From the NCBI GenBank assembly GCA_965263355.1, contig CBDHHL010000056.1, forward strand, positions 2,432,001-2,496,000: DNA of 64,000 nt, in the 5' to 3' direction. The notes below the pieces were generated by a model that searched no databases, was not told where the DNA came from, and was given only the letters and a program-made list of their open reading frames with translations. The position numbers were made by a program, and so were the translations under genes. The stretch is from Leptolyngbyaceae cyanobacterium. Its GTDB lineage: Bacteria; Cyanobacteriota; Cyanobacteriia; Phormidesmidales; Phormidesmidaceae. Of the stretch, positions 1-64,000 are shown piece by piece; the stretch's first letter is position 1, and every line of letters begins with the position of its first letter.

Positions 1-1179
1 TTCGAGGTCATTGTTTAGCTGTTGCTGCCTGACCTGATTACGTTCAAAGGCCGTTTTTGTAGATTCATCGTCCAGCAGGTGCGTTAACACGAGTTCCGTT
101 GACGCCTCGGAAAAATCCCCCGTACTGGCATTAGCCCGCAAGTCCAAGTTCCAGCGTCGGTTATCAACCGCAACTATTTCTTCAAGTTTGGCAATTTTTA
201 GCTCAAATTGTAGTTGCTGATAATCGGGTCGATTTGCATAGGCAACCGCCGCTAACTGAGCCAGAGATGGCATTACAAACTCTCGATCAATGGTATTGAG
301 CATAGAGAGGGCTTGGTCAGGAATTGTAATCTCTAACGAATCGGATACATCCAACAGATTGAGGAGATTAGACTTGGCCTGTTCGAGATCATTTTCAGCT
401 TCTAGCACAGTTGTTTCCGTAGCAGCCAGGTTAGCATCAATTTCCACGAGTTCAAACTGAGCCCGACGCCCCGCCTCGACGAGTGCCTCAATCGACCGTC
501 GCTGTTGTTGCTGTGTGGTCAATGACAGACGTTGAATTCGCAAAGCAGCCTGGGTGCGAATCAACCCATGATAAGCTTGAACACCACTGGTAATATCGGT
601 AATTAAACGCTGTCGTAACTCCAGCTGGTTGTTTTCTTCCTGTAGTCTTGCAATCTCAATCTGTGAGGTATTGACGGCTCTACCCCCTCCCCGCAACAAC
701 GGCTGGGTCAGACTCAGATCAAGTTCTCGATCATCTACATCGACACTGACTTCAATATCAGTACCCAAGGGAGTTAAAAATTCTGCCCGTAGCAATGCTT
801 CACGAGTCACTTCAGGCACAGCATCTTCTTGATCGCTGAGGCCAATACTGAGGGTGGGAATAAAATCTGGTAAAAAGATACTTTCTGCTTCTTCTAATTC
901 TTGCCGTTGAACAATTCTATCCAGAGTTGCATTTCTGAGGTCGAGATTATTTTCTAATAATAACTTAACCACGTCTGCCGCAGTCAGAGAGATATCTGCA
1001 GAGCCATTGTCGTTGTCATCTGTGGTTGACGAGTCTGTCGTTGCAGGAGCTGCTCTAGGGGGCGGCACATCGGCTGGGGGCAATTCTGGCAGGCCAGTTT
1101 GGGCTAAACCAGGGTACATAATTAACCCCAACAAAGTACTGACAAACAGAATTTGGTTAAGTTGACTTTGTAATCGCAT
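1..1179 (-). CDS. TolC-family outer-membrane efflux protein (3' end runs off the window)
   Basis: Not in the ORF track because it is truncated. Manual translation from ATG at 1179 gives MRLQSQLNQILFVSTLLGLIMYPGLAQ (signal-like) and then LSLTAADVVKLLLENNLDLRNATLDRIVQRQELEEAESIFLP, a TolC-like helical pattern. The start overlaps the permease stop (TGATG). Confidence 0.8.
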   Translation of the reverse strand, partial: MRLQSQLNQILFVSTLLGLIMYPGLAQTGLPELPPADVPPPRAAPATTDSSTTDDNDNGSADISLTAADVVKLLLENNLDLRNATLDRIVQRQELEEAESIFLPDFIPTLSIGLSDQEDAVPEVTREALLRAEFLTPLGTDIEVSVDVDDRELDLSLTQPLLRGGGRAVNTSQIEIARLQEENNQLELRQRLITDITSGVQAYHGLIRTQAALRIQRLSLTTQQQQRRSIEALVEAGRRAQFELVEIDANLAATETTVLEAENDLEQAKSNLLNLLDVSDSLEITIPDQALSMLNTIDREFVMPSLAQLAAVAYANRPDYQQLQFELKIAKLEEIVAVDNRRWNLDLRANASTGDFSEASTELVLTHLLDDESTKTAFERNQVRQQQLNNDLE

Positions 1180-2363
1180 CAGTCACTCCGCAGGGCTTTA
1201 ACAATATCAACTTGGGTGGCACGCAACGCTGGAATAAAACTGGCTCCCACACCAACCGCTACCGCCGCCCCCATAGACAGGGCAGCATTACGAGGAGAAA
1301 ATCGATAGGGGGCTTGAATAACAACGGTTGTAGCAACGTGAGTCAGGCCATGGACAGTGGCTACCGCGACTCCGCCCCCCAACAAGCTTAAAATCACAGC
1401 CTCTAAAATAAACTGGCTCATCACTTCTATCTTAGATGCCCCAATGGCACGACGAATACCAATTTCTTTGGTTCGTTCCAACACGGTCGCAACCGTAATG
1501 TTGGCAATGCCGACGCCACCAATCACAAGGGCAATCAACCCCACAGCGGTGAGGGCAGCTGAGGCAATCTGTTGGACTTCTAAATCTTCAAATAAGTCAT
1601 CTGCATTACTCCAAACATGCACCTCTGCCTGGGGAAAGCTCTCGATCAAGAAGTTTTCCACTGCGTCACTTAAGTCATTGATTTGGGTCAAGGAGTAGGC
1701 GCTAATTTGTAATGAATCCCATCGACGTCCTCCCGATAAAACGGTAGCAAAGGTTTCGGTCATCCAAAGTTCTCCCCCTGTACCCCACTCAGAGTTAGAT
1801 TTGGACTCCATCACACCGATAATGACAAAGCGATTGCCATTGGCATAAATTGCCTGATTTAAGGGGGATTTCTCCTGAAACAGACTGACGGCTAATTGCT
1901 CATCCACTAAGACAACAGGACGATATTGATCAACATCCGCTTGATCAAAAAAACGTCCCTGCAGCATCCGTCGTCCTGTGGTGTCTAAATAGTTAAGAGA
2001 GACACTACGGGCGCGAATTTCAGCTTCTTCTGCCTCATGCTGCACCGTATCAATGCTGTAAACATTGCTGATGGCACTAATAGCGCGAATTTCAGGAATT
2101 GAGTTTGTCAGTGCTTTTTGAAAGGTTTCATCTAGCTCAGGTTCAGGACCTTCCCGTGTCCAGACCCAGGGACTGACAAAGGGCCGATCACGCTCCGCTA
2201 GCTTGAGATTAATTTGCTCGCGGGTAATGGTTTGAATATTCAGGGTGGCACTGACCGCACCCACCCCCATAAATACTCCAAACGCCGTCAAACTAGACCG
2301 TAACCACTGATTCGTCAGGGAGCGCCAGGTCATCAATAAAAGGTCAGGTAAGGGCAGTCCCAT
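1179..2363 (-). CDS. MacB/FtsX-family ABC transporter permease
   Basis: LRSSLTAFGVFMGVGAV N-terminal TM, periplasmic domain, and VIGGVGIANITVATVLERTKEIGIRRAIGAS motif. Confidence 0.92.
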   Translation of the reverse strand: MGLPLPDLLLMTWRSLTNQWLRSSLTAFGVFMGVGAVSATLNIQTITREQINLKLAERDRPFVSPWVWTREGPEPELDETFQKALTNSIPEIRAISAISNVYSIDTVQHEAEEAEIRARSVSLNYLDTTGRRMLQGRFFDQADVDQYRPVVLVDEQLAVSLFQEKSPLNQAIYANGNRFVIIGVMESKSNSEWGTGGELWMTETFATVLSGGRRWDSLQISAYSLTQINDLSDAVENFLIESFPQAEVHVWSNADDLFEDLEVQQIASAALTAVGLIALVIGGVGIANITVATVLERTKEIGIRRAIGASKIEVMSQFILEAVILSLLGGGVAVATVHGLTHVATTVVIQAPYRFSPRNAALSMGAAVAVGVGASFIPALRATQVDIVKALRSD

Positions 2364-2368
2364 GGCAG

Positions 2369-3682
2369 TTATGGTTCTGGGTCCAATGCATCGGGCAAGA
2401 AAAATTCAGAGGAGTCACTAATGGGTGTACCAGGGGCAATGGTCAGCGTCGGTGGCACCAGGGCAATCTGATCATTGACACTCAGTCCTTTAGTCACCGC
2501 TACCAGGTCTAGACCTTGGAGGCCTAATTCAATCGGCTGCTGAGTTGCATTCCCTCGCTGATTTCGCAACCAGACAAACGGTTGCTCGCCATCTCGCTGC
2601 ACGGCTTCAGGCGGCACTACTAATACATCTTGCTGCTGCTCTGTAATAATTTCAACGCTGACAAAACTGCCAGGAATCAAAGTCTGACTAGCACTGTCTA
2701 AGCGTACTTGAGCGGTAACTCTGGCTTGATCATCTGAGGAATTTCGGCGATTGCCGGCGGCTAAAGCCTGGGGAGCTAGGGCCACCACACGTCCATCATA
2801 ATCCTGGGCATCAGGGCCAATGGCACGAATTCTGGCGGGTTGATTAATGCTGACTTTTGCCGCATCTAAGGTTGACAGCTGCAGAGCAACAATTTCTTGG
2901 CTGGGGTCCCCCAGGGTCAGTAGGTCAGTCTCAGTGGCAATGGCGTGACCAGGACTCACCTGCACATCCAGGACCACACCATCAATGGGGGAGCTGACAA
3001 CTCGATCGTTGAGCTGCTGCTCTAATAGGGTCAGCTGCTCAGATGCCGTCTTTAAGTCCAACTCGGTTTTGGTGACGGCTAATTGCCTGTCCTTGAGTGT
3101 GGAACGGGTATTGTCTAGCTCTGTTTGATCGCGCCGCACCTCGTCTTTAGGAATAAAGCCCTCAGCCGCTAATGTCTGGGATTCTTGATATCGCTCTAGG
3201 GCGGCATTCACCTGCTGCTGCACTTCGGTGACTTTTTCTTTGTCACGGGTGAGTTGAAGCTGAAATTTTTGGATTTCGACTTGCTGCGATCGCACATCTT
3301 GCTCTCTCTTGCGATCGCGCAGTACCACCAGCGGCTGACCAGCGGCTACTCGACTCCGCACATCCACCAGCACCTGCTCTACCGTGGCTTCATTTTGAGG
3401 GGACTTCAGGGTCTGCTGCCCCCCCAATGCCAGGGTGCCACTGGCGGTTACTGTTAGCTCGACAGTCGAACGCTCCACCGTATGGAGTGGCACGGCAATT
3501 GGCTCTGATGTAGTACTGCCATACCGCCTATAGCCCCAAATAGCGATACCGCCTAAGGCCGTAAACCCCACTAGCCAGATTGCGATCGCACGATACCTTA
3601 ATGAGTGAGGCGTCGACCTCAACGGCTCCACAGCCGTCAGCAACGTTTCCCCAGACTGCTCTGGAGCCCTAGCATCTGTCAT
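2369..3682 (-). CDS. MacA/HlyD-like efflux periplasmic adaptor (membrane fusion protein)
   Basis: N-terminal TM, lipoyl-like halves around a coiled coil (VAAGQPLVVL ... VVSSPIDGVV), C-terminal VLVVPPEAV; in an operon with the permease and TolC. Confidence 0.9.
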   Translation of the reverse strand: MTDARAPEQSGETLLTAVEPLRSTPHSLRYRAIAIWLVGFTALGGIAIWGYRRYGSTTSEPIAVPLHTVERSTVELTVTASGTLALGGQQTLKSPQNEATVEQVLVDVRSRVAAGQPLVVLRDRKREQDVRSQQVEIQKFQLQLTRDKEKVTEVQQQVNAALERYQESQTLAAEGFIPKDEVRRDQTELDNTRSTLKDRQLAVTKTELDLKTASEQLTLLEQQLNDRVVSSPIDGVVLDVQVSPGHAIATETDLLTLGDPSQEIVALQLSTLDAAKVSINQPARIRAIGPDAQDYDGRVVALAPQALAAGNRRNSSDDQARVTAQVRLDSASQTLIPGSFVSVEIITEQQQDVLVVPPEAVQRDGEQPFVWLRNQRGNATQQPIELGLQGLDLVAVTKGLSVNDQIALVPPTLTIAPGTPISDSSEFFLPDALDPEP

Positions 3683-3765
3683 ATTCTCTGCTACTTAAAC
3701 GGCAAATGCCCGTGATGTCCATTAATCAAATCTTACAAAGATTAACCGCTGGGTGTCCAATCACA

Positions 3766-3799
3766 CTTGCCCAAAAGTAGAGCTTGCCCAAAAGTAGAG
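3766..3799. repeat. Exact tandem duplication of 17 bp (CTTGCCCAAAAGTAGAG x2)
   Basis: 3766-3782 and 3783-3799 are identical; about 85 bp upstream of the adaptor gene. Confidence 0.9.
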
Positions 3800-4068
3800 A
3801 AACCTGTACCTTATGCTCCGGATCCTTAAAGGCGACCTTACAGCCCGCATCCCAGTCATCTTAACGACGAGCACCATGGCTCACGATAATCATCGCACAG
3901 CAAGATTGTCGCAAGTTGTCAACAGCTTACTGCAGAGAGTCTGATAGTAGCACATTTTGTCACAAGCCATACATCCCATAACATCTGAGGCAGACACATC
4001 TATCACTATCCCCTCTGAATCTCACTGAAAAAATCAGAGAAAAACATCTCACGTTAACTGAATAATCC

Positions 4069-4800
4069 CTAAACGATCAACAACAAAGTTGTATAAAGAG
4101 CAGCACCCGTCATAAAGGAGAAGAAACAACTTTGTATTTCATCGGGTAGTTCGTGCTTCAAAATATTGAGGATGATACTGCCAGCTAGAAAAGACCAAAC
4201 AAGAGAGATCCCAGCTTCGCCGAGGTGTAGGGATTGTCCTGCGATCGCACCCACCATAATCGCCGCCGTCAATAGCCAACGTCCATACTTATCATAGGGA
4301 ACCTGATGGTGCTCCCGTAAGCCATGATCAACAATAAAAAAGTGCAGTGCGATAGCTGCAAAAAATAATAAACACTGCAACAGAGTATGGCTGGTTAACT
4401 CCTGTAGTAAATATCCCACAATCACATTAAGCACAGTAAAACCAGCAATATGAATCCAGAAAACAGTATGGTGGGCACTATCTTGATTGTTATTAATTTT
4501 GTTAGTCTGGCGAGATTTGAGCGCTAAGATATCTAAACCGTAGAACATTAACAAGCCCAGCAATGCTAGCAAATAAACATGATTTTCCAAATAGGCAAAC
4601 AATGGAATTTCAGAATGTTCTATCGCTTCTTGAGCATGGCTTAACTCTGGAAAAACTTCAAGAAAAACATAGCCAATGGATACGCCTCCCGCAAAGGACA
4701 TCCAACGAAATTCAGGAATAAAGGAAAAAATCTTTAGCTTAGAAACAAATGCATGAACAAATGCTAGGCCAACTGCTAACGCAATCCCTGGTCCAGACAT
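4069..4800 (-). CDS. Multi-pass membrane protein, possibly related to ZIP-type metal transporters
   Basis: About 8 hydrophobic segments; FAGGVSIGYVFLEVFPEL, His-rich LHFFIVDHGLREHH and LKHELP motifs. Confidence 0.55.
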   Translation of the reverse strand: MSGPGIALAVGLAFVHAFVSKLKIFSFIPEFRWMSFAGGVSIGYVFLEVFPELSHAQEAIEHSEIPLFAYLENHVYLLALLGLLMFYGLDILALKSRQTNKINNNQDSAHHTVFWIHIAGFTVLNVIVGYLLQELTSHTLLQCLLFFAAIALHFFIVDHGLREHHQVPYDKYGRWLLTAAIMVGAIAGQSLHLGEAGISLVWSFLAGSIILNILKHELPDEIQSCFFSFMTGAALYTTLLLIV

Positions 4801-5263
4801 AATTTTCCCTTAACTCTATAAGTCGGTACGCTACTGACAATGGTGATATAAGTTTAGACTGCAGGCTAACGTTGCTTACCTAAATTAACTTTCAATACAG
4901 ATATCACTCCTATCGCTAGCCGCTAAAACAACAATTGGCTCTATTGCTTTGCTCTCTCAGAAAACCACTGTGTGGTCTATCGCACTGACCATGAAGAATA
5001 GGTCTTAAGGTTCATCGAAACTTGAATGGGAAGTTGCTTCAAAGCTAAGTAGGATATGGATTAATTATTAAGGCTCTGAACTCGCTCAAGAATCCCTGAT
5101 ATTTTTAGTCGGTAACCCTGCTAAGATTTAGAAATCTTCAAAACATTAGGGACAGATCACTTTCTCCTAACGATAGCGATAGAGCGTAATTGTTCTCGGG
5201 CATTACCATAGTTTTTCAACCACATCCCGATAAAACTACTGGGTTACATCTATTATTCCGGAT

Positions 5264-5872
5264 GTGGGCATAGTCGATTTTCAGTCACACTCAGTTCCCA
5301 TGGAAGATTTTGATCGCTATGGCTTTTCCAGGCATGACCTGAATGTAAGAGCCGCTCATTCGCTATGTAGAGCAGGCTGGATGTTGGCTGAAATCAATGG
5401 TGTTCTTCAGAACGGTGACATTAGCCCCACAGGATTTCAAATCATCCGACAGCAAGCAACCACCCTGGACCAGCTACAGCGCCAATTTGGTCCACCCCCA
5501 GCGTTGCGACCAGCTCCCGTAACCTCATCCACTGATATTAAGCTCATGGAGGTTGATATCAACCGAGTGCCAACTATGCGAGTCATGAATCGCGGCGTAG
5601 AAGAAGCTGCTGCTGTGCTGAGTCACCATGGCTGGCATTTTTCGCAAATTCGCAGAGTGCTTAAAGCACCAGAGACACCGTTAGGGGATCTAGGATTGGC
5701 CTTAATACATGAACTCCAGCAAGAGTATCAAACACCACGCAGTAATCTACGTAAATCCCCGCAGACAATTCCTCAGAAGCCGACTGTCTCTAGGGTTCAG
5801 ATATTCGTCATCTTATTTTGGGTGGGCCTGTCAATTTTTATTGGAGTTTCATTGATTCTTCACCTGCTGTGA
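5264..5872 (+). CDS. Hypothetical protein with C-terminal TM anchor (paralog of 6084-6728); start may be ATG 5300
   Basis: ORF; two internal L-x2-3-GW-x4-I-x2-VL motifs; C-terminal hydrophobic helix. Confidence 0.7.
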   Translation: MGIVDFQSHSVPMEDFDRYGFSRHDLNVRAAHSLCRAGWMLAEINGVLQNGDISPTGFQIIRQQATTLDQLQRQFGPPPALRPAPVTSSTDIKLMEVDINRVPTMRVMNRGVEEAAAVLSHHGWHFSQIRRVLKAPETPLGDLGLALIHELQQEYQTPRSNLRKSPQTIPQKPTVSRVQIFVILFWVGLSIFIGVSLILHLL

Positions 5873-6083
5873 AGTTTTTGGCGAGACATATCAGGAGAAT
5901 CACTGTTCCCTTCGTATGTCGTTTATATGTAGTTATAAATCAGAGTATCCAGACCGCTAATTTAGGGTCAGGAATTGCTCAGTTCACGTCCACTTAGTCA
6001 TAGCAGTTATACGCAATCCAGAAGTGCTCCAAGTTCGGGCAAACGTATTTATCTAGCTAAGTATTTGATAAGTCTAGGGTTAT

Positions 6084-6728
6084 ATGAAAAACGTTCAGCA
6101 TCATGATGCCTTACTGGAGCAAGCTATAGATATCAGAGCTGCTCGCACCTTATGTAGAGATGGTTGGTCATGCAAGCAAATTAATGCTGTCCTGAAAAAT
6201 ACTAAAATCAGCGCTCAGGAATTTGTCGATATGCAGACTCAGTCCAGGGAACTGGATAAACTCCAGAACGTGTTTGGCTCGCCGGATGACTCTTTAGCTG
6301 TAGGTCATGCTGAGCCTAATCAGTCAGAGCTTGATTTTCTGAACCGTGGTCCCGATGCAGCTGTAGCGGTGTTAAAAGAAAAAGGGTGGAATAACTACGA
6401 AATTAGCCTTGTCATCCAGGAATCCATGTTTGCATCCCTGGATGAACCTACAGTTGACTGGCCTGAACAGCAACAGCCTGGAGAGATCGCCGGACATGGT
6501 GCGGCAATCCCTCCACAGACTGCGCCGCCTAGCCATAGTTATCCACCGCCCCACAGTTATAACCAGGGCCCAAGGGCTGCTGCCATTAGCAATATCTCGA
6601 CCCCTGGATTAGCCTCAAATAGACGCGCACCTCATCGCAGAAGTGCACTCCAGAACTTTGGACGTGACGTATTTATATTGGCATTTATGGCTGGATTAGC
6701 CCTGGCATTGCTATTTACCTTGCTGTAA
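6084..6728 (+). CDS. Hypothetical protein with C-terminal TM anchor (paralog of 5264-5872)
   Basis: IRAARTLCRDGWSCKQINAVL aligns with VRAAHSLCRAGWMLAEINGVL; ELDKLQNVFG aligns with TLDQLQRQFG; C-terminal TM. Confidence 0.75.
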   Translation: MKNVQHHDALLEQAIDIRAARTLCRDGWSCKQINAVLKNTKISAQEFVDMQTQSRELDKLQNVFGSPDDSLAVGHAEPNQSELDFLNRGPDAAVAVLKEKGWNNYEISLVIQESMFASLDEPTVDWPEQQQPGEIAGHGAAIPPQTAPPSHSYPPPHSYNQGPRAAAISNISTPGLASNRRAPHRRSALQNFGRDVFILAFMAGLALALLFTLL

Positions 6729-6734
6729 ACAGCC

Positions 6735-7007
6735 TCAATACTCAACGACAAATTCGTCAAAACGATTGATTGGCAGACAGTTTTCAACTTCGATGCGTGT
6801 AACACTTGAACGCTCGGAACCTTTTTTTGTCCATTCAATTAGCGCCTTAAGCTGGTCATCAGGCCCATCAGCAACAATTTCTACCGTATGGTCGGGCTTA
6901 TTGATAACATAGCCCGTCAAACTCAATGCCTGAGCTTTTTTACGTGTGTGATAACGAAAGCCCACACCTTGCACTCGGCCATACACCGTAATTTTTATTC
7001 GTGACAT
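6735..7007 (-). CDS. acyP: Acylphosphatase
   Basis: VYGRVQGVGFRY signature, GYVINKPDHTVEIVADG, 90 aa. Confidence 0.95.
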   Translation of the reverse strand: MSRIKITVYGRVQGVGFRYHTRKKAQALSLTGYVINKPDHTVEIVADGPDDQLKALIEWTKKGSERSSVTRIEVENCLPINRFDEFVVEY

Positions 7008-7128
7008 CTAAGGGGTGAACTAACTGGTTACCCCTTATTTTGTATCAAAATGTAATTATTTTTTAAGTTTTATTAAGAGGCAAAATTTTAGTGGCCAGGG
7101 TATTTGTTTTTCAAAATGTCAGCGCAAT

Positions 7129-8154
7129 TTACCTTGACAAAGGGGCAGCATGATAAGTAATTCTACTCATTGGATCTGGGATTTGAACCAAGGCTGCTTT
7201 TACGGTGTCAACACCAGCCCCTGGTCGACAGCTATGGTCAGTCAAATGACGTTTCCAGGCCCGACTGCCAGGTTGACCATGAAAGAGCTGCAGCATATGA
7301 CGGGTAATGGAGTGAAGCTTTGTACCTTGTTCGGTCCAATGGGCGATGTAGGGCAGCATCGCAGTCACGACTTGGTGACGTGTTAGGGGCTCACCCATTG
7401 CGTAAATATCACGGTCAGCCAGGGCAAAAATATAGGGTGTGTCATAGGCGGCGCGACCAATCATCACCGCATCTACATGCTGCAGATGCGTCTGGGAAAC
7501 CTCTAAGGTTTTGATTCCTCCATTGATTTCAATCCACAACTTGGGATATTCCTCTTTAAGGCGATAAACGTCGTCGTAGCGCAGGGGAGGAATATTGCGA
7601 TTGTCTTTGGGGCTCACCCCCTGTAGCCATGCTTTACGGGCATGAACAGTAAACCGACGACAGCCAGCTGACGCTACAGTGGTGACAAATTTCACCATGT
7701 CTTCGTAGCGATCGCACTCATCAATCCCAATCCGATGCTTTACGGTCACCGGAATCCTGACAGTCGCCTGCATCGCTGATATACAATCTGCTACTAATGC
7801 TGGTTGCCCCATTAGACAGGCACCAAAGTTGCCACTTTGCACGCGATTACTGGGACAGCCCACATTCAAATTGACTTCGTCATATCCCATGTCCTCAGCA
7901 ATCTGTGCACACTTAGCCAACAGTTGAGGATGATCCCCGCCAATTTGAAGCGATAGGGGCTTTTCAGCCGGATCAAAGCCGAGTAGTTTGTTGCGATCTC
8001 CATAGAGAATAGCTTGGGCCGTAATCATCTCGGTATAGAGCAGCGTTTTCCGCGTAATCTGCCGCATAAAATAACGAAAATGCCGATCTGTGCGGTCCAT
8101 CATAGGCGCCACACTGAGGGGATAAAGGCGTTGAGCGATTGGAGTAGAAAGCAT
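7129..8154 (-). CDS. dusA: tRNA-dihydrouridine(20/20a) synthase DusA (ATG 8154 preferred over TTG 8169)
   Basis: SVAPMMDRTDRHFRY, NLNVGCPS, VTVKHRIGID, HARKAWLQG, INGGI, VMIGRAAY. Confidence 0.95.
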   Translation of the reverse strand: MLSTPIAQRLYPLSVAPMMDRTDRHFRYFMRQITRKTLLYTEMITAQAILYGDRNKLLGFDPAEKPLSLQIGGDHPQLLAKCAQIAEDMGYDEVNLNVGCPSNRVQSGNFGACLMGQPALVADCISAMQATVRIPVTVKHRIGIDECDRYEDMVKFVTTVASAGCRRFTVHARKAWLQGVSPKDNRNIPPLRYDDVYRLKEEYPKLWIEINGGIKTLEVSQTHLQHVDAVMIGRAAYDTPYIFALADRDIYAMGEPLTRHQVVTAMLPYIAHWTEQGTKLHSITRHMLQLFHGQPGSRAWKRHLTDHSCRPGAGVDTVKAALVQIPDPMSRITYHAAPLSR

Positions 8155-8260
8155 TGAGCAACTGATCAAGCAGTGGGTGAATAGCGCATTAGCTTTGTTG
8201 GATTTCGCGTAGCTTTACCCAACAAAACCAAGGGGTGGTTAGAGACATGTAAAACCCAAC

Positions 8261-10030
8261 CTACGGTTGAAGCTCCGCACCTTCTTTATCCAAATACGCT
8301 TTTGCCTTTTGCGGCTGCCCCCAAAGCACTTGCTCGTGTTTATAAATCACCATGCCAGGACGGGCTCCTTTAGGTTTATAAACATGTTTAGGTTTTGTGT
8401 AAACCACTGGCACCTGCTCAGATTGACGTGCCCGACTAAACCAAGCAGCAATATTAGCGGCAAACGCCAGCTCATTATCACTGGCCTCAGCTCCAGGAGC
8501 CAAACGAAGGAGGACATGACTACCAGGAATTTCCTGGGTGTGAAGCCATATGTCATAGTCGTTAGCAGCCTTAAACGACAGAGCTTCGTTTTGGTTATTG
8601 TTGCGCCCTACCCAAACCTCAGTACCGTTAGGGGTTTGCAACTTATAGAAGTTGGGCAACTGATCCCGACCACGCTGTTTCTGACGCTGATAGGGGTTCT
8701 CTAGATACCCCTGTTGCACAAGTTCATCACGAATTTCCTCAAGCGCCGTAAGATCGTCAGCTTGGCCATAGCTTTCCGTCTGAGTTAGCGCCGATTCTAC
8801 CTGCTCAAGATAGAGCAGTTCGGTTTCCACCTCTTCAAGCAAGGGCATTACAGCATCACGGGTACGCTTAAGTTTTTGGTGACGCTTATAAAATGCCTGG
8901 GCATTTTGCACTGCATTTTTCTCAGGGTTCAGGGCCAAGGTCACCGGTTCTCCTGATTCAAAATCCTGCAGCTGAATCGACGACATACCCGGCTGCCATT
9001 CATGGAGATAGGCCATGAGTAAATCAGCCTTTAGCCGATAGCGTTCAGCCTGGTCAGAATCCTCCAGACGCTGATGAAAATTAGCAGCTTTTTGACGCAG
9101 CTTACCTATCAGGGTTTTCACTTTTTGGCGCAGCTGATGATGCAGCTGAGAAAAAAACTGCTGATTGAGATGGGTGGTGTAATAATCATTCAACAGCTCT
9201 TGAATAGAGCCTGGAAAATCCCCTCCTACAGATGACGCAGTCCAGCCCAAAACTGTATATCCCTGATGCGTATAGGTCGGTTGAAAATCGTTTTTCTCTA
9301 AGCATTGCAACCAACGTTGCCACTGTAGATATAACTGCTGCCAATCATCTGTCGTCAAACTGTCGGTGGTTTGATTAGGTCCCAGATTCGCAGCATAGCT
9401 CAGCTGCTTAGCCAGGGCAGTACTCAGACCGCTATAGCTTTTCACCATCATTTTGCTCAACTTACCAGGCACCAAACTAATCCGCTCTTGCCAGTCGACA
9501 AATGACTCATCCAAACGGGGCAACGTCCCTACAATGGTTGGTGGTGGCTTGTATGGCCCACCGGTACGAATCGTACGAACACTGGACTGCTGTTCATTCA
9601 CCTGATGGGCTGCCGTGATAATCTCTTGCCGAGCATTAGTCAATAAAACATTGCTATATTTCCCCATAATCTCCACATAAAGATGCCATTCTGCAGATTC
9701 ATCAGGACGACGAGCAAACTGCAAATCAATCGCACGCTCCCAAGGTGCAAGAAATTCAATCTTGGTCAGGGCCAGCCCCCTAAATTGATGTTTTAATTGC
9801 TGACTAAATGTAAAGGTATCGGGATGTTTGGGAGGAGCAGCTCCTATATGGATGCGAGCGGCTTGAGGATGCCAGGAAATAATTAGCCAACCCCGTCGGT
9901 CAAATGTACGTAACCCCAAACAAATAGTGTTACGATCTTGTTGCACTACTTGTTCACAACGAGCAGGCAACCATTCGGTGGCTAGCTCATTACATACTGC
10001 CCTAAGGGTTGTTATATCAACCGGCTGCAC
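8261..10030 (-). CDS. rqcH: NFACT/FbpA-family protein (RqcH-like ribosome quality-control factor)
   Basis: EIMGKYSNVLL, coiled coil with NAQAFYKRHQKLKR, NFACT-R domain VGRNNNQNE...WLHTQEIPGSHV...KPKGARPGMVIY. Confidence 0.9.
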   Translation of the reverse strand: MQPVDITTLRAVCNELATEWLPARCEQVVQQDRNTICLGLRTFDRRGWLIISWHPQAARIHIGAAPPKHPDTFTFSQQLKHQFRGLALTKIEFLAPWERAIDLQFARRPDESAEWHLYVEIMGKYSNVLLTNARQEIITAAHQVNEQQSSVRTIRTGGPYKPPPTIVGTLPRLDESFVDWQERISLVPGKLSKMMVKSYSGLSTALAKQLSYAANLGPNQTTDSLTTDDWQQLYLQWQRWLQCLEKNDFQPTYTHQGYTVLGWTASSVGGDFPGSIQELLNDYYTTHLNQQFFSQLHHQLRQKVKTLIGKLRQKAANFHQRLEDSDQAERYRLKADLLMAYLHEWQPGMSSIQLQDFESGEPVTLALNPEKNAVQNAQAFYKRHQKLKRTRDAVMPLLEEVETELLYLEQVESALTQTESYGQADDLTALEEIRDELVQQGYLENPYQRQKQRGRDQLPNFYKLQTPNGTEVWVGRNNNQNEALSFKAANDYDIWLHTQEIPGSHVLLRLAPGAEASDNELAFAANIAAWFSRARQSEQVPVVYTKPKHVYKPKGARPGMVIYKHEQVLWGQPQKAKAYLDKEGAELQP

Positions 10031-10313
10031 TTTTTATCCTCAGTTATCAGTGATTTTGCAAATTTATGAATGATTTAGCGATTTTTTTGTTCTCTTTAAC
10101 CACGAGGTGGGCAATCTAAAGCTGGGTTAATACAGACAAAATTCTTCATTTTCAATGGTTACGCCTCATTTTTCTCATGTTTAATCGCTTTTTTTTCGTT
10201 AACATTTCGGTAACAGGATTTAGTCATTTACGCAATTGAGATAACACTTTTTTGCGCACAGTAGCTCTTGCTGCTTTTCAGGTTTTATGTATTGAATGCT
10301 TGCTTTCAAAACT

Positions 10314-10571
10314 ATGGACATTAAGCTTATCAATATTGGCTTTGGCAATATCGTATCTGCGAATCGCGTTGTGGCTATTGTTAGCCCTGAGTCTGCCCCC
10401 ATCAAACGCCTGATTGGCGATGCTCGCGACACAGGACAACTGGTTGATGCGACCTATGGTAGACGCACTCGAGCTGTAATTGTGACTGATTCAGACCATG
10501 TGATCTTATCGGCTCTGCAGCCTGAGACAGTAGCAAATCGCTTTATGATCAGTAAAGAGAATGGTGATTGA
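10314..10571 (+). CDS. remA: DUF370 / RemA-family protein
   Basis: [28 protein letters not shown]...[30 protein letters not shown]. Confidence 0.93.
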
Positions 10572-10751
10572 TTACCATAGACTGCCGGATGTATAACAGT
10601 CCCATAGATGTCATTGGCTGCGACTACGCTCAGTCAACGACATTTATTATGCAAAAAGGGACGATTACATTCAGTTCACAGCCCTTGATAAAGACTTGAG
10701 CGGTTTACACTAAAGACATTAGTAATAATGCCACCAAGATTGCATTTGCAG

Positions 10752-11183
10752 ATGTCCGTTAATTCCGCTCGTCCACCAGCTTTAGACAAAATTGTTAAAC
10801 GCTTTCAACGGATTCAAGATCCACGCCGTCGCTATGAGCAGCTCCTATGGTATGCCAAGCGTCTAGAAGGGTTTCCGGAAGAAGCTAAAATACCTGACAA
10901 CAAGGTAAAAGGCTGTGTTTCTCAGGTGTACATTGCTGCTAAGGCTGATGATGAAGGTCATGTTAGTTTTCAGGGTGACTCGGATGCGCAAATTACTAAA
11001 GGGTTAGTGGCTTTATTGATTGAGGGTCTTCAAGGGCTACCACCGCAGGATATCGTACAGCTGGAACCCGATTTTATTAAAGAGACACAGCTAGATGTAA
11101 GCCTGACGCCATCGCGTGCCAATGGGTTTTACAACATCTTTAAAACAATGCAGCAGAAGGCGTTGGCATTGATGGGTGAATAA
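10752..11183 (+). CDS. sufE: SufE-family Fe-S cluster sulfur-transfer protein (start 10728 or 10752)
   Basis: NKVKGCVSQVY with the conserved Cys, GDSDAQITKGL, LTPSRANGF. Confidence 0.93.
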   Translation: MSVNSARPPALDKIVKRFQRIQDPRRRYEQLLWYAKRLEGFPEEAKIPDNKVKGCVSQVYIAAKADDEGHVSFQGDSDAQITKGLVALLIEGLQGLPPQDIVQLEPDFIKETQLDVSLTPSRANGFYNIFKTMQQKALALMGE

Positions 11184-11186
11184 CCT

Positions 11187-11214
11187 GTAGGGGCGTTGCA
11201 TGCAACGCCCCTAG
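11187..11214. repeat. REP-like palindrome between convergent sufE and MarR genes
   Basis: Perfect 26-bp palindrome TAGGGGCGTTGCATGCAACGCCCCTA at 11188-11213 with a GTAG end; related copy at 15278. Confidence 0.85.
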
Positions 11215-11227
11215 ACAATTTTTCAGA

Positions 11228-11743
11228 TTAGGAATAAAAATCTGACGCAAACTCATCACTATAGAAATCATCGGCGTCATTATCGTAATTATCCTCATCA
11301 GGTAGTTGGGTACCGATGCCAAAGGCTGCCAACAATCCTGCATTCTCAGCCGTGGAATCCAGCACATTGGCCTGGAGTTCATGCCATACCGGAGCGGCTA
11401 CGACCAAGAGCTGTCGACCTTGAGGCGTAGCCTTGAGGGATTGACTACGTTTATCTTTGCCAGGTCCGATGTCAATCCAGCCATGTTTGTGCATGCGGTC
11501 AATGGTGCGACTCACTGTAGATTTTTCCATACCTAGCATTTGCCCCAACTGACTGGGTGGAATAGGCCCCCGACTCACAATCGTCGCCAGAATGTTGAGC
11601 TGGTTGACGGTAAACCCCAGGGGACGTAATGCCTCATCATAGAGCCGAGTCACCATGCGATTAAGCTGCCGTAATCGCATAGCAATACAGTTATTGGTCA
11701 TCTGGCGAGCAATTTCTTTGGGAGTACCGTAGGTCACCGACAT
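11228..11743 (-). CDS. MarR-family transcriptional regulator
   Basis: CIAMRLRQLNRMVTRLYDEALRPLG; wHTH LGQMLGMEKSTVSRTIDRM...DKRS...TPQG; acidic C-terminal tail. Confidence 0.9.
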   Translation of the reverse strand: MSVTYGTPKEIARQMTNNCIAMRLRQLNRMVTRLYDEALRPLGFTVNQLNILATIVSRGPIPPSQLGQMLGMEKSTVSRTIDRMHKHGWIDIGPGKDKRSQSLKATPQGRQLLVVAAPVWHELQANVLDSTAENAGLLAAFGIGTQLPDEDNYDNDADDFYSDEFASDFYS

Positions 11744-11790
11744 AGGTTAAAGGCATAGGCATCGACTTAGGTAATTTTTTCATCCAATTG

Positions 11791-11804
11791 GTTGTATATT
11801 CAAC
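11791..11804. promoter_or_regulatory. Putative MarR operator
   Basis: Near-perfect palindrome GTTGTATATTCAAC about 50 bp upstream of the MarR start, in a divergent intergenic region. Confidence 0.5.
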
Positions 11805-11941
11805 TATTCACGCTAAAAATATTTTTAATTAGCAAATTGTCATCACTCCTTAATCCTTAGGCAAATATTCGGTTTTTACATAGAGTCATTTTTCTTAATA
11901 ATCAGTAAGATCTAGTGAGTACGTAATCATGGCATGACCTT

Positions 11942-12676
11942 ATGGATATCCTCGATGCCAGCATCGCTGACAGTCTCTGGATCGGCTTAATTTTAGGTCT
12001 GGCTGCTTTAGTTCACAGCCTCACAGGTTTTGGATTTGCGCTGGTCTCAGTATCGCTACTACCGTTTTTTATGGAGCTGCGGTTGGCAGTTACTTTAGTG
12101 ATCGCTATTGGTCTGCTTAGCAATCTTGTCCTTTGGTGGTATTACCGGGATAGTTTTGAATGGTCGCGTATTGTCCATCTATCAGCAGCGGCTCTAGTGA
12201 CCATTCCTGTGGGAGTTCTAGGACTGCATTATGTGCCGGAGCATTTAGCGCTACAGGTCTTAGGTGCTATGGTGCTGACCTATGTGGCTTACTCGTTGCT
12301 GCAGCTATCGTTACCAAAGTTAACCAGCAGATCCTGGGCCTATGCCTTTGGTGCTGCCTCCGGGGTGCTGACTGGAGCATTTAATATTGGCGGCCCACCC
12401 ATTGTCATCTATGGCAATTGCAACCAGTGGAGTCCCCAGCAGTTCAAAGGCAATGTACCGGGGGTAATCTGCGTATTGTCTTCGGTTGCGATCGCAACTC
12501 ATCTCTGGCAAGGCGACTTTAGCGCCGACCTATTTACCCAGGTCGGCTATGCAGCGCCTTTCTTTGCCACGGGTCTAGGCCTTGGGCTTTGGCTCTCCAA
12601 ATATATTGATGCCGCTAGCTTTCGTCAGCTAGTTCTGGTCTTGCTAGGCATCATTGGTTGCAAGCTGCTGGTTTAG
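11942..12676 (+). CDS. TauE/SafE-family sulfite exporter-like membrane protein
   Basis: VHSLTGFGFALVS and GVLTGAFNIGGPPIVIY motifs, about 8 TMs. Confidence 0.9.
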   Translation: MDILDASIADSLWIGLILGLAALVHSLTGFGFALVSVSLLPFFMELRLAVTLVIAIGLLSNLVLWWYYRDSFEWSRIVHLSAAALVTIPVGVLGLHYVPEHLALQVLGAMVLTYVAYSLLQLSLPKLTSRSWAYAFGAASGVLTGAFNIGGPPIVIYGNCNQWSPQQFKGNVPGVICVLSSVAIATHLWQGDFSADLFTQVGYAAPFFATGLGLGLWLSKYIDAASFRQLVLVLLGIIGCKLLV

Positions 12677-14157
12677 TTATCCCCCTGAGTGTCAGGAATG
12701 TCGGGAGTGGCATCAATAATTTCGTCACTAATGACTTCTACCTCAGGCTTCGCATCAGGGATATCATCCGTAGCTGTAGCTGGTACGTCCAAGTCGGAGT
12801 CTACCTCAGTGGGTTCAATCTCCACAGGTTCAACATCAAAGGGGGGATTATCCCTGAGGTTGTCTCGTAAGGTATCGCCAACATCGACAGAATCCTCATC
12901 GGGTTCAGTGACCTGAGTCTCTTCTGGAGGATTATCTAAACTGAGTCTAGCTACTTGACCACGAAAATAAGCTTCACGATATTTGAGGGATTCCGCAAAG
13001 GCCACCCCAGCTCGAAAGGCAATCCGAGCATTTTCAGTATCGTCAATGCTGAGGTACAGCTGTCCTAAACGGTCATAGGCGTCTAAAATGCCGTGATGAT
13101 TATAGGCTTGCTGTTCAGCCCGCACCAACAAGTTATACATAGTGAGCGCTTCATTGGTCAGGCCTTGCTCAGCATATAAGTCACCCAGGTCCTTGAGTAC
13201 CGTGCTCACATGACCATAAAGCTGCAGGCTTTGAGCGGTCACATAGGCCAAGTTGTAATATTCCAAAGCTTGGGGATAAATACCGATGGCCCGAAAATTG
13301 CGAGCCATGTCTATTTCTAGGGGGGGCTCTCGGTCGTTTTGGCCCGTAGACCTGTACAGCCTAAGCAGCTCAGTTTGCACAGGCAGTACCTGGGCATAGT
13401 CCTTGGCTTGCTGATAGCTATAGATCAGATCTTTCAGGTATTGGGTTTGCTCTACTGTATTGCCCTCAAGTTTGGCATTAGCCGCAAGCTGGGTATATAG
13501 CTGAGCGGCATTATCAAAATCAAACCACTGTAAATAGTGACTGGCCAATACAACGACCCAACTTTGCCGAGTGGGTTCATCATTTGCCGTCATCTCAATC
13601 AACTGTTGATAAATCTCCGTTGAGGTATCGCGCATCCTCAAGGTTTGGGCAATGGTGGCAATGGTTTCCACCCGCTCTAATGTGGCTGTCTCCTTTTCTG
13701 CGGCCCAAATGCGTTTTAGCCTGACCGCCATCAGACGAACTTCTTGCGATCGCTGAGCATTCCACGCCTGCTGACCAATCCGATTCAGCGCCTCTAGTTC
13801 AGCCTCTAACCCAAATAAACGACGTAGCTGCACCTCTCGCATCCATAGCTCAAACGCAGCATCCGGCTGGTCAACTAGCAGCAACTCTCGGGCCTGGGCA
13901 TCCATCTGAAAAAGCTCTAGCTCTAATTCATAAAGCTCCAGAGGACTGAGGGGACGCTCGACCACCGTCGTCGGCAGCAGCGGATCCCTGGGCTCCGCTT
14001 CCAGCGGATTTGTCAGAAACGCATCGAGCAACACCGGATCCAACCGCTGACCATAGGCAGGCAGTGACATTAGACAGAACGCCAATACGCTCCCTGCCAA
14101 TCGCTTGCTGTAGGACTGCAACCACCTCAGATTTTGGCAATTAAAATAAACACTCAT
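12673..14157 (-). CDS. Tetratricopeptide-repeat protein with signal peptide and acidic C-terminal tail
   Basis: TPR-like units ([38 protein letters not shown]); signal-like N-terminus. Confidence 0.8.
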
Positions 14158-14285
14158 TTACAGAACTTTGTACTCTCGCGGCTTTGCGACCTGGTGCGGT
14201 CATCTGTGCTGTAATCTTAAGATCCTGTGTAATTCTTTTGTCAGCAAGCTTTGCTGGCTGCTTAACCATAACAAATCTGTTAACT

Positions 14286-15242
14286 ATGTCCCCAAATGTA
14301 GCAACCCGCACTATTCGGATTGGTTCTCGTAAAAGTCAGCTTGCCCTGGTGCAAACCCACTGGGTGCAGGGTGAGCTACAAAAACGCTTCCCTGAGATTA
14401 ACTTTGAAGTTAAAACCATGGAAACCCAAGGGGACAAAATTCTCGATGTTTCCCTTTCCAAAATTGGCGACAAAGGTCTCTTTACCCAAGAGTTAGAAGA
14501 CGACATGCTAAACGGCACCGTCGATTTTGCCGTGCACTCCCTCAAGGATTTACCCACCCGTCTACCTGAAGGCCTGATGTTAGGGTGTGTCACCGAGCGC
14601 GAAGACCCTGCCGATGCCTTGGTAGTGCACGAAAATCACGCGGGCAAAACCCTAGATCAGCTACCGGAAGGGGCTATCATTGGGACCTCTTCCTTACGTC
14701 GTCTAGCCCAGCTACGGCATCACTATCCTTCGTTTCAGTTCAAAGACATTCGTGGCAACCTGAATACGCGTCTGCGCAAACTGGATGAAGGCCAGTACGA
14801 CGCCATTATTTTGGCAGTGGCTGGCCTCAAGCGTTTAGAAATGGCTGATCGGATTCAGCAGGTCGTTCCTGCCGAGATATCGCTCCATGCTGTCGGGCAG
14901 GGGGCCTTGGGGATTGAGTGCCGCAGTGGAGATGACGATATTCTGGCGGTGATTAAAACGCTAGAACATCTACCCACGGCCCAGCGCTGTTATGCAGAGC
15001 GGGCATTTTTGCGTGAGCTAGAGGGCGGTTGTCAGGTGCCCATCGGCGTTAATACGGTGATTGAGGACGACACCCTTACTCTGACTGGCATTGTGGCGAG
15101 CCTGGATGGTCAAACCTTAGTAAAAGATACGATTGCAGGGCCAGTTGACACTGCAGATGCCATGGGTACGACGTTGGCAAAGCGGGCTAAGGAAGCCGGA
15201 GCCCAAGGGATTTTGGATGCGATCGCAGCCGAAAACCGTTAA
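14286..15242 (+). CDS. hemC: Hydroxymethylbilane synthase (porphobilinogen deaminase)
   Basis: [57 protein letters not shown] 14286 chosen as start. Confidence 0.97.
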
Positions 15243-15277
15243 TTCTGCCTACGTTCATATTCAAAATATTAGGTCCC

Positions 15278-15315
15278 ATCCTGTAGAGGCGTTGCCTGCA
15301 ACGCCTCTACAGGAT
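15278..15315. repeat. REP-like hairpin (18-bp arms), possible terminator or mRNA-stabilising element
   Basis: ATCCTGTAGAGGCGTTGC-CT-GCAACGCCTCTACAGGAT; same family as 11188. Confidence 0.85.
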
Positions 15316-15440
15316 ATGAAAGGCCTAGATTGCTGCGAATTAATCCCCCTTCCGTAGGCTGCAGCACTATGCACAGAGCCAATCCCCCACTAGACTTGAT
15401 CCGTGGAGGATGGATGTTTCATCGGGGCAACAGAGACGAC

Positions 15441-16868
15441 ATGCGAATTTTATTTGTGGCAGCAGAGGCCGCACCCTTAGCAAAAGTAGGTGGCATGGGG
15501 GATGTGGTCGGCACACTCCCCAAAATACTGCGGGCCATGGGGCACGATGTGCGGATCTTTATGCCTTACTACGGCACCATGGCCAAAAAAGTGGACGTCC
15601 CCAAACAGCCAGTTTGGTCTGGCGATGCCATGGTCACACCGTTTGACGTCCATGAAACTGTCCTGCCCAAATCCGATGTTCCCCTCTATCTATTTAGTCA
15701 TCCGGCCTTTGCAATTGATCAAATATATGGCACTGCAGATGAAGAATGGCGGTTTACCTTCTTTGCCAATGGGGCGTCCGAATTCTGCACTAAGCACTGG
15801 AAACCGGATATTGTTCACTGCCATGATTGGCATACGGGCATGATTCCGGTCTGGCTGCACCAGACTCCCGACATCTCCACTGTATTTACTATCCATAATC
15901 TCGCCTATCAAGGCCCCTGGCGCTGGAAGCTAGAGCAAATGACCTGGTGTCCTGGGTATATGCAGGGGGAAAGCACGATGTCTGCGGCTCTGCTTCACGC
16001 TGATTGGGTCAATGCTGTATCCCCCACCTATGCTCGGCAGATTCAAACCAAAGAATACGGTGAAACCCTAGAAGGGCTGCTGTCGTTCATTAGTAAGAAG
16101 CTCAGTGGCATTGTCAACGGCATTGATCTGGATGCGTTTAATCCTGAAACGGATGAGAGAATTGCCCAAACTTACACAGCAGAGACGTTAGAAAAGCGAG
16201 CTGTCAATAAAAAGGCACTCCAAACCGAAATGGGTTTGGACATTGATGATGACCTCTTTCTGATTGGTCTGGTTAGCCGTCTGGTCGAACAAAAGGGCAT
16301 TGACCTGATTTTGCAGACCATGGACCGCTTTTTGGCATATACCGATGCGCAGGTAGTGATATTGGGGTCTGGCGATCGCACTTATGAAACCCAACTGTTA
16401 GAACTCTCCAGTCGTTTCCCTGGTCGAGTTTCGGCCTACATTATGTATAGCAGCCAGCTGGCCCAAAAAATCTATGCTGGGTCTGATGCATTTTTGATGC
16501 CATCTCGATTTGAGCCCTGTGGCATCAGTCAAATGATTGCCATGCGCTATGGTTGTATCCCCATTGTGCGCCATACAGGGGGTCTGGTAGATACGGTTAG
16601 CCAACATAACCCGCTCAAGGGCACCGGCACGGGTTACTGTTTTGATCGCTATGAGCCGTTGGAGCTGTTCACTTGCATGGTACGTGCCTGGGAAGGATTC
16701 CAGTACAAACCCTTCTGGAAAAAATTGCAACAGCGGGCGATGGCAGAAAACTTTAGCTGGGAAAATTCTGCCATAGAGTACATCAAACTCTACAGCGACC
16801 TCAAAGGCGTAAATCCGAACAGTCAAATCCCAGTAAAGCATGGAGGACTGCTAAAAGTTAGTCCATAG
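15441..16868 (+). CDS. glgA: Glycogen synthase
   Basis: MRILFVAAEAAPLAKVGGMGDV, HCHDWHT, FTIHNLAYQG, SRLVEQKG, MPSRFEPCG. Confidence 0.97.
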   Translation: MRILFVAAEAAPLAKVGGMGDVVGTLPKILRAMGHDVRIFMPYYGTMAKKVDVPKQPVWSGDAMVTPFDVHETVLPKSDVPLYLFSHPAFAIDQIYGTADEEWRFTFFANGASEFCTKHWKPDIVHCHDWHTGMIPVWLHQTPDISTVFTIHNLAYQGPWRWKLEQMTWCPGYMQGESTMSAALLHADWVNAVSPTYARQIQTKEYGETLEGLLSFISKKLSGIVNGIDLDAFNPETDERIAQTYTAETLEKRAVNKKALQTEMGLDIDDDLFLIGLVSRLVEQKGIDLILQTMDRFLAYTDAQVVILGSGDRTYETQLLELSSRFPGRVSAYIMYSSQLAQKIYAGSDAFLMPSRFEPCGISQMIAMRYGCIPIVRHTGGLVDTVSQHNPLKGTGTGYCFDRYEPLELFTCMVRAWEGFQYKPFWKKLQQRAMAENFSWENSAIEYIKLYSDLKGVNPNSQIPVKHGGLLKVSP

Positions 16869-16948
16869 CACAAGAGATTTTTTCCCTTGTACTACACCAG
16901 ATGAGACGCTCTAGGACAGAGCAATCAATTAAATCCAATCTCAGAACC

Positions 16949-16990
16949 AATAGTTATAGGACTTCGACTCCGCGCAGTCCTATAACTATT
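16949..16990. terminator. Inverted repeat, probable bidirectional terminator between convergent genes
   Basis: 15-bp perfect arms AATAGTTATAGGACT / AGTCCTATAACTATT with a 12-nt loop. Confidence 0.7.
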
Positions 16991-17003
16991 AACCAGCAAA
17001 ATG

Positions 17004-18239
17004 TTAGTGCTTAAAGTTAGCAAAACTACCACTCTCACAACCCGTTAGTTTCTCCAAAATAGCTTGGGCAGAAGTATCCTCACCCTGGCGAATCTGTTGT
17101 GTCATCGCAATATTGATCAACTCCATACCCAGGCGTACCCAGTAAGCCCCTGTGACCGACTCAAAATCTACAGGTGGCATTTGCTCCGCATAGCTTTGAT
17201 CCAACTCCAGCTTTAACGTTTCACTTAGCTGACGAACTACATATTGTCGCTGGGGTGGAGCCTGATCTAGCCAAGCCGTTATCGGCTGAGCAAAGATAGC
17301 ATCGATCTCTGCTTCGCTGGCCTGTTTTTGCAACCAGACCTCAACCGTAGAGACAGGCCAATCTGTTGTCTCTTCATCGACTTTTGCAAAGGCATGGGCC
17401 TCAGCATAGGAAACAGTCCCATCGGTGTTGTAATCTGCAGAAGCAACCGGTTTTCCTGTTCGATCAAGGCCACTGAGACCGGCAAAAAAGCTGGAGCTGT
17501 AGTCTCGATAATCAGCCTCATTCACCGCAGGAGTACACCCCACCGACGGACGCTCAGCGACGGTGGCAAAAAAACCACAGCGAGTCTGCAACGCAACCGG
17601 ATTGTCAGGATTACCCTGTTCATAGATGAGATTGGCAAAAGAGCCTGAAAAACATTGGGCCATCATGGTGACAAAGGGCTGAGCAGGGGGCAGTTGATCC
17701 AGCCAACCAGTCAGGTCTTGCACCGAAACCAATTTTTCTTCCCAAAGAATCATCGCATTGTTATCGGGATTCTCATTGTTATAGGCTCCATGCCCCGTGA
17801 AATAGAAAAACGCTGGGCATGGAGATGATTTCTTGGTTAGACGTTCAAACCAGGCTTGAGCATTTTCAACGGTGGCAGGGCCATCAAGGTGATCAATTTC
17901 GGGGGGTTTAAACTGCTCTTGCCCTACCAGGTTGAGATAACGCACCGTAGCTTCACCATCATTACCATTGGCAAAATACTGACGCGCATTACTGAGACTG
18001 ATACCCAGAGAACTCAGCGTGCGTTGAAAGTAACGCACATTTTTTTCAAGGGCAATTTCGTTGTAATAGGGGGCTCCCCCCCCGGCTAGCACCAAAAACT
18101 CCATGGGTACTGCTGCCGTTTGCACCACCGTAGGCTGATTGACTGTAGCGGCTTGCTTACTCCAGCCCAGCCCTAAGCCAATAGCGACCCCCATCAGACT
18201 AGTGGTCAATAGCTGAGTGAAAAATGATGATGGGCGCAT
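17004..18239 (-). CDS. Clan CD (caspase/legumain-like, C13/C14-type) cysteine peptidase, exported or membrane-anchored
   Basis: FFYFTGHG (catalytic His) and TMMAQCFSGSF (catalytic Cys); N-terminal hydrophobic segment. Confidence 0.75.
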   Translation of the reverse strand: MRPSSFFTQLLTTSLMGVAIGLGLGWSKQAATVNQPTVVQTAAVPMEFLVLAGGGAPYYNEIALEKNVRYFQRTLSSLGISLSNARQYFANGNDGEATVRYLNLVGQEQFKPPEIDHLDGPATVENAQAWFERLTKKSSPCPAFFYFTGHGAYNNENPDNNAMILWEEKLVSVQDLTGWLDQLPPAQPFVTMMAQCFSGSFANLIYEQGNPDNPVALQTRCGFFATVAERPSVGCTPAVNEADYRDYSSSFFAGLSGLDRTGKPVASADYNTDGTVSYAEAHAFAKVDEETTDWPVSTVEVWLQKQASEAEIDAIFAQPITAWLDQAPPQRQYVVRQLSETLKLELDQSYAEQMPPVDFESVTGAYWVRLGMELINIAMTQQIRQGEDTSAQAILEKLTGCESGSFANFKH

Positions 18240-18436
18240 GGCAAGCAGTCAGTTACTTTTGTTTTATTTTAGGACGCGTTTTTTATATCGTTTGTGGCCA
18301 GGGCTCTAAACCATGCCTACCCAGGACCACCTAAAACAAAAATCAACCCCGACAACGTCAAGGTTGATGCGTTAATCAGCGACTGGAAAAAATCAGCCCT
18401 AACCCTCCACGGGATGGATAGAATTTTTATCCTGGG

Positions 18437-18868
18437 TTAAGCCACATAGCTATTGATGATTTGAGCCAGATCAGGAACAGCGGCTTCGACATCATTTTTT
18501 ACAGACTTGCGCAGTTTGTTATAGGTTGCGCTCACTACGCCATTGCTAGTTTTGGCAATGCGGGCATCGGTCACACTCAAGATGCTATCAGCGGTGCGAT
18601 CGCTATTGTCGCTTAAGTATTGGACCGGGTCACCGGCTTCAGCGCCCTCTTGCCAAATCGGGTCAAGCGCTTTTAGGGCATCGGGCAGTAATCGGTTAAT
18701 AGCACCAGGAATGTAGCCTGCGCCAATCCCTTTGATGACACCATAGGCAGCCTTCATTGCCATGCCACCGAGACCACCTTTAGCAGCTACTAGCTTATCG
18801 ATTAATTTGGCGCAATCATCAGCAATACTAGCGAGTACGGTTGCGTCTTGAAGTTTTTCACTCAACAT
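18437..18868 (-). CDS. Conserved hypothetical protein (DUF6918-like)
   Basis: 143-aa all-helical ORF, KGGLGGMAMKAAYG...LLPDALKALDP...ILSVTDAR. Confidence 0.7.
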   Translation of the reverse strand: MLSEKLQDATVLASIADDCAKLIDKLVAAKGGLGGMAMKAAYGVIKGIGAGYIPGAINRLLPDALKALDPIWQEGAEAGDPVQYLSDNSDRTADSILSVTDARIAKTSNGVVSATYNKLRKSVKNDVEAAVPDLAQIINSYVA

Positions 18869-19000
18869 AAGGCTTTGCCCTAAATTATCAATATAAATTG
18901 GTCTAATTCCTAGAGAATTATAGACACCATCATTGTTCCAATATATCGATAGGTGTCAGACAACTTTGCGGGATCTTTACCCATCGTCATTCCCGTAGTA

Positions 19001-19615
19001 CTAAGCCAACAGCAATGCAAACAAACCACACAGCGCTATGCCATCAAAGATGCCCGCTCCACCAATACTGAGATGACCAGGTGACAGTCGTTCAATTTCA
19101 CTCAGATGCAGCAAATCTGCACCGATGAGCGTGCCTAAAATTCCCCCTGCAAAGGCGATACTGGGAGCAGCCACTGCCCCCACAAACCAGGCGCACACAA
19201 CCGCCGTCAAGGGGGACACCATGGCATTCATCCGAATTCCCTGCCCAGGAACAACTTGGGCCGCCCAATAGCTGACCAGGGTAACGATGCCAGTGGTCAC
19301 CAGAATGGGTAAAACATAGCCCCGCGTCAACTGATACACCGCCAAGATAACGGGAATTAGCCCCCCACCCACGTTCAGAGAAACGACACTAGACCGCTGA
19401 TGCCAGGTCATGCCAGCGGCTCGAAAGCTACGTTGGTAAAGGGGAATATTAATACTGCTGCCGATGACAATGGCGGCTAATAGCAAAATGGCCAGGGAAG
19501 GAGAAAACCCTAACTTAGCGACGGCAACTGTCACCATATCCAGGGTGAAACCAGTAATCACTAGCGGTAGCATCAGGATCACCAGTAAAACCACAATAAT
19601 GGGTAGAACAACCAT
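19001..19615 (-). CDS. DUF1614-family membrane protein
   Basis: IGSSINIP, NVGGGLIP, GTLIGADLLHL, SIGGAGIFDGI. Confidence 0.85.
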   Translation of the reverse strand: MVVLPIIVVLLVILMLPLVITGFTLDMVTVAVAKLGFSPSLAILLLAAIVIGSSINIPLYQRSFRAAGMTWHQRSSVVSLNVGGGLIPVILAVYQLTRGYVLPILVTTGIVTLVSYWAAQVVPGQGIRMNAMVSPLTAVVCAWFVGAVAAPSIAFAGGILGTLIGADLLHLSEIERLSPGHLSIGGAGIFDGIALCGLFALLLA

Positions 19616-19824
19616 CGTTTGTCCCTCTGTTAAGTTCGCTCATACCCAAATCTCAGGTGTCCAGGTACACCCCCAGTGTGGCGCGAATAATCAGGCCTGT
19701 AGGGTAGAAAACTCCGTACTTTCCAGGGACGGATGTTACCAGGTGAATACCCAGGTCTCATACTCTGTAGGCTGCCATATAGTACGCTGATAGACCTAGC
19801 TGTTTCGTTTTCGGCATTATCACC

Positions 19825-21273
19825 ATGTCTGTTCGCGTTCGGATTGCGCCGAGTCCCACTGGCAATCTTCACATTGGGACAGCCAGAACTGCGGTTTTTA
19901 ACTGGCTGTTTGCCCGTGCCCAGGGCGGTACGTTTATCTTGCGGGTAGAAGATACAGATGTAGAGCGTTCCAAACCTGAATACACCCAGAATATTATGGA
20001 TGGCCTGCAGTGGCTTGGATTGAACTGGGATGAAGAGCCTGTTTATCAAACCCAGCGCATGGGTCTGTATCAGCCCAAAATTCAAGCATTGTTGGATCAG
20101 GGACTGGCCTATCGTGCCTACGAAACATCGGCAGAGCTGAACGAAATGCGGGAAAAACAAAAGGCCCGCAGTGAAGCACCTCGGTATAACAATCAGCACC
20201 GTGATCTTACCCCTGAAGAAATTGCTGCATTTGAAGCCGAGGGGCGTCAGGCAGTGATCCGTTTTAAGATCGACGATGACCGTGATATCACCTGGAACGA
20301 TATGGTGCGCGGTCCAGTGCATTGGAAGGGACGTGATTTGGGGGGCGATATGGTGATTGCGCGGGCGTCCTCTAGTACGGAAATTGGTCAGCCGCTCTAT
20401 AACTTTGTTGTGGTTGTGGATGATGCTGATATGGCGATTACCCACGTTATCCGGGGGGAAGACCATGTGGGCAATACGCCAAAGCAAATCTTGCTGTATG
20501 AGGCAATGGGTATGCCAGTGCCGCAGTTTGCCCATACGCCACTAATCTTAAATGAGAAGGGAGCCAAGCTGTCTAAGCGGGATGGGGTGACCTCGATTTC
20601 AGACTTTCAGGCCATGGGCTTTACCCCCGAAGCACTGGCTAACTATATGACCCTGTTGGGATGGTCTGCGCCTGATGCACAAGAGATATTTACCCTCGAT
20701 GAAGCGGCCAAAATCTTTGGTTTCGAGCGAGTGAATAAGGCAGGGGCTAAATTTGATTGGGATAAGTTGGATTGGATTAATAGCCAGTATCTCCATCAGA
20801 CATCCCCAGAGGACCTGCTAGGGCTAATAGCGCCTTACTTAAAGGAGGCGGGATATGAGTTTGATTTAGCCACCGATCAAGACTGGTTACTTAAACTAGC
20901 TGCCCTAGCAGGTCCTAGCCTTACCCGGTTAACTGACTGTGTTGACTTGAGCCGGTTTTTCTTTACGCCTGCCATGGACTTTTCTGAGGCAGCGACAGAG
21001 CAGCTTAAAAAAGACGGTGTAGCAGAGGCAATGCAAGCTGTACTAGATGCTCTAAAAGCCCATGAGGGGCTCCATGAGGTGAGCGACGCCAAGGGGCTGA
21101 TCAATCAGGTGACGAAGACCTTGGGCGTCAAGAAGGGGCTGATTATGAGATCCCTCCGGGCGGCTCTAATGGGAGATATGCAAGGTCCGGATCTAGTGGA
21201 GTCTTGGTTGATTTTGCACCAGCGAGGCTTTGACCAGGGACGTTTGGAGAGTGCGATCTCACTCTCTAGCTAA
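19825..21273 (+). CDS. gltX: Glutamate--tRNA ligase
   Basis: [15 protein letters not shown] (HIGH-type) and KLSKR (KMSKS-type) motifs. Confidence 0.97.
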
Positions 21274-21337
21274 CCCATTAGTTATCGATCCCTGGCATGT
21301 TCACTACGTAACAGATTGCTCCTATCTGAGAAATTAC

Positions 21338-21360
21338 GTTACATTTAGTAAACAATGTAA
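21338..21360 (+). promoter_or_regulatory. Possible HLR1-like (RpaB) direct repeat upstream of ftsH
   Basis: GTTACATT-TA-GTAAACAA; second half imperfect. Confidence 0.3.
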
Positions 21361-21489
21361 CTAATAAAACTCAATTAGCTTATCGAATTACCGTTGGCTG
21401 ACGTTGAGTTTTTGCGGTTTTCTTTTAGAACATACTGTTGAATCTGCTTACGCAGTTAGGACTGTTAATCAAAACGAGGCCACCGAGAT

Positions 21490-23382
21490 ATGAAGCTTTC
21501 TTGGAGAGTCATTTTGCTCTGGACGCTGCCAGCCCTGTTGATTGGGTTTTTCTTCTGGCAGGGTTCTGTGGGCGGAGACCCCGCAAACATAAGTCGTAAT
21601 ACGGCCAGTACCCGGATGACCTATGGTCGGTTTTTAGATTATTTAGATGCTGGCCGAGTGACGGCGGTTGACCTCTATGATGGTGGCCGCACAGCCATTA
21701 TTGAAGCGGTTGATCCACAGCTAGATGATCGTGTAATGCGCTGGCGTGTGGACTTGCCTGGCAGTGCTCCTGAGTTAGTAGAGCGCCTTCGCGATGCGGA
21801 TATTAGCTTAGATTCCCATCCGCCTCGCAATGATGGTGCTTTAGTAGGCATTTTGGGAAATCTACTGTTTCCCTTTCTATTAATTGCTGGTCTGTTTTTC
21901 CTCTTCCGTCGGTCTAATGGCGGTGTTGGAGGTGGTCCTGGTCAAGCCATGAACTTTGGTAAGTCCAAGGCTCGCTTCATGATGGAAGCCAAGACAGGCA
22001 TCATGTTTGATGATGTGGCCGGGATTGACGAGGCGAAAGAAGAGCTACAGGAAGTCGTAACCTTCTTAAAGAAGCCCGAGCGGTTTACAGCAGTAGGTGC
22101 CCGCATTCCCAAAGGTGTGCTGTTGGTTGGTCCTCCAGGAACCGGTAAAACTCTGCTGGCGAAAGCGATTGCCGGCGAAGCGGGTGTGCCTTTCTTCAGT
22201 ATCTCCGGCTCCGAATTTGTAGAAATGTTTGTGGGTGTGGGTGCCTCTCGCGTTCGCGACCTGTTTAAGAAAGCGAAAGAAAATGCGCCTTGCATCATCT
22301 TTATTGACGAGATTGATGCGGTTGGTCGTTCCCGTGGTTCCGGTATCGGGGGTGGTAACGATGAGCGCGAGCAAACCCTTAACCAAATGCTCACTGAGAT
22401 GGATGGTTTTGAGGGCAATAGCGGCATCATTGTGATTGCAGCAACTAACCGGGTAGATGTGCTGGACTCTGCCTTGTTACGTCCCGGTCGCTTTGACCGC
22501 CAAGTATCGGTTGATCCGCCAGATATCAAGGGCCGTGCGGAAGTATTGGAAGTCCATGCTCGCAATAAGAAATTGGCCGACGAAATTTCGTTGGATGCGA
22601 TCGCTCGTCGCACCCCTGGTTTTACTGGCGCTGACCTAGCCAACTTGCTCAATGAGGCCGCCATTTTAACCGCTCGCCGCCGCAAAGAAGCCATTACCAT
22701 GTTGGAAATTGATGATGCGGTAGACCGTGTGATTGCTGGTATGGAAGGTACGCCTCTAATTGACGGCAAGAGTAAGCGTTTGATTGCTTACCATGAAGTT
22801 GGCCATGCGTTGATTGGTACTTTGGTAAAAGCCCATGATCCCGTACAGAAGGTGACCCTGATTCCCCGTGGTCAGGCCCAGGGTTTGACCTGGTTTACCC
22901 CCAGTGAAGACCAAATGCTGATTTCCCGTGCCCAGCTATTAGCCAGAATTACCGGTGCATTAGGGGGTCGTGCTGCCGAAGACATCGTCTTTGGTGAGGC
23001 TGAGGTGACCACAGGAGCAGGCAATGACTTGCAACAGGTGACTACCATGGCACGGCAGATGGTCACTCGCTTTGGCATGTCCGCCGAGCTAGGAGCGCTA
23101 GCTCTGGAAAATCCTCAGGGTGAAGTCTTTCTTGGCGGTAGTTGGGGAAATCGTTCTGAGTATTCAGAAACCGTCTCCCAACGTATCGACGAACAGGTGC
23201 GCGTCATCGTTGAGCAATGCTACAACAATGCTAAGTGCCTGATCCAGGAAAATCGTGCCGCGATGGATCGAGTCGTAGATATTCTGATCGAAAAAGAAAC
23301 CCTTGACGGAGAAGAGTTCCGTCAAATCGTGGCCGAATACACCACAGTGCCTGAGAAAGAACAGTTTGTCCCTGTTTTGTAA
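21490..23382 (+). CDS. ftsH: ATP-dependent zinc metalloprotease FtsH (FtsH2-like)
   Basis: Two TMs, [20 protein letters not shown] motif, HEVGH; N-terminal [14 protein letters not shown] / RMTYGRFL pattern resembles cyanobacterial FtsH2. Confidence 0.97.
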
Positions 23383-23461
23383 TCAAGACCTCTTTTTAAT
23401 GGCCGATTTTGGCTCAAAATTAGGTCAATCGTAAACTTCCAGACTCTTAAACAGAAACAAC

Positions 23462-23505
23462 AGCAACGGGTGAGGTAGCATCGAGTGCCTCGCCCGTTGC
23501 TATTT
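23462..23505 (+). terminator. Intrinsic terminator of ftsH
   Basis: AGCAACGGGTGAGGT...GCCTCGCCCGTTGCT hairpin followed by ATTTT. Confidence 0.7.
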
Positions 23506-23669
23506 TAAGTTGGCCTATTTGTCCGTAGGGGGAACAACGACAACGCCAATAGCATCTATAACGTTTATCCTGAAACCTATGAAACTAACTGGAAACACAT
23601 ATTTAGTTTTGGGAAATTTAGGTTTTGATACCCATTGTTCCTACTCCCCTCGTTTTTCCAACTTAGATT

Positions 23670-24203
23670 GTGATGAAAAAAGCGATTCTTTTGTCTGCCA
23701 TTGCCGTAATTTCGACGTTAATGGTAGGTCCCTCTGCTGACGCTAATCCTTCCTGTTATATGTTGGATGCCGAGGGAAATACCGTTCACTTAGGCCACCT
23801 ATGTGGAGAAACGAGTAGCGAGACGGAGCCATCAACCTCCAGTTCTATTTCGACTGAGCCAGTGACATCGACGGATCCGGAACCTGCCAATGGCATCGAG
23901 GCTGCTCCCACAGAGGCTGCTCCTACTGAACCTATCTCCACAGAAGCAGATACGATTTATACCCCTGAGTTGATTGCCGAATGGATGGACGGTTGTATAT
24001 ACGGAGCCACAGGTGGTGCCGCCAATGTGTCAGCCGATGCAATCAATTCTGTACAAGCCTATTGTCAATGCACCATTGACACCATGCAAAATAGACACAC
24101 CAGCGACGAATTTGTAGCGATTCTCGATAGTACATTGGCTGGTTCTGTACCCCCTGCACTGCAGGATATTATTGACTACTGTGCGAGCCGTATTTTTGGA
24201 TAA
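23670..24203 (+). CDS. Secreted Cys-containing hypothetical protein
   Basis: Signal peptide; CYMLDAEGNTVHLGHLC motif; S/T/E/P-rich linker; C-terminal domain with four Cys. Confidence 0.7.
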   Translation: MMKKAILLSAIAVISTLMVGPSADANPSCYMLDAEGNTVHLGHLCGETSSETEPSTSSSISTEPVTSTDPEPANGIEAAPTEAAPTEPISTEADTIYTPELIAEWMDGCIYGATGGAANVSADAINSVQAYCQCTIDTMQNRHTSDEFVAILDSTLAGSVPPALQDIIDYCASRIFG

Positions 24204-24237
24204 TCGCTAGAGTTATTTACCTAAAAGAGTCAGGTGT

Positions 24238-25311
24238 ATGCCCAAACTGTATTTAGCAATTACTAATCATGGTTTTGGCCATGCCACGCGAGCCGCGTCA
24301 GTAGCGGTGACGTTGCAACAGCATCGTCCTGACATCGACATTATTTTGGCAACGACGGCTCCTCAATGGCTACTACAGTCTTACCTGCAGCCTGGGCAAG
24401 TAACCTACAGACCAGTGAGTTTTGATATTGGTGTGCTGCAGAGTGACAGTCTGACCATGGATAAGGCCGCCACCTTGGAGAAACTCAAGTGGATTTGTAA
24501 TCATCAGGATGAAATACTTGCGCCAGAAATTGAGTTTATTAAAACCACTGGCATTGATCTGATTTTGGGCGATATTCCCCCCTTGCTGACCCAGCTGGCT
24601 AAGGCGGTAGACCTGCCCTGCTGGATGATGGGTAACTTTGGTTGGGACTTTATCTATCGACCCTGGGGTGGTGAATTTGAAGCCATCGCGGATTGGATTG
24701 CGGATTGTTTTGGGGATTGCGATCGCCTTTTTCGCCTACCCTTCCATGAAGCAATGACAGCATTCCCTAACATCATCGATGTGGGTCTGACGGGGGGCAA
24801 CCCTAAGCTGACCGCTGATGAAATACGGGCCAAGTTTGGTATTACCACCCCCAGCGATCGCACTATTCTGCTCACCTTTGGTGGCTTGGGTCTGGCTCAA
24901 ATCCCCTATGAAAAGGCACTGCCTAGCTATTCTGATTGGCAGTTTATTACCTTTGATCGGCAGGCACCGGACCTGCCCAACCTGATTAAGATTCCAGAGA
25001 CTGGTCTGCGACCTGCGGATCTGATGGTGGTGTGCGATCGCATTGTCTCCAAACCTGGCTATAGCACCTTTGCCGAAGCCTGTCGTCTAGATCGAGGGGT
25101 GCTCACCATCCCCCGTGAAGGGTTTGCTGAAGCCCCTCTTCTACTCAATGGCATCCAACGTCATGCCCATCATCAGATTTTAGGCAGTGATGCTTTTTTT
25201 GATGGCAACTGGTCGTTTTTAGACCAACCGTTAATGCCGCCTACTGGAGACAAGCTATCCCATAATGGCAATGAAGTCATTGCTAATGCTATTAGTGATT
25301 ATTTGACTTAA
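24238..25311 (+). CDS. GT-B glycosyltransferase-like protein (resembles the N-terminal domain of arabinose kinase)
   Basis: ITNHGFGHATR, NFGWDFIY, LLTFGGLG, IVSKPGYSTFAEA. Confidence 0.8.
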   Translation: MPKLYLAITNHGFGHATRAASVAVTLQQHRPDIDIILATTAPQWLLQSYLQPGQVTYRPVSFDIGVLQSDSLTMDKAATLEKLKWICNHQDEILAPEIEFIKTTGIDLILGDIPPLLTQLAKAVDLPCWMMGNFGWDFIYRPWGGEFEAIADWIADCFGDCDRLFRLPFHEAMTAFPNIIDVGLTGGNPKLTADEIRAKFGITTPSDRTILLTFGGLGLAQIPYEKALPSYSDWQFITFDRQAPDLPNLIKIPETGLRPADLMVVCDRIVSKPGYSTFAEACRLDRGVLTIPREGFAEAPLLLNGIQRHAHHQILGSDAFFDGNWSFLDQPLMPPTGDKLSHNGNEVIANAISDYLT

Positions 25312-25359
25312 TATTGCGCAAGACTCAAAATTTTAGGTAATACCAAAATGGTGCATCAA

Positions 25360-26496
25360 CTAGGCAGCTTGCCTGAGTTGGGCATTAACCATGGCCATTT
25401 TGGTGGGCAAGGCATAGTCTTTAGGCAACTGAGTACCAGTCAAAATAGCATTGCTTAAATCTACATCCGTTAGCTCAGTATGACTGAGATCAACGTGACT
25501 GAGGTTGGTATAGGTCAACTTGGCATTCTTTAAGCAAGTGCCCTGTAAATTCGCTTTGCTCAAATTGGCACCACTCAGATCAGCGCCTTGCAAATTCACA
25601 TTTTCTAAATTGGCCTCGCTCAGCATAGTTTTACGACAGTCCGTCTGAGCCAGGTTGCTATTTTGCAGCTGAGCATGACAGAGGCTAGTGCCCACCAAAC
25701 TAGCCCCAGTTAAAATAGCGTTTTGAATCTGTGCGTTGTTCAGATTTGCCTGATTGAGAATCGTCAGATTCAAATTAGCCATCATCAAATTAGCCCCTGT
25801 CAGCAGGGCACCTGTGAGAATGGCGCGATCTAGAATCGCTCTAGCAAAGTTACTGTTACAACCATTCACATCCTCTAAAATCGCCTGGGTAAGATTAGCC
25901 TCACGAAAATCAGCTGCATTTAGATTAGCTTGTCGCAGATTTGCCTGCCGCAGATCCGCCGTATAGAACAGGCTTTTTTGTAAGTTGGTATAGCTCAGAT
26001 TACAGTTATTCATCTGAGTCATACAGCCATCCACACCCTTTAAGGATGCCTCACAAAAATTACTATCACTAAAGATGCCTTCCCGCAGATTGCTTCCCTG
26101 CAAATCTGCCATCACAAAATTGGTGTTCTCGGCTTGCACCCTCAGTAAACTAGCATCTCTAAGGTTAGCCTCACGCATATCCACCCCTGCCAAACGGGCC
26201 AAATCAAGTCGGACCTGGGATAAATTTGCTGTATAGAAAATTGCCTGAGTAAGGTCAGCTTGGAATAGGTTAGCACCCGAGAAATTGCTGATACAACTAT
26301 CTACACCACTCAAGTTCACTCTAGGTAACTCTGCTCGGATGAGCAATGCTTCCCTGAGCTGAGGTGGATGGGGTTCAGTCGCTTTGATGCGACGCCAATG
26401 GTTCCATGCAGCAACTCCCTGCATGATGACAATAATCGGACTTGGAGGCAGCATGGGATTAGGATTCAGGAGTAGATGACCGCTCCCACGTTCCAC
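25360..26496 (-). CDS. Pentapeptide-repeat protein (start uncertain)
   Basis: Long run of A(D/N)Lxx repeats after GVAAWNHWR. Confidence 0.92.
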   Translation of the reverse strand: MERGSGHLLLNPNPMLPPSPIIVIMQGVAAWNHWRRIKATEPHPPQLREALLIRAELPRVNLSGVDSCISNFSGANLFQADLTQAIFYTANLSQVRLDLARLAGVDMREANLRDASLLRVQAENTNFVMADLQGSNLREGIFSDSNFCEASLKGVDGCMTQMNNCNLSYTNLQKSLFYTADLRQANLRQANLNAADFREANLTQAILEDVNGCNSNFARAILDRAILTGALLTGANLMMANLNLTILNQANLNNAQIQNAILTGASLVGTSLCHAQLQNSNLAQTDCRKTMLSEANLENVNLQGADLSGANLSKANLQGTCLKNAKLTYTNLSHVDLSHTELTDVDLSNAILTGTQLPKDYALPTKMAMVNAQLRQAA

Positions 26497-26953
26497 ATCT
26501 CAGTTTTTTAAGTGAAAACACCTAGTGGACGTGGCTTTAAGCTTTAAAAAAGCACCTGGTATTTGTAAGTTCAAGATTCCCGACTGAGCCATTGATACAA
26601 CGCTCATTCGGTATAAACTTTAGGTTGCTCATCATCAAGCTATTGGTCCGTCAAGCCTAAGATTTAGGATAAAGCTAGTAAAGAGTGAAGAGTCAGGCGG
26701 GATGAAGAGTAACTCTTTACCCTATAGCTGTGGGGACATAGCTGACGCTAATACTCTTCATCAATACAGAACCTAATTTTTAGCGTTGACGCTGCGTTAG
26801 TCTGGTTTAGCTGTGACAAAACACTAAGCTCATCATTGTCGGACGTTACATTAGCTTGACCTTAGGGAAAACTATAGGTTTTAACTGGGTCGTGATGAAA
26901 GTCCTGCTCTATGCTGAAAAGCATTATGAGTCTCGATTTCAGAGGGCATCGCC

Positions 26954-27397
26954 ATGACTCCTACCACATCAACGTCCGTGCATTATCAGACTGTGCTCAG
27001 GTTAGAAACTCGTCCTAAATCGTTACAGCGCTTTACGATGCAGGTGCAGGATGCTGTTCGTGAATCTCGTGTACGCACTGGGCTATGTTGCCTATTTTTA
27101 CGTCACACCTCAGCCAGCTTAGTGATCCAGGAAAATGCAGATCCTGATGTATTAGTTGATATGGAAAACTTTTTAGCCAAACTCATCCCAGAGGGCAATT
27201 ACTATCACCACAGCGCCGAAGGTCCCGATGATATGCCTGCCCATTTACGCACAGCATTAACCCACACATCTGAGCAAATTCCTATCATGAATGGTCGATT
27301 AGCTCTAGGGACCTGGCAAGGAATTTATGTGTGGGAGCACCGTAACCATGGCTATCGCCGTGACGTAGTAGTACATATTACAGGTGAAGCCTGGTAA
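26954..27397 (+). CDS. yjbQ: YjbQ/UPF0047 family protein
   Basis: HTSASLVIQENADPDV, EGPDDMPAH, LGTWQGIYVWEHR. Confidence 0.92.
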   Translation: MTPTTSTSVHYQTVLRLETRPKSLQRFTMQVQDAVRESRVRTGLCCLFLRHTSASLVIQENADPDVLVDMENFLAKLIPEGNYYHHSAEGPDDMPAHLRTALTHTSEQIPIMNGRLALGTWQGIYVWEHRNHGYRRDVVVHITGEAW

Positions 27398-28358
27398 GGA
27401 AATCGTTGAGAACGACAAAACAAGCATGACCATTAATCTGGGGGGAACCCCAACACCGCCACCGGGGTTTCGTTCAGGATTTGTTGGCATTGTGGGACGC
27501 CCCAATGTAGGTAAGTCAACACTGATGAATACCCTGGTCGGGCAAAAGATTGCGATTACCTCACCGGTTGCCCAAACTACGAGGAATCGACTGCGGGGGG
27601 TGATGACCTTACCGAATGCTCAGGTAATTTTTGTGGATACCCCTGGTATTCATAAGCCCCACCACGAGCTGGGCAAAGTGCTGGTAAAGAATGCGCGCAT
27701 TGCCATTAATTCGGTGGATGTCACCCTATTTGTAGTGGATGGAACCAGTGAGTTAGGCCGTGGTGATCTGTTTATTGCGGATTTGTTAAAGCGAAGCGAA
27801 GTGCCGATTGTTTTAGGCATTAACAAAGCTGATTTGCAGCCCGATACTAAAGCTCAGATGATTGATATTAGCTATCACTCTATCGCTGAAGAAAATGGCT
27901 GGCCTGTGTGTAAATTTTCAGCCGTGACGGAAACGGGTTTAGATGATCTGAAACGTTGTTTAATTGAGCAGTTGGATGTTGGTCCTTATTATTATCCACC
28001 TGATTTGGTAACAGACCAACCGGAACGGTTTATTATGGGCGAGCTGATTCGGGAGCAGGTGTTGCTTCACACTCGCGAAGAGGTTCCTCATTCGGTGGCA
28101 GTTACTATTGAGCGGGTGGAAGAGACTCCCTCGATTACCAATGTGTTGGCAACAGTTTTTGTGGAACGAAATTCTCAGAAGGGTATTTTGATTGGCAAAA
28201 AGGGATCGATGATGAAGACGATCAATACAGCAGCCCGTGAGCAAATGCAAAAGTTGATTGCTGGCAAGGTGTATTTAGAGGTGTTTGTGAAGGTACAATC
28301 ACGTTGGCGACAGTCGCGATCGCACCTGGCGGACCTAGGCTATCGAGTGGAAGAGTAG
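27384..28358 (+). CDS. era: GTPase Era (start GTG 27384 or ATG 27426)
   Basis: GRPNVGKS, QTTR, DTPG, NKAD, KH domain with EEVPH...SQKGILIGKKG. Confidence 0.96.
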   Translation: MKPGKEIVENDKTSMTINLGGTPTPPPGFRSGFVGIVGRPNVGKSTLMNTLVGQKIAITSPVAQTTRNRLRGVMTLPNAQVIFVDTPGIHKPHHELGKVLVKNARIAINSVDVTLFVVDGTSELGRGDLFIADLLKRSEVPIVLGINKADLQPDTKAQMIDISYHSIAEENGWPVCKFSAVTETGLDDLKRCLIEQLDVGPYYYPPDLVTDQPERFIMGELIREQVLLHTREEVPHSVAVTIERVEETPSITNVLATVFVERNSQKGILIGKKGSMMKTINTAAREQMQKLIAGKVYLEVFVKVQSRWRQSRSHLADLGYRVEE

Positions 28359-28399
28359 AGCAGTTTTTAATCAAGCTGTAGCCCCCTTTGGGCTACCAT

Positions 28400-29431
28400 T
28401 CAGCCCGCTGCTCGAATAGCCTGCATCATTCCGTCTGCATATCGTGCAGCGATCTCCCTCTCATTATCGGTTAACCGGCTCAAAATCTCTTCAAGTAGTA
28501 AGTGAGTCCCTTCAATAATCATCTGCCAAGGGAGGCCAATACCTTTGAAGATGTAAGTACAAAAAAACACCAGCTCTTTTTCAATGACATCCAATCTTCC
28601 CTGCAGTAAACATAACCATAGATAAACTTGGAACATACCAAAGTCGCGCAGTGACGAACGCCTTATCTTTATGGTGTTTATGCCTCCTCTAGGCCCAGCA
28701 TACGTATTAAACTGTTTACTCCATCGTCTATAGGCGGCCAAAGAAATATCAGAGAGACTCACCAGCATTCTCTCAATTAGTTGGTATTGCGGCGCAAGCT
28801 GATCACATTGGGCGGCTACCAGACAAAGCTGAGACCAAGGAATAGAGACATATTCTTCTAACAGATCGCAATAGGGTTTGAGCATTGCCTGCTCTACAGG
28901 GTCTAAAACAGACAGTAGAGAAGCGCTCGTCAGACTAATTTGAGATGTGAGAAAACATTGAACTAGCCAATCTTTTGACGCAGAATGTTGAGTCTGAAAC
29001 TCTGAAAAGCAGGTTTCTAGATGGTTAGCTAACGTATGAATGGTAGGAAGGCCAAACTGCACTACAGAAGAAGCTCCTGCTGTAGTATTAACTTTGGATG
29101 AATAAACTACCAGTGGTTTTTGTTGTTGATAACACTGTAAAAGGACAGGAATAGTTTGAATTGTAAATTTAGATAAATCTACGGTGTCGTTAAACTGTAA
29201 ATACTCATGCTGCAAATATAAGCTTTTAGTTCTAGCTGCCGCTGCATGAGAGGCTTCTTTTATCAGTCTTTCAGGCAATTTTGCCAGTGTTTTCTTACGA
29301 CCAGTATCAGAGGCTACGAACTCTAATGAATATTTTCTAAAGTCAGCTTCAGTGGTAGATATATCATTTACTGTAGCAACATATCTAGCTCTCCAAATAT
29401 CTAACAAACGTTGAGGTATAGATGCTTGCAA
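28400..29431 (-). CDS. Cyanobacterial hypothetical protein with phycobiliprotein/globin-like C-terminal region
   Basis: 343-aa ORF; SSLRDFGMFQVYLWLCLLQG..IEKEL..IFKGIGLPW resembles the RD-x3-(Y/F)...G...L...LG.P pattern of phycobiliprotein folds. Confidence 0.6.
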   Translation of the reverse strand: MQASIPQRLLDIWRARYVATVNDISTTEADFRKYSLEFVASDTGRKKTLAKLPERLIKEASHAAAARTKSLYLQHEYLQFNDTVDLSKFTIQTIPVLLQCYQQQKPLVVYSSKVNTTAGASSVVQFGLPTIHTLANHLETCFSEFQTQHSASKDWLVQCFLTSQISLTSASLLSVLDPVEQAMLKPYCDLLEEYVSIPWSQLCLVAAQCDQLAPQYQLIERMLVSLSDISLAAYRRWSKQFNTYAGPRGGINTIKIRRSSLRDFGMFQVYLWLCLLQGRLDVIEKELVFFCTYIFKGIGLPWQMIIEGTHLLLEEILSRLTDNEREIAARYADGMMQAIRAAG

Positions 29432-29663
29432 ATACTGAAAATTATTTTGCGTACTTATTCTAAAGTCAGTACAAAAGTTTTTTACCTATACTCTAGTCTG
29501 CTCAACTATCCGGACAATTATTAGTTCACGATGAAAAGATAAAACTTACAATGATTCTTCAGTAGTATTGCGGTCTATTGGAAGCACATATATCGCAACC
29601 AAGGTTCAAACTGCTCTCTGGTATATCTTGACCGATCTCCCCCGCTCAAATAAACCTTAGCAG

Positions 29664-29681
29664 CCTACCGATATCGGTAGG
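29664..29681. terminator. Perfect 18-bp palindrome downstream of dnaB (possible terminator)
   Basis: CCTACCGATATCGGTAGG. Confidence 0.5.
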
Positions 29682-29722
29682 TGTAGAACTCAGTTATTGA
29701 GCAGAAAAACCCTCTGTTTTCC

Positions 29723-31627
29723 TTACGAATTGGGCTTTGCAAGATTCCTGAAAAGAGTATACTGTGGCTCAAATAACAATTTCACTGTACCGGTTGGACC
29801 ATTACGGTGTTTGGCGATAATCACCTCTGCAAGACCCCGATCAGGCGTATCGGGATCGTAATATTCTTCGCGATATAGCATCATAATTAGATCTGCGTCC
29901 TGCTCAATCGAGCCAGAGTTATGCGAAACAATACCGTTTCCTACCCAAGAGGCTGGACCTGGCACAGTTAGATCATAGACTACCTCTTCTCCAACAAACT
30001 CAATAGAGACAACCGTGTCCCAAACAGTCTGTGAATGAGTAAATTTGTTTATTTCTGACCTATGGTAGGACCCAATGCTAGACAGTACTGCTCGGGACTG
30101 TCTCAAGTTGTTATGGAATGATCTGGCGTAAGATTTACCTTGTAATGCTATAAATTCGTTTTCTGAGAGTTGATTCATTCGAGGCATGTGGTTTGCAACT
30201 GCAAGACGTTCACCTACTTTGATGTCTTGTAAACGTTGCCATCCATCAAAGGTATAAAGACGATGCTTATTGGTTGCTTTGAGTTTTCGCCCGCTAGCGG
30301 TAGTGATTTCATAAACTGATTTTCTGCCTACTTTCCACACTAAATCAGTTTTTGCTTCAACCAACTTACCGTGAGCATCTATCGCAATGACGTCAGGGGT
30401 TTGCCCAACCAGATCTGCTATGGGTATACGCCTACCGTCTGCTAACCAGACGAGCGTATCTCCGGTTACACATTCTCTTAGATCGCTCATCATGGGGCGT
30501 TTGTTAGTACGTGACTCAACACCACGGCTGAGCTGAGAAAGAGAAACAATTGGCACATTGAGTTCTCTGGCGAGACCTTTTAGCGATCGCGTTATTTTGG
30601 ACAGTTCCTGCACCCGGTTATCGCTACTACCTTCCATCAACTGCAGATAGTCGATCAGGATAAGGCCCAATGCACCACCATTTTCAGCCTTAAGACGACG
30701 GCATTTAGAGCGCATCTCAGTGACTGAAATATTGGGAGTGTCATCGATAAAGATAGGAATCTGCGATAGCGAACTAATGGCATGGCCCAACGGTTCCCAT
30801 TCATGCTGGCCAATACGCCCAGTACGCAGACGACCGCTTTCAATCCTGGCCTCTGACGACAGCAGACGATATACTAGCTGCTGCTTAGACATTTCCAAAC
30901 TAAAGACAGCCACTGGCTGCTTATGGCCACCTGCGATATTACGAGCCACATTGAGCACGAATGAGGTTTTTCCCATGGCCGGGCGTCCAGCAGCGATTAT
31001 CAGGTCAGAACGCTGAAACCCCTGGGTCATAGCATCTAAATCATAAAACCCACAGGACAGACCGGGCAGCACCATACCCATGGACCGTTGTTCAATATCG
31101 TCAAAGGTTTCGGTCAGGATGTCCGATGTAGCGGTGAGCCCTTGCTGGGGGCGCTCTTGGGTAAGACCAAAGATTTTTTGTTCCGACTGATCCAGGACCA
31201 TTTCCAATGCGGTCTCAGTTTCATAACCCAGCTGGGCAATTTCCCCACCGACTTGGATCAGCTTACGACGAGTGTATTTATCCATCACCAGTTTGGCATA
31301 CTGGTCAATGTTGGCAGAGCTGATGGTACGGTCAAACAGCTGGGCCAGTCGAGCCTGTCCCCCGGCTTTTTCCAGCAGGCTGTGATCTTTCAGCCAGGAG
31401 GCAACGGTCATCAGGTCGGTGGGTTTGCCTTTTGCCTGGAGATCAACGGCGGCGCGATATATCTCACGATGTCCAGCAATATAAAAGGCATCGAGGACCA
31501 AAATTTCAGTCACGCGACCCATGGCTTCTGGGTCCAGCAAAATGCCCCCTAAAATGGCTTCTTCGGCATCGATATTCTGAGGCGGTAGGCGATCAAAATT
31601 TGCTTGAAACTGACGTTCTTGACCCAT
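29723..31627 (-). CDS. dnaB: Replicative DNA helicase DnaB containing an intein
   Basis: LPPQNIDAEEAILGG, GRPAMGKT, IDYLQL, LSQLSRGVESR..KRP..SDLRE-[intein]-SGSIEQDAD, AKHRNGPTG; ATG 31627 chosen as start. Confidence 0.97.
   Translation of the reverse strand: MGQERQFQANFDRLPPQNIDAEEAILGGILLDPEAMGRVTEILVLDAFYIAGHREIYRAAVDLQAKGKPTDLMTVASWLKDHSLLEKAGGQARLAQLFDRTISSANIDQYAKLVMDKYTRRKLIQVGGEIAQLGYETETALEMVLDQSEQKIFGLTQERPQQGLTATSDILTETFDDIEQRSMGMVLPGLSCGFYDLDAMTQGFQRSDLIIAAGRPAMGKTSFVLNVARNIAGGHKQPVAVFSLEMSKQQLVYRLLSSEARIESGRLRTGRIGQHEWEPLGHAISSLSQIPIFIDDTPNISVTEMRSKCRRLKAENGGALGLILIDYLQLMEGSSDNRVQELSKITRSLKGLARELNVPIVSLSQLSRGVESRTNKRPMMSDLRECVTGDTLVWLADGRRIPIADLVGQTPDVIAIDAHGKLVEAKTDLVWKVGRKSVYEITTASGRKLKATNKHRLYTFDGWQRLQDIKVGERLAVANHMPRMNQLSENEFIALQGKSYARSFHNNLRQSRAVLSSIGSYHRSEINKFTHSQTVWDTVVSIEFVGEEVVYDLTVPGPASWVGNGIVSHNSGSIEQDADLIMMLYREEYYDPDTPDRGLAEVIIAKHRNGPTGTVKLLFEPQYTLFRNLAKPNS
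29918..30472 (-). mobile_element. DnaB mini-intein (185 aa, no homing endonuclease)
   Basis: Starts CVTGDT (block A), ATNKHRL (block B TxxH), VYDLTVPG (block F), ends SHN followed by +1 Ser; no LAGLIDADG motifs. Confidence 0.95.
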
Positions 31628-31812
31628 GACAATCTTCAGACGATACGACAGGTGATACACACCCAAATGGGCTGAAACTTATAACTGTTTGAGCAGTAAG
31701 CCCCTGGTTTTAGACATGAAAAAAGACAAGGGGGGAGCAATCGGTGGCATGGAAAATGCTTGAAGTGCATGCCAGTTAATCGTGCTAATTATCCGGCCAC
31801 TCCCTGCTTACA

Positions 31813-31842
31813 ATTATCCTAGATACACATATGTAGTGTCAA
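31813..31842 (-). promoter_or_regulatory. Sigma70-type promoter pointing to dnaB
   Basis: Minus strand TTGACA (31842-31837), 18-bp spacer, GATAAT (31818-31813). Confidence 0.6.
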
Positions 31843-31876
31843 GTGAGACTGCAAAACTCTACATGTAGAGTTTTGC
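31824..31876. promoter_or_regulatory. Tandem NrdR-box-like operators
   Basis: TACACATATGTAGTGT (31824-31839) and ACTCTACATGTAGAGT (31856-31871), starts 32 bp apart; the second lies inside a perfect 26-bp palindrome at 31851-31876. Confidence 0.6.
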
Positions 31877-32176
31877 CATGGCGATATGAGGATGGAAATG
31901 AATTGGATGGGAAAATAAACCTTATGCACCTCCAGAACTGAAGCTTCGCAATATAGTTCACATGTATTATAGCAAGTCAACGACTTTGCAGAGTCAGTCG
32001 TTACATGTAACGCCGTAATCTATCCATACTCCCTGTGAATTAAGGCAGCTCGCGATCGCACCTACAATTAGCCATAGGCAAGACCCTAATTTCAGTGTGC
32101 CAGAGAGTCAAGGCAGCGTCCGAAAACCTTGGTTCCCTTTAACGATTGGGCAGTAATGGCACGTTTGCAGAGGCAC

Positions 32177-32210
32177 AAAAGCCCCGGAGCATCTTGTGAC
32201 TCCAGGGCTT
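32177..32210 (-). terminator. Intrinsic terminator of rplI
   Basis: Minus-strand hairpin AAGCCCTGGAG...CTCCGGGGCTTTT just downstream of the rplI stop. Confidence 0.65.
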
Positions 32211-32247
32211 GATGTAAAAGATATCGATTGACTTGGAGATGCTTGGC

Positions 32248-32700
32248 TTAGGCAACCCGCAGTCGTAATTCAGCAGTCACTTCGCTGTGGAGCTTAACCA
32301 ACACAGTGTACTCACCCAACTTATTGATGGGCGGAACTTCGATATCGCGCTTGTCGATTTCCTTACTCGTGTTGGTTTGGATTAGCTCGGCCACTTCATC
32401 TGCGGTAACGGTACCGAAGATAGCGTCGTTTTCACCCACTTCTTTCTTAATGGTAAAGAGACCAATGGTTGCGATCGCAGTTTTCATCGCTTCCGCATCC
32501 TTCCGAATCTGCTCAAGGCGTTGACGCTCTTCTTCACGACGACGCTCTACCTGCTTAAGCACCCCAGGCGTAGCTCGATAGCCCAACCCGCGAGGTAGTA
32601 AATAATTGCGAGCATAACCAGGAGATACCTCAACGAGGTCGCCTTCTTTACCCAGCTTGCTAATATCTTGACTTAGAACTAACTGAACCCGTTTTGCCAT
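32248..32700 (-). CDS. rplI: 50S ribosomal protein L9
   Basis: MAKRVQLVLSQDISKLGKEGDLVEVSPGYARNYLLP...IFGTVT...KLHSEV; true start ATG 32700. Confidence 0.97.
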   Translation of the reverse strand: MAKRVQLVLSQDISKLGKEGDLVEVSPGYARNYLLPRGLGYRATPGVLKQVERRREEERQRLEQIRKDAEAMKTAIATIGLFTIKKEVGENDAIFGTVTADEVAELIQTNTSKEIDKRDIEVPPINKLGEYTVLVKLHSEVTAELRLRVA

Positions 32701-32992
32701 AGTACTTTTGCTCAGGCCCAGATAAATCGTTCTTTGAATACGTTTTGGACACAGTCCCTCAACGTGAAAACGGTTTATGCGGCCCAGTCTCCTTCTTTGA
32801 CCCGTAATAAAACTAGTGCAGTCTAACATTCTATAGAATTAGGTCTGACAGAAGCAAATTTAAATTATCGATACCTCATCACCCGATTGGGTAAGACGAC
32901 TGGGCGTAGTGAGTATTAGGTTGCCAGCACTAGTCTGTAGGAGCGTTAAACAGCTGAGTGTGTTAATCGACTAGTTTTGGAAAATCCTTACT

Positions 32993-33565
32993 ATGCAAAC
33001 TAAACAGAGTAGAACCCAATTTATTCAGCGGCTGACCATTAAGGGCCTTGTTGTTGTGGCCGGTCTGGGAATATTGCCAATGATGCCAGTAGCTGCCTAT
33101 GAGCCATTGTTGGCACCCTGGCAGCTGGCTCAGGGGTCATTGTACTCGTCATCCACAGGACAATTTGCGATCGCATTTCCCAACCCACCTGAGGTCACTA
33201 CTGAAGCGGATGATATTGACGGCGATCCCGTAGAAATCCATGTGTTTGAATCTGGAACCACCACCACTCAATATATGGTGGCCTATGCCGACCTGCCCAC
33301 CGCCTTTTTGACCCAGGGAGCCGATAGCGTCCTAGATCAGCTGCGAGACTACACCTTTGAGGCTGAAGGACTGGATGAAGTCCTTGGCTCAGAGGTGGAT
33401 GTACAGCTGAGTGGTCACCCAGGCCGCCGCTATCGCTACAGCGATAATGACGGCACTATCGATATGCGTTTGTATTTGGTGGAACAACGGGCCTACTTAT
33501 TAGTGGCCGTTGACAATGACGAGACAGATGTTGATCGGTTTATCAGTTCGTTTGCCCTGCAATAG
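32993..33565 (+). CDS. Exported hypothetical protein (PsbP/DcrB-like beta-rich fold suspected)
   Basis: Signal-like N-terminus; GQFAIAFPNPP, YMVAYADLP, LSGHPGR, RLYLVEQRAY. Confidence 0.65.
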   Translation: MQTKQSRTQFIQRLTIKGLVVVAGLGILPMMPVAAYEPLLAPWQLAQGSLYSSSTGQFAIAFPNPPEVTTEADDIDGDPVEIHVFESGTTTTQYMVAYADLPTAFLTQGADSVLDQLRDYTFEAEGLDEVLGSEVDVQLSGHPGRRYRYSDNDGTIDMRLYLVEQRAYLLVAVDNDETDVDRFISSFALQ

Positions 33566-33647
33566 ACCGATTGATTGAATGGGAGGGGAAAACAACAATG
33601 GCCGTGATACTGCCCCTCTCATATTCTCTAATCGTTGACGGCATTAT

Positions 33648-35057
33648 TTGATTCTCTTGCCTGCCAAATTCTTGACAAATCCGCTTTCTAACATTTCCAA
33701 TGCCATGCTGAATTGTTTACGCGCTTGGTGGCGTACTTATTTTTCTACACCAACGATGTCACCGAGCGTGCTCAGTGCCTATCGGCAATGGCGACAGCGT
33801 TTTTTCTATCAGCGTTTGCGTTTACTGATTTGGCTGTTAGCGTTTGTGCTGGCCTCAACCATCGTATTCGAGATATGCCTATGGCTGTTAAGACCGGAGG
33901 ATATTGGCTTCGATACCTTGATCATCGATAGTGTGATTGGCCTGTCGTTAGCATTAGGTTTAGGGCTGCAACTGACAGCCTGGGGTAAGCGTCACCAGGG
34001 GCTGATCTTTTGGGGGGTATCGGCTGGAGTCACGCTAACACTGTTGATTGCAGGTATAGCAGCGGGGGATATCAGTGATGCGGAGATAGCTTTGTGGTCT
34101 ATGGTGTTTTTGGCGCAGTCCACACTGGTGCCGGTGCGGTGGAAATTGCATATGCGATCGCAACTCACCCTCCTCGTCCCTCTAACGATTTTAGTCATCC
34201 TTGTCTTTTTTACAGCAGACGATGCTACAGAACGTTCAGATATTGTTTTTGGCACGGTATCGGCCTACATCTATTTAGTGTGGGTCTGTATTGTGGCAGA
34301 CCTGGGCGTTTATCTCTATGAGCGATTACGCCATCAGGAGTTCGTCGCTCGTCAGGAAGTAGAAACCTTTTTGCATGCAGTATCCCACGATCTACGCAAT
34401 CCTGTCACAGGGACTCAGCTGTTGGTCAAAAGTTTATTAGAGCAGCATGGCGATACTATACCAATGCCTCGACCAATACTAGAGCAAATGCAACAAAGTG
34501 GAGAGCGACAGTTAGTTCTGATTAATAGCCTGTTAGAAGCCCATAACAACAACCTGAAAGGAATATCACTGCAACGCCAGAATGTTGATCTCCATAGGTT
34601 GATCGAGGCCATTGGCCATGAGTTATCTCCCCAGCTAGCCACAGCTAACGTGATACTTCACAATCAACTATCTGCTGACTTACCGACAATCTTGGGTGAC
34701 AATACCCAGCTATGGAGAGTCTTCCATAATCTGATTATCAATGCCCTCACCCATAATCCACCAGGGATTACGATCTGGATAAATGCCGCAGTAACATCAT
34801 CGCCACATCCCTATATTCGGTGCACCGTTCGAGATAATGGTGAGGGTATGACCACAGAGCAATGTGCTCAGCTGTTTAATCTTTATGCTCAGGGACATCG
34901 CCGTCGCCATTTGAGCATCGGGTTAGGGCTGCACATTGCACAACAACTTATTGATGCCCATGGGGGTGCTATTGGCGTCGAGTCTGAAGTTGACCAGGGT
35001 AGTACATTTTGGGTGAAATTGCCCCTATCAGTCCACCCATCCCTTACGCAAAGCTAG
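33648..35057 (+). CDS. Membrane-bound sensor histidine kinase (start probably ATG 33705 or later)
   Basis: About 6 TMs; H-box VSHDLRNP, N-box NLIINALTH, DNGEG, GLGLHI, HGG. Confidence 0.93.
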   Translation: MILLPAKFLTNPLSNISNAMLNCLRAWWRTYFSTPTMSPSVLSAYRQWRQRFFYQRLRLLIWLLAFVLASTIVFEICLWLLRPEDIGFDTLIIDSVIGLSLALGLGLQLTAWGKRHQGLIFWGVSAGVTLTLLIAGIAAGDISDAEIALWSMVFLAQSTLVPVRWKLHMRSQLTLLVPLTILVILVFFTADDATERSDIVFGTVSAYIYLVWVCIVADLGVYLYERLRHQEFVARQEVETFLHAVSHDLRNPVTGTQLLVKSLLEQHGDTIPMPRPILEQMQQSGERQLVLINSLLEAHNNNLKGISLQRQNVDLHRLIEAIGHELSPQLATANVILHNQLSADLPTILGDNTQLWRVFHNLIINALTHNPPGITIWINAAVTSSPHPYIRCTVRDNGEGMTTEQCAQLFNLYAQGHRRRHLSIGLGLHIAQQLIDAHGGAIGVESEVDQGSTFWVKLPLSVHPSLTQS

Positions 35058-35666
35058 CACAGCAGCCTGCACCCGATCATTGACAACAAGTTTGTTCATA
35101 ATGCCTTTGACATAGGTTTTGACAGTATTGGTGCTGAGGAATAACTTTTCTCCAATGGCAGGATTGGTGTAACCTTCAACAATCAGTTTTAAGACTTCCA
35201 ATTCTCGTTCTGAAAGGGGATGCTCTGGGGCTAGGGCTGGAGCCGGATGAGTTAAACAGCTCATCACCTGTTGAGCAATTTGTGGATCGAGATAAACGCC
35301 TCCGGCGGCGGCTATTGTGATGGCCTGCATCAGGGTGTCAAGACTGGTACCCTTGATACAATAAGCATCCGCGCCGCTGGAGAGCGCAGCAACCACCTCA
35401 GTTTGATCTGTATGGGAGGTAAATATGACCACACGAATGTGGGGCATAGTGCGTTTCACCTCTTGTGTAGCAGCAATACCATCAAGACGGGGCATACCCA
35501 CATCCATCAGGATTAAGGCTGGTTGGTGTTTCTGTGCCATAGCAATGCCTTGGTAGCCATCTTCTGCTTCACCGATGATGTTCACAGTGGGCCTAGAGAC
35601 TAAGGAGTGGGTCAGTCCTAGACGCATCATCGGATCGTCTTCAACAATGAGGATGTCTAGTGGCAT
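35028..35666 (-). CDS. NarL/LuxR-family response regulator
   Basis: ILIVEDD, LMDVGMPRLDG receiver domain; LSERELEVL...LSTNTVKTYV HTH. Confidence 0.95.
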   Translation of the reverse strand: MPLDILIVEDDPMMRLGLTHSLVSRPTVNIIGEAEDGYQGIAMAQKHQPALILMDVGMPRLDGIAATQEVKRTMPHIRVVIFTSHTDQTEVVAALSSGADAYCIKGTSLDTLMQAITIAAAGGVYLDPQIAQQVMSCLTHPAPALAPEHPLSERELEVLKLIVEGYTNPAIGEKLFLSTNTVKTYVKGIMNKLVVNDRVQAAVLALRKGWVD

Positions 35667-35816
35667 GGGGATTGCAGACAGAGTATTTGCCGTGATTCAG
35701 GCCCCCAAACCTTCAACATTGGGAACGTCAGATTTTTTCTTCTCTATTACTCTACAGCGGAGAACATCCCATGGCGTCATCCGCCTAGCTCACCCGATAG
35801 GAGGAGGCTGTCTTGG

Positions 35817-36584
35817 CTAAAACATGTCTTTCATACCGCGAATGCGACCAAAGACACGGGCAGGTTCTCGCATTTTGGCTGTTGCCTGGAGTGCAGGTTG
35901 GTCCCAGCGCAGAAACGGGTTTGTTTGCTTCTCGATGCCCAGTAGCGATGGGACGGTTGGTTCCTGACGTTTACGGGCAGCTTGTACTTGCTGGTAGCGA
36001 CTCTGCAAATCAGGGTTTTGGCTGTCTACAGTGACAGCAAACTTTAGGTTGTTAAGGGTATATTCGTGGGCACACCACACACGGGTATTATCTGGCAACT
36101 GACGTAATTTACTTAAAGAATCAACCATTTGAGCAGGAGTCCCTTCAAACAGACGTCCACACCCCCCAGCAAATAGGGTGTCGCCACAGAAAAGTTCGCC
36201 GGGTTGATGCTCGTCAACTGGTGCGAAGTAGTAGGCGATGTGGCCACGGGTATGGCCAGGGACAAAGAAAATTTGGGCGGTTTGGCCACCAAACATGACG
36301 ATATCGCCTTCAGTCAGGAAAATTTGCTGACCAGGAATACGGCCTCGATCTGCTTCGCTGCCGTACACGGTAGCACTAGGATACTTGGCAAGTAGCTGAC
36401 GGTTGCCACCAACGTGATCGCTATGGTGATGGGTATTGAAAATCGCAATGAGTGCCGCTCCCAATTTATTTAGCTGATTGAGGACAGGCTGAGCCTCAGT
36501 GGGATCAACGACGGCTGCATTAGTGCCATCCTGCAGCAGAAAAATATAGTTATCTGACCAGGCGTTAAGGCGATGGATCTGCAT
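35817..36584 (-). CDS. gloB: Hydroxyacylglutathione hydrolase (glyoxalase II)
   Basis: [50 protein letters not shown]. Confidence 0.96.
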
Positions 36585-36835
36585 AACGTAATGGAAACGT
36601 GGATTACCTATAGTATGGAGGATCTATCGCATTCATGGATTTTATTGTGATCTAGGCTGCATATCTAAATTGGCTCGCAGCTTAAAGTAAAAAACTTTCC
36701 CAAGGATACGAATCAGAGGTCAGGCATTAGGAATCATCCTTCAGCCTTCTACTAACTCCTGACCGCCAGATGCTGAATTCTTCAGATGGGCAAGCCAAAG
36801 TCTGTAAAAATTTAGATGATAGACGCTCTGCTGCT

Positions 36836-38872
36836 ATGGCTTACTGTCTCAACTGCGATTATGCTCAAAATCCTGATCAGCATCGATATTGCATTCGGTG
36901 TGGGGCTTTGTTAGCCCTGAGGGGGCGTTTTGACATTGTGCGCCAGATTGGTCAGGGTGGGTTTGGTAAAACCTATTTGGCAGCAGATCTGGATAATCGC
37001 AAGAAGCCCTGCGTGGTTAAGCAGTTAGTCTATCAAGGGAACAGTACCCATGCTGTACAAGAAGCTCAGCGTTTATTTGAGCAAGAGGCAGAAAGATTAG
37101 ATCAGCTGAGCAGTCATTCCCAAATTCCTCAATTGCTGGCGTACTTTGAGGATGATCGTTATTTATACCTGGTTCAGGAGTTTATCGAGGGGCAGGATCT
37201 ACAGCAGGAATTGATGCAGCAGGGAGCCTTTAGTGAAGCTCAGATTTGGGAGATTCTGAAGGAGCTGTTACCGATTCTTGGGTTTATTCATGGACACCAG
37301 GTAATTCATCGGGACCTGAAGCCAGAAAATGTGATGCGGAGGGGGAGCGATCGCAAACTCTTCTTAATCGATTTTGGTGTGGCCAAGCTATTGGCAGAAC
37401 AGAATAATTGGGACAAAAGCAGTACCGTGGTCGGTACACCAGGCTATGCCGCTCCAGAGCAGATGAGAGGCAGAGTCCGTCCAGCCAGTGACCTGTTTAG
37501 TCTGGGTATGATTTGTTTTCATTTACTTACCCAAAAAGATATTTATCACTTGTTTCAGACATATGATTACAGCTGGATAGAAAACTGGCAGCGGCATTTG
37601 AATGTCTCCATTAGTCAACGTTTAGAACATATCTTAGATAAACTCCTGCAACTTGATGAGAAAGAACGTTATATCACTGCAGATGATGTCATCAAAGAGT
37701 TAGATGAGAATCACCCTGTTGGGCAAGGGTCTAAGGGACAATCACCGGGAATAAAACCCTTTTCATGGACAGCAAGATCTACACGAACCTCGCTACAACG
37801 ACAGGCTTCATTTTTTTCGCCGTCTGTTTATCAACGCTTAATTGTGCTGGGTGTTACATGCAGCTTAGCCACTGGTCTTTGGTTTTTACTTCGGCCTCAG
37901 CTTGATGTCGTATCTCCAGAGCTAGCGTTGCGTCAAGGTTTACCCAGCACTGCAGGTACAAGTTCTTCTCAGTCAGTTGTTGACAATTCTTCTCAGCCTG
38001 TTGCCGAAAGTTTTGCTCAAGTGCCCCAGGTACCTGCCGGAATCTTCAACTATGGCGGCAGTACCACTTGGGCTCCCATTCGCGGTTCGGTGGATTTAGA
38101 GATCCAGACTGCGAGACCTGAGTTTCGTTTGCGGTATGTTCAGCCAGATGATGTGGAGCCCTCTAGCCAGGCAGGGTTAGACATGTTAGTAGAGGGTGAG
38201 GTTGCATTTTCCTTAGCGTCTCGTCTACCGACTAATGAGTTGATGGAAGAGCTTACAGCCAAGGGGATACAAGTAAGACTAGTGCCTGTTGCAGAAAGCT
38301 TTGATGTGGCAGCAGTACACCAGGACTTACCAATCTCTCAATTAACCATTGACCAGCTCAATGCTATTTTGGAAGGGAAAATTAGCAACTGGCGTACGGT
38401 AAATGGGCCTGATTTAGCCATCACACGGTTTGACCGCCAAGTAAATGAGGCGTTTGAAGATACGCGCCCCAACCTTGAAAGTGAAAATATACAAATTTTT
38501 TCGACTCCTTCTGAGGCAATCCGTCAATTAGCAAGCACGCCAGGAGGTATCTATGTGCATACGGCAGCGGTATTGATTCCCCAATGTTCAATTAAAACAG
38601 TGCCTTTGGTAAACGCAGCGGGACAAAAAATTGTTCCTTACCAAGAACCTGCTGTTCCAGTTTCGCAGTGTCCAGCCCAGAGAAATCAAGTCAATCTGGC
38701 TGAATTGGGTAGTGGTAATTACTCGCGACAGTTAAGCGATACGCTCTATGTGGTGATTAATCAGAATGGTGGTATTGAGCAACAAGTGGGTGAAGCGTAT
38801 GCCAATTTTTTACTCTCGGATGAAGGACAAAAGCTGTTGGAAAAAGCTGGATATTTGAGAATTCGGCGATGA
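36836..38872 (+). CDS. Hanks-type Ser/Thr kinase with N-terminal Zn ribbon, TM and C-terminal PstS-like binding domain
   Basis: MAYCLNC...CIRCG; GQGGFGKTY, VVK, HRDLKPEN, DFG, GTPGYAAPEQ; TM; FNYGGSTTWAPIR ... LLSDEGQKLLEKAGY; ATG 36836 preferred over 36770. Confidence 0.9.
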   Translation: MAYCLNCDYAQNPDQHRYCIRCGALLALRGRFDIVRQIGQGGFGKTYLAADLDNRKKPCVVKQLVYQGNSTHAVQEAQRLFEQEAERLDQLSSHSQIPQLLAYFEDDRYLYLVQEFIEGQDLQQELMQQGAFSEAQIWEILKELLPILGFIHGHQVIHRDLKPENVMRRGSDRKLFLIDFGVAKLLAEQNNWDKSSTVVGTPGYAAPEQMRGRVRPASDLFSLGMICFHLLTQKDIYHLFQTYDYSWIENWQRHLNVSISQRLEHILDKLLQLDEKERYITADDVIKELDENHPVGQGSKGQSPGIKPFSWTARSTRTSLQRQASFFSPSVYQRLIVLGVTCSLATGLWFLLRPQLDVVSPELALRQGLPSTAGTSSSQSVVDNSSQPVAESFAQVPQVPAGIFNYGGSTTWAPIRGSVDLEIQTARPEFRLRYVQPDDVEPSSQAGLDMLVEGEVAFSLASRLPTNELMEELTAKGIQVRLVPVAESFDVAAVHQDLPISQLTIDQLNAILEGKISNWRTVNGPDLAITRFDRQVNEAFEDTRPNLESENIQIFSTPSEAIRQLASTPGGIYVHTAAVLIPQCSIKTVPLVNAAGQKIVPYQEPAVPVSQCPAQRNQVNLAELGSGNYSRQLSDTLYVVINQNGGIEQQVGEAYANFLLSDEGQKLLEKAGYLRIRR

Positions 38873-38883
38873 TTGAGACTGGT

Positions 38884-40068
38884 CTATGATGTTAACTCTT
38901 TGATACCTTGTACGAGTCTATCCACGCCTAACGATGCATTTTCTAGGGTGAGATTGCCATAGGAAATTCTGAGATAACAACCATGGTGCATACCAAATGC
39001 TTGTCCAGGGATGACGGCGACCTTATACGTCTCTACTAGCTGTTTAACCAAATCTAAATCTGATAAATCCGAATCGACCTTGATAAAGAAATAAAATGCG
39101 CCATCAGGAACAACTATCTGACAATTTCCAGGCAAATTCTCCAGCTGTTGAAGAATACGCTCTCTAACTTTTGAGATTACTGACAAATGTTCAGAAAGAT
39201 ACGCAGCATCAACATTTAATGCGCCTAGGGCTGCGTATTGCGAAATAACTGGAGGACAAATTAAATTAGTGTCTTGTATTTTCAAAATTGATGGCAACAA
39301 CTTTTTAGGAATAACCATATACCCAATTCGCCAACTGGCAAATCCATAGGTTTTAGACAGGCTAAATAGGGAAATTGTGTGGGCTACACTGTTAGGAAAA
39401 GAAGCAGGAGAGGTATGTTTTACGTTGTTATAAGTAAAATATTCATAGGCTTCATCACTAATATGATAGATGCCTGCCTCTTGACAGATTTGACTAATTT
39501 CTCTCAGAGTAGACGCATCATAAACAACTCCAGTCGGATTATTCGGAGAAATAGTAACTATCGCTTTTGTTTTAGATGTAATTGATTTGCGCAATTCATC
39601 TATTTGCGGATAATAGTTTGTATCAGTTTGAACTGCTACAGGATGACAACTAATCATGCCAATTGCCATCTCATGATTAAAGTAATAAGGAGTGTTTAAG
39701 ATAATTTCATCTCCGGCATGGGTAATGGCTAATATGGCATTTAAGAATCCCATATTGCTACCAGCAGTAACGACGATACAATTATCATTGCCGATATCAA
39801 TTTGGTTATCTCGGTATAATTTTTGCTGGATGCTATTTAACAGTTTAGGGATACCAATAGTTGCCTGATATTTGTGCGCTTGGGGGTAAGCTAAAAAGTC
39901 TTGAATTGCTTTGATGGCATGATTAGGTGGAACATATGAAACCACACCTTGATCTAACGGGATAGTGCCGGGATTTTTTTGGATAAGTTCTTTAATTAAT
40001 GGAATTATGGGAGTCTGTATACTTTCCATACGAGAGTATACGGTACTAGCAGTTGCAGCCATGTTCAT
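38884..40068 (-). CDS. PLP-dependent aminotransferase, class I/II
   Basis: ISPNNPTG, ISDEAYEYF, SLSKTYGFASWRIGY. Confidence 0.93.
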   Translation of the reverse strand: MNMAATASTVYSRMESIQTPIIPLIKELIQKNPGTIPLDQGVVSYVPPNHAIKAIQDFLAYPQAHKYQATIGIPKLLNSIQQKLYRDNQIDIGNDNCIVVTAGSNMGFLNAILAITHAGDEIILNTPYYFNHEMAIGMISCHPVAVQTDTNYYPQIDELRKSITSKTKAIVTISPNNPTGVVYDASTLREISQICQEAGIYHISDEAYEYFTYNNVKHTSPASFPNSVAHTISLFSLSKTYGFASWRIGYMVIPKKLLPSILKIQDTNLICPPVISQYAALGALNVDAAYLSEHLSVISKVRERILQQLENLPGNCQIVVPDGAFYFFIKVDSDLSDLDLVKQLVETYKVAVIPGQAFGMHHGCYLRISYGNLTLENASLGVDRLVQGIKELTS

Positions 40069-40162
40069 TGAATATTACTTTGCATATTCCTAATATCTCA
40101 TAAGCAAGCGTTGACGTAAGGGGCCGTTGATCAAGCAACTGTCCAAGAGGCTCAATCGTCTT

Positions 40163-40230
40163 GAGCCCCCAACACCTTTAATTTTGGGGGCTTTGAGTAT
40201 TGTCCCCCAGAATTGGGGGACGAGGGGGAC
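40163..40230. repeat. Short interspersed CCCCC...GGGGG hairpin element (MITE/REP-like)
   Basis: AGCCCCCAA...TTGGGGGCT and GTCCCCCAGAATTGGGGGAC hairpins in tandem. Confidence 0.6.
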
Positions 40231-40410
40231 CTAGATAACCGTTGATTTCCTTTACACAACTCTTATTACTAGAATGTTCGGTAAAAGAATCAGCTCTACA
40301 GTATTAGCCTAAGGAGGCCTAGATAACTGATAGCTATTTGGCAACACCTTGAATGGCATCCCAAACGCTCCGTCAACGGTCTAGTCAGACTCACACATGC
40401 TAAGCGTTGT

Positions 40411-42561
40411 TTACCCAGCCGTAGTAAAGTCTTCTGCGGTCAGAGTGCCATTAAAGTTGGTCAACTCAACTAAGACATCATTTCCGGTCGATAACCAGGT
40501 CTTATTATTTCTGCTGGCCTGCTCTAGGGCTCCAAAGCTCAGCCCGTCAGACAGTTCCAACATATCGGTGCCATGCTCAAAGTCTCTGATGATTAAAACA
40601 CCACTACCCTGGTTCAATACAAAGGTATCACTGCCGCCTTTACCAAAGGCCACATCAAAGTCTTTAGCCGTACCTAAATCAAGACGATCATCACCAGAAC
40701 CAGCGTGCACTTTGTCATTACCAGTGCCGGTGAGAATATCTTTATTGCCATCTGACACGCCATTGGAGGACTGAACATAGATTTTGTTGTTGCCATTGCC
40801 AGCATCAACGCTATTTTGGCCTTTACCAAGCTTAATAAAGTCATTTCCGTCTCCAGCAACGACATCGTAATCACTGGTTTTAGGACTATTAGGGCTAGTT
40901 TCGGCATCTACCGTAGGCCCTTCACTATCATTATCATTCTGATTTACATCATCAACAACATTGTTGTCAGCTTGTGGCTTATCAACATTCTTGGAGGTAT
41001 CAGCCCCTGAGGTCACAAAGTCGTTTGCCGTTAAGGTACCAGTAAAGTTTGTCAATTCAACTAAGGTATCACCCCCTGCTGACAGCCAGGTTTTACCATT
41101 TTTGGTAGTCTGGTCTATATCTGCAAATGTCAGGCCCTTCAGCTTTAGTTTATCGGTACCCTGGGCAAAATCTCTAATGCTTAAGAAGCCCTTACCCTGG
41201 TTTACAACAAATGTATCACTGCCGCCTTTACCAAAGGCCACGTCATAGTTTGTCGCTGTACCTAGATCCAGATAATCATCGCCAGATCCAGCGTGTGCTT
41301 TGTCATTACCTGTGCCTGCCAGAATAGTTTTAGGGCTATTGGAAGACTGGACATAGATCTTGTTATTGCCATTGCCAGCATCGACGCTATCCTGGCCTTT
41401 ACCCAATCTAATCACGTCATTCCCATTCCCAGAGATGACATCGTAGTCACCAGTGTTACCTTGATTAGAGTTATTACCACCACCGACATTAGAATTGGCG
41501 TTGTTATCACCATCTTGGGTGTTATCAACACTATCCTGACCGTTACCTGTGTCTAAACTGTCCTGGGGATCTGGTTTGGGTGTTTTAGTAGGCGCGTCCT
41601 GTAACCCTGCCAAAAGACCATTGACAGCTTGTTTAGGCCGATAGTTTTCATCAAAGGGCAGAGCATCGTCATATCCCTTGAAGAAATCAGGGATCCAGGA
41701 GTAACGATCGGTAACTCCCCAGATGGTGACTGAATCGCAATTACCTGCGTCTGCACAGGTCTCGACAATTGTCTGATAAATTTTTGCCTGGTTAGCTAGT
41801 TTTGCAGCCGTCGCAGGTTGTTTAACACGTACATCAGCCTCTGTAAACTCAACGTCTAAACCCAACTTGCCAAGACGTTTCATATTTTCTGCAACACTCT
41901 TGAAGTTACGAGGATCGTCTTCAGACATGTGCATTTGAAAGCCCACACCATGAATAGGTACACCTTTGGCTTTTAAGTCAGATACTAATTGATAGACTCT
42001 GTTAGATTTTTTGTTGACTTCCTCAGCTCTATAGTCGTTGTACAGTAATTTAGCGTTGGGATCGGCTTCGTGGGCCCACTTGAAGGCAAGTTCTATGTAT
42101 TCTGGACCAATCTTTTGTAGCCAAAATGAATTACGTAATTTGCCATCATCACCAACGGCTTCATTCACTACATCCCACACTTTGATTTGTCCCTTATAGC
42201 GACCCACCACGGTCTTGATGTGGGTTTCTAGAATATCTAGGAGTTCTTGACGACTCCAGTTGCCGTTCTCGAGCCATTGTGGATTAGAAATATGCCAAAC
42301 GAGCGCATGCCCCCTGAGATCCATATCGTTTTGATTAGCAAAACTCATTAAGGCATCCGAATCGCGAAAGTTAAACTTTCCCTTTTCAGGCTGCATAAAC
42401 CGGAACTTCATTTCGTATTCAGCGGTAATGCTGTTAAACTCTCTCGCCACCGTCTCTCGGTACTGTTGATCGTCGCGAATACGATTGATTTTGACCGCTG
42501 CACCGATGGTCATATTTTTCTTATCGGCTGCGGAACGCAATGTGCTGTCAGTATTATTCAT
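40411..42561 (-). CDS. GH10 endo-1,4-beta-xylanase with duplicated RTX-like C-terminal module (start ATG 42561 or 42624)
   Basis: EFNSITAEYEMK, RGHALVWH, WDVVNE (acid/base), LLYNDY, GVGFQMH, FTEADV (nucleophile), WGVTDRYSW; GxGND-type repeats. Confidence 0.92.
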   Translation of the reverse strand: MNNTDSTLRSAADKKNMTIGAAVKINRIRDDQQYRETVAREFNSITAEYEMKFRFMQPEKGKFNFRDSDALMSFANQNDMDLRGHALVWHISNPQWLENGNWSRQELLDILETHIKTVVGRYKGQIKVWDVVNEAVGDDGKLRNSFWLQKIGPEYIELAFKWAHEADPNAKLLYNDYRAEEVNKKSNRVYQLVSDLKAKGVPIHGVGFQMHMSEDDPRNFKSVAENMKRLGKLGLDVEFTEADVRVKQPATAAKLANQAKIYQTIVETCADAGNCDSVTIWGVTDRYSWIPDFFKGYDDALPFDENYRPKQAVNGLLAGLQDAPTKTPKPDPQDSLDTGNGQDSVDNTQDGDNNANSNVGGGNNSNQGNTGDYDVISGNGNDVIRLGKGQDSVDAGNGNNKIYVQSSNSPKTILAGTGNDKAHAGSGDDYLDLGTATNYDVAFGKGGSDTFVVNQGKGFLSIRDFAQGTDKLKLKGLTFADIDQTTKNGKTWLSAGGDTLVELTNFTGTLTANDFVTSGADTSKNVDKPQADNNVVDDVNQNDNDSEGPTVDAETSPNSPKTSDYDVVAGDGNDFIKLGKGQNSVDAGNGNNKIYVQSSNGVSDGNKDILTGTGNDKVHAGSGDDRLDLGTAKDFDVAFGKGGSDTFVLNQGSGVLIIRDFEHGTDMLELSDGLSFGALEQASRNNKTWLSTGNDVLVELTNFNGTLTAEDFTTAG

Positions 42562-43571
42562 AATGAAGTGAGTTATCTCTTTGATTCTGTTTTTAGCCAA
42601 GCGTTTGCTACGATCCCATGGCACCGTCCCATCGTGAAAGCCTCACAACAGAAGATACTCTTGTGTCAAATGCAACCTGTAGCAGGAGACTTTGTATAAG
42701 CGCATCGAGATTCTAGAGCCGCTTTTCAGTTGCTCTCAACCCCAGACGGATAAAAGAAGCGCATCATCAAAGGCCTCTTACATGCAGACAGGTAACAAAT
42801 TAGTTAAATTATGAAGATCGATATGTTGCCAAATATTGAGCGTTGTCTTTAAGTGCGCAAAGCATCTCTTGTGCTTTGCAAGATGATTGTTAGAACACAC
42901 TTCAAACAAGTTATCTCGAATGGGGCCTAATGGCAGCTGCTTAGAATGAAAAGATTATGAGCGTTTAATGAAGAAGCGCGTTTAATGGCGATTAAATTAC
43001 TTTTTAATGAAATCCGGAAAAAGTACCGAGATCTTTTGTGATAGAGATGATGTCTAGCAACACTCTAAAGAGCACATCAGTCATACGTAGATTCAATGAA
43101 GAATATAGCCTGCCGTGATAGCTGAACCTTATTAATTATAATGATTTCAAGATACTAGATGCTGATGAAAAATTTGTCGTAAAAAAACTTTCCTGTGATA
43201 TCTAGCACTGTTTTTTGAATAACAGAACACCTAATTCTGTGGCAAGCCTGTTTTTTAGAGTGAGAATATCAAATCACTGTTGCCTGACTAAGAGCCACTT
43301 TGCAAAGTGGCACATATTCGAGAGAGCGTTATCATTTATGTTGTGAAACTGTAAATCTTCTACCAAGTTAGTAGTGTTATAAAATCGACTATTTTCTCTT
43401 TTTAGACAAATAATTGGTCTCAGTTGACGATCTGAATCTGGGATTTTTTTGCGGATCTTGTTAAGATACATCCCATCACGAATGTATCTATCCTCACCAG
43501 TCCTTTCGCTCCGAGTCTCAAGGAGGCACTTACCCTGATATCTTGTAAGCAGATGTGTCTTCTGGTGCAGC

Positions 43572-44294
43572 GTGGTCCCTATTCGCGACGAAAACCCGGT
43601 TCAGATTACGCCCTATGCAACTTACGGGCTAATCGTCCTTAACGTTTTAGTCTTCATCTATGAACTGACGCTGTCGTCGCCTATGGAGTTGACGGTGCTT
43701 TTCCACACTTGGGCGGTAGTGCCAGAGCAGCTGACAGAAAGTTTTTTTGGTGGTCGGTCCATTCCGTTCGATCTCTATGAATGGTCCACACTGTTTACCA
43801 GTCAGTTTCTCCATGCGGGTCCCCTGCATCTGGCTGGTAACATGCTGTACCTGTGGATTTTTGGTAATAACGTCGAAGAACAGTTGGGTCGGGCTCGATA
43901 TCTGTTGCTTTATCTGGGTTGTGGTGTCCTGGCTGCATTGACCCAGTGGTACTTTGGCATGTTTTCTGAAGTACCGTCATTGGGGGCCAGTGGCGCGATC
44001 GCAGGTGTCATGGGGGCCTACATCTTCAGATTTCCGACGGTGCGGATTCTGACCATTGTGCCATTAGGGTTTATATTCCTACCCTTTAGAATTCCAGCCA
44101 TCTTCTACCTAGGCTTCTGGTTTCTACAGCAAGCCGCCTACAGCATTGCTAGCCTTAGCATCCCGACCAATGTTGGGATGGCGGATGGGGGAATTGCCTA
44201 TTGGGCCCATGCCGGCGGATTTGTATTTGGGGCGCTCTTAGGGCCAGCACTAGGCCTATTTGACGACGCTGATGACGAGATTCAGCAAGTGTAG
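43572..44294 (+). CDS. Rhomboid-family intramembrane serine protease
   Basis: FLHAGPLHLAGNMLYLWIFG, GASGAIAGV (catalytic Ser), AYWAHAGGF (catalytic His). Confidence 0.95.
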   Translation: MVPIRDENPVQITPYATYGLIVLNVLVFIYELTLSSPMELTVLFHTWAVVPEQLTESFFGGRSIPFDLYEWSTLFTSQFLHAGPLHLAGNMLYLWIFGNNVEEQLGRARYLLLYLGCGVLAALTQWYFGMFSEVPSLGASGAIAGVMGAYIFRFPTVRILTIVPLGFIFLPFRIPAIFYLGFWFLQQAAYSIASLSIPTNVGMADGGIAYWAHAGGFVFGALLGPALGLFDDADDEIQQV

Positions 44295-44312
44295 ATTCTG
44301 ATTTTAATAACG

Positions 44313-45560
44313 ATGTTTCGAATCGATCGACGGCTGCTGCGAGCTAAAACTATTTGTCACTTGATGACAATGGGAAGTGCGATCGCACTTTTCGGAACCC
44401 TGGGTTGCGCCACACCCCCCACATCATCACCTACTGATACATCGACCAAAACCACGGCTACTGCTATTACGCAGGTATCACCGTCTGACGGTAACCCAGG
44501 CTTCCAGATGGTAACTATATTGGAAAACCTGGAACATCCATGGGGCCTGACCTGGCTACCAGACGGCAACCTGCTGATTACTGAGCGATCAGGGCGCTTG
44601 CGCATTGCCCGCGATGGTGTGCTAGATCCGACACCGATTTCTGGACTCCCTGCCGATATTTTTGCGGAGAACCAGGGGGGATTACTGGATATTGCCGTAC
44701 ATCCCCGCTTTAACGAAAACCGCCTGGTTTATTTTTCCTATTCCCACGGAACAACGTCAGCCAACCGCACCCGCATCGCCCGAGCTACCTTTGATGCCAA
44801 TTCCCTAAGCAATTGGCAAGTCATTTTTGAAGTTTCCCAAACAAAAGATCGAGGACAGCACTTTGGATCTCGTCTGGTCTGGTTGCCCGATGAGACCCTA
44901 CTGGCCTCCATTGGAGACGGCGGCAATCCTCCCATTCAACTCGACGGTGAACTCATCCGCCAGCAGGCCCAGAACCTTGACAGCCACCTGGGTAAGGTGA
45001 TCCGCATAAACGATGATGGGTCTATCCCAGAGGATAATCCCTTTGCCAACGATGCCGTCGCCGCACCAGAAGTTTGGAGCTATGGGCACCGCAATATGCA
45101 AGGTCTCGCATTTGATCCAACTACAAACCAGGTATGGGCCACAGAGCATGGTGCTCGTGGCGGCGATGAGGTAAATCGGCTTGAAGCTGGGGCCAACTAT
45201 GGGTGGCCAGTGGCCACCCATAGCCGCGAATATTCAGGCGGACTGATTTCCCCAGAAACATCACTGCCAGGGATGATGGACCCTAAGGTAATCTGGACAC
45301 CGTCAATCGCCCCCTCTGGACTAGCAGTCTACACAGGTGATTCTTTTCCCGCATGGCAAGGTGATTTGTTTGCGGGTGGCCTCGTCTCCCAAGATATTCG
45401 CCATCTAGAAGTAGATGATGCAGGCAACCTTGTGACGGAAACATCTATTGCCATTGGTCAGCGGGTGCGCGATGTGCAACAGGGGCCAGATGGCCTCTTA
45501 TATGTTCTAACCGACGAGTCGAATGGGCAACTTATTCGGTTTGAGCCCGTAGAAGAATGA
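44313..45560 (+). CDS. PQQ-dependent sugar dehydrogenase (GSDH/YliI family), probable lipoprotein
   Basis: LEHPWGL, QGGLLDIAVHP, HFGSRL, YGHRNMQG, EHGARGGDEVN, NYGWP, RVRDV; TLGC lipobox-like. Confidence 0.93.
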   Translation: MFRIDRRLLRAKTICHLMTMGSAIALFGTLGCATPPTSSPTDTSTKTTATAITQVSPSDGNPGFQMVTILENLEHPWGLTWLPDGNLLITERSGRLRIARDGVLDPTPISGLPADIFAENQGGLLDIAVHPRFNENRLVYFSYSHGTTSANRTRIARATFDANSLSNWQVIFEVSQTKDRGQHFGSRLVWLPDETLLASIGDGGNPPIQLDGELIRQQAQNLDSHLGKVIRINDDGSIPEDNPFANDAVAAPEVWSYGHRNMQGLAFDPTTNQVWATEHGARGGDEVNRLEAGANYGWPVATHSREYSGGLISPETSLPGMMDPKVIWTPSIAPSGLAVYTGDSFPAWQGDLFAGGLVSQDIRHLEVDDAGNLVTETSIAIGQRVRDVQQGPDGLLYVLTDESNGQLIRFEPVEE

Positions 45561-45578
45561 GTGAGCAGAATCCAAGCC

Positions 45579-46829
45579 TCAAGCGGCGGCACATCTATCC
45601 TTAGGTAAGTAGTTCACCCAGGGGGCATTTAAGGCGAGTGCCACATTCATATATTCAAACGACTGCACAAGCCAGTCAATCGAATCGACTGACGATTGCT
45701 CCCACATGTGAAACAAGATTCCAAAGCGATCTTCAAACCAGGAACGTACCGTACGCTTGAATAAAACGATCTTTAAAAGCACTGCCGTCAGTGCCTGGTG
45801 ACCCACTGTTTTGATTAAATGTTTAAATTGACCAACGTCAGGGCGCTCTAATGTATTACACACCAACATCTTTAACAACCGACTGCATATGTAGGTAATG
45901 GAAGCATCGGTAATGGGGGCTGTTTCTGCTCCCAAGCTCTCCACTAAGGCAGTTTTCACCGCACTACTAAACCGATTCGTCTTAAATCGTGGGTTAGCCT
46001 CTACAAATGGCTCCATAACATAGTCATGGAAATGGGCAAGAAAATCCTCCCTTTTCTGACGAGAACGGTAAAACTTATCCAACTCAGTTGCCTGCTTTAC
46101 GTAACTTCCATTTCTACCAGGGTGAAATGCCCAAATCGCATCCTTGAGATGCTCATCAGATAATCGTGTAGGATTCACTGGCATTAAGCCCTGCTGATAA
46201 TCATTCCAGTACTTATTAAGACGTTCGTTGAGATGCTGTGCCTGATGCCTTCGCTGTAGCTGAATACTTTTACGTTGATGCAACGGAACATCGCGGGTAA
46301 CGGCAGCTGACTCATAAATAAAGAAGTAATCTTTAAAACAACTGGCAAAGGATGAACAGTCTTCTTCCTGGGGGGTGTCCCAGAGCAAACGCATCTGGCG
46401 CTGTAGCGGTACATAAAGATTGTCATTGCTGACGTAGCCATCCATCGCATCTATCAGCTGCTTGACCCGCCGATCCCTTGGACGTTTCTCAGGAATCTCG
46501 TTGGCTCTCAAAATTAATTCCCGCAACTGGGCATGGCGGCCAGTATCCAGACGCCAAATGTTACCAATCGTGTAAAAGCAACGATTAATCACATAGGGCA
46601 AAATTTCATCAGCCTTAGGAGACTCCAAGATATGCAATAGTGCAGGGCGTACCGAGTTAGAATCCAACTCTGGTAGAGTAACATTAGCTTTGAAAAGCAG
46701 ACCATAAAATGCATCGATGGCTTGCTGAGCATCCTCTATCCTGGCAAGCTGCCGCACATAGCCATAAACTATACGCTCTGCTCGAGTAGCTGGTCGGTTA
46801 GCAAAAAATTCACCGTCGGTGGAGTACAT
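45579..46829 (-). CDS. Conserved-looking cyanobacterial hypothetical protein (416 aa)
   Basis: Long ORF, mostly helical; YVINRCFYTIGNIW and VLLKIVLFKRTVRSWFEDRFGILF motifs; no recognisable catalytic motif. Confidence 0.75.
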   Translation of the reverse strand: MYSTDGEFFANRPATRAERIVYGYVRQLARIEDAQQAIDAFYGLLFKANVTLPELDSNSVRPALLHILESPKADEILPYVINRCFYTIGNIWRLDTGRHAQLRELILRANEIPEKRPRDRRVKQLIDAMDGYVSNDNLYVPLQRQMRLLWDTPQEEDCSSFASCFKDYFFIYESAAVTRDVPLHQRKSIQLQRRHQAQHLNERLNKYWNDYQQGLMPVNPTRLSDEHLKDAIWAFHPGRNGSYVKQATELDKFYRSRQKREDFLAHFHDYVMEPFVEANPRFKTNRFSSAVKTALVESLGAETAPITDASITYICSRLLKMLVCNTLERPDVGQFKHLIKTVGHQALTAVLLKIVLFKRTVRSWFEDRFGILFHMWEQSSVDSIDWLVQSFEYMNVALALNAPWVNYLPKDRCAAA

Positions 46830-46901
46830 TGAACGTCAGGTCCCTGTTAAACCTATTCTGATGAGACTACGTATCTATATACTTAAGTGTTAGCGCAATT
46901 T

Positions 46902-46929
46902 ATACGAAAATTCTAGTGTTTTTTCGTAT
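46902..46929. promoter_or_regulatory. 9-10-9 inverted repeat upstream of the 416-aa gene
   Basis: ATACGAAAA-N10-TTTTCGTAT. Confidence 0.45.
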
Positions 46930-46973
46930 GTCTTGCTGCATTGTTCAGGGTTCGTAACATCTCCACGATTACT

Positions 46974-49715
46974 TCAGTCCACAACAATACCCTGAAGTCT
47001 TTGAACTGCATACAGTTCCTCGTTTGAAAAACCTTGTTTTGTATAAAACTTACAGTTCTGGTATTGATCTAGATCACTGACAGTTTTCCAAGTCTGCAAA
47101 ATCTCTTCGACCTGAAGGTCCCAAATGCTAACGGTAGATTTATTCTGGCATAGAAGCTGCTGACCGTCATTACTGATAAAAAATTGCTCTGGCAGCTCTG
47201 GCAACGTAATCAACGCTAGTAACGACATCATTTCATTCCAAACCCAAACCGTGTGATCTATGTCACACAGGGCTAGATATCTTCCATTGTTACTGAAGGT
47301 CGCCTGGTAAGGTTGTCGAAGATTAGTATTCAATTCTTTGACCTTAAAGCTGATTGAATCTTCTGCCAATATTGGGTCAGTGACTGTAAAGCACCGCATG
47401 ATGGCCTTATATAAGTGTTGATTGGACGCATCATCGGCTACAGTTTCAACTACATTTAGCTGATCCCCAAACCATTGAAACACTAAAAAATCTCCATAGG
47501 GGTTTAAAGGCAATGGAGCCTCAGCAATTGTGTAATCATTAGTCGATGTATTGTGGTACCAAATGAGTATCGAACTGTTGTTGTCATAGCCTGCCAAGAT
47601 GCTAGCGTCTGGATTAAAAGCCAAGTGTCTGACAATATCATTGGCCTCACACAGGGATTCACCGATTTCTTCGCCTAGCATTAAGTTCCAAAGCTGAATT
47701 TCTCGATTCCCCAGACCAATGGCCAGCAAATCATCCGTCAGGTCAACACTACAAATAGTGGCAATGCCAGATATATCGCTGTAGCATTGCTCTTTATGGG
47801 TCAGTGAATCCCAAATCACAATGCTTTGATCGATGAGAATCACGATTAACGTATTGCTATCAGTAACTACGATTTGTTGAATTGGGATTTCCAGCTCATC
47901 ACACCAGGCTAAAATAAATCGATTGTTAACCCACTGATAGACCTGTAAGAAACCCTGGGAGTCGCCAATGGCCATGGCGGTTTTATCGGGGTGTAGTGCG
48001 ATCGCACATGACTCATAGGTCCCCATCATCAAGACAGCCTCTCGAAATCGACATCCCTGAAAATCGAGTCCTTGCAATCTAGATACTCTCAGATCAGCAT
48101 GCCATAGGGTGAGGTTAGCCCAACTCACATCGGCGAGGGACAGCCCTAAGTAGGTCGCTAAATTAAATAGATTACCGGCTGCATAGCTACGGGAGGAGAC
48201 AGGTAATGTATGAAGCTGACTGATGAGGCGGCTAAATTTAGCGGCTAAATCCTCCGATAGAAACCGGTATTTAAGCGTGTTGGCAATCGGCACCAAAAGG
48301 TAGTTTTTAAGAGTTTCTTGCTGTTTGACAGAGACTGTGGGTAAAGATAATGGGTATATGTGAAACAGTGTTAGGGTTTCGTCAATTAGCTCCTTTAAAA
48401 ATATCTCTTTCAACTGTTGGAGTAAATAAAGGCCCAAATATGGCGGTGTGATTTGGCAGATCCCATGCGTTTCTGAAAAGTACTCTAAAAGATGCCGCCG
48501 ATGTAGCATATCCCAGGCTTGCACCAGCTGCGTATTCTTCAGGGTACTCACGGGTAACCAGGCCTGCACATCTAGCCAAGAAAGGGGACGCAACGCAAAT
48601 AGATAGAGTAATGCCTGCTCTGCATCCGATAGCTCATCTGTAAGCCGCTCCAGATGTCTATCAGACAGGAGGGGTAATGATGACAGATTGGCCGTAAACT
48701 GCTGAATTTGATTAGCATAAAATGATTTTAGAGTCTCAATACTCTTATGCAAAAGTGCAGGATTGCCGCCACACAGTTTGACCAGCTGTTTCCAATGAAT
48801 CTCATGTTGAGCAAGCGAATCCCTAAGATAGGGATATTCCTGTGGCAACAGAGCACTGGCCTCGTCAAATGAAAGCCCTTGCAGCTTTTCAGTGGGAATT
48901 CGCCGATCAATGTCAGTAGGCTGAATAGCGCTCACCCAAAGTAAACAACTTTGATGATCAAGCGTTGTAGCAATCTCTCCAAAAAAGGCTTTATAGTCAG
49001 GATTATCTATAAACTGTTCACCATGCTCAACGATGAGTAGATAGCGATTTTGATTCAGGGTTCTCAATACTTGCTGACGCATTTGAGAAACTGCACCAGG
49101 CATATCCTTATCAGAACCATTGAGAAAATCAATCAATCCCAGAGAAGATAAGGTTTGATACCATGTTTTCCAAGTTGGGATCTCATTGAGGGGATGATAG
49201 ATGATCTCAGTAAAATGACCGTTCAGCACTAGAGGCAAATTATCTAATAAGTAGCTTTTGCCAATGCCCTTAGCCCCCGTTAAAACGATTGCTTGACAAC
49301 CTGATTGAAGGGCACTAACCAAACGTAATAATGGTGTTTCTTGGGGATTACTATCAAGCTCGTCCAACCTACCTGGGTTAAGGTCTTGGGAAATCGACTC
49401 AGGTGGACGATCTTGTTGTGTCCCATTTATCAATACATCTTGTTCTTTTTTCCAAAGACGTTCTACGGTGCTTAGAAAATTAGTCTTAGTGATATTTTCC
49501 CCTGGCCATACCTGTTTAAGGAATTTCCAAAGCTGATACCCATAGACAGCACGCACTGTATTTTGGCTGTAGCCCATCTGAACTGCCATCTCCTTATAAG
49601 AAAGGCCTTCATAGCTCCAACGGATAATGCCTTTCTCAATCTCAGTCAAATGGCGATTAGCATAATCAAAAACACAACGGTCAACGTAGTCTAAAACATC
49701 CTCTAGCTCCAACAT
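46974..49715 (-). CDS. HTH + NB-ARC/STAND-like NTPase + degenerate WD40 protein
   Basis: N-terminal HLTEIEKGII..SYEGLSYKEMA...GYS..TV helix-turn-helix; Walker A GAKGIGKS; CGGNPALL (GxP); YAAGNLFNL plus ADLR pentapeptide linker; WD-like repeats. Confidence 0.85.
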   Translation of the reverse strand: MLELEDVLDYVDRCVFDYANRHLTEIEKGIIRWSYEGLSYKEMAVQMGYSQNTVRAVYGYQLWKFLKQVWPGENITKTNFLSTVERLWKKEQDVLINGTQQDRPPESISQDLNPGRLDELDSNPQETPLLRLVSALQSGCQAIVLTGAKGIGKSYLLDNLPLVLNGHFTEIIYHPLNEIPTWKTWYQTLSSLGLIDFLNGSDKDMPGAVSQMRQQVLRTLNQNRYLLIVEHGEQFIDNPDYKAFFGEIATTLDHQSCLLWVSAIQPTDIDRRIPTEKLQGLSFDEASALLPQEYPYLRDSLAQHEIHWKQLVKLCGGNPALLHKSIETLKSFYANQIQQFTANLSSLPLLSDRHLERLTDELSDAEQALLYLFALRPLSWLDVQAWLPVSTLKNTQLVQAWDMLHRRHLLEYFSETHGICQITPPYLGLYLLQQLKEIFLKELIDETLTLFHIYPLSLPTVSVKQQETLKNYLLVPIANTLKYRFLSEDLAAKFSRLISQLHTLPVSSRSYAAGNLFNLATYLGLSLADVSWANLTLWHADLRVSRLQGLDFQGCRFREAVLMMGTYESCAIALHPDKTAMAIGDSQGFLQVYQWVNNRFILAWCDELEIPIQQIVVTDSNTLIVILIDQSIVIWDSLTHKEQCYSDISGIATICSVDLTDDLLAIGLGNREIQLWNLMLGEEIGESLCEANDIVRHLAFNPDASILAGYDNNSSILIWYHNTSTNDYTIAEAPLPLNPYGDFLVFQWFGDQLNVVETVADDASNQHLYKAIMRCFTVTDPILAEDSISFKVKELNTNLRQPYQATFSNNGRYLALCDIDHTVWVWNEMMSLLALITLPELPEQFFISNDGQQLLCQNKSTVSIWDLQVEEILQTWKTVSDLDQYQNCKFYTKQGFSNEELYAVQRLQGIVVD

Positions 49716-49777
49716 GGACTCCTCAATTTAGATAGACACACACAACCCTTCTCTATTAAGGAGTCTAACGTAATTTA

Positions 49778-49902
49778 TATGACTTTTTAAATGCCTATTA
49801 TGACTTTTTAATATGACATTATGACTTTTTACGAAAGCAACTGGGTTGATTGCCGTAGTACGCCATAAAAAGTCATAATGATGAGAATGACTTTTTATGA
49901 CT
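49778..49902. repeat. Array of TATGACTTTTTA boxes (3 direct at 21-bp period, 1 inverted, 1 further direct, partial copies)
   Basis: Copies at 49778, 49799 and 49820; reverse complement at 49866-49877; ATGACTTTTTA at 49887; partial TATGAC(T) at 49812 and 49896. Confidence 0.9.
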
Positions 49903-50038
49903 AGTTATCTTCAGAGGTCCTAAAATACCTGACAACTCTCAATACTTTAGAGGTTTCGGCTTAGACTTTTCCTTTGGCAAGATAAGGCTACAAGGCATCA
50001 AATGATGTAGGTGCCGACATTACGCGAGGGATTGCACC

Positions 50039-50221
50039 ATGCCACTAGAAATGTTGATCGGTCTAAGTTTAAGCGGATTTTTGATTGTACTATTTAACCC
50101 ATCGCCGCAACCTAAACCCAGCAAACCAACTAGAAAAACGATTGCAACTGTAGTACTGTCTGGCTCCACCGGAGAAATTGAAATTATCAAGGACTCCCAA
50201 GGGGCTGGCGCTAAGTCTTAG
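50039..50221 (+). CDS. Small single-TM protein (60 aa), divergent from the STAND gene
   Basis: GAGGGG RBS-like site upstream of ATG; N-terminal hydrophobic helix followed by a Pro/Lys-rich segment. Confidence 0.55.
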   Translation: MPLEMLIGLSLSGFLIVLFNPSPQPKPSKPTRKTIATVVLSGSTGEIEIIKDSQGAGAKS

Positions 50222-50309
50222 ACATAGTTAGTGCTGCAGCGTTGACGTCGAGCAACTGCATGCCACAGTTAGTGTGAAGCTACAGGGTGTCTTACGGGCT
50301 GGTTACCGT

Positions 50310-51236
50310 TTAATGACTGACTTGCCGATTAACCAGTAGGACACCACAAAAAACAATAATTCCGCCTGCAAGAGATACCAGGGCTGGTGTCTCTTGCAAC
50401 CATACCCAAGCAAGGAATAAGGCTGCAACGGGAATTAATGATAGATAACTGCCTGCCTGTGAAGCTGGCAGCTTAGACAAGACATAGGACCAGGCAATAT
50501 ATGCGATCGCACCTGGAAACAGTCCCATATAAACAACGGATAGCGTAGGACCCAGAGGGGCATGGAGCGCTGAGATGACTGCACGGGGTGCAACGAGTAT
50601 CAAAAATAGGGTACCTGCCCAGATGGCATAGGCTGTAAATTGAATGGCAGTATAGCGTTGTAGCAGTGGTTTTTGAATAACCGAGTAGACGCTAATGCAC
50701 AGTGTGGCCATAAACACTAGCAATGCCCCAAAAGACAACTGCAACCCAGCGCTACTAGCAAAAGAAATAACCGCCACACCAACGACACAGAGACCAATGC
50801 CAAACCATCCTGGCATCGATAGTTTTTCACCATTCAAGAGCCTTGCCAGCAGGGCAATAATGCCAATTTCCGACGAAATAATAAAGCTAGCCATGCCGGC
50901 AGAAATTGTCAGTTCCCCTGCATTCAAAAATACGTTGTAGAGTGTAAACCCCGTCAAACCGCAGATACTAATCAATGGCCAGTCCTGCCGTCGTGGCAAA
51001 GGCATACGTTTAACTAGCGCATAAATTAAAAGCAGTATCGATGCGACAAGATAGCGCAGAGTAGCTACCTCTACGGGACTATAGGCGTTTAAGGCAACCC
51101 GAATAGCAGGAAAGGCAGATGCCCAAAGCAAAATTGCGCTAAATAGGGCAACCATAACTAATGGTTTAGGTCGCTGTGCAGGCTGGTAGGCTTGGGGACG
51201 AGGGTTAGCGTGATAGAGCGGCTGGGATAACACCAT
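50310..51236 (-). CDS. DMT/EamA-family transporter
   Basis: ILLWASAFPAIR, about 10 TMs, AYIAWSYVL..LPASQAG...WLQE. Confidence 0.92.
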   Translation of the reverse strand: MVLSQPLYHANPRPQAYQPAQRPKPLVMVALFSAILLWASAFPAIRVALNAYSPVEVATLRYLVASILLLIYALVKRMPLPRRQDWPLISICGLTGFTLYNVFLNAGELTISAGMASFIISSEIGIIALLARLLNGEKLSMPGWFGIGLCVVGVAVISFASSAGLQLSFGALLVFMATLCISVYSVIQKPLLQRYTAIQFTAYAIWAGTLFLILVAPRAVISALHAPLGPTLSVVYMGLFPGAIAYIAWSYVLSKLPASQAGSYLSLIPVAALFLAWVWLQETPALVSLAGGIIVFCGVLLVNRQVSH

Positions 51237-51466
51237 AACGTTGCGTAGGCTGAATAGCAGTAGCTTAAAGGCAGGTTAACCTACGGAGCAATCTATAAAA
51301 CTCATCACATCCTTATGACGTTTCGATTTACAAGATGTGATGTTAGTAAAATGCACGTCAATTTAATTATTGATTTTATGAAGCTGGGTAAAATACATAA
51401 TTGCGGCATTCTATTGTGAATCCGTAATCATCCAATATACCTAGCGTTAGCGTTTGGAATAGCAGC

Positions 51467-54400
51467 ATGCTTTTATCCAGGCTTAGCTCATCAGTATGCC
51501 CAGTAGTTCTAGCGGCTTTAGGGCTATTGCCCCTGCCAGCCCAAGCGCAAATTATTCCCGATCAGACGCTTGGCGCAGAAGCCTCTAGCGTAGTTAATGA
51601 TCAACAGATTCGCGGCGACAATGCTGAGCTGATTGAAGACGGTGCTACCCGTGGCGACAATTTATTTCATAGCTTTAGTGAGTTCAATGTCAACTCTGGC
51701 CAGCGGGTGTATTTTTTTAATCCGGTTGGCATTGAGTCTATTTTGAGTCGGGTAACGGGGGAGAATCCGTCGGCAATCAATGGCACGTTGGGGGTAGATG
51801 GCCCTGCCAGTTTGTTTTTGATCAACCCGAATGGTCTGGTATTTGGTGAGGCTGCCGTATTAGATGTGACGGGTTCTTTTTATGGCACAACTGCAGAGGC
51901 GGTTACCATCGGCAATGGGGTATTTAGTGCAGTGGACCCAGGCCAGAGTCAATTGTTAGCGGTGAGTCCTAGCATATCGTTTTGGAATTATTTGACAGAT
52001 ACGTCAGGGGAGGTAGTCAATCGAGGGGCCTTAGCCATTGGGGGCGACCTGATTTTGGCTGGGAATCGATTAGATTTGCAAGGTCAGGTAGCCGCTGCAG
52101 GTGACGTATCGTTGTTAGCAACTGATACAGTACAGATTCGCGATACGGCTGAAATTCCTTTTATCAGTTTTGCCGGAGACAACCTGTTGGTGCAGGGCAA
52201 TCAGCAGGTTGATATTGTGGCGCTGAGTCATCCGGAGAGTGGATTGTTCTCAAATGGCAATATGGTACTGCGCTCAGCCAGTCAGGTGGGTGGAGATGCC
52301 CATTATTTAAGCGGTGGAGACTTTCGGATAGAGCAGTTGGATGGAAGTGATGGGGAGTTATTTAGTCCCATTGATCCAATTATTCGAGCCCTGGGAGATG
52401 TCACAATTGGGACCTACGTGGGCTCATCATTACATATTTTAGCTGGTGGCGCTGTTTCTATCGGCACTGCCTTAATTACTGCAGCAGAGGGCACAGACAT
52501 TGGCATCGACTTTCTCCAAGAAACGATCACATTGTCAGATGGCACCATTGTTGAGATTGATGGAAATGCTCAGCCTACGCTAGATGTTCGCGCTGGAGTA
52601 CGACCAGATGCCCTGGGTACTCCTCCATTAGACCTCTTAACTGGATTTGATAACTTGATAGATTTTTTCTCCAATGATTCTGTTGCCGAGGAAACACCGA
52701 CTAGTGCCAATATTACAATTGGTGATGCATCACTGGGGGTGGCAAATGGTGTGGTGCTGCTAACAAATCAATATGAACCTAATCTAGAGTTACCTGGCGA
52801 AAATATAGTTGTTACAGGTAATGGCGCAATTGGTTTTGGTATTAATGCAACGAATTTTGGCGGTGTTGGTGGCGCTGTTTACTTAGATGCCCGTAACAAT
52901 GTTGAGGTTCTCAATAGCGCCATTGCTGCAACAGCGTTAGAAGATATTAAAGATGTTGTGATTGTAGCTAGTGAAACAGTCACTTTTGATGGTCTGGATG
53001 GTACCCGTCTTACGGGAGCTTTTAGTGAACTTGGCCCTAACGGAACGGGTGACGGCGGTAATGTACGTATTACTGCGCGCAATCTTGAGGTACTTGGGGG
53101 GGCACAGTTAGGTGCTAATACCTTTGGTGAGGGAAATGCTGGCAGCGTAATTTTAGATATCGCAGAAACTGCTCGGTTTGAAGGCAGTAATCCTATCGAT
53201 GGGGTGAACAGTGGTGCCTTTAGTCGCGTAGCCTCTGATGGGATTGGTACCGGTGGTGATGTGCGTATTACTGCTCGCAATCTTGAGGTGCTTGGGGGTG
53301 CTGAGTTGTCTACCAGTTCGTTGGGTGATGGCTCCGCAGGTAGCGTCATTCTAGATATCGCAGAAACTGCTCGGTTTGAAGGTGTTGATCCAATAGACGA
53401 GTTGGCCAGTGGAGTATTTAGTAGCATTGAAGCTACTGGCACTGGTACCGGTGGTGATGTGCGTATCATGGCACGTAATCTTGAGGTGCTTGACGGTGCC
53501 CAGCTAAATGCCGGTACCTTTGGTGAAGGCGATGCTGGCAATGTCATTCTTGTCATAGAAGAAACCGCTAAATTTGAGGGGCGTAACCCCCTAGACGGCA
53601 GCCCTAATGGAGCCTTTAGTAGTGTTGGCCTTACTGGTATTGGTACCGGTGGTGATGTACGTGTAACTGCTCGCAATCTTGAGGTGCTTGAGGGTGCACG
53701 CCTGATTGCCGGTAGCTTTGGTATGGGCAATGCCGGCAATGTGACTTTAGTGATAGAAGAAGCTGCTCGATTTGCGGGAAGTAGTCCTATCAACGGAGTT
53801 TCTAGTGGAGCCTTTAGTAATGTTGAGCCTACTGGCATTGGTACCGGTGGTGATGTGCGTGTGACTGCCCGTAGTCTTCAGGTACTTGAAGGTGCCCAGA
53901 TCGGTGCTAATACTTTTGGTGTAGGCAATGCGGGCAATGTCATTCTGAATATTGAAGAAACAGCTCGCTTGGATGGTGTAAATGCAGTAACTGATGTTGT
54001 TAGTGCGGTAGGAAGTAGCGTCCAGTCTGGCGGTGTAGGCCGTGGGGGTAATATTGAAGTAACCGCTAGAGATTTAGAGGTCACCAATGGAGCACAGTTG
54101 AATGCTGCTACTTTTGGTACAGGCGATGCGGGTAATGTCATTTTGGTGATAGAAGAAACTGCCAGGATTGATGGAACGGATGCAGCCACTGAAAGTTTTA
54201 GTGCAGTAGGGAGTGGTGTTCAGCCCGGGGGGATAGGCCGTGGCGGTAATGTTGAAGTAACCGCTAGAAATTTAGAATTAGCGAATGGAGCACAAATCAG
54301 TTCAGAAACCTTTGGTGAAGGTAATGCGGGCAATGTGATTCTTGACATTGAAGAAACTGCTCGCTTGGATGGGAGAAATTCTGTAACAGGACTTCTCCCT

Positions 54401-55633
54401 ACTGGTATACGCAGCAGTGTGACTGATGCAGGTAGAGGTCGCGGGGGAGATATTGAAATAAACACTCGAAATTTAGAAGTACTCAATGGCGCGCAAATCA
54501 GTGTGGAAACTTTTGGTGAAGGTGATGCAGGCAGTATTCGTCTCAATGTAGAAGAGACGGCTCGTTTTGATGGGGAGAATCTAGAGGGATTCAGTTCAGA
54601 AGTAGCGAGCAGTGTCAGTGTAGGAGGTATGGGTCGAGGTGGTGATATTGAAGTAACGGCTAGAAATCTAGATGTAACTAACGGTGCAAGAATCAATGCT
54701 TCAACTTTGAGCGAAGGTGATGCAGGTAATATTCGTCTTAACGTAGAAGAAACTATTCGTTTTGATGGGCTAGACTCTACAACCGGTTCAATTAATACTA
54801 CTTTTGCGGGCAGTTTTGTAGCACCAGGCGCTACGGGTAATGGTGGTGATATTGAAGTGACGGCCACCAATCTTCAACTTGCCAATGGCTCAGGATTTTT
54901 GACAGTGAGTGATGGTGATGGAAATGCAGGTAATGTAATACTTGCTATTCGCGATCGCATACAATTCCAAGATAGTTCCATTGCTACCAATTCAGAATTC
55001 AATGCGGGCGGACAAGTGCAAATTGAAGCAGGCAACATTTTTCTCTTTGGTGATAGCGATATCCAAACCTTTGTTAACTCTGGTGCCAATAATGGTGGCA
55101 ACATTACCATCAACGCCAATGCCCTTGTTGCCTTCGACGATAGTGATATTCTCGCCTTTGCGGCTGACGGTCGCGGCGGCGATGTAGATCTCAGTCAAAC
55201 TGCCTTCTTTGGCCAAGACTTTTCCTTTGCCCCCCCTGGCACCGATCCTCGTACTCTAGATGCTAATGACCGGGTCGATATTAACGCTACAGGTCGTCTA
55301 GCCTCCGGCACAATCTCCCTGGCCGATGTTAGCTTTATCCAAGATAGCTTGACCGAATTACCCGACAATCTGATCAATCCTGAAGCACTGGTCGCCAATA
55401 GCTGTATTGCTCGAAGGCGTAATACAGACAGTAATTTGATGATCACAGGCAGTGATGGTCTGCCTGTACAGCCCAATCGTCTGCAATCGTCCTATGAATT
55501 AGGTGAAATTCGCTCGTTTACAGAACCTAGCTCGGAAGAGGCTCATAGCCCAATCACTGAACCACACAGTACCTATCGATTAGCAGATGGACGACTCGTA
55601 CTAGGCCGTGAATGTGAGGCTGATCATGAGTAA
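51467..55633 (+). CDS. Filamentous haemagglutinin-family (TpsA-like) exoprotein 1
   Basis: Signal peptide ending AQAQ; TPS domain NLFHSFSEFNV...LFLINPNG; about 10 repeats of about 66 aa; C-terminal NSCIARR...GRLVLGREC. Confidence 0.93.
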   Translation: MLLSRLSSSVCPVVLAALGLLPLPAQAQIIPDQTLGAEASSVVNDQQIRGDNAELIEDGATRGDNLFHSFSEFNVNSGQRVYFFNPVGIESILSRVTGENPSAINGTLGVDGPASLFLINPNGLVFGEAAVLDVTGSFYGTTAEAVTIGNGVFSAVDPGQSQLLAVSPSISFWNYLTDTSGEVVNRGALAIGGDLILAGNRLDLQGQVAAAGDVSLLATDTVQIRDTAEIPFISFAGDNLLVQGNQQVDIVALSHPESGLFSNGNMVLRSASQVGGDAHYLSGGDFRIEQLDGSDGELFSPIDPIIRALGDVTIGTYVGSSLHILAGGAVSIGTALITAAEGTDIGIDFLQETITLSDGTIVEIDGNAQPTLDVRAGVRPDALGTPPLDLLTGFDNLIDFFSNDSVAEETPTSANITIGDASLGVANGVVLLTNQYEPNLELPGENIVVTGNGAIGFGINATNFGGVGGAVYLDARNNVEVLNSAIAATALEDIKDVVIVASETVTFDGLDGTRLTGAFSELGPNGTGDGGNVRITARNLEVLGGAQLGANTFGEGNAGSVILDIAETARFEGSNPIDGVNSGAFSRVASDGIGTGGDVRITARNLEVLGGAELSTSSLGDGSAGSVILDIAETARFEGVDPIDELASGVFSSIEATGTGTGGDVRIMARNLEVLDGAQLNAGTFGEGDAGNVILVIEETAKFEGRNPLDGSPNGAFSSVGLTGIGTGGDVRVTARNLEVLEGARLIAGSFGMGNAGNVTLVIEEAARFAGSSPINGVSSGAFSNVEPTGIGTGGDVRVTARSLQVLEGAQIGANTFGVGNAGNVILNIEETARLDGVNAVTDVVSAVGSSVQSGGVGRGGNIEVTARDLEVTNGAQLNAATFGTGDAGNVILVIEETARIDGTDAATESFSAVGSGVQPGGIGRGGNVEVTARNLELANGAQISSETFGEGNAGNVILDIEETARLDGRNSVTGLLPTGIRSSVTDAGRGRGGDIEINTRNLEVLNGAQISVETFGEGDAGSIRLNVEETARFDGENLEGFSSEVASSVSVGGMGRGGDIEVTARNLDVTNGARINASTLSEGDAGNIRLNVEETIRFDGLDSTTGSINTTFAGSFVAPGATGNGGDIEVTATNLQLANGSGFLTVSDGDGNAGNVILAIRDRIQFQDSSIATNSEFNAGGQVQIEAGNIFLFGDSDIQTFVNSGANNGGNITINANALVAFDDSDILAFAADGRGGDVDLSQTAFFGQDFSFAPPGTDPRTLDANDRVDINATGRLASGTISLADVSFIQDSLTELPDNLINPEALVANSCIARRRNTDSNLMITGSDGLPVQPNRLQSSYELGEIRSFTEPSSEEAHSPITEPHSTYRLADGRLVLGRECEADHE

Positions 55634-55821
55634 TGTCCATTGCTAAACTATACCCACTAGTATGACCATATGCATTTTTGATTAACAGTATGTAGCTTTA
55701 GGGCAACGTACGTCTATTCAATAACTGATGCTACAGGGCTGCTTAGAATTTATAGTTCCAAAATCCTACAGTGAACGTTTGATAATTAGAAATGTCTAGC
55801 ATTAGCATTTGGCATAGCACC

Positions 55822-58800
55822 ATGCTTTTATCCAGGCTCAGCTCACAGATATGCACGATACTTTTAGTGCCTATAGGGCTTCTTCCCCTGTCAGCCCAAG
55901 CACAAATTATTCCAGATCAAACGCTGGGCTCAGAAACCTCTAATATAGTTAACGACCAGCTAATTCGAGGAGATCGTGCCGACTTAATTGAAGACGGTGC
56001 TACCCGTGGCGACAATTTATTTCATAGCTTTAGTGAGTTCAATGTCAACTCTGGCCAGCGGGTGTATTTTTTTAATCCGGTTGGCATTGAGTCTATTTTG
56101 AGTCGGGTAACGGGGGAGAATCCGTCGGCAATCAATGGCACGTTGGGGGTAGATGGCCCTGCCAGTTTGTTTTTGATCAACCCGAATGGTCTGGTATTTG
56201 GTGAGGCTGCCGTATTAGATGTGACGGGTTCTTTTTATGGCACAACTGCAGAGGCGGTTACCATCGGCAATGGGGTATTTAGTGCAGTGGACCCAGGCCA
56301 GAGTCAATTGTTAGCGGTGAGTCCTAGCATATCGTTTTGGAATTATTTGACAGATACGTCAGGGGAGGTAGTCAATCGAGGGGCCTTAGCCATTGGGGGC
56401 GACCTGATTTTGGCTGGGAATCGATTAGATTTGCAAGGTCAGGTAGCCGCTGCAGGTGACGTATCGTTGTTAGCAACTGATACAGTACAGATTCGCGATA
56501 CGGCTGAAGTTCCTTTTATCGGCTTTGCCGGGGGCGATCTGTTGGTGCAGGGCAATCAGCAGGTTGATATTGTGGCGCTGAGTCATCCGGAGAGTGGATT
56601 GTTCTCAAATGGCAATATGGTACTGCGCTCAGCCAGTCAGGTGGGTGGAGATGCCCATTATTTAAGCGGTGGAGACTTTCGGATAGAGCAGTTGGATGGA
56701 AGTAATGGGGAGTTATTTAGTCCCATTGATCCAATTATTCGAGCCCTGGGAGATGTGACGATTGGAGCATACATCGGTGGCTCACTACATATTATTGCGG
56801 GAGGCTCTGTCAGGATTGATGCAGTCATTATTAATGCAGTGGATCCAGGTAGCCTTAGCATTGATTTTTTACAAGAGAATATTGAGTTGTCAGATGGCAC
56901 AGTTGTGTCTATTGATGGAGGAACTCAGCCGACATTAGATGTGAGAGCAGGCGTTTTACCAGAAAGCATAGGTAATCCTCCACTGGAAATGGTAACGGGC
57001 TTGAATCCCTTGACAGATAGTCTTTTTATGTTGGATTTAACCGATAGTCCATCTAATGCCAATATTGAGATTGGTGATGTTTTTATAGATGCCTCTGATG
57101 GTCTAGTTCTTCTAACCAATCAGTATTCTCCAAACACTTTGCTAAACGGCGATATCTTAATTGAAACTAGGCAACTAGATTTTGGAGGAGTCGTTGCAGG
57201 TGATCTCTCAACCGTTGGTGGCCAGATCATTTTTGATTCTCGAAATAACATCAATGTTGTTGATAGTTTAATTGCAACATCTTCAGTGAATTTAGACGGT
57301 GGTGGCATTACTCTGTTAGCTGAAAATGATATTGCTCTGGAGAGTCCTCAAAATAAAATAACAGGGTTATTAAGTACTATCCCCCCTGATGTAACTAGCA
57401 TGGGGGGTAGCATACGGATTAATGCACAAAATTTAGAACTGCGAGATGGTTCCGCCATCTCCACAGAGATATTTGGCAATGGCCCAGCAGGGAATGTCAT
57501 TCTCAATATTGAAGGAGCCGCCAGTTTTGATGGGGTGAATTTAGTAACTGGGGCTATTGGAGGTATTTCCAGTGTCATCAGGCCAGGTAGTTCAGGTCTT
57601 GGAGGCAAGATTGAATTAACCGCTAGCAATTTGGAAGTAACGAATGGGGCACAACTAAATGCATCAACCTTTGGTGAAGGTAATGCAGGGAATGTGATTC
57701 TGAATATTAGTGAAACCGCACGCTTTGATGGGGTGGATGCAGTCACTGGCATATTCAGTGGTGCAGGAAGCAGTGTTTTGCTTGGCGGTGTCGGTCGTGG
57801 CGGTAATGTTGAAGTAAACGCTAGAAATTTGGAAGTGGCTAATGGTGCACAGCTGATTGCATCAACCTTTAACGAGGGCGATGCTGGTAGTGTGCTCCTC
57901 AATATTGAAGAAACGGCACGCTTTAGTGGAGTGGATGCAGTAACTGGAGCTGTTAGTGGTGCAGGGAGCGGTGTAGAGGCTGACGGCATTGGTCGTGGCG
58001 GTAATGTTGAAGTAAACGCTAGAGATTTACAAGTAACTGGTGGGGCATTGTTGTTTACATCAACTGCTGGCGAGGGTGATTCAGGCAACGTGATTCTTAA
58101 TATTGAAGAGACTGCTCGTTTTGAGGGGGTGTCTTCAGTTACTGGAGTAGGAGGCGGAGTAAGAAGTAGTGTAGAGCCTAGTGGTATCGGTCGTGGAGGT
58201 AATATTGAAGTAACCGCTGGCAATTTGGATGTAACCAATGGAGCACAGTTGCTTGCATCAACCTTTGGTCAGGGAAACGCGGGCAATGTTGTACTTGATA
58301 TTGAAGAAACAGCAAACTTTGATGGGATTAACCCTTTAACAGGTCTTAGCCCTACTGGTGTTGGGAGTAACATTGAGCTTGGCGGTATCGGACGTGGAGG
58401 CAATATTGAAGTAACCGCTGGCAATCTGAACGTAACCAATGGAGCACAGCTGCTTGCATCAACCTTTGGTCAGGGAAATGCGGGCAATGTTGTACTTGAT
58501 ATTAGAGAAACGGCTCGCTTTGATGGTGTAGATGCAGTAAACGGAATTGTGAGTGGTACAGGAAGTAGCGTTGAAGCTGAAGGGGTAGGTCGTGGCGGTG
58601 ATATTGAATTAACTGCTAGAAATCTAGAAGTAAGCAATGGCGCACAACTCCTGGCATCGACTTTTGGAGAAGGCGATGCAGGTAATGTAATTCTGAATAT
58701 TGAGGAGATTTCTCGTTTTGATGGGGTATCTCCAGTGACTGGTATTGGCAGTGGTGCAAGGAGTAGTGTTGAGATTGGAGGGGTAGGTCGTGGCGGTAAT

Positions 58801-60789
58801 GTTGAAGTGACGACCAGGAATCTAGAAGTAAGCAATGGCGCACAGCTCCTGGCATCAACTTTTGGAGAAGGCGATGCAGGAATTGTGATGCTAGATATTG
58901 AAGAAACAGCACGCTTTGATGGGGTCAACCCTGCAACAGGGATTAATCCTACCAGTGCTGCCAGTAGTGTTGAACAGGGAGGGGTAGGTCGTGGCGGTAA
59001 TGTTGAATTAGCCGCTAGAAATCTAGAAGTAACCAACGGAGCACAGATCTCTGCATCAACCTTGGGTGAGGGAGATGCAGGTAATGTAATTCTTGATATT
59101 GAAGAAACAGCTCGCTTTGATGGGGTCAACCCTGTAACAGGGATTAATCCTGCTGGTGCTGCAAGCACTGTTGAACAGGGAGGGGTAGGTCGTGGCGGTA
59201 ATGTTAAAGTGACGGCTAGAAATCTAGAAGTAACCAACGGAGCACAGCTCAGTTCAGAAACATCTGGAGAGGGTGATGCGGGCAATGTGATTCTTGAGAT
59301 TGAAGAAACGGCTCATTTTGATGGAGTAAATCCGATAACAGGATTTTCTCCTAGTGCTGCAAGAAGCAGTGTTGCATCTGGAAGTGTAGGTCATGGCGGT
59401 AATATTGAAGTGGCGGCCAGGAATCTGAATGTAACCAATGGGGCTCTATTGCTAGCATCAACATTTGGAGAGGGTGATGCGGGTAATGTGATTCTTGAGA
59501 TTGAAAGGATGGCCCGCGTTGATGGAGTGAATCTTATTACAGGCCTTAATGTTAGTACGGTGGGCAGTAGTGTTGAGACCGATGGGGTAGGGCGTGGCGG
59601 CGATGTTGAGCTAACAGCCAGGAATCTGGAGGTGACCAATGGGGCAATGCTGAGTGCAGCAACCTTTGGGGAGGGAGATGCAGGAAATATTATTCTTGAT
59701 ATTGAAGAAACAGCTCGCTTTGATGGAGTGAGTCCGATCACAGGTTCTAATTCTAGTGCTGTGGGCAGTAGTGTTGAGATAGGTGGAATAGGACGTGGCG
59801 GCAATGTTGAACTAACAGCCAGAAATCTGGAAGTGACCAATGGGGCACTGCTGACTGCGGCAACCTTTGGAGAGGGGGATGCAGGAAATATTATTCTTGA
59901 TGTTGAAGAAACAGCTCGCTTTGATGGCATGAATCCGATCACAGGGGCTGTGAGTCCAACTTCTGCAACCAGCCTAGTTTTCCTAGGTGCTACAGGAAAT
60001 GGTGGTGATATTGAAGTAACGGCTACTAATCTTGAACTTACTAATGGGGGAATATTAGCAACATCGAGTTTTGGTGAGGGGGATGCGGGCGATATAGTGT
60101 TGATTATTCGCGATCGCATTCAACTCCAAGATGGCATTATTGCAACTAATGCAGAGTTTAATGCTGGTGGACAAATTCAAATTGAAGCAGGCAACATTTT
60201 TCTGTTTGGTGATGGCGACATCCAAACCTTTGTTAACTCTGGTGCCAATAATGGTGGCAACATTACCATCAACGCCAATGCCCTTGTTGCCTTCGACGAT
60301 AGTGATATTCTCGCCTTTGCGGCTGACGGTCGCGGCGGCGATGTAGATCTCAGTCAAACTGCCTTCTTTGGCCAAGACTTTTCCTTTGCTCCCCCTGGCA
60401 CTGACCCCCGTACCCTAGAAGGCAATGACCGGGTCGATATTAACGCTACAGGTCGCCTAGCCTCCGGAACAATCACCCTGGCCGATGTTAGTTTTATCCA
60501 AGACAGCTTGACCGAACTACCCGACAATCTGGTCAATCCTGAAGCACTGGTCGCCAATAGTTGTATTGCTCGTAGGCGTGATACGGATAGCAATTTGGTC
60601 ATCACAGGCAGTGATGGTCTGCCTGTACAGCCCAATCGCCTGCAAGCGTCCTATGAGCTAGGTGAAATTCGCTCGTTTACAGAACCTAGCTCGGCAGAGG
60701 CTCATAGCCCAATCACTGAACCACACAGTACCTATCGATTAGCGGATGGTCGGCTTGTACTAGGGCGTGAGTGTGAGCCTGACCATTAA
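55822..60789 (+). CDS. Filamentous haemagglutinin-family (TpsA-like) exoprotein 2
   Basis: Same architecture with about 14 repeats; ATG 55822 chosen because the upstream DNA and MLLSRLSS match paralog 1. Confidence 0.93.
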   Translation: MLLSRLSSQICTILLVPIGLLPLSAQAQIIPDQTLGSETSNIVNDQLIRGDRADLIEDGATRGDNLFHSFSEFNVNSGQRVYFFNPVGIESILSRVTGENPSAINGTLGVDGPASLFLINPNGLVFGEAAVLDVTGSFYGTTAEAVTIGNGVFSAVDPGQSQLLAVSPSISFWNYLTDTSGEVVNRGALAIGGDLILAGNRLDLQGQVAAAGDVSLLATDTVQIRDTAEVPFIGFAGGDLLVQGNQQVDIVALSHPESGLFSNGNMVLRSASQVGGDAHYLSGGDFRIEQLDGSNGELFSPIDPIIRALGDVTIGAYIGGSLHIIAGGSVRIDAVIINAVDPGSLSIDFLQENIELSDGTVVSIDGGTQPTLDVRAGVLPESIGNPPLEMVTGLNPLTDSLFMLDLTDSPSNANIEIGDVFIDASDGLVLLTNQYSPNTLLNGDILIETRQLDFGGVVAGDLSTVGGQIIFDSRNNINVVDSLIATSSVNLDGGGITLLAENDIALESPQNKITGLLSTIPPDVTSMGGSIRINAQNLELRDGSAISTEIFGNGPAGNVILNIEGAASFDGVNLVTGAIGGISSVIRPGSSGLGGKIELTASNLEVTNGAQLNASTFGEGNAGNVILNISETARFDGVDAVTGIFSGAGSSVLLGGVGRGGNVEVNARNLEVANGAQLIASTFNEGDAGSVLLNIEETARFSGVDAVTGAVSGAGSGVEADGIGRGGNVEVNARDLQVTGGALLFTSTAGEGDSGNVILNIEETARFEGVSSVTGVGGGVRSSVEPSGIGRGGNIEVTAGNLDVTNGAQLLASTFGQGNAGNVVLDIEETANFDGINPLTGLSPTGVGSNIELGGIGRGGNIEVTAGNLNVTNGAQLLASTFGQGNAGNVVLDIRETARFDGVDAVNGIVSGTGSSVEAEGVGRGGDIELTARNLEVSNGAQLLASTFGEGDAGNVILNIEEISRFDGVSPVTGIGSGARSSVEIGGVGRGGNVEVTTRNLEVSNGAQLLASTFGEGDAGIVMLDIEETARFDGVNPATGINPTSAASSVEQGGVGRGGNVELAARNLEVTNGAQISASTLGEGDAGNVILDIEETARFDGVNPVTGINPAGAASTVEQGGVGRGGNVKVTARNLEVTNGAQLSSETSGEGDAGNVILEIEETAHFDGVNPITGFSPSAARSSVASGSVGHGGNIEVAARNLNVTNGALLLASTFGEGDAGNVILEIERMARVDGVNLITGLNVSTVGSSVETDGVGRGGDVELTARNLEVTNGAMLSAATFGEGDAGNIILDIEETARFDGVSPITGSNSSAVGSSVEIGGIGRGGNVELTARNLEVTNGALLTAATFGEGDAGNIILDVEETARFDGMNPITGAVSPTSATSLVFLGATGNGGDIEVTATNLELTNGGILATSSFGEGDAGDIVLIIRDRIQLQDGIIATNAEFNAGGQIQIEAGNIFLFGDGDIQTFVNSGANNGGNITINANALVAFDDSDILAFAADGRGGDVDLSQTAFFGQDFSFAPPGTDPRTLEGNDRVDINATGRLASGTITLADVSFIQDSLTELPDNLVNPEALVANSCIARRRDTDSNLVITGSDGLPVQPNRLQASYELGEIRSFTEPSSAEAHSPITEPHSTYRLADGRLVLGRECEPDH

Positions 60790-60869
60790 TAAAGCTGATT
60801 GAGGAGTGCGTCATCCCCGCATCATCTCCCACTTACATCGCCTGTTGATAGCTCATACTTTGCGCTAAG

Positions 60870-61688
60870 TTATCCTGAAAAAAGTGCGCCGATCACGTCG
60901 GCCAAAACTTCGGCCATGCCCCCAGCGACTTCTCCAGTGACCTCCAGAATAACAGTGGCGGCTTCTGGCAACGACTCCAGGGCTGCCCCTGTCACCTCAG
61001 CTAAGGATTCCACAACATCTCCAGCAACTTCAGGAGTATTGGTTAAAACATTAACTGTCCCTTTCGCAGCATTACCAGCTGTCTCTGCCAGGGGCTGCAC
61101 ACCTGGTTCTAGAATATCAGCACCGTAGGTAAGACCGTCTACAGTTCCCTGGACAACAGCATCTCCCACCGCCTGGGTGACGACATTACCCTGATATTGC
61201 TGTGTAGTATAGGTTGATGTTGGTTGATGCTTAGAGGCGTTAGCAATCCCTATCAATGGGCCATTCCATAAAGCTAATAGCTCTACTTGATCAAACCAAA
61301 CGCCCTGGCAACTACGACAGATATCTAAGATTAACTGTTTGTGCTGTTTTCTCTCAAGTTGTTTTTCACACACTGGGCAAGCAATGCGATTATGCCAACC
61401 ACAGTCTGGACATTGGTCCAGATTACGATCCATCAAGGTGTTACAGCTATGGCAATAAATCTTTCTTGCTTGAGGCTGTTGTAAAATTCTCTGACGGATT
61501 TTTGGAGACTGAATCTGTTGAGCCAGTTTAACTTCATCCTTGTCAAACCAAACGCCACCACAGCGTTTGCAGTAATCAAGGGTGAGAAATACTCCACTAT
61601 CTTTGCGAGTAATCTTGAGCTTTTGCATGGGTAGCCCTGTACATACAGGGCAGTGATATCGCGGTTCAAACCCAGTGGAGTTAAGCAT
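60870..61688 (-). CDS. zf-TFIIB-like multi zinc-ribbon protein with acidic amphipathic tail
   Basis: CPVC..CKRCGGVWFDKDE, CHSC..CPDC, CPVC..CRSCQGVWFDQVE. Confidence 0.8.
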   Translation of the reverse strand: MLNSTGFEPRYHCPVCTGLPMQKLKITRKDSGVFLTLDYCKRCGGVWFDKDEVKLAQQIQSPKIRQRILQQPQARKIYCHSCNTLMDRNLDQCPDCGWHNRIACPVCEKQLERKQHKQLILDICRSCQGVWFDQVELLALWNGPLIGIANASKHQPTSTYTTQQYQGNVVTQAVGDAVVQGTVDGLTYGADILEPGVQPLAETAGNAAKGTVNVLTNTPEVAGDVVESLAEVTGAALESLPEAATVILEVTGEVAGGMAEVLADVIGALFSG

Positions 61689-62136
61689 CGAGCAATCTGC
61701 GTGAGGTGTGTTTGTTAGGTAGCTGCTGGATGTCTGGGAACGAGTAGACTAGAAGTCCAGAGTCAGTCATTTCGATTTCGGCTAAGTCTTGATGACATAG
61801 ATCTTTAAGGACTTCATGAGCTACAGCCTGTTCAATACCCAATTCGGAAATAATCTCAATTTCTGTGAGTTTTCCTTGGTTCGCCTGGGCTAACCTAAGA
61901 ATTTCTGACCGGAGTGTAACCAGTCGGGAATTCATGCTACGGGTTTTGAGGAGGTTGCGATCGCGCCAATGACCATGCAGTAATCCAATACCAGCTGCCA
62001 TGGGCAGCCCTACCCCTAAACCAAAGCTCATTACCTTAACGGTTTGAGACTGATCGTTGAGATCTGCTTTACTAAAACCCAGTAGCATAAAGGCCGAAAG
62101 ACTTAATAACCCAATTCCACTAAAGAGTTTATTCAT
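61681..62136 (-). CDS. Two-TM membrane protein with C-terminal winged-helix-like domain
   Basis: Two N-terminal TMs; ILRLAQANQGKLTEIEIISELGIEQAVAHEVLKDL...TDSGLLVYSF; overlaps the next gene by 8 bp. Confidence 0.7.
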   Translation of the reverse strand: MNKLFSGIGLLSLSAFMLLGFSKADLNDQSQTVKVMSFGLGVGLPMAAGIGLLHGHWRDRNLLKTRSMNSRLVTLRSEILRLAQANQGKLTEIEIISELGIEQAVAHEVLKDLCHQDLAEIEMTDSGLLVYSFPDIQQLPNKHTSRRLLDA

Positions 62137-62244
62137 AGAAAATTAGCTAGAGACTTTACGCCTATCCTAGCCAAGGGGTCGTACTACTTGCCAGTTTCAT
62201 TGCGGTGTGCAAGCTGGCCGTGAGTCGTAGTCAATATCGTAGGA

Positions 62245-63285
62245 TTAAATGCCTTTAAAGCTCACGGCTTCACTCATCTCTTTAGCTTTAGGACGTTGAG
62301 AAGGGCGTCTTAACTGATTTAAGCGCTGTACCCCAATTTGGTTTAAGACAATACCCCCTAGAATAACAACGCCGCCAAGATATTGACCAAATGTCGGCAC
62401 CTCACCCAATAATAAAAATGCCGATACAATTCCTACGATTGGGTTAAACGCAGTGGCAAATGAAACTTCACTAGCAGTGCTTCGTTTTAAGCCGTTAAAC
62501 CAAAATGACTGACCAGCCACAACAATCACAGCTGCATACAACACCATCCACTGCCACAAAAACGGAGCACTTACATCTATAAAATGTTCAGGGCCGTAAA
62601 GAACCACAGTGGCTCCAAAGAAGAAAACAGTTCCCACAAACATCCTAAAGACACTAAAAATTCCTAGCGGAATCTCACGCAAACTAATTTTGCTAATCAG
62701 GTTTGCCACAGCTTTGATAATCGCAGCAATCAATGTCAGCAAAGCCCCACGACCTATGGCCATACCCATACCCATGGAAACCATCTCAGTTCCAGGGGGC
62801 TGAATTAAAACTGTCAGCGCAACCCCAATAAATGAAACAATTGCCCCAGCCACGACCCACTTATTGACCCGATCACCTAACACCCACACTGATAATGCCA
62901 ACACCAGCGGCGTATCAATCTGGCTAATCAGCACTACATTGTTGACCGGAGTAATCGCCAGTGCTGTAAAGATTAGGGTGGGCACTACAGCAGCTCCCAA
63001 AACAGCTACTACAACCATAGAGAGCCAGTCTTGCCATTTAATTTGTCGCAGTGCTGGCCTACGCCACTCCCGACCATAGATAACAGCTAACAGGATCAGG
63101 GCACACAAATTACCAATAAATAATACATTGCAAAATGAAATAGGGTTGCGCCCATCAATTAGATTCATCTCCCCCAGATCAGTCAGCTTGCGAGTGACTG
63201 CATTGGCCGCACCAAATATAGCAATGGCCATTAAGAGATAGACCCTCCCTGAGGGTTGAAAACCTAATTTACTCATAGTTTGCAT
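62245..63285 (-). CDS. DMT/EamA-family transporter
   Basis: About 10 TMs, two EamA repeats, GRNPISFCNVLFIGNLCA. Confidence 0.9.
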   Translation of the reverse strand: MQTMSKLGFQPSGRVYLLMAIAIFGAANAVTRKLTDLGEMNLIDGRNPISFCNVLFIGNLCALILLAVIYGREWRRPALRQIKWQDWLSMVVVAVLGAAVVPTLIFTALAITPVNNVVLISQIDTPLVLALSVWVLGDRVNKWVVAGAIVSFIGVALTVLIQPPGTEMVSMGMGMAIGRGALLTLIAAIIKAVANLISKISLREIPLGIFSVFRMFVGTVFFFGATVVLYGPEHFIDVSAPFLWQWMVLYAAVIVVAGQSFWFNGLKRSTASEVSFATAFNPIVGIVSAFLLLGEVPTFGQYLGGVVILGGIVLNQIGVQRLNQLRRPSQRPKAKEMSEAVSFKGI

Positions 63286-63586
63286 GGGAGAGGCTCCTAG
63301 TCATAGTGGGCCAGCAGTGCTGCTATGTCGAATCCTGACTAGTTAACCGGCAGGCTCAAATCAAGGCAGTTCCTTTAGGGGTTATGTATCAAGGCGTTAT
63401 TAAAGCCTGATTAATAACGCACATAGTTTAGAACAGCGAGTAGTTTAGTGTGACGTTCATTTTATAAGACTGGCAGGATTTGGCAAGGGGCTAAGTTAGG
63501 GGATATCAGCAAACTGATACCATGCTCTAAACGTAAGCAATTTACCGATATACTGCTGCGGTCCACTAGCGTATTGGAGATCATCG

Positions 63587-64000
63587 ATGTCAGTTCAGTT
63601 CTGGGGTAGGCATAGTTGGCGAAAACCATGGCGCTCACTAGGTTGCTACATCAGCCTTTTTAGTCTGTGCCTGGTCTTTGCAGTTGCCTGTGGCGGTGGC
63701 AGTGGCGATGGACAACAGGAAGCAGCTACCACACCAGATGGTCGCGTGGCCATGGGAACTACGCTGAGTGCCCGTACCCTGGATCCTGCCGATGCCTATG
63801 AAATTTTTCCTGGCATCTTGCTATATAACTTGGGAGATCGCCTCTACACCTATGCGCCGGGTTCAACGACATTAGAACCCCAACTGGCCACAGAGATGCC
63901 CACCGTTAGTGAGGATGGTCTGATCTATGTCATTCCATTACGGGAAGGGGTGACGCTACACGATGGTTCAGCCTTTAATGCTGAGGTAATGGCGTTTTCC
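63587..64000 (+). CDS. Family-5 (peptide/oligopeptide) ABC substrate-binding lipoprotein, truncated by the window end
   Basis: Manual translation: GGAGA RBS, MSVQFWG...LVFAVAC lipobox, GTTLSARTLDPADAYE...PQLATEMPTVSEDGL..IPLREGVTLHDGSAFNAE. Confidence 0.88.
   Translation, partial: MSVQFWGRHSWRKPWRSLGCYISLFSLCLVFAVACGGGSGDGQQEAATTPDGRVAMGTTLSARTLDPADAYEIFPGILLYNLGDRLYTYAPGSTTLEPQLATEMPTVSEDGLIYVIPLREGVTLHDGSAFNAEVMAFS

Follow-up and report, generated by a model that had tools for sequence, protein, structure and literature searches.

A STAND regulator, a Sll1247-family partner and a phased box array form a probable, apparently undescribed gene switch conserved in cyanobacteria

The locus described here is a real, conserved variant of the STAND transcriptional regulators that has a protein partner, and the probable gene switch to which it belongs is apparently undescribed and conserved in cyanobacteria. 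The module brings together an HTH-NB-ARC-WD40 STAND protein, a 416-residue member of the Sll1247 family (hereafter U) and an array of short boxes in front of the STAND gene. At slightly less than even odds (a probability of about 0.47), we read it as an autoregulated STAND transcription switch, oligomerising on phased boxes and gated by U as a co-encoded inhibitor or sensory subunit.

RESULTS

Organization of the locus

In the window (the whole 64,000-nucleotide stretch of DNA that was analysed), ORF calls agree with a sequence-only reading of the same DNA on the three ORFs, their strands and the 144-bp gap. The STAND gene (46974..49715, minus strand; 913 aa) is followed, after the gap (46830..46973), by the gene for U (45579..46829, also on the minus strand), and the gene for a small protein of 60 aa with an N-terminal hydrophobic helix lies on the plus strand (50039..50221). 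A Pfam scan of the window likewise bears out the placement of this block between a PQQ dehydrogenase gene (GSDH) and an EamA gene. Contigs of a second sample span all 30 of 30 bins, with no differing letter listed in the 99%-alike pieces, and because they cover the whole stretch an assembly artefact is ruled out. The closest named relatives of the locus are Adonisia, Leptothoe and Leptolyngbya PCC 7375.

The STAND protein combines an HTH domain with an Apaf-1-like fold

Pfam matches on the STAND protein, all but one of which fall under the Pfam cut-offs, comprise a sigma70_r4/GerE-like HTH (residues 22-56), an AAA/NACHT-like NTPase (128-253), a pentapeptide segment (536-562) and WD40 repeats (566-873); the precomputed assignment is PF26355, a VMAP-associated HTH. 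The N-terminal HTH domain (residues ~3-92; 49440..49709, minus strand) is NarL/LuxR/sigma4-like and belongs to an expanded cyanobacterial family, a profile of 23 HTH domains giving weak matches to structures of NarL, DesR, DevR and sigma factors (E 0.007-0.1). The AF2 model (pLDDT 85) has an NBD-HD1-WHD arrangement followed by a repeat sensor, with a single WD40 propeller (residues ~570-870; 47106..48008, minus strand). Its top Foldseek match is Apaf-1 (E 1.3e-21, TM-score 0.28), and the best PDB matches are Apaf-1 and Dark; moreover, an NB-ARC match was found on the paralogue L045. NCBIfam and PADLOC scans gave no assignment for the module, the best PADLOC match having an E of 0.008 and no model fitting the three genes.

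Walker A (GAKGIGKS, residues 147-154; 49254..49277, minus strand) is intact and the GxP motif reads GGNP (316-319), with G147, G152, K153 and P319 invariant. A canonical Walker B aspartate and a sensor-1 arginine are expected motifs of a STAND NTPase. In the window copy, Walker B reads LLIVEHGE, with E replacing D, a replacement shared by 11 of the 25 distinct loci for which this position was called; the sensor-1 region reads SCLLWVSA and lacks the Arg. The longer, two-propeller relatives L051 and L056 keep both the canonical Walker B and the sensor-1 Arg, and others keep the Arg too. The window protein is a degenerate NB-ARC member by descent, of doubtful catalysis; because Walker A and GxP are intact and the Walker B Asp and sensor-1 Arg are lost, the NTPase probably binds nucleotide and hydrolyses it poorly.

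Phased boxes precede the STAND gene

Five exact copies of ATGACTTTTTA lie upstream of the STAND gene, at 49779, 49800, 49821 and 49887 on the plus strand and at 49866 on the minus strand, the first three at a spacing of 21 nt. Box 1 reads TAAAAAGTCAT on the STAND strand (49779..49789, minus), box 2 lies 21 nt upstream of it (49800..49810, minus) and box 3 a further 21 nt upstream (49821..49831, minus); box 4 is inverted, with TAAAAAGTCAT on the plus strand (49866..49876), and forms an inverted pair with box 5 (49887..49897, minus). The five near-identical 12-bp boxes first described prove to be four identical 12-mers and one with a single mismatch. At one mismatch or fewer ATGACTTTTTA has 8 matches in the window against 1.58 expected, a count that none of 100 shuffles reaches. 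The boxes are conserved in 4 of 4 aligned relatives, and their spacers drift. They contain A-tracts in helical phase.

Searches for targets of the box and of the palindrome used the relatives' genomes. The direct box pair occurs at this locus only, in 5 of 5 genomes, so that a dispersed repeat or regulon is rejected for exact box pairs; the inverted pair occurs at the locus in 4 of 5 genomes and at one other site. A regulon search with a short palindrome gave 9 matches off the locus against 5 for a control pattern, and showed no regulon in these genomes. Heptamer STRR repeats, which form tandem arrays, are also rejected, since the boxes are spaced.

On the STAND strand the boxes precede a conserved TAGACT (49767 to 49762), which would be the -10 element of the STAND promoter. 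The core of box 1 ends 11 nt before it, and a degenerate in-register box (49769..49778, minus), part of a palindrome in relatives and broken here, abuts it, ending ~1 nt before. A scan for sigma-70 promoters gave none on the STAND strand; on the plus strand it gave 3 weak sites, where 1.4 were expected. Their conservation, their restriction to this locus and their operator-like position at the promoter of the STAND gene itself suit the operator role first suggested for the boxes.

A register shared across the HTH family

The same HTH is found in 36 of 121 genomes of the phylum and, in one order, in 56 of 61 genomes, with up to 27 copies per genome. A phased score of at least 4 was obtained for 9 of 25 STAND-U upstream regions and 9 of 69 other HTH genes, compared with 1 of 486 controls and with no off-phase excess; 56 of those 69 other genes score below 3 and have no detectable array. 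Among held-out HTH genes, 6 of 81 score at least 4, against 1 off-phase. With a list of box cores written after all three gene sets had been seen, and with no register imposed, at least three cores precede the -10 in 11 of 25, 12 of 69 and 14 of 86 genes of the three sets, against 3 of 517 controls. Such cores end 1-2, 11-12, 21-22 and 31-32 nt before the -10, and those ending 0-2 nt (modulo 10) before it account for 32 of 35, 31 of 40 and 32 of 43 cases, as opposed to 1 of 9 in controls. Boxes phased at 10 bp and set in a fixed register before the -10 are a family-wide pattern of genes with this HTH, of which the boxes of this locus are an example.

The cores themselves differ among lineages, and two STAND-U paralogues of one genome (L001 and L045) carry different boxes. 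The suggestion that boxes co-vary with the HTH holds for one rule and not globally: a test of box similarity against helix similarity over all genes was null (partial rho about 0; its permutation p values are biased and carry no weight), but a rule fixed beforehand, by which H-x-[RK]-D in the helix goes with TCGG, held in unseen genes, 5 of 9 having at least three copies against 2 of 72 others with at least two (p 2.7e-5, a value that ignores kinship and is overstated by related loci). As to the other four prior rules, B had no genes, C failed in its single gene, and D and E gave p values of 0.055 and 0.15. Taken together, conservation, phased arrays, register and helix rule indicate that the HTH probably reads the boxes, and does so at the promoter of its own gene; it very likely binds the AAAAAGTCAT boxes on one helix face, over the -35/spacer region of that promoter.

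U belongs to the Sll1247 family

The 416-aa protein had been described as having no recognisable motif. It is no orphan but a paralogue within a widespread family (PF27130/PF27138, precomputed assignments) that includes Sll1247, although Pfam, NCBIfam and PADLOC scans of U gave nothing beyond noise. A profile of U finds 389 representatives, and the family is present in at least 87 of 301 genomes of the phylum (up to 6 candidates being scored per genome) and in 121 of 172 genomes of the order. The murF-linked orthologue is identical to Sll1247, and the U profile matches this Sll1247-identical protein over residues 44-444 (E 6.3e-60). U carries the conserved columns of the family (N-R-x-x-Y..N.W, NP and W..E..N..A) at an identity of ~18-26% to the core copies, and N82 is the sole invariant residue in 85 rows of the family. 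The model of U is all-helical (pLDDT 87.7). The fold search that had been recommended gave no clear match: for the whole chain, Foldseek returned none at E<=0.001, the best structural alignment had a Z of 7.2 (rmsd 4.3, 99 residues aligned), with none at Z>=8, and the ESM Atlas gave no usable match for U or Sll1247. A toxin role for U is disfavoured, given how widespread the core copies are and the lack of any conspicuous catalytic pattern. The literature passages on sll1247 describe a clade B cyanobacterial signature protein (PMC2823733) and a SyCrp1 site upstream of the gene (PMC3159480), and those passages give no function; our literature search found no published description of PF27130 or DUF2949.

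Of 113 sampled U loci, 33 are divergent from murF and 29 lie directly behind an HTH-STAND-WD40 gene; in 7 U comes after a cpcG-like linker gene, in 6 it forms the rear part of a fusion with an AAA_35 NTPase, and the remaining 38 have other settings. In a quick, midpoint-rooted tree of 113 rows (L110, a duplicate of L004, left out; sampling biased to relatives of the query), STAND-linked loci are spread over several clades with changing flanks, and 23 STAND-linked copies form one long-branched group. STAND linkage changes 6 times on this tree, at least 4 of the changes being forced by starred branches, and the AAA_35-fused copies form one separate clade (SH-aLRT 100). U is also fused behind TIR + TRADD-like-N (P0056), and a fusion of the family with pentapeptide repeats was found. 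Because of the STAND-linked changes and the separate AAA_35 fusion clade, the U family has been coupled to STAND NTPases more than once.

CRP-like sites, agreeing at 9 or all 10 of 10 positions, lie upstream of 12 of the 71 U copies that are murF-linked or in other settings and of 5 of 620 controls, but of none of the 29 STAND-linked copies. HTH-STAND-WD40 paralogues occur in several genomes that give a single U match. In one genome (L344) the STAND gene is nearly deleted and U and the boxes are kept. A segment of the 144-bp STAND-U gap is conserved in relatives, and possibly contains a second promoter for U.

U is predicted to dock on the WD40 propeller

The complex prediction suggested at the outset placed U on the propeller. 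It paired STAND residues 335-913, the part beyond the HTH and NBD, with U residues 1-412 and gave a score of 0.71 (0.70-0.72 across runs), where the best of 3 controls reached 0.00; the runs share at least 80% of their contacts and the partner pLDDT is at least 85. Of 157 solved complexes 116 reach the score mark, and of 215 mismatched pairs 2 do so, a calibration that is rough because our own alignments were used. On the propeller, the predicted contacts fall in loops 689-693, 712-715, 733-743 and 788-803, which by the strand order of the model are d-a and b-c loops, and these line the usual ligand face of propellers; on U they fall in patches 301-316, 359-364, 182-187 and 403-412. In neither protein is the predicted interface better conserved than the remaining residues. 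Core copies have a conserved U patch of different sequence, and among STAND-linked copies the patch has been remodelled from one clade to the next. We consider it likely, on the strength of this model, that U binds the top face of the propeller. Since it is modelled on the WD40 sensor, U is more likely the sensor's ligand or regulator than an effector, the part it had been given before.

The small protein is a lineage-limited accessory

The 60-aa protein was first read as a single-TM peptide. It does have one hydrophobic stretch, N-terminal (residues 1-19, mean KD 1.99), and this could be an anchor or, equally, a signal peptide. Synonymous and non-synonymous codon changes stand at 13:12 and 13:13 against two relatives, consistent with coding selection on the ORF. 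Within the order, 11 of 172 genomes carry it, in the Leptothoe-like group only, and it is present at 9 of 25 distinct STAND-U loci with the HTH. The three genes are indeed linked in other genomes, as had been asked; the peptide is limited to one lineage, however, and the stable core of the module is STAND, U and boxes, with the peptide as an accessory. In relatives it usually heads a divergent peptide-NfeD-2TM operon, of which the window has lost the NfeD and 2TM genes, and at three distant loci (L045, L123 and L130) NfeD genes face away from the STAND gene without the peptide. Whether this divergent operon is an output of the module in the Leptothoe-like group seems to us an even bet. Control of the peptide by STAND is plausible but weaker than control of the STAND gene itself, because most boxes point to the STAND promoter.

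DISCUSSION

How the switch may work

In the mechanism that we favour we infer DNA binding by the HTH, the sign of regulation, the direction of the U effect and the nature of the signal, and the contact between U and the propeller is predicted. The HTH would bind AAAAAGTCAT boxes over the -35/spacer of its own promoter; single boxes are short, and stable occupancy would need oligomerisation through the NB-ARC, as in MalT and AfsR. The arrangement of the boxes slightly favours activation, at a little better than even chances, with repression as a substantial minority option, because the register to the -10 is fixed and there is no -35. Just as well, a box ending so close to the -10 (~1 nt) might obstruct RNA polymerase. 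Sitting on the propeller, U would hold STAND off, like a co-encoded anti-activator, and a signal that binds, modifies or removes U would release the switch. The switch would act on its own STAND-U operon and probably, within the Leptothoe-like group, on the divergent membrane-protein operon too, that is, a local envelope or developmental response and not a genome-wide regulon.

The direction of the U effect is where the main competitor departs from this scheme. U may instead be an activating ligand, as cytochrome c is for Apaf-1, and its amount or state would then set a switch of bistable or feed-forward type. Propellers of the Apaf-1 type classically bind activating ligands, which counts against an inhibitory U, and the docking of U on the usual ligand face, the best fold match of STAND (Apaf-1) and the conserved gap segment, which could give U its own promoter, all fit an activator. 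We nevertheless find this unlikely: a co-encoded activator of an autoregulated factor would leave the switch constitutively on unless it were further gated, and in the AAA_35 fusions U is C-terminal, a position that is usually autoinhibitory in STANDs.

The family also lends itself to a wider, rather unlikely idea, that of an NLR guard with a transcriptional output, in which cyanobacteria have duplicated core Sll1247 again and again and wired the copy to STAND receptors, any perturbation of Sll1247 flips a dedicated promoter and the operators of the family follow a helix-to-box code. In that guard reading the U copy would be a separate subunit on the WD40 sensor or an integrated domain. Narrower, and improbable, is an anti-phage version in which phages or other invaders target core Sll1247, U is a decoy of it and STAND senses damage and induces the membrane proteins. 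The conflict-type architectures of U-family domains (TIR + TRADD-like-N, AAA_35, pentapeptide) speak for it, as do the long branches of STAND-linked U copies and their differences from the core at the predicted interface, and cyanobacteria have the closest Apaf-1 homologues among STANDs according to the available text of PMC13581612. Yet the context gives the proposed defence role little support, with a single clear case of defence (type I restriction, at L140) among 22 flanking proteins; PADLOC offers no model for the three genes (best E 0.008), there is no nuclease, TIR or protease effector, the propeller is eroded and not hypervariable, and the module is kept across the Leptothoe-like group.

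Least probable of all is that STAND is a plain autorepressor, or that some other factor reads the boxes or they serve to bend DNA, with U a mere co-regulated neighbour: boxes overlapping the spacer up to the -10, phased A-tracts, the null result for interface conservation and the loss of most of the STAND gene at L344 with U and boxes kept would suit it, but GC-core arrays are rare at control promoters (1/486), the cores vary by lineage with one rule tracking the helix, the complex score is far above controls, and U was coupled to STAND NTPases on more than one occasion.

Significance

A literature search, largely confined to openly available papers and to their text outside the supplements, found nothing published on a pairing of STAND with Sll1247 or on the operator arrays. 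Through the module, the function of Sll1247, a signature protein of the non-pico cyanobacteria that has no matched fold, would become approachable for the first time. The cyanobacterial NLR-like proteins, a large and unstudied family found in 56 of 61 genomes of one order at up to 27 copies, would likewise gain a DNA target. If true, a STAND factor gated by a co-encoded ligand on an Apaf-1-like propeller would link the MalT/AfsR regulators to the guard-type NLRs of eukaryotes. With a predicted interface, boxes and a -10 at hand, the idea lends itself to direct tests, and orthogonal switches might be drawn from paralogues whose boxes differ.

Comparison with known systems

The small protein encoded by afsS is a target of AfsR, an N-terminal DNA-binding STAND factor, and such a factor, phased direct repeats in a fixed register over the -35/spacer and a small protein, here as a putative target, are what the module has in common with AfsR. 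At afsS the phased repeats are 11 or 22 bp apart and the 3' repeat lies 8 bp from the -10, according to passages of PMC10936776; here the cores end ~1 and 11 nt from the -10 with a 10-nt period. The module also differs in having a NarL/sigma4-like HTH instead of OmpR-type + BTAD (neither of which is among the matches listed, for 25 of 28 Pfam families), a WD40 sensor instead of TPR, an array on the regulator's own promoter and a protein partner encoded next door.

Boxes that are multiple, in both orientations and between divergent promoters are a feature of MalT regulation, and here too the boxes have both orientations and lie between divergent genes, with a LuxR-type HTH in a STAND factor. 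MalT is restrained by the inhibitory proteins MalY, MalK and Aes, as stated in passages of PMC10427625, and U would restrain the STAND protein in a like manner. In MalT/LAL proteins, however, the HTH is C-terminal, after a TPR-like sensor, which in MalT binds sugar, whereas here it is N-terminal and the sensor is WD40; MalY binds the NBD, whereas U, which has no known fold, is modelled on the propeller.

U itself is a full-length member of the Sll1247 family, but a diverged and STAND-linked one, without the CRP-like site (0/29 vs 12/71). STAND, HTH, pentapeptide, TIR and TRADD-N domains form a pool in multicellular cyanobacteria, as available passages of PMC7159879 and PMC8195603 (Kaur et al. 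2020, 2021) describe, and the module shares this pool with the vWA-MoxR/VMAP and TRADD-N systems; the main text of both papers, so far as available, mentions neither the Sll1247 family nor operator arrays. No MoxR, vWA or VMAP gene is present among the window neighbours or the 20 flanking proteins scanned (a part of the neighbours). NB-ARC, WD40 and AAA_35 have been counted as accessory domains of sigma70-r4 proteins, without operators, in the available text of PMC11119718. Compared with Avs/bNACHT, the module has no toxic effector domain and no defence-island context (1 of 22 flanking proteins). By their defining domains, then, it is not a SARP, a MalT/LAL protein or an Avs/bNACHT system. With Apaf-1 it shares the NB-ARC, helical domains and WD40, and a protein ligand predicted on the propeller, and it differs in having an HTH in place of the CARD, one propeller, a TM-score of 0.28 and an output that would be transcriptional. 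The module would work like AfsR and MalT, and is built like Apaf-1.

Variants of the STAND-U module and its neighbours

At locus L344 of genome G338 (1-231, minus strand), the gene for U, the Sll1247-family paralogue, is joined in frame to the first 27 codons of the gene for STAND, the HTH-NB-ARC-WD40 protein, and both the peptide operon and the boxes, the phased repeats predicted to serve as operators, are intact beside the join. An orthologous STAND was looked for in G338 and was not found; the join represents either a natural deletion or an assembly chimera at the contig end. Elsewhere, a second STAND-U module (L045:2709-5060) shares a genome with the module of locus L001, and the boxes of the two differ. 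The L045 module faces an NfeD gene and two ECF-like sigma70-r4 genes, and a transposase follows. Genome G001 carries a second copy of the 60-aa peptide, here as the N-terminal part of a membrane protein 201 residues long (L350:1078-1683, minus strand); neither STAND nor boxes are present within this 3.2-kb locus.

DUF2949 genes lie upstream of the STAND-U operon at two loci (L051:1826-2116 and L056:12695-12985), in both cases with CRP-like sites upstream, spotted by eye, and a third lies near an AAA_35-U fusion (L106:2373-2579). Within the window, a 737-aa protein with duplicated C-terminal calcium-binding-like repeats, which we take to be xylanase-like, is encoded at 40411-42624, and this protein also adjoins the module at locus L002. 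Two tandem genes of 1388 and 1665 aa, partly near-identical and presumably filamentous-haemagglutinin-like, occupy 51467-60789.

Box-like sequences and the HTH family

In the box region, 35 letters (window 49797-49831) match, with three differences and a gap, an 81-bp contig from X3, the sequencing run of the second sample. This contig has a depth of 25000; it probably represents a high-copy repeat that resembles the box region by chance. A different array, with GCATAC cores in both orientations, is found at locus L176 upstream of the HTH of an HTH-NTPase gene, and is an outlier to the recognition code proposed to relate HTH helices to box cores. When compared with the PDB, the HTH profile gave as its top match 5i8l_A (E 1.4e-9, two stretches), a 145-aa chain labelled 'Lysozyme', which is possibly a solved family member or a contaminant.

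Other branches and fusions of the U family

In a third group of U paralogues, the U gene follows a cpcG-like rod-core linker gene at seven loci (L050, L119-L121, L125, L144 and L149), a neighbour hinting at a phycobilisome link. A very divergent subfamily on a long branch comprises L047:8646-10028 and L064:11907-14045, with pentapeptide repeats fused C-terminally to one member. U-family domains are also fused into three large conflict-type proteins, P0145, P0102 and P0174. In P0145 and P0102, neither of which had a match in Pfam, we presume that the N-terminal part resembles proteins of vWA/MoxR systems; in P0174, the C-terminal part is presumably CHAT-like.
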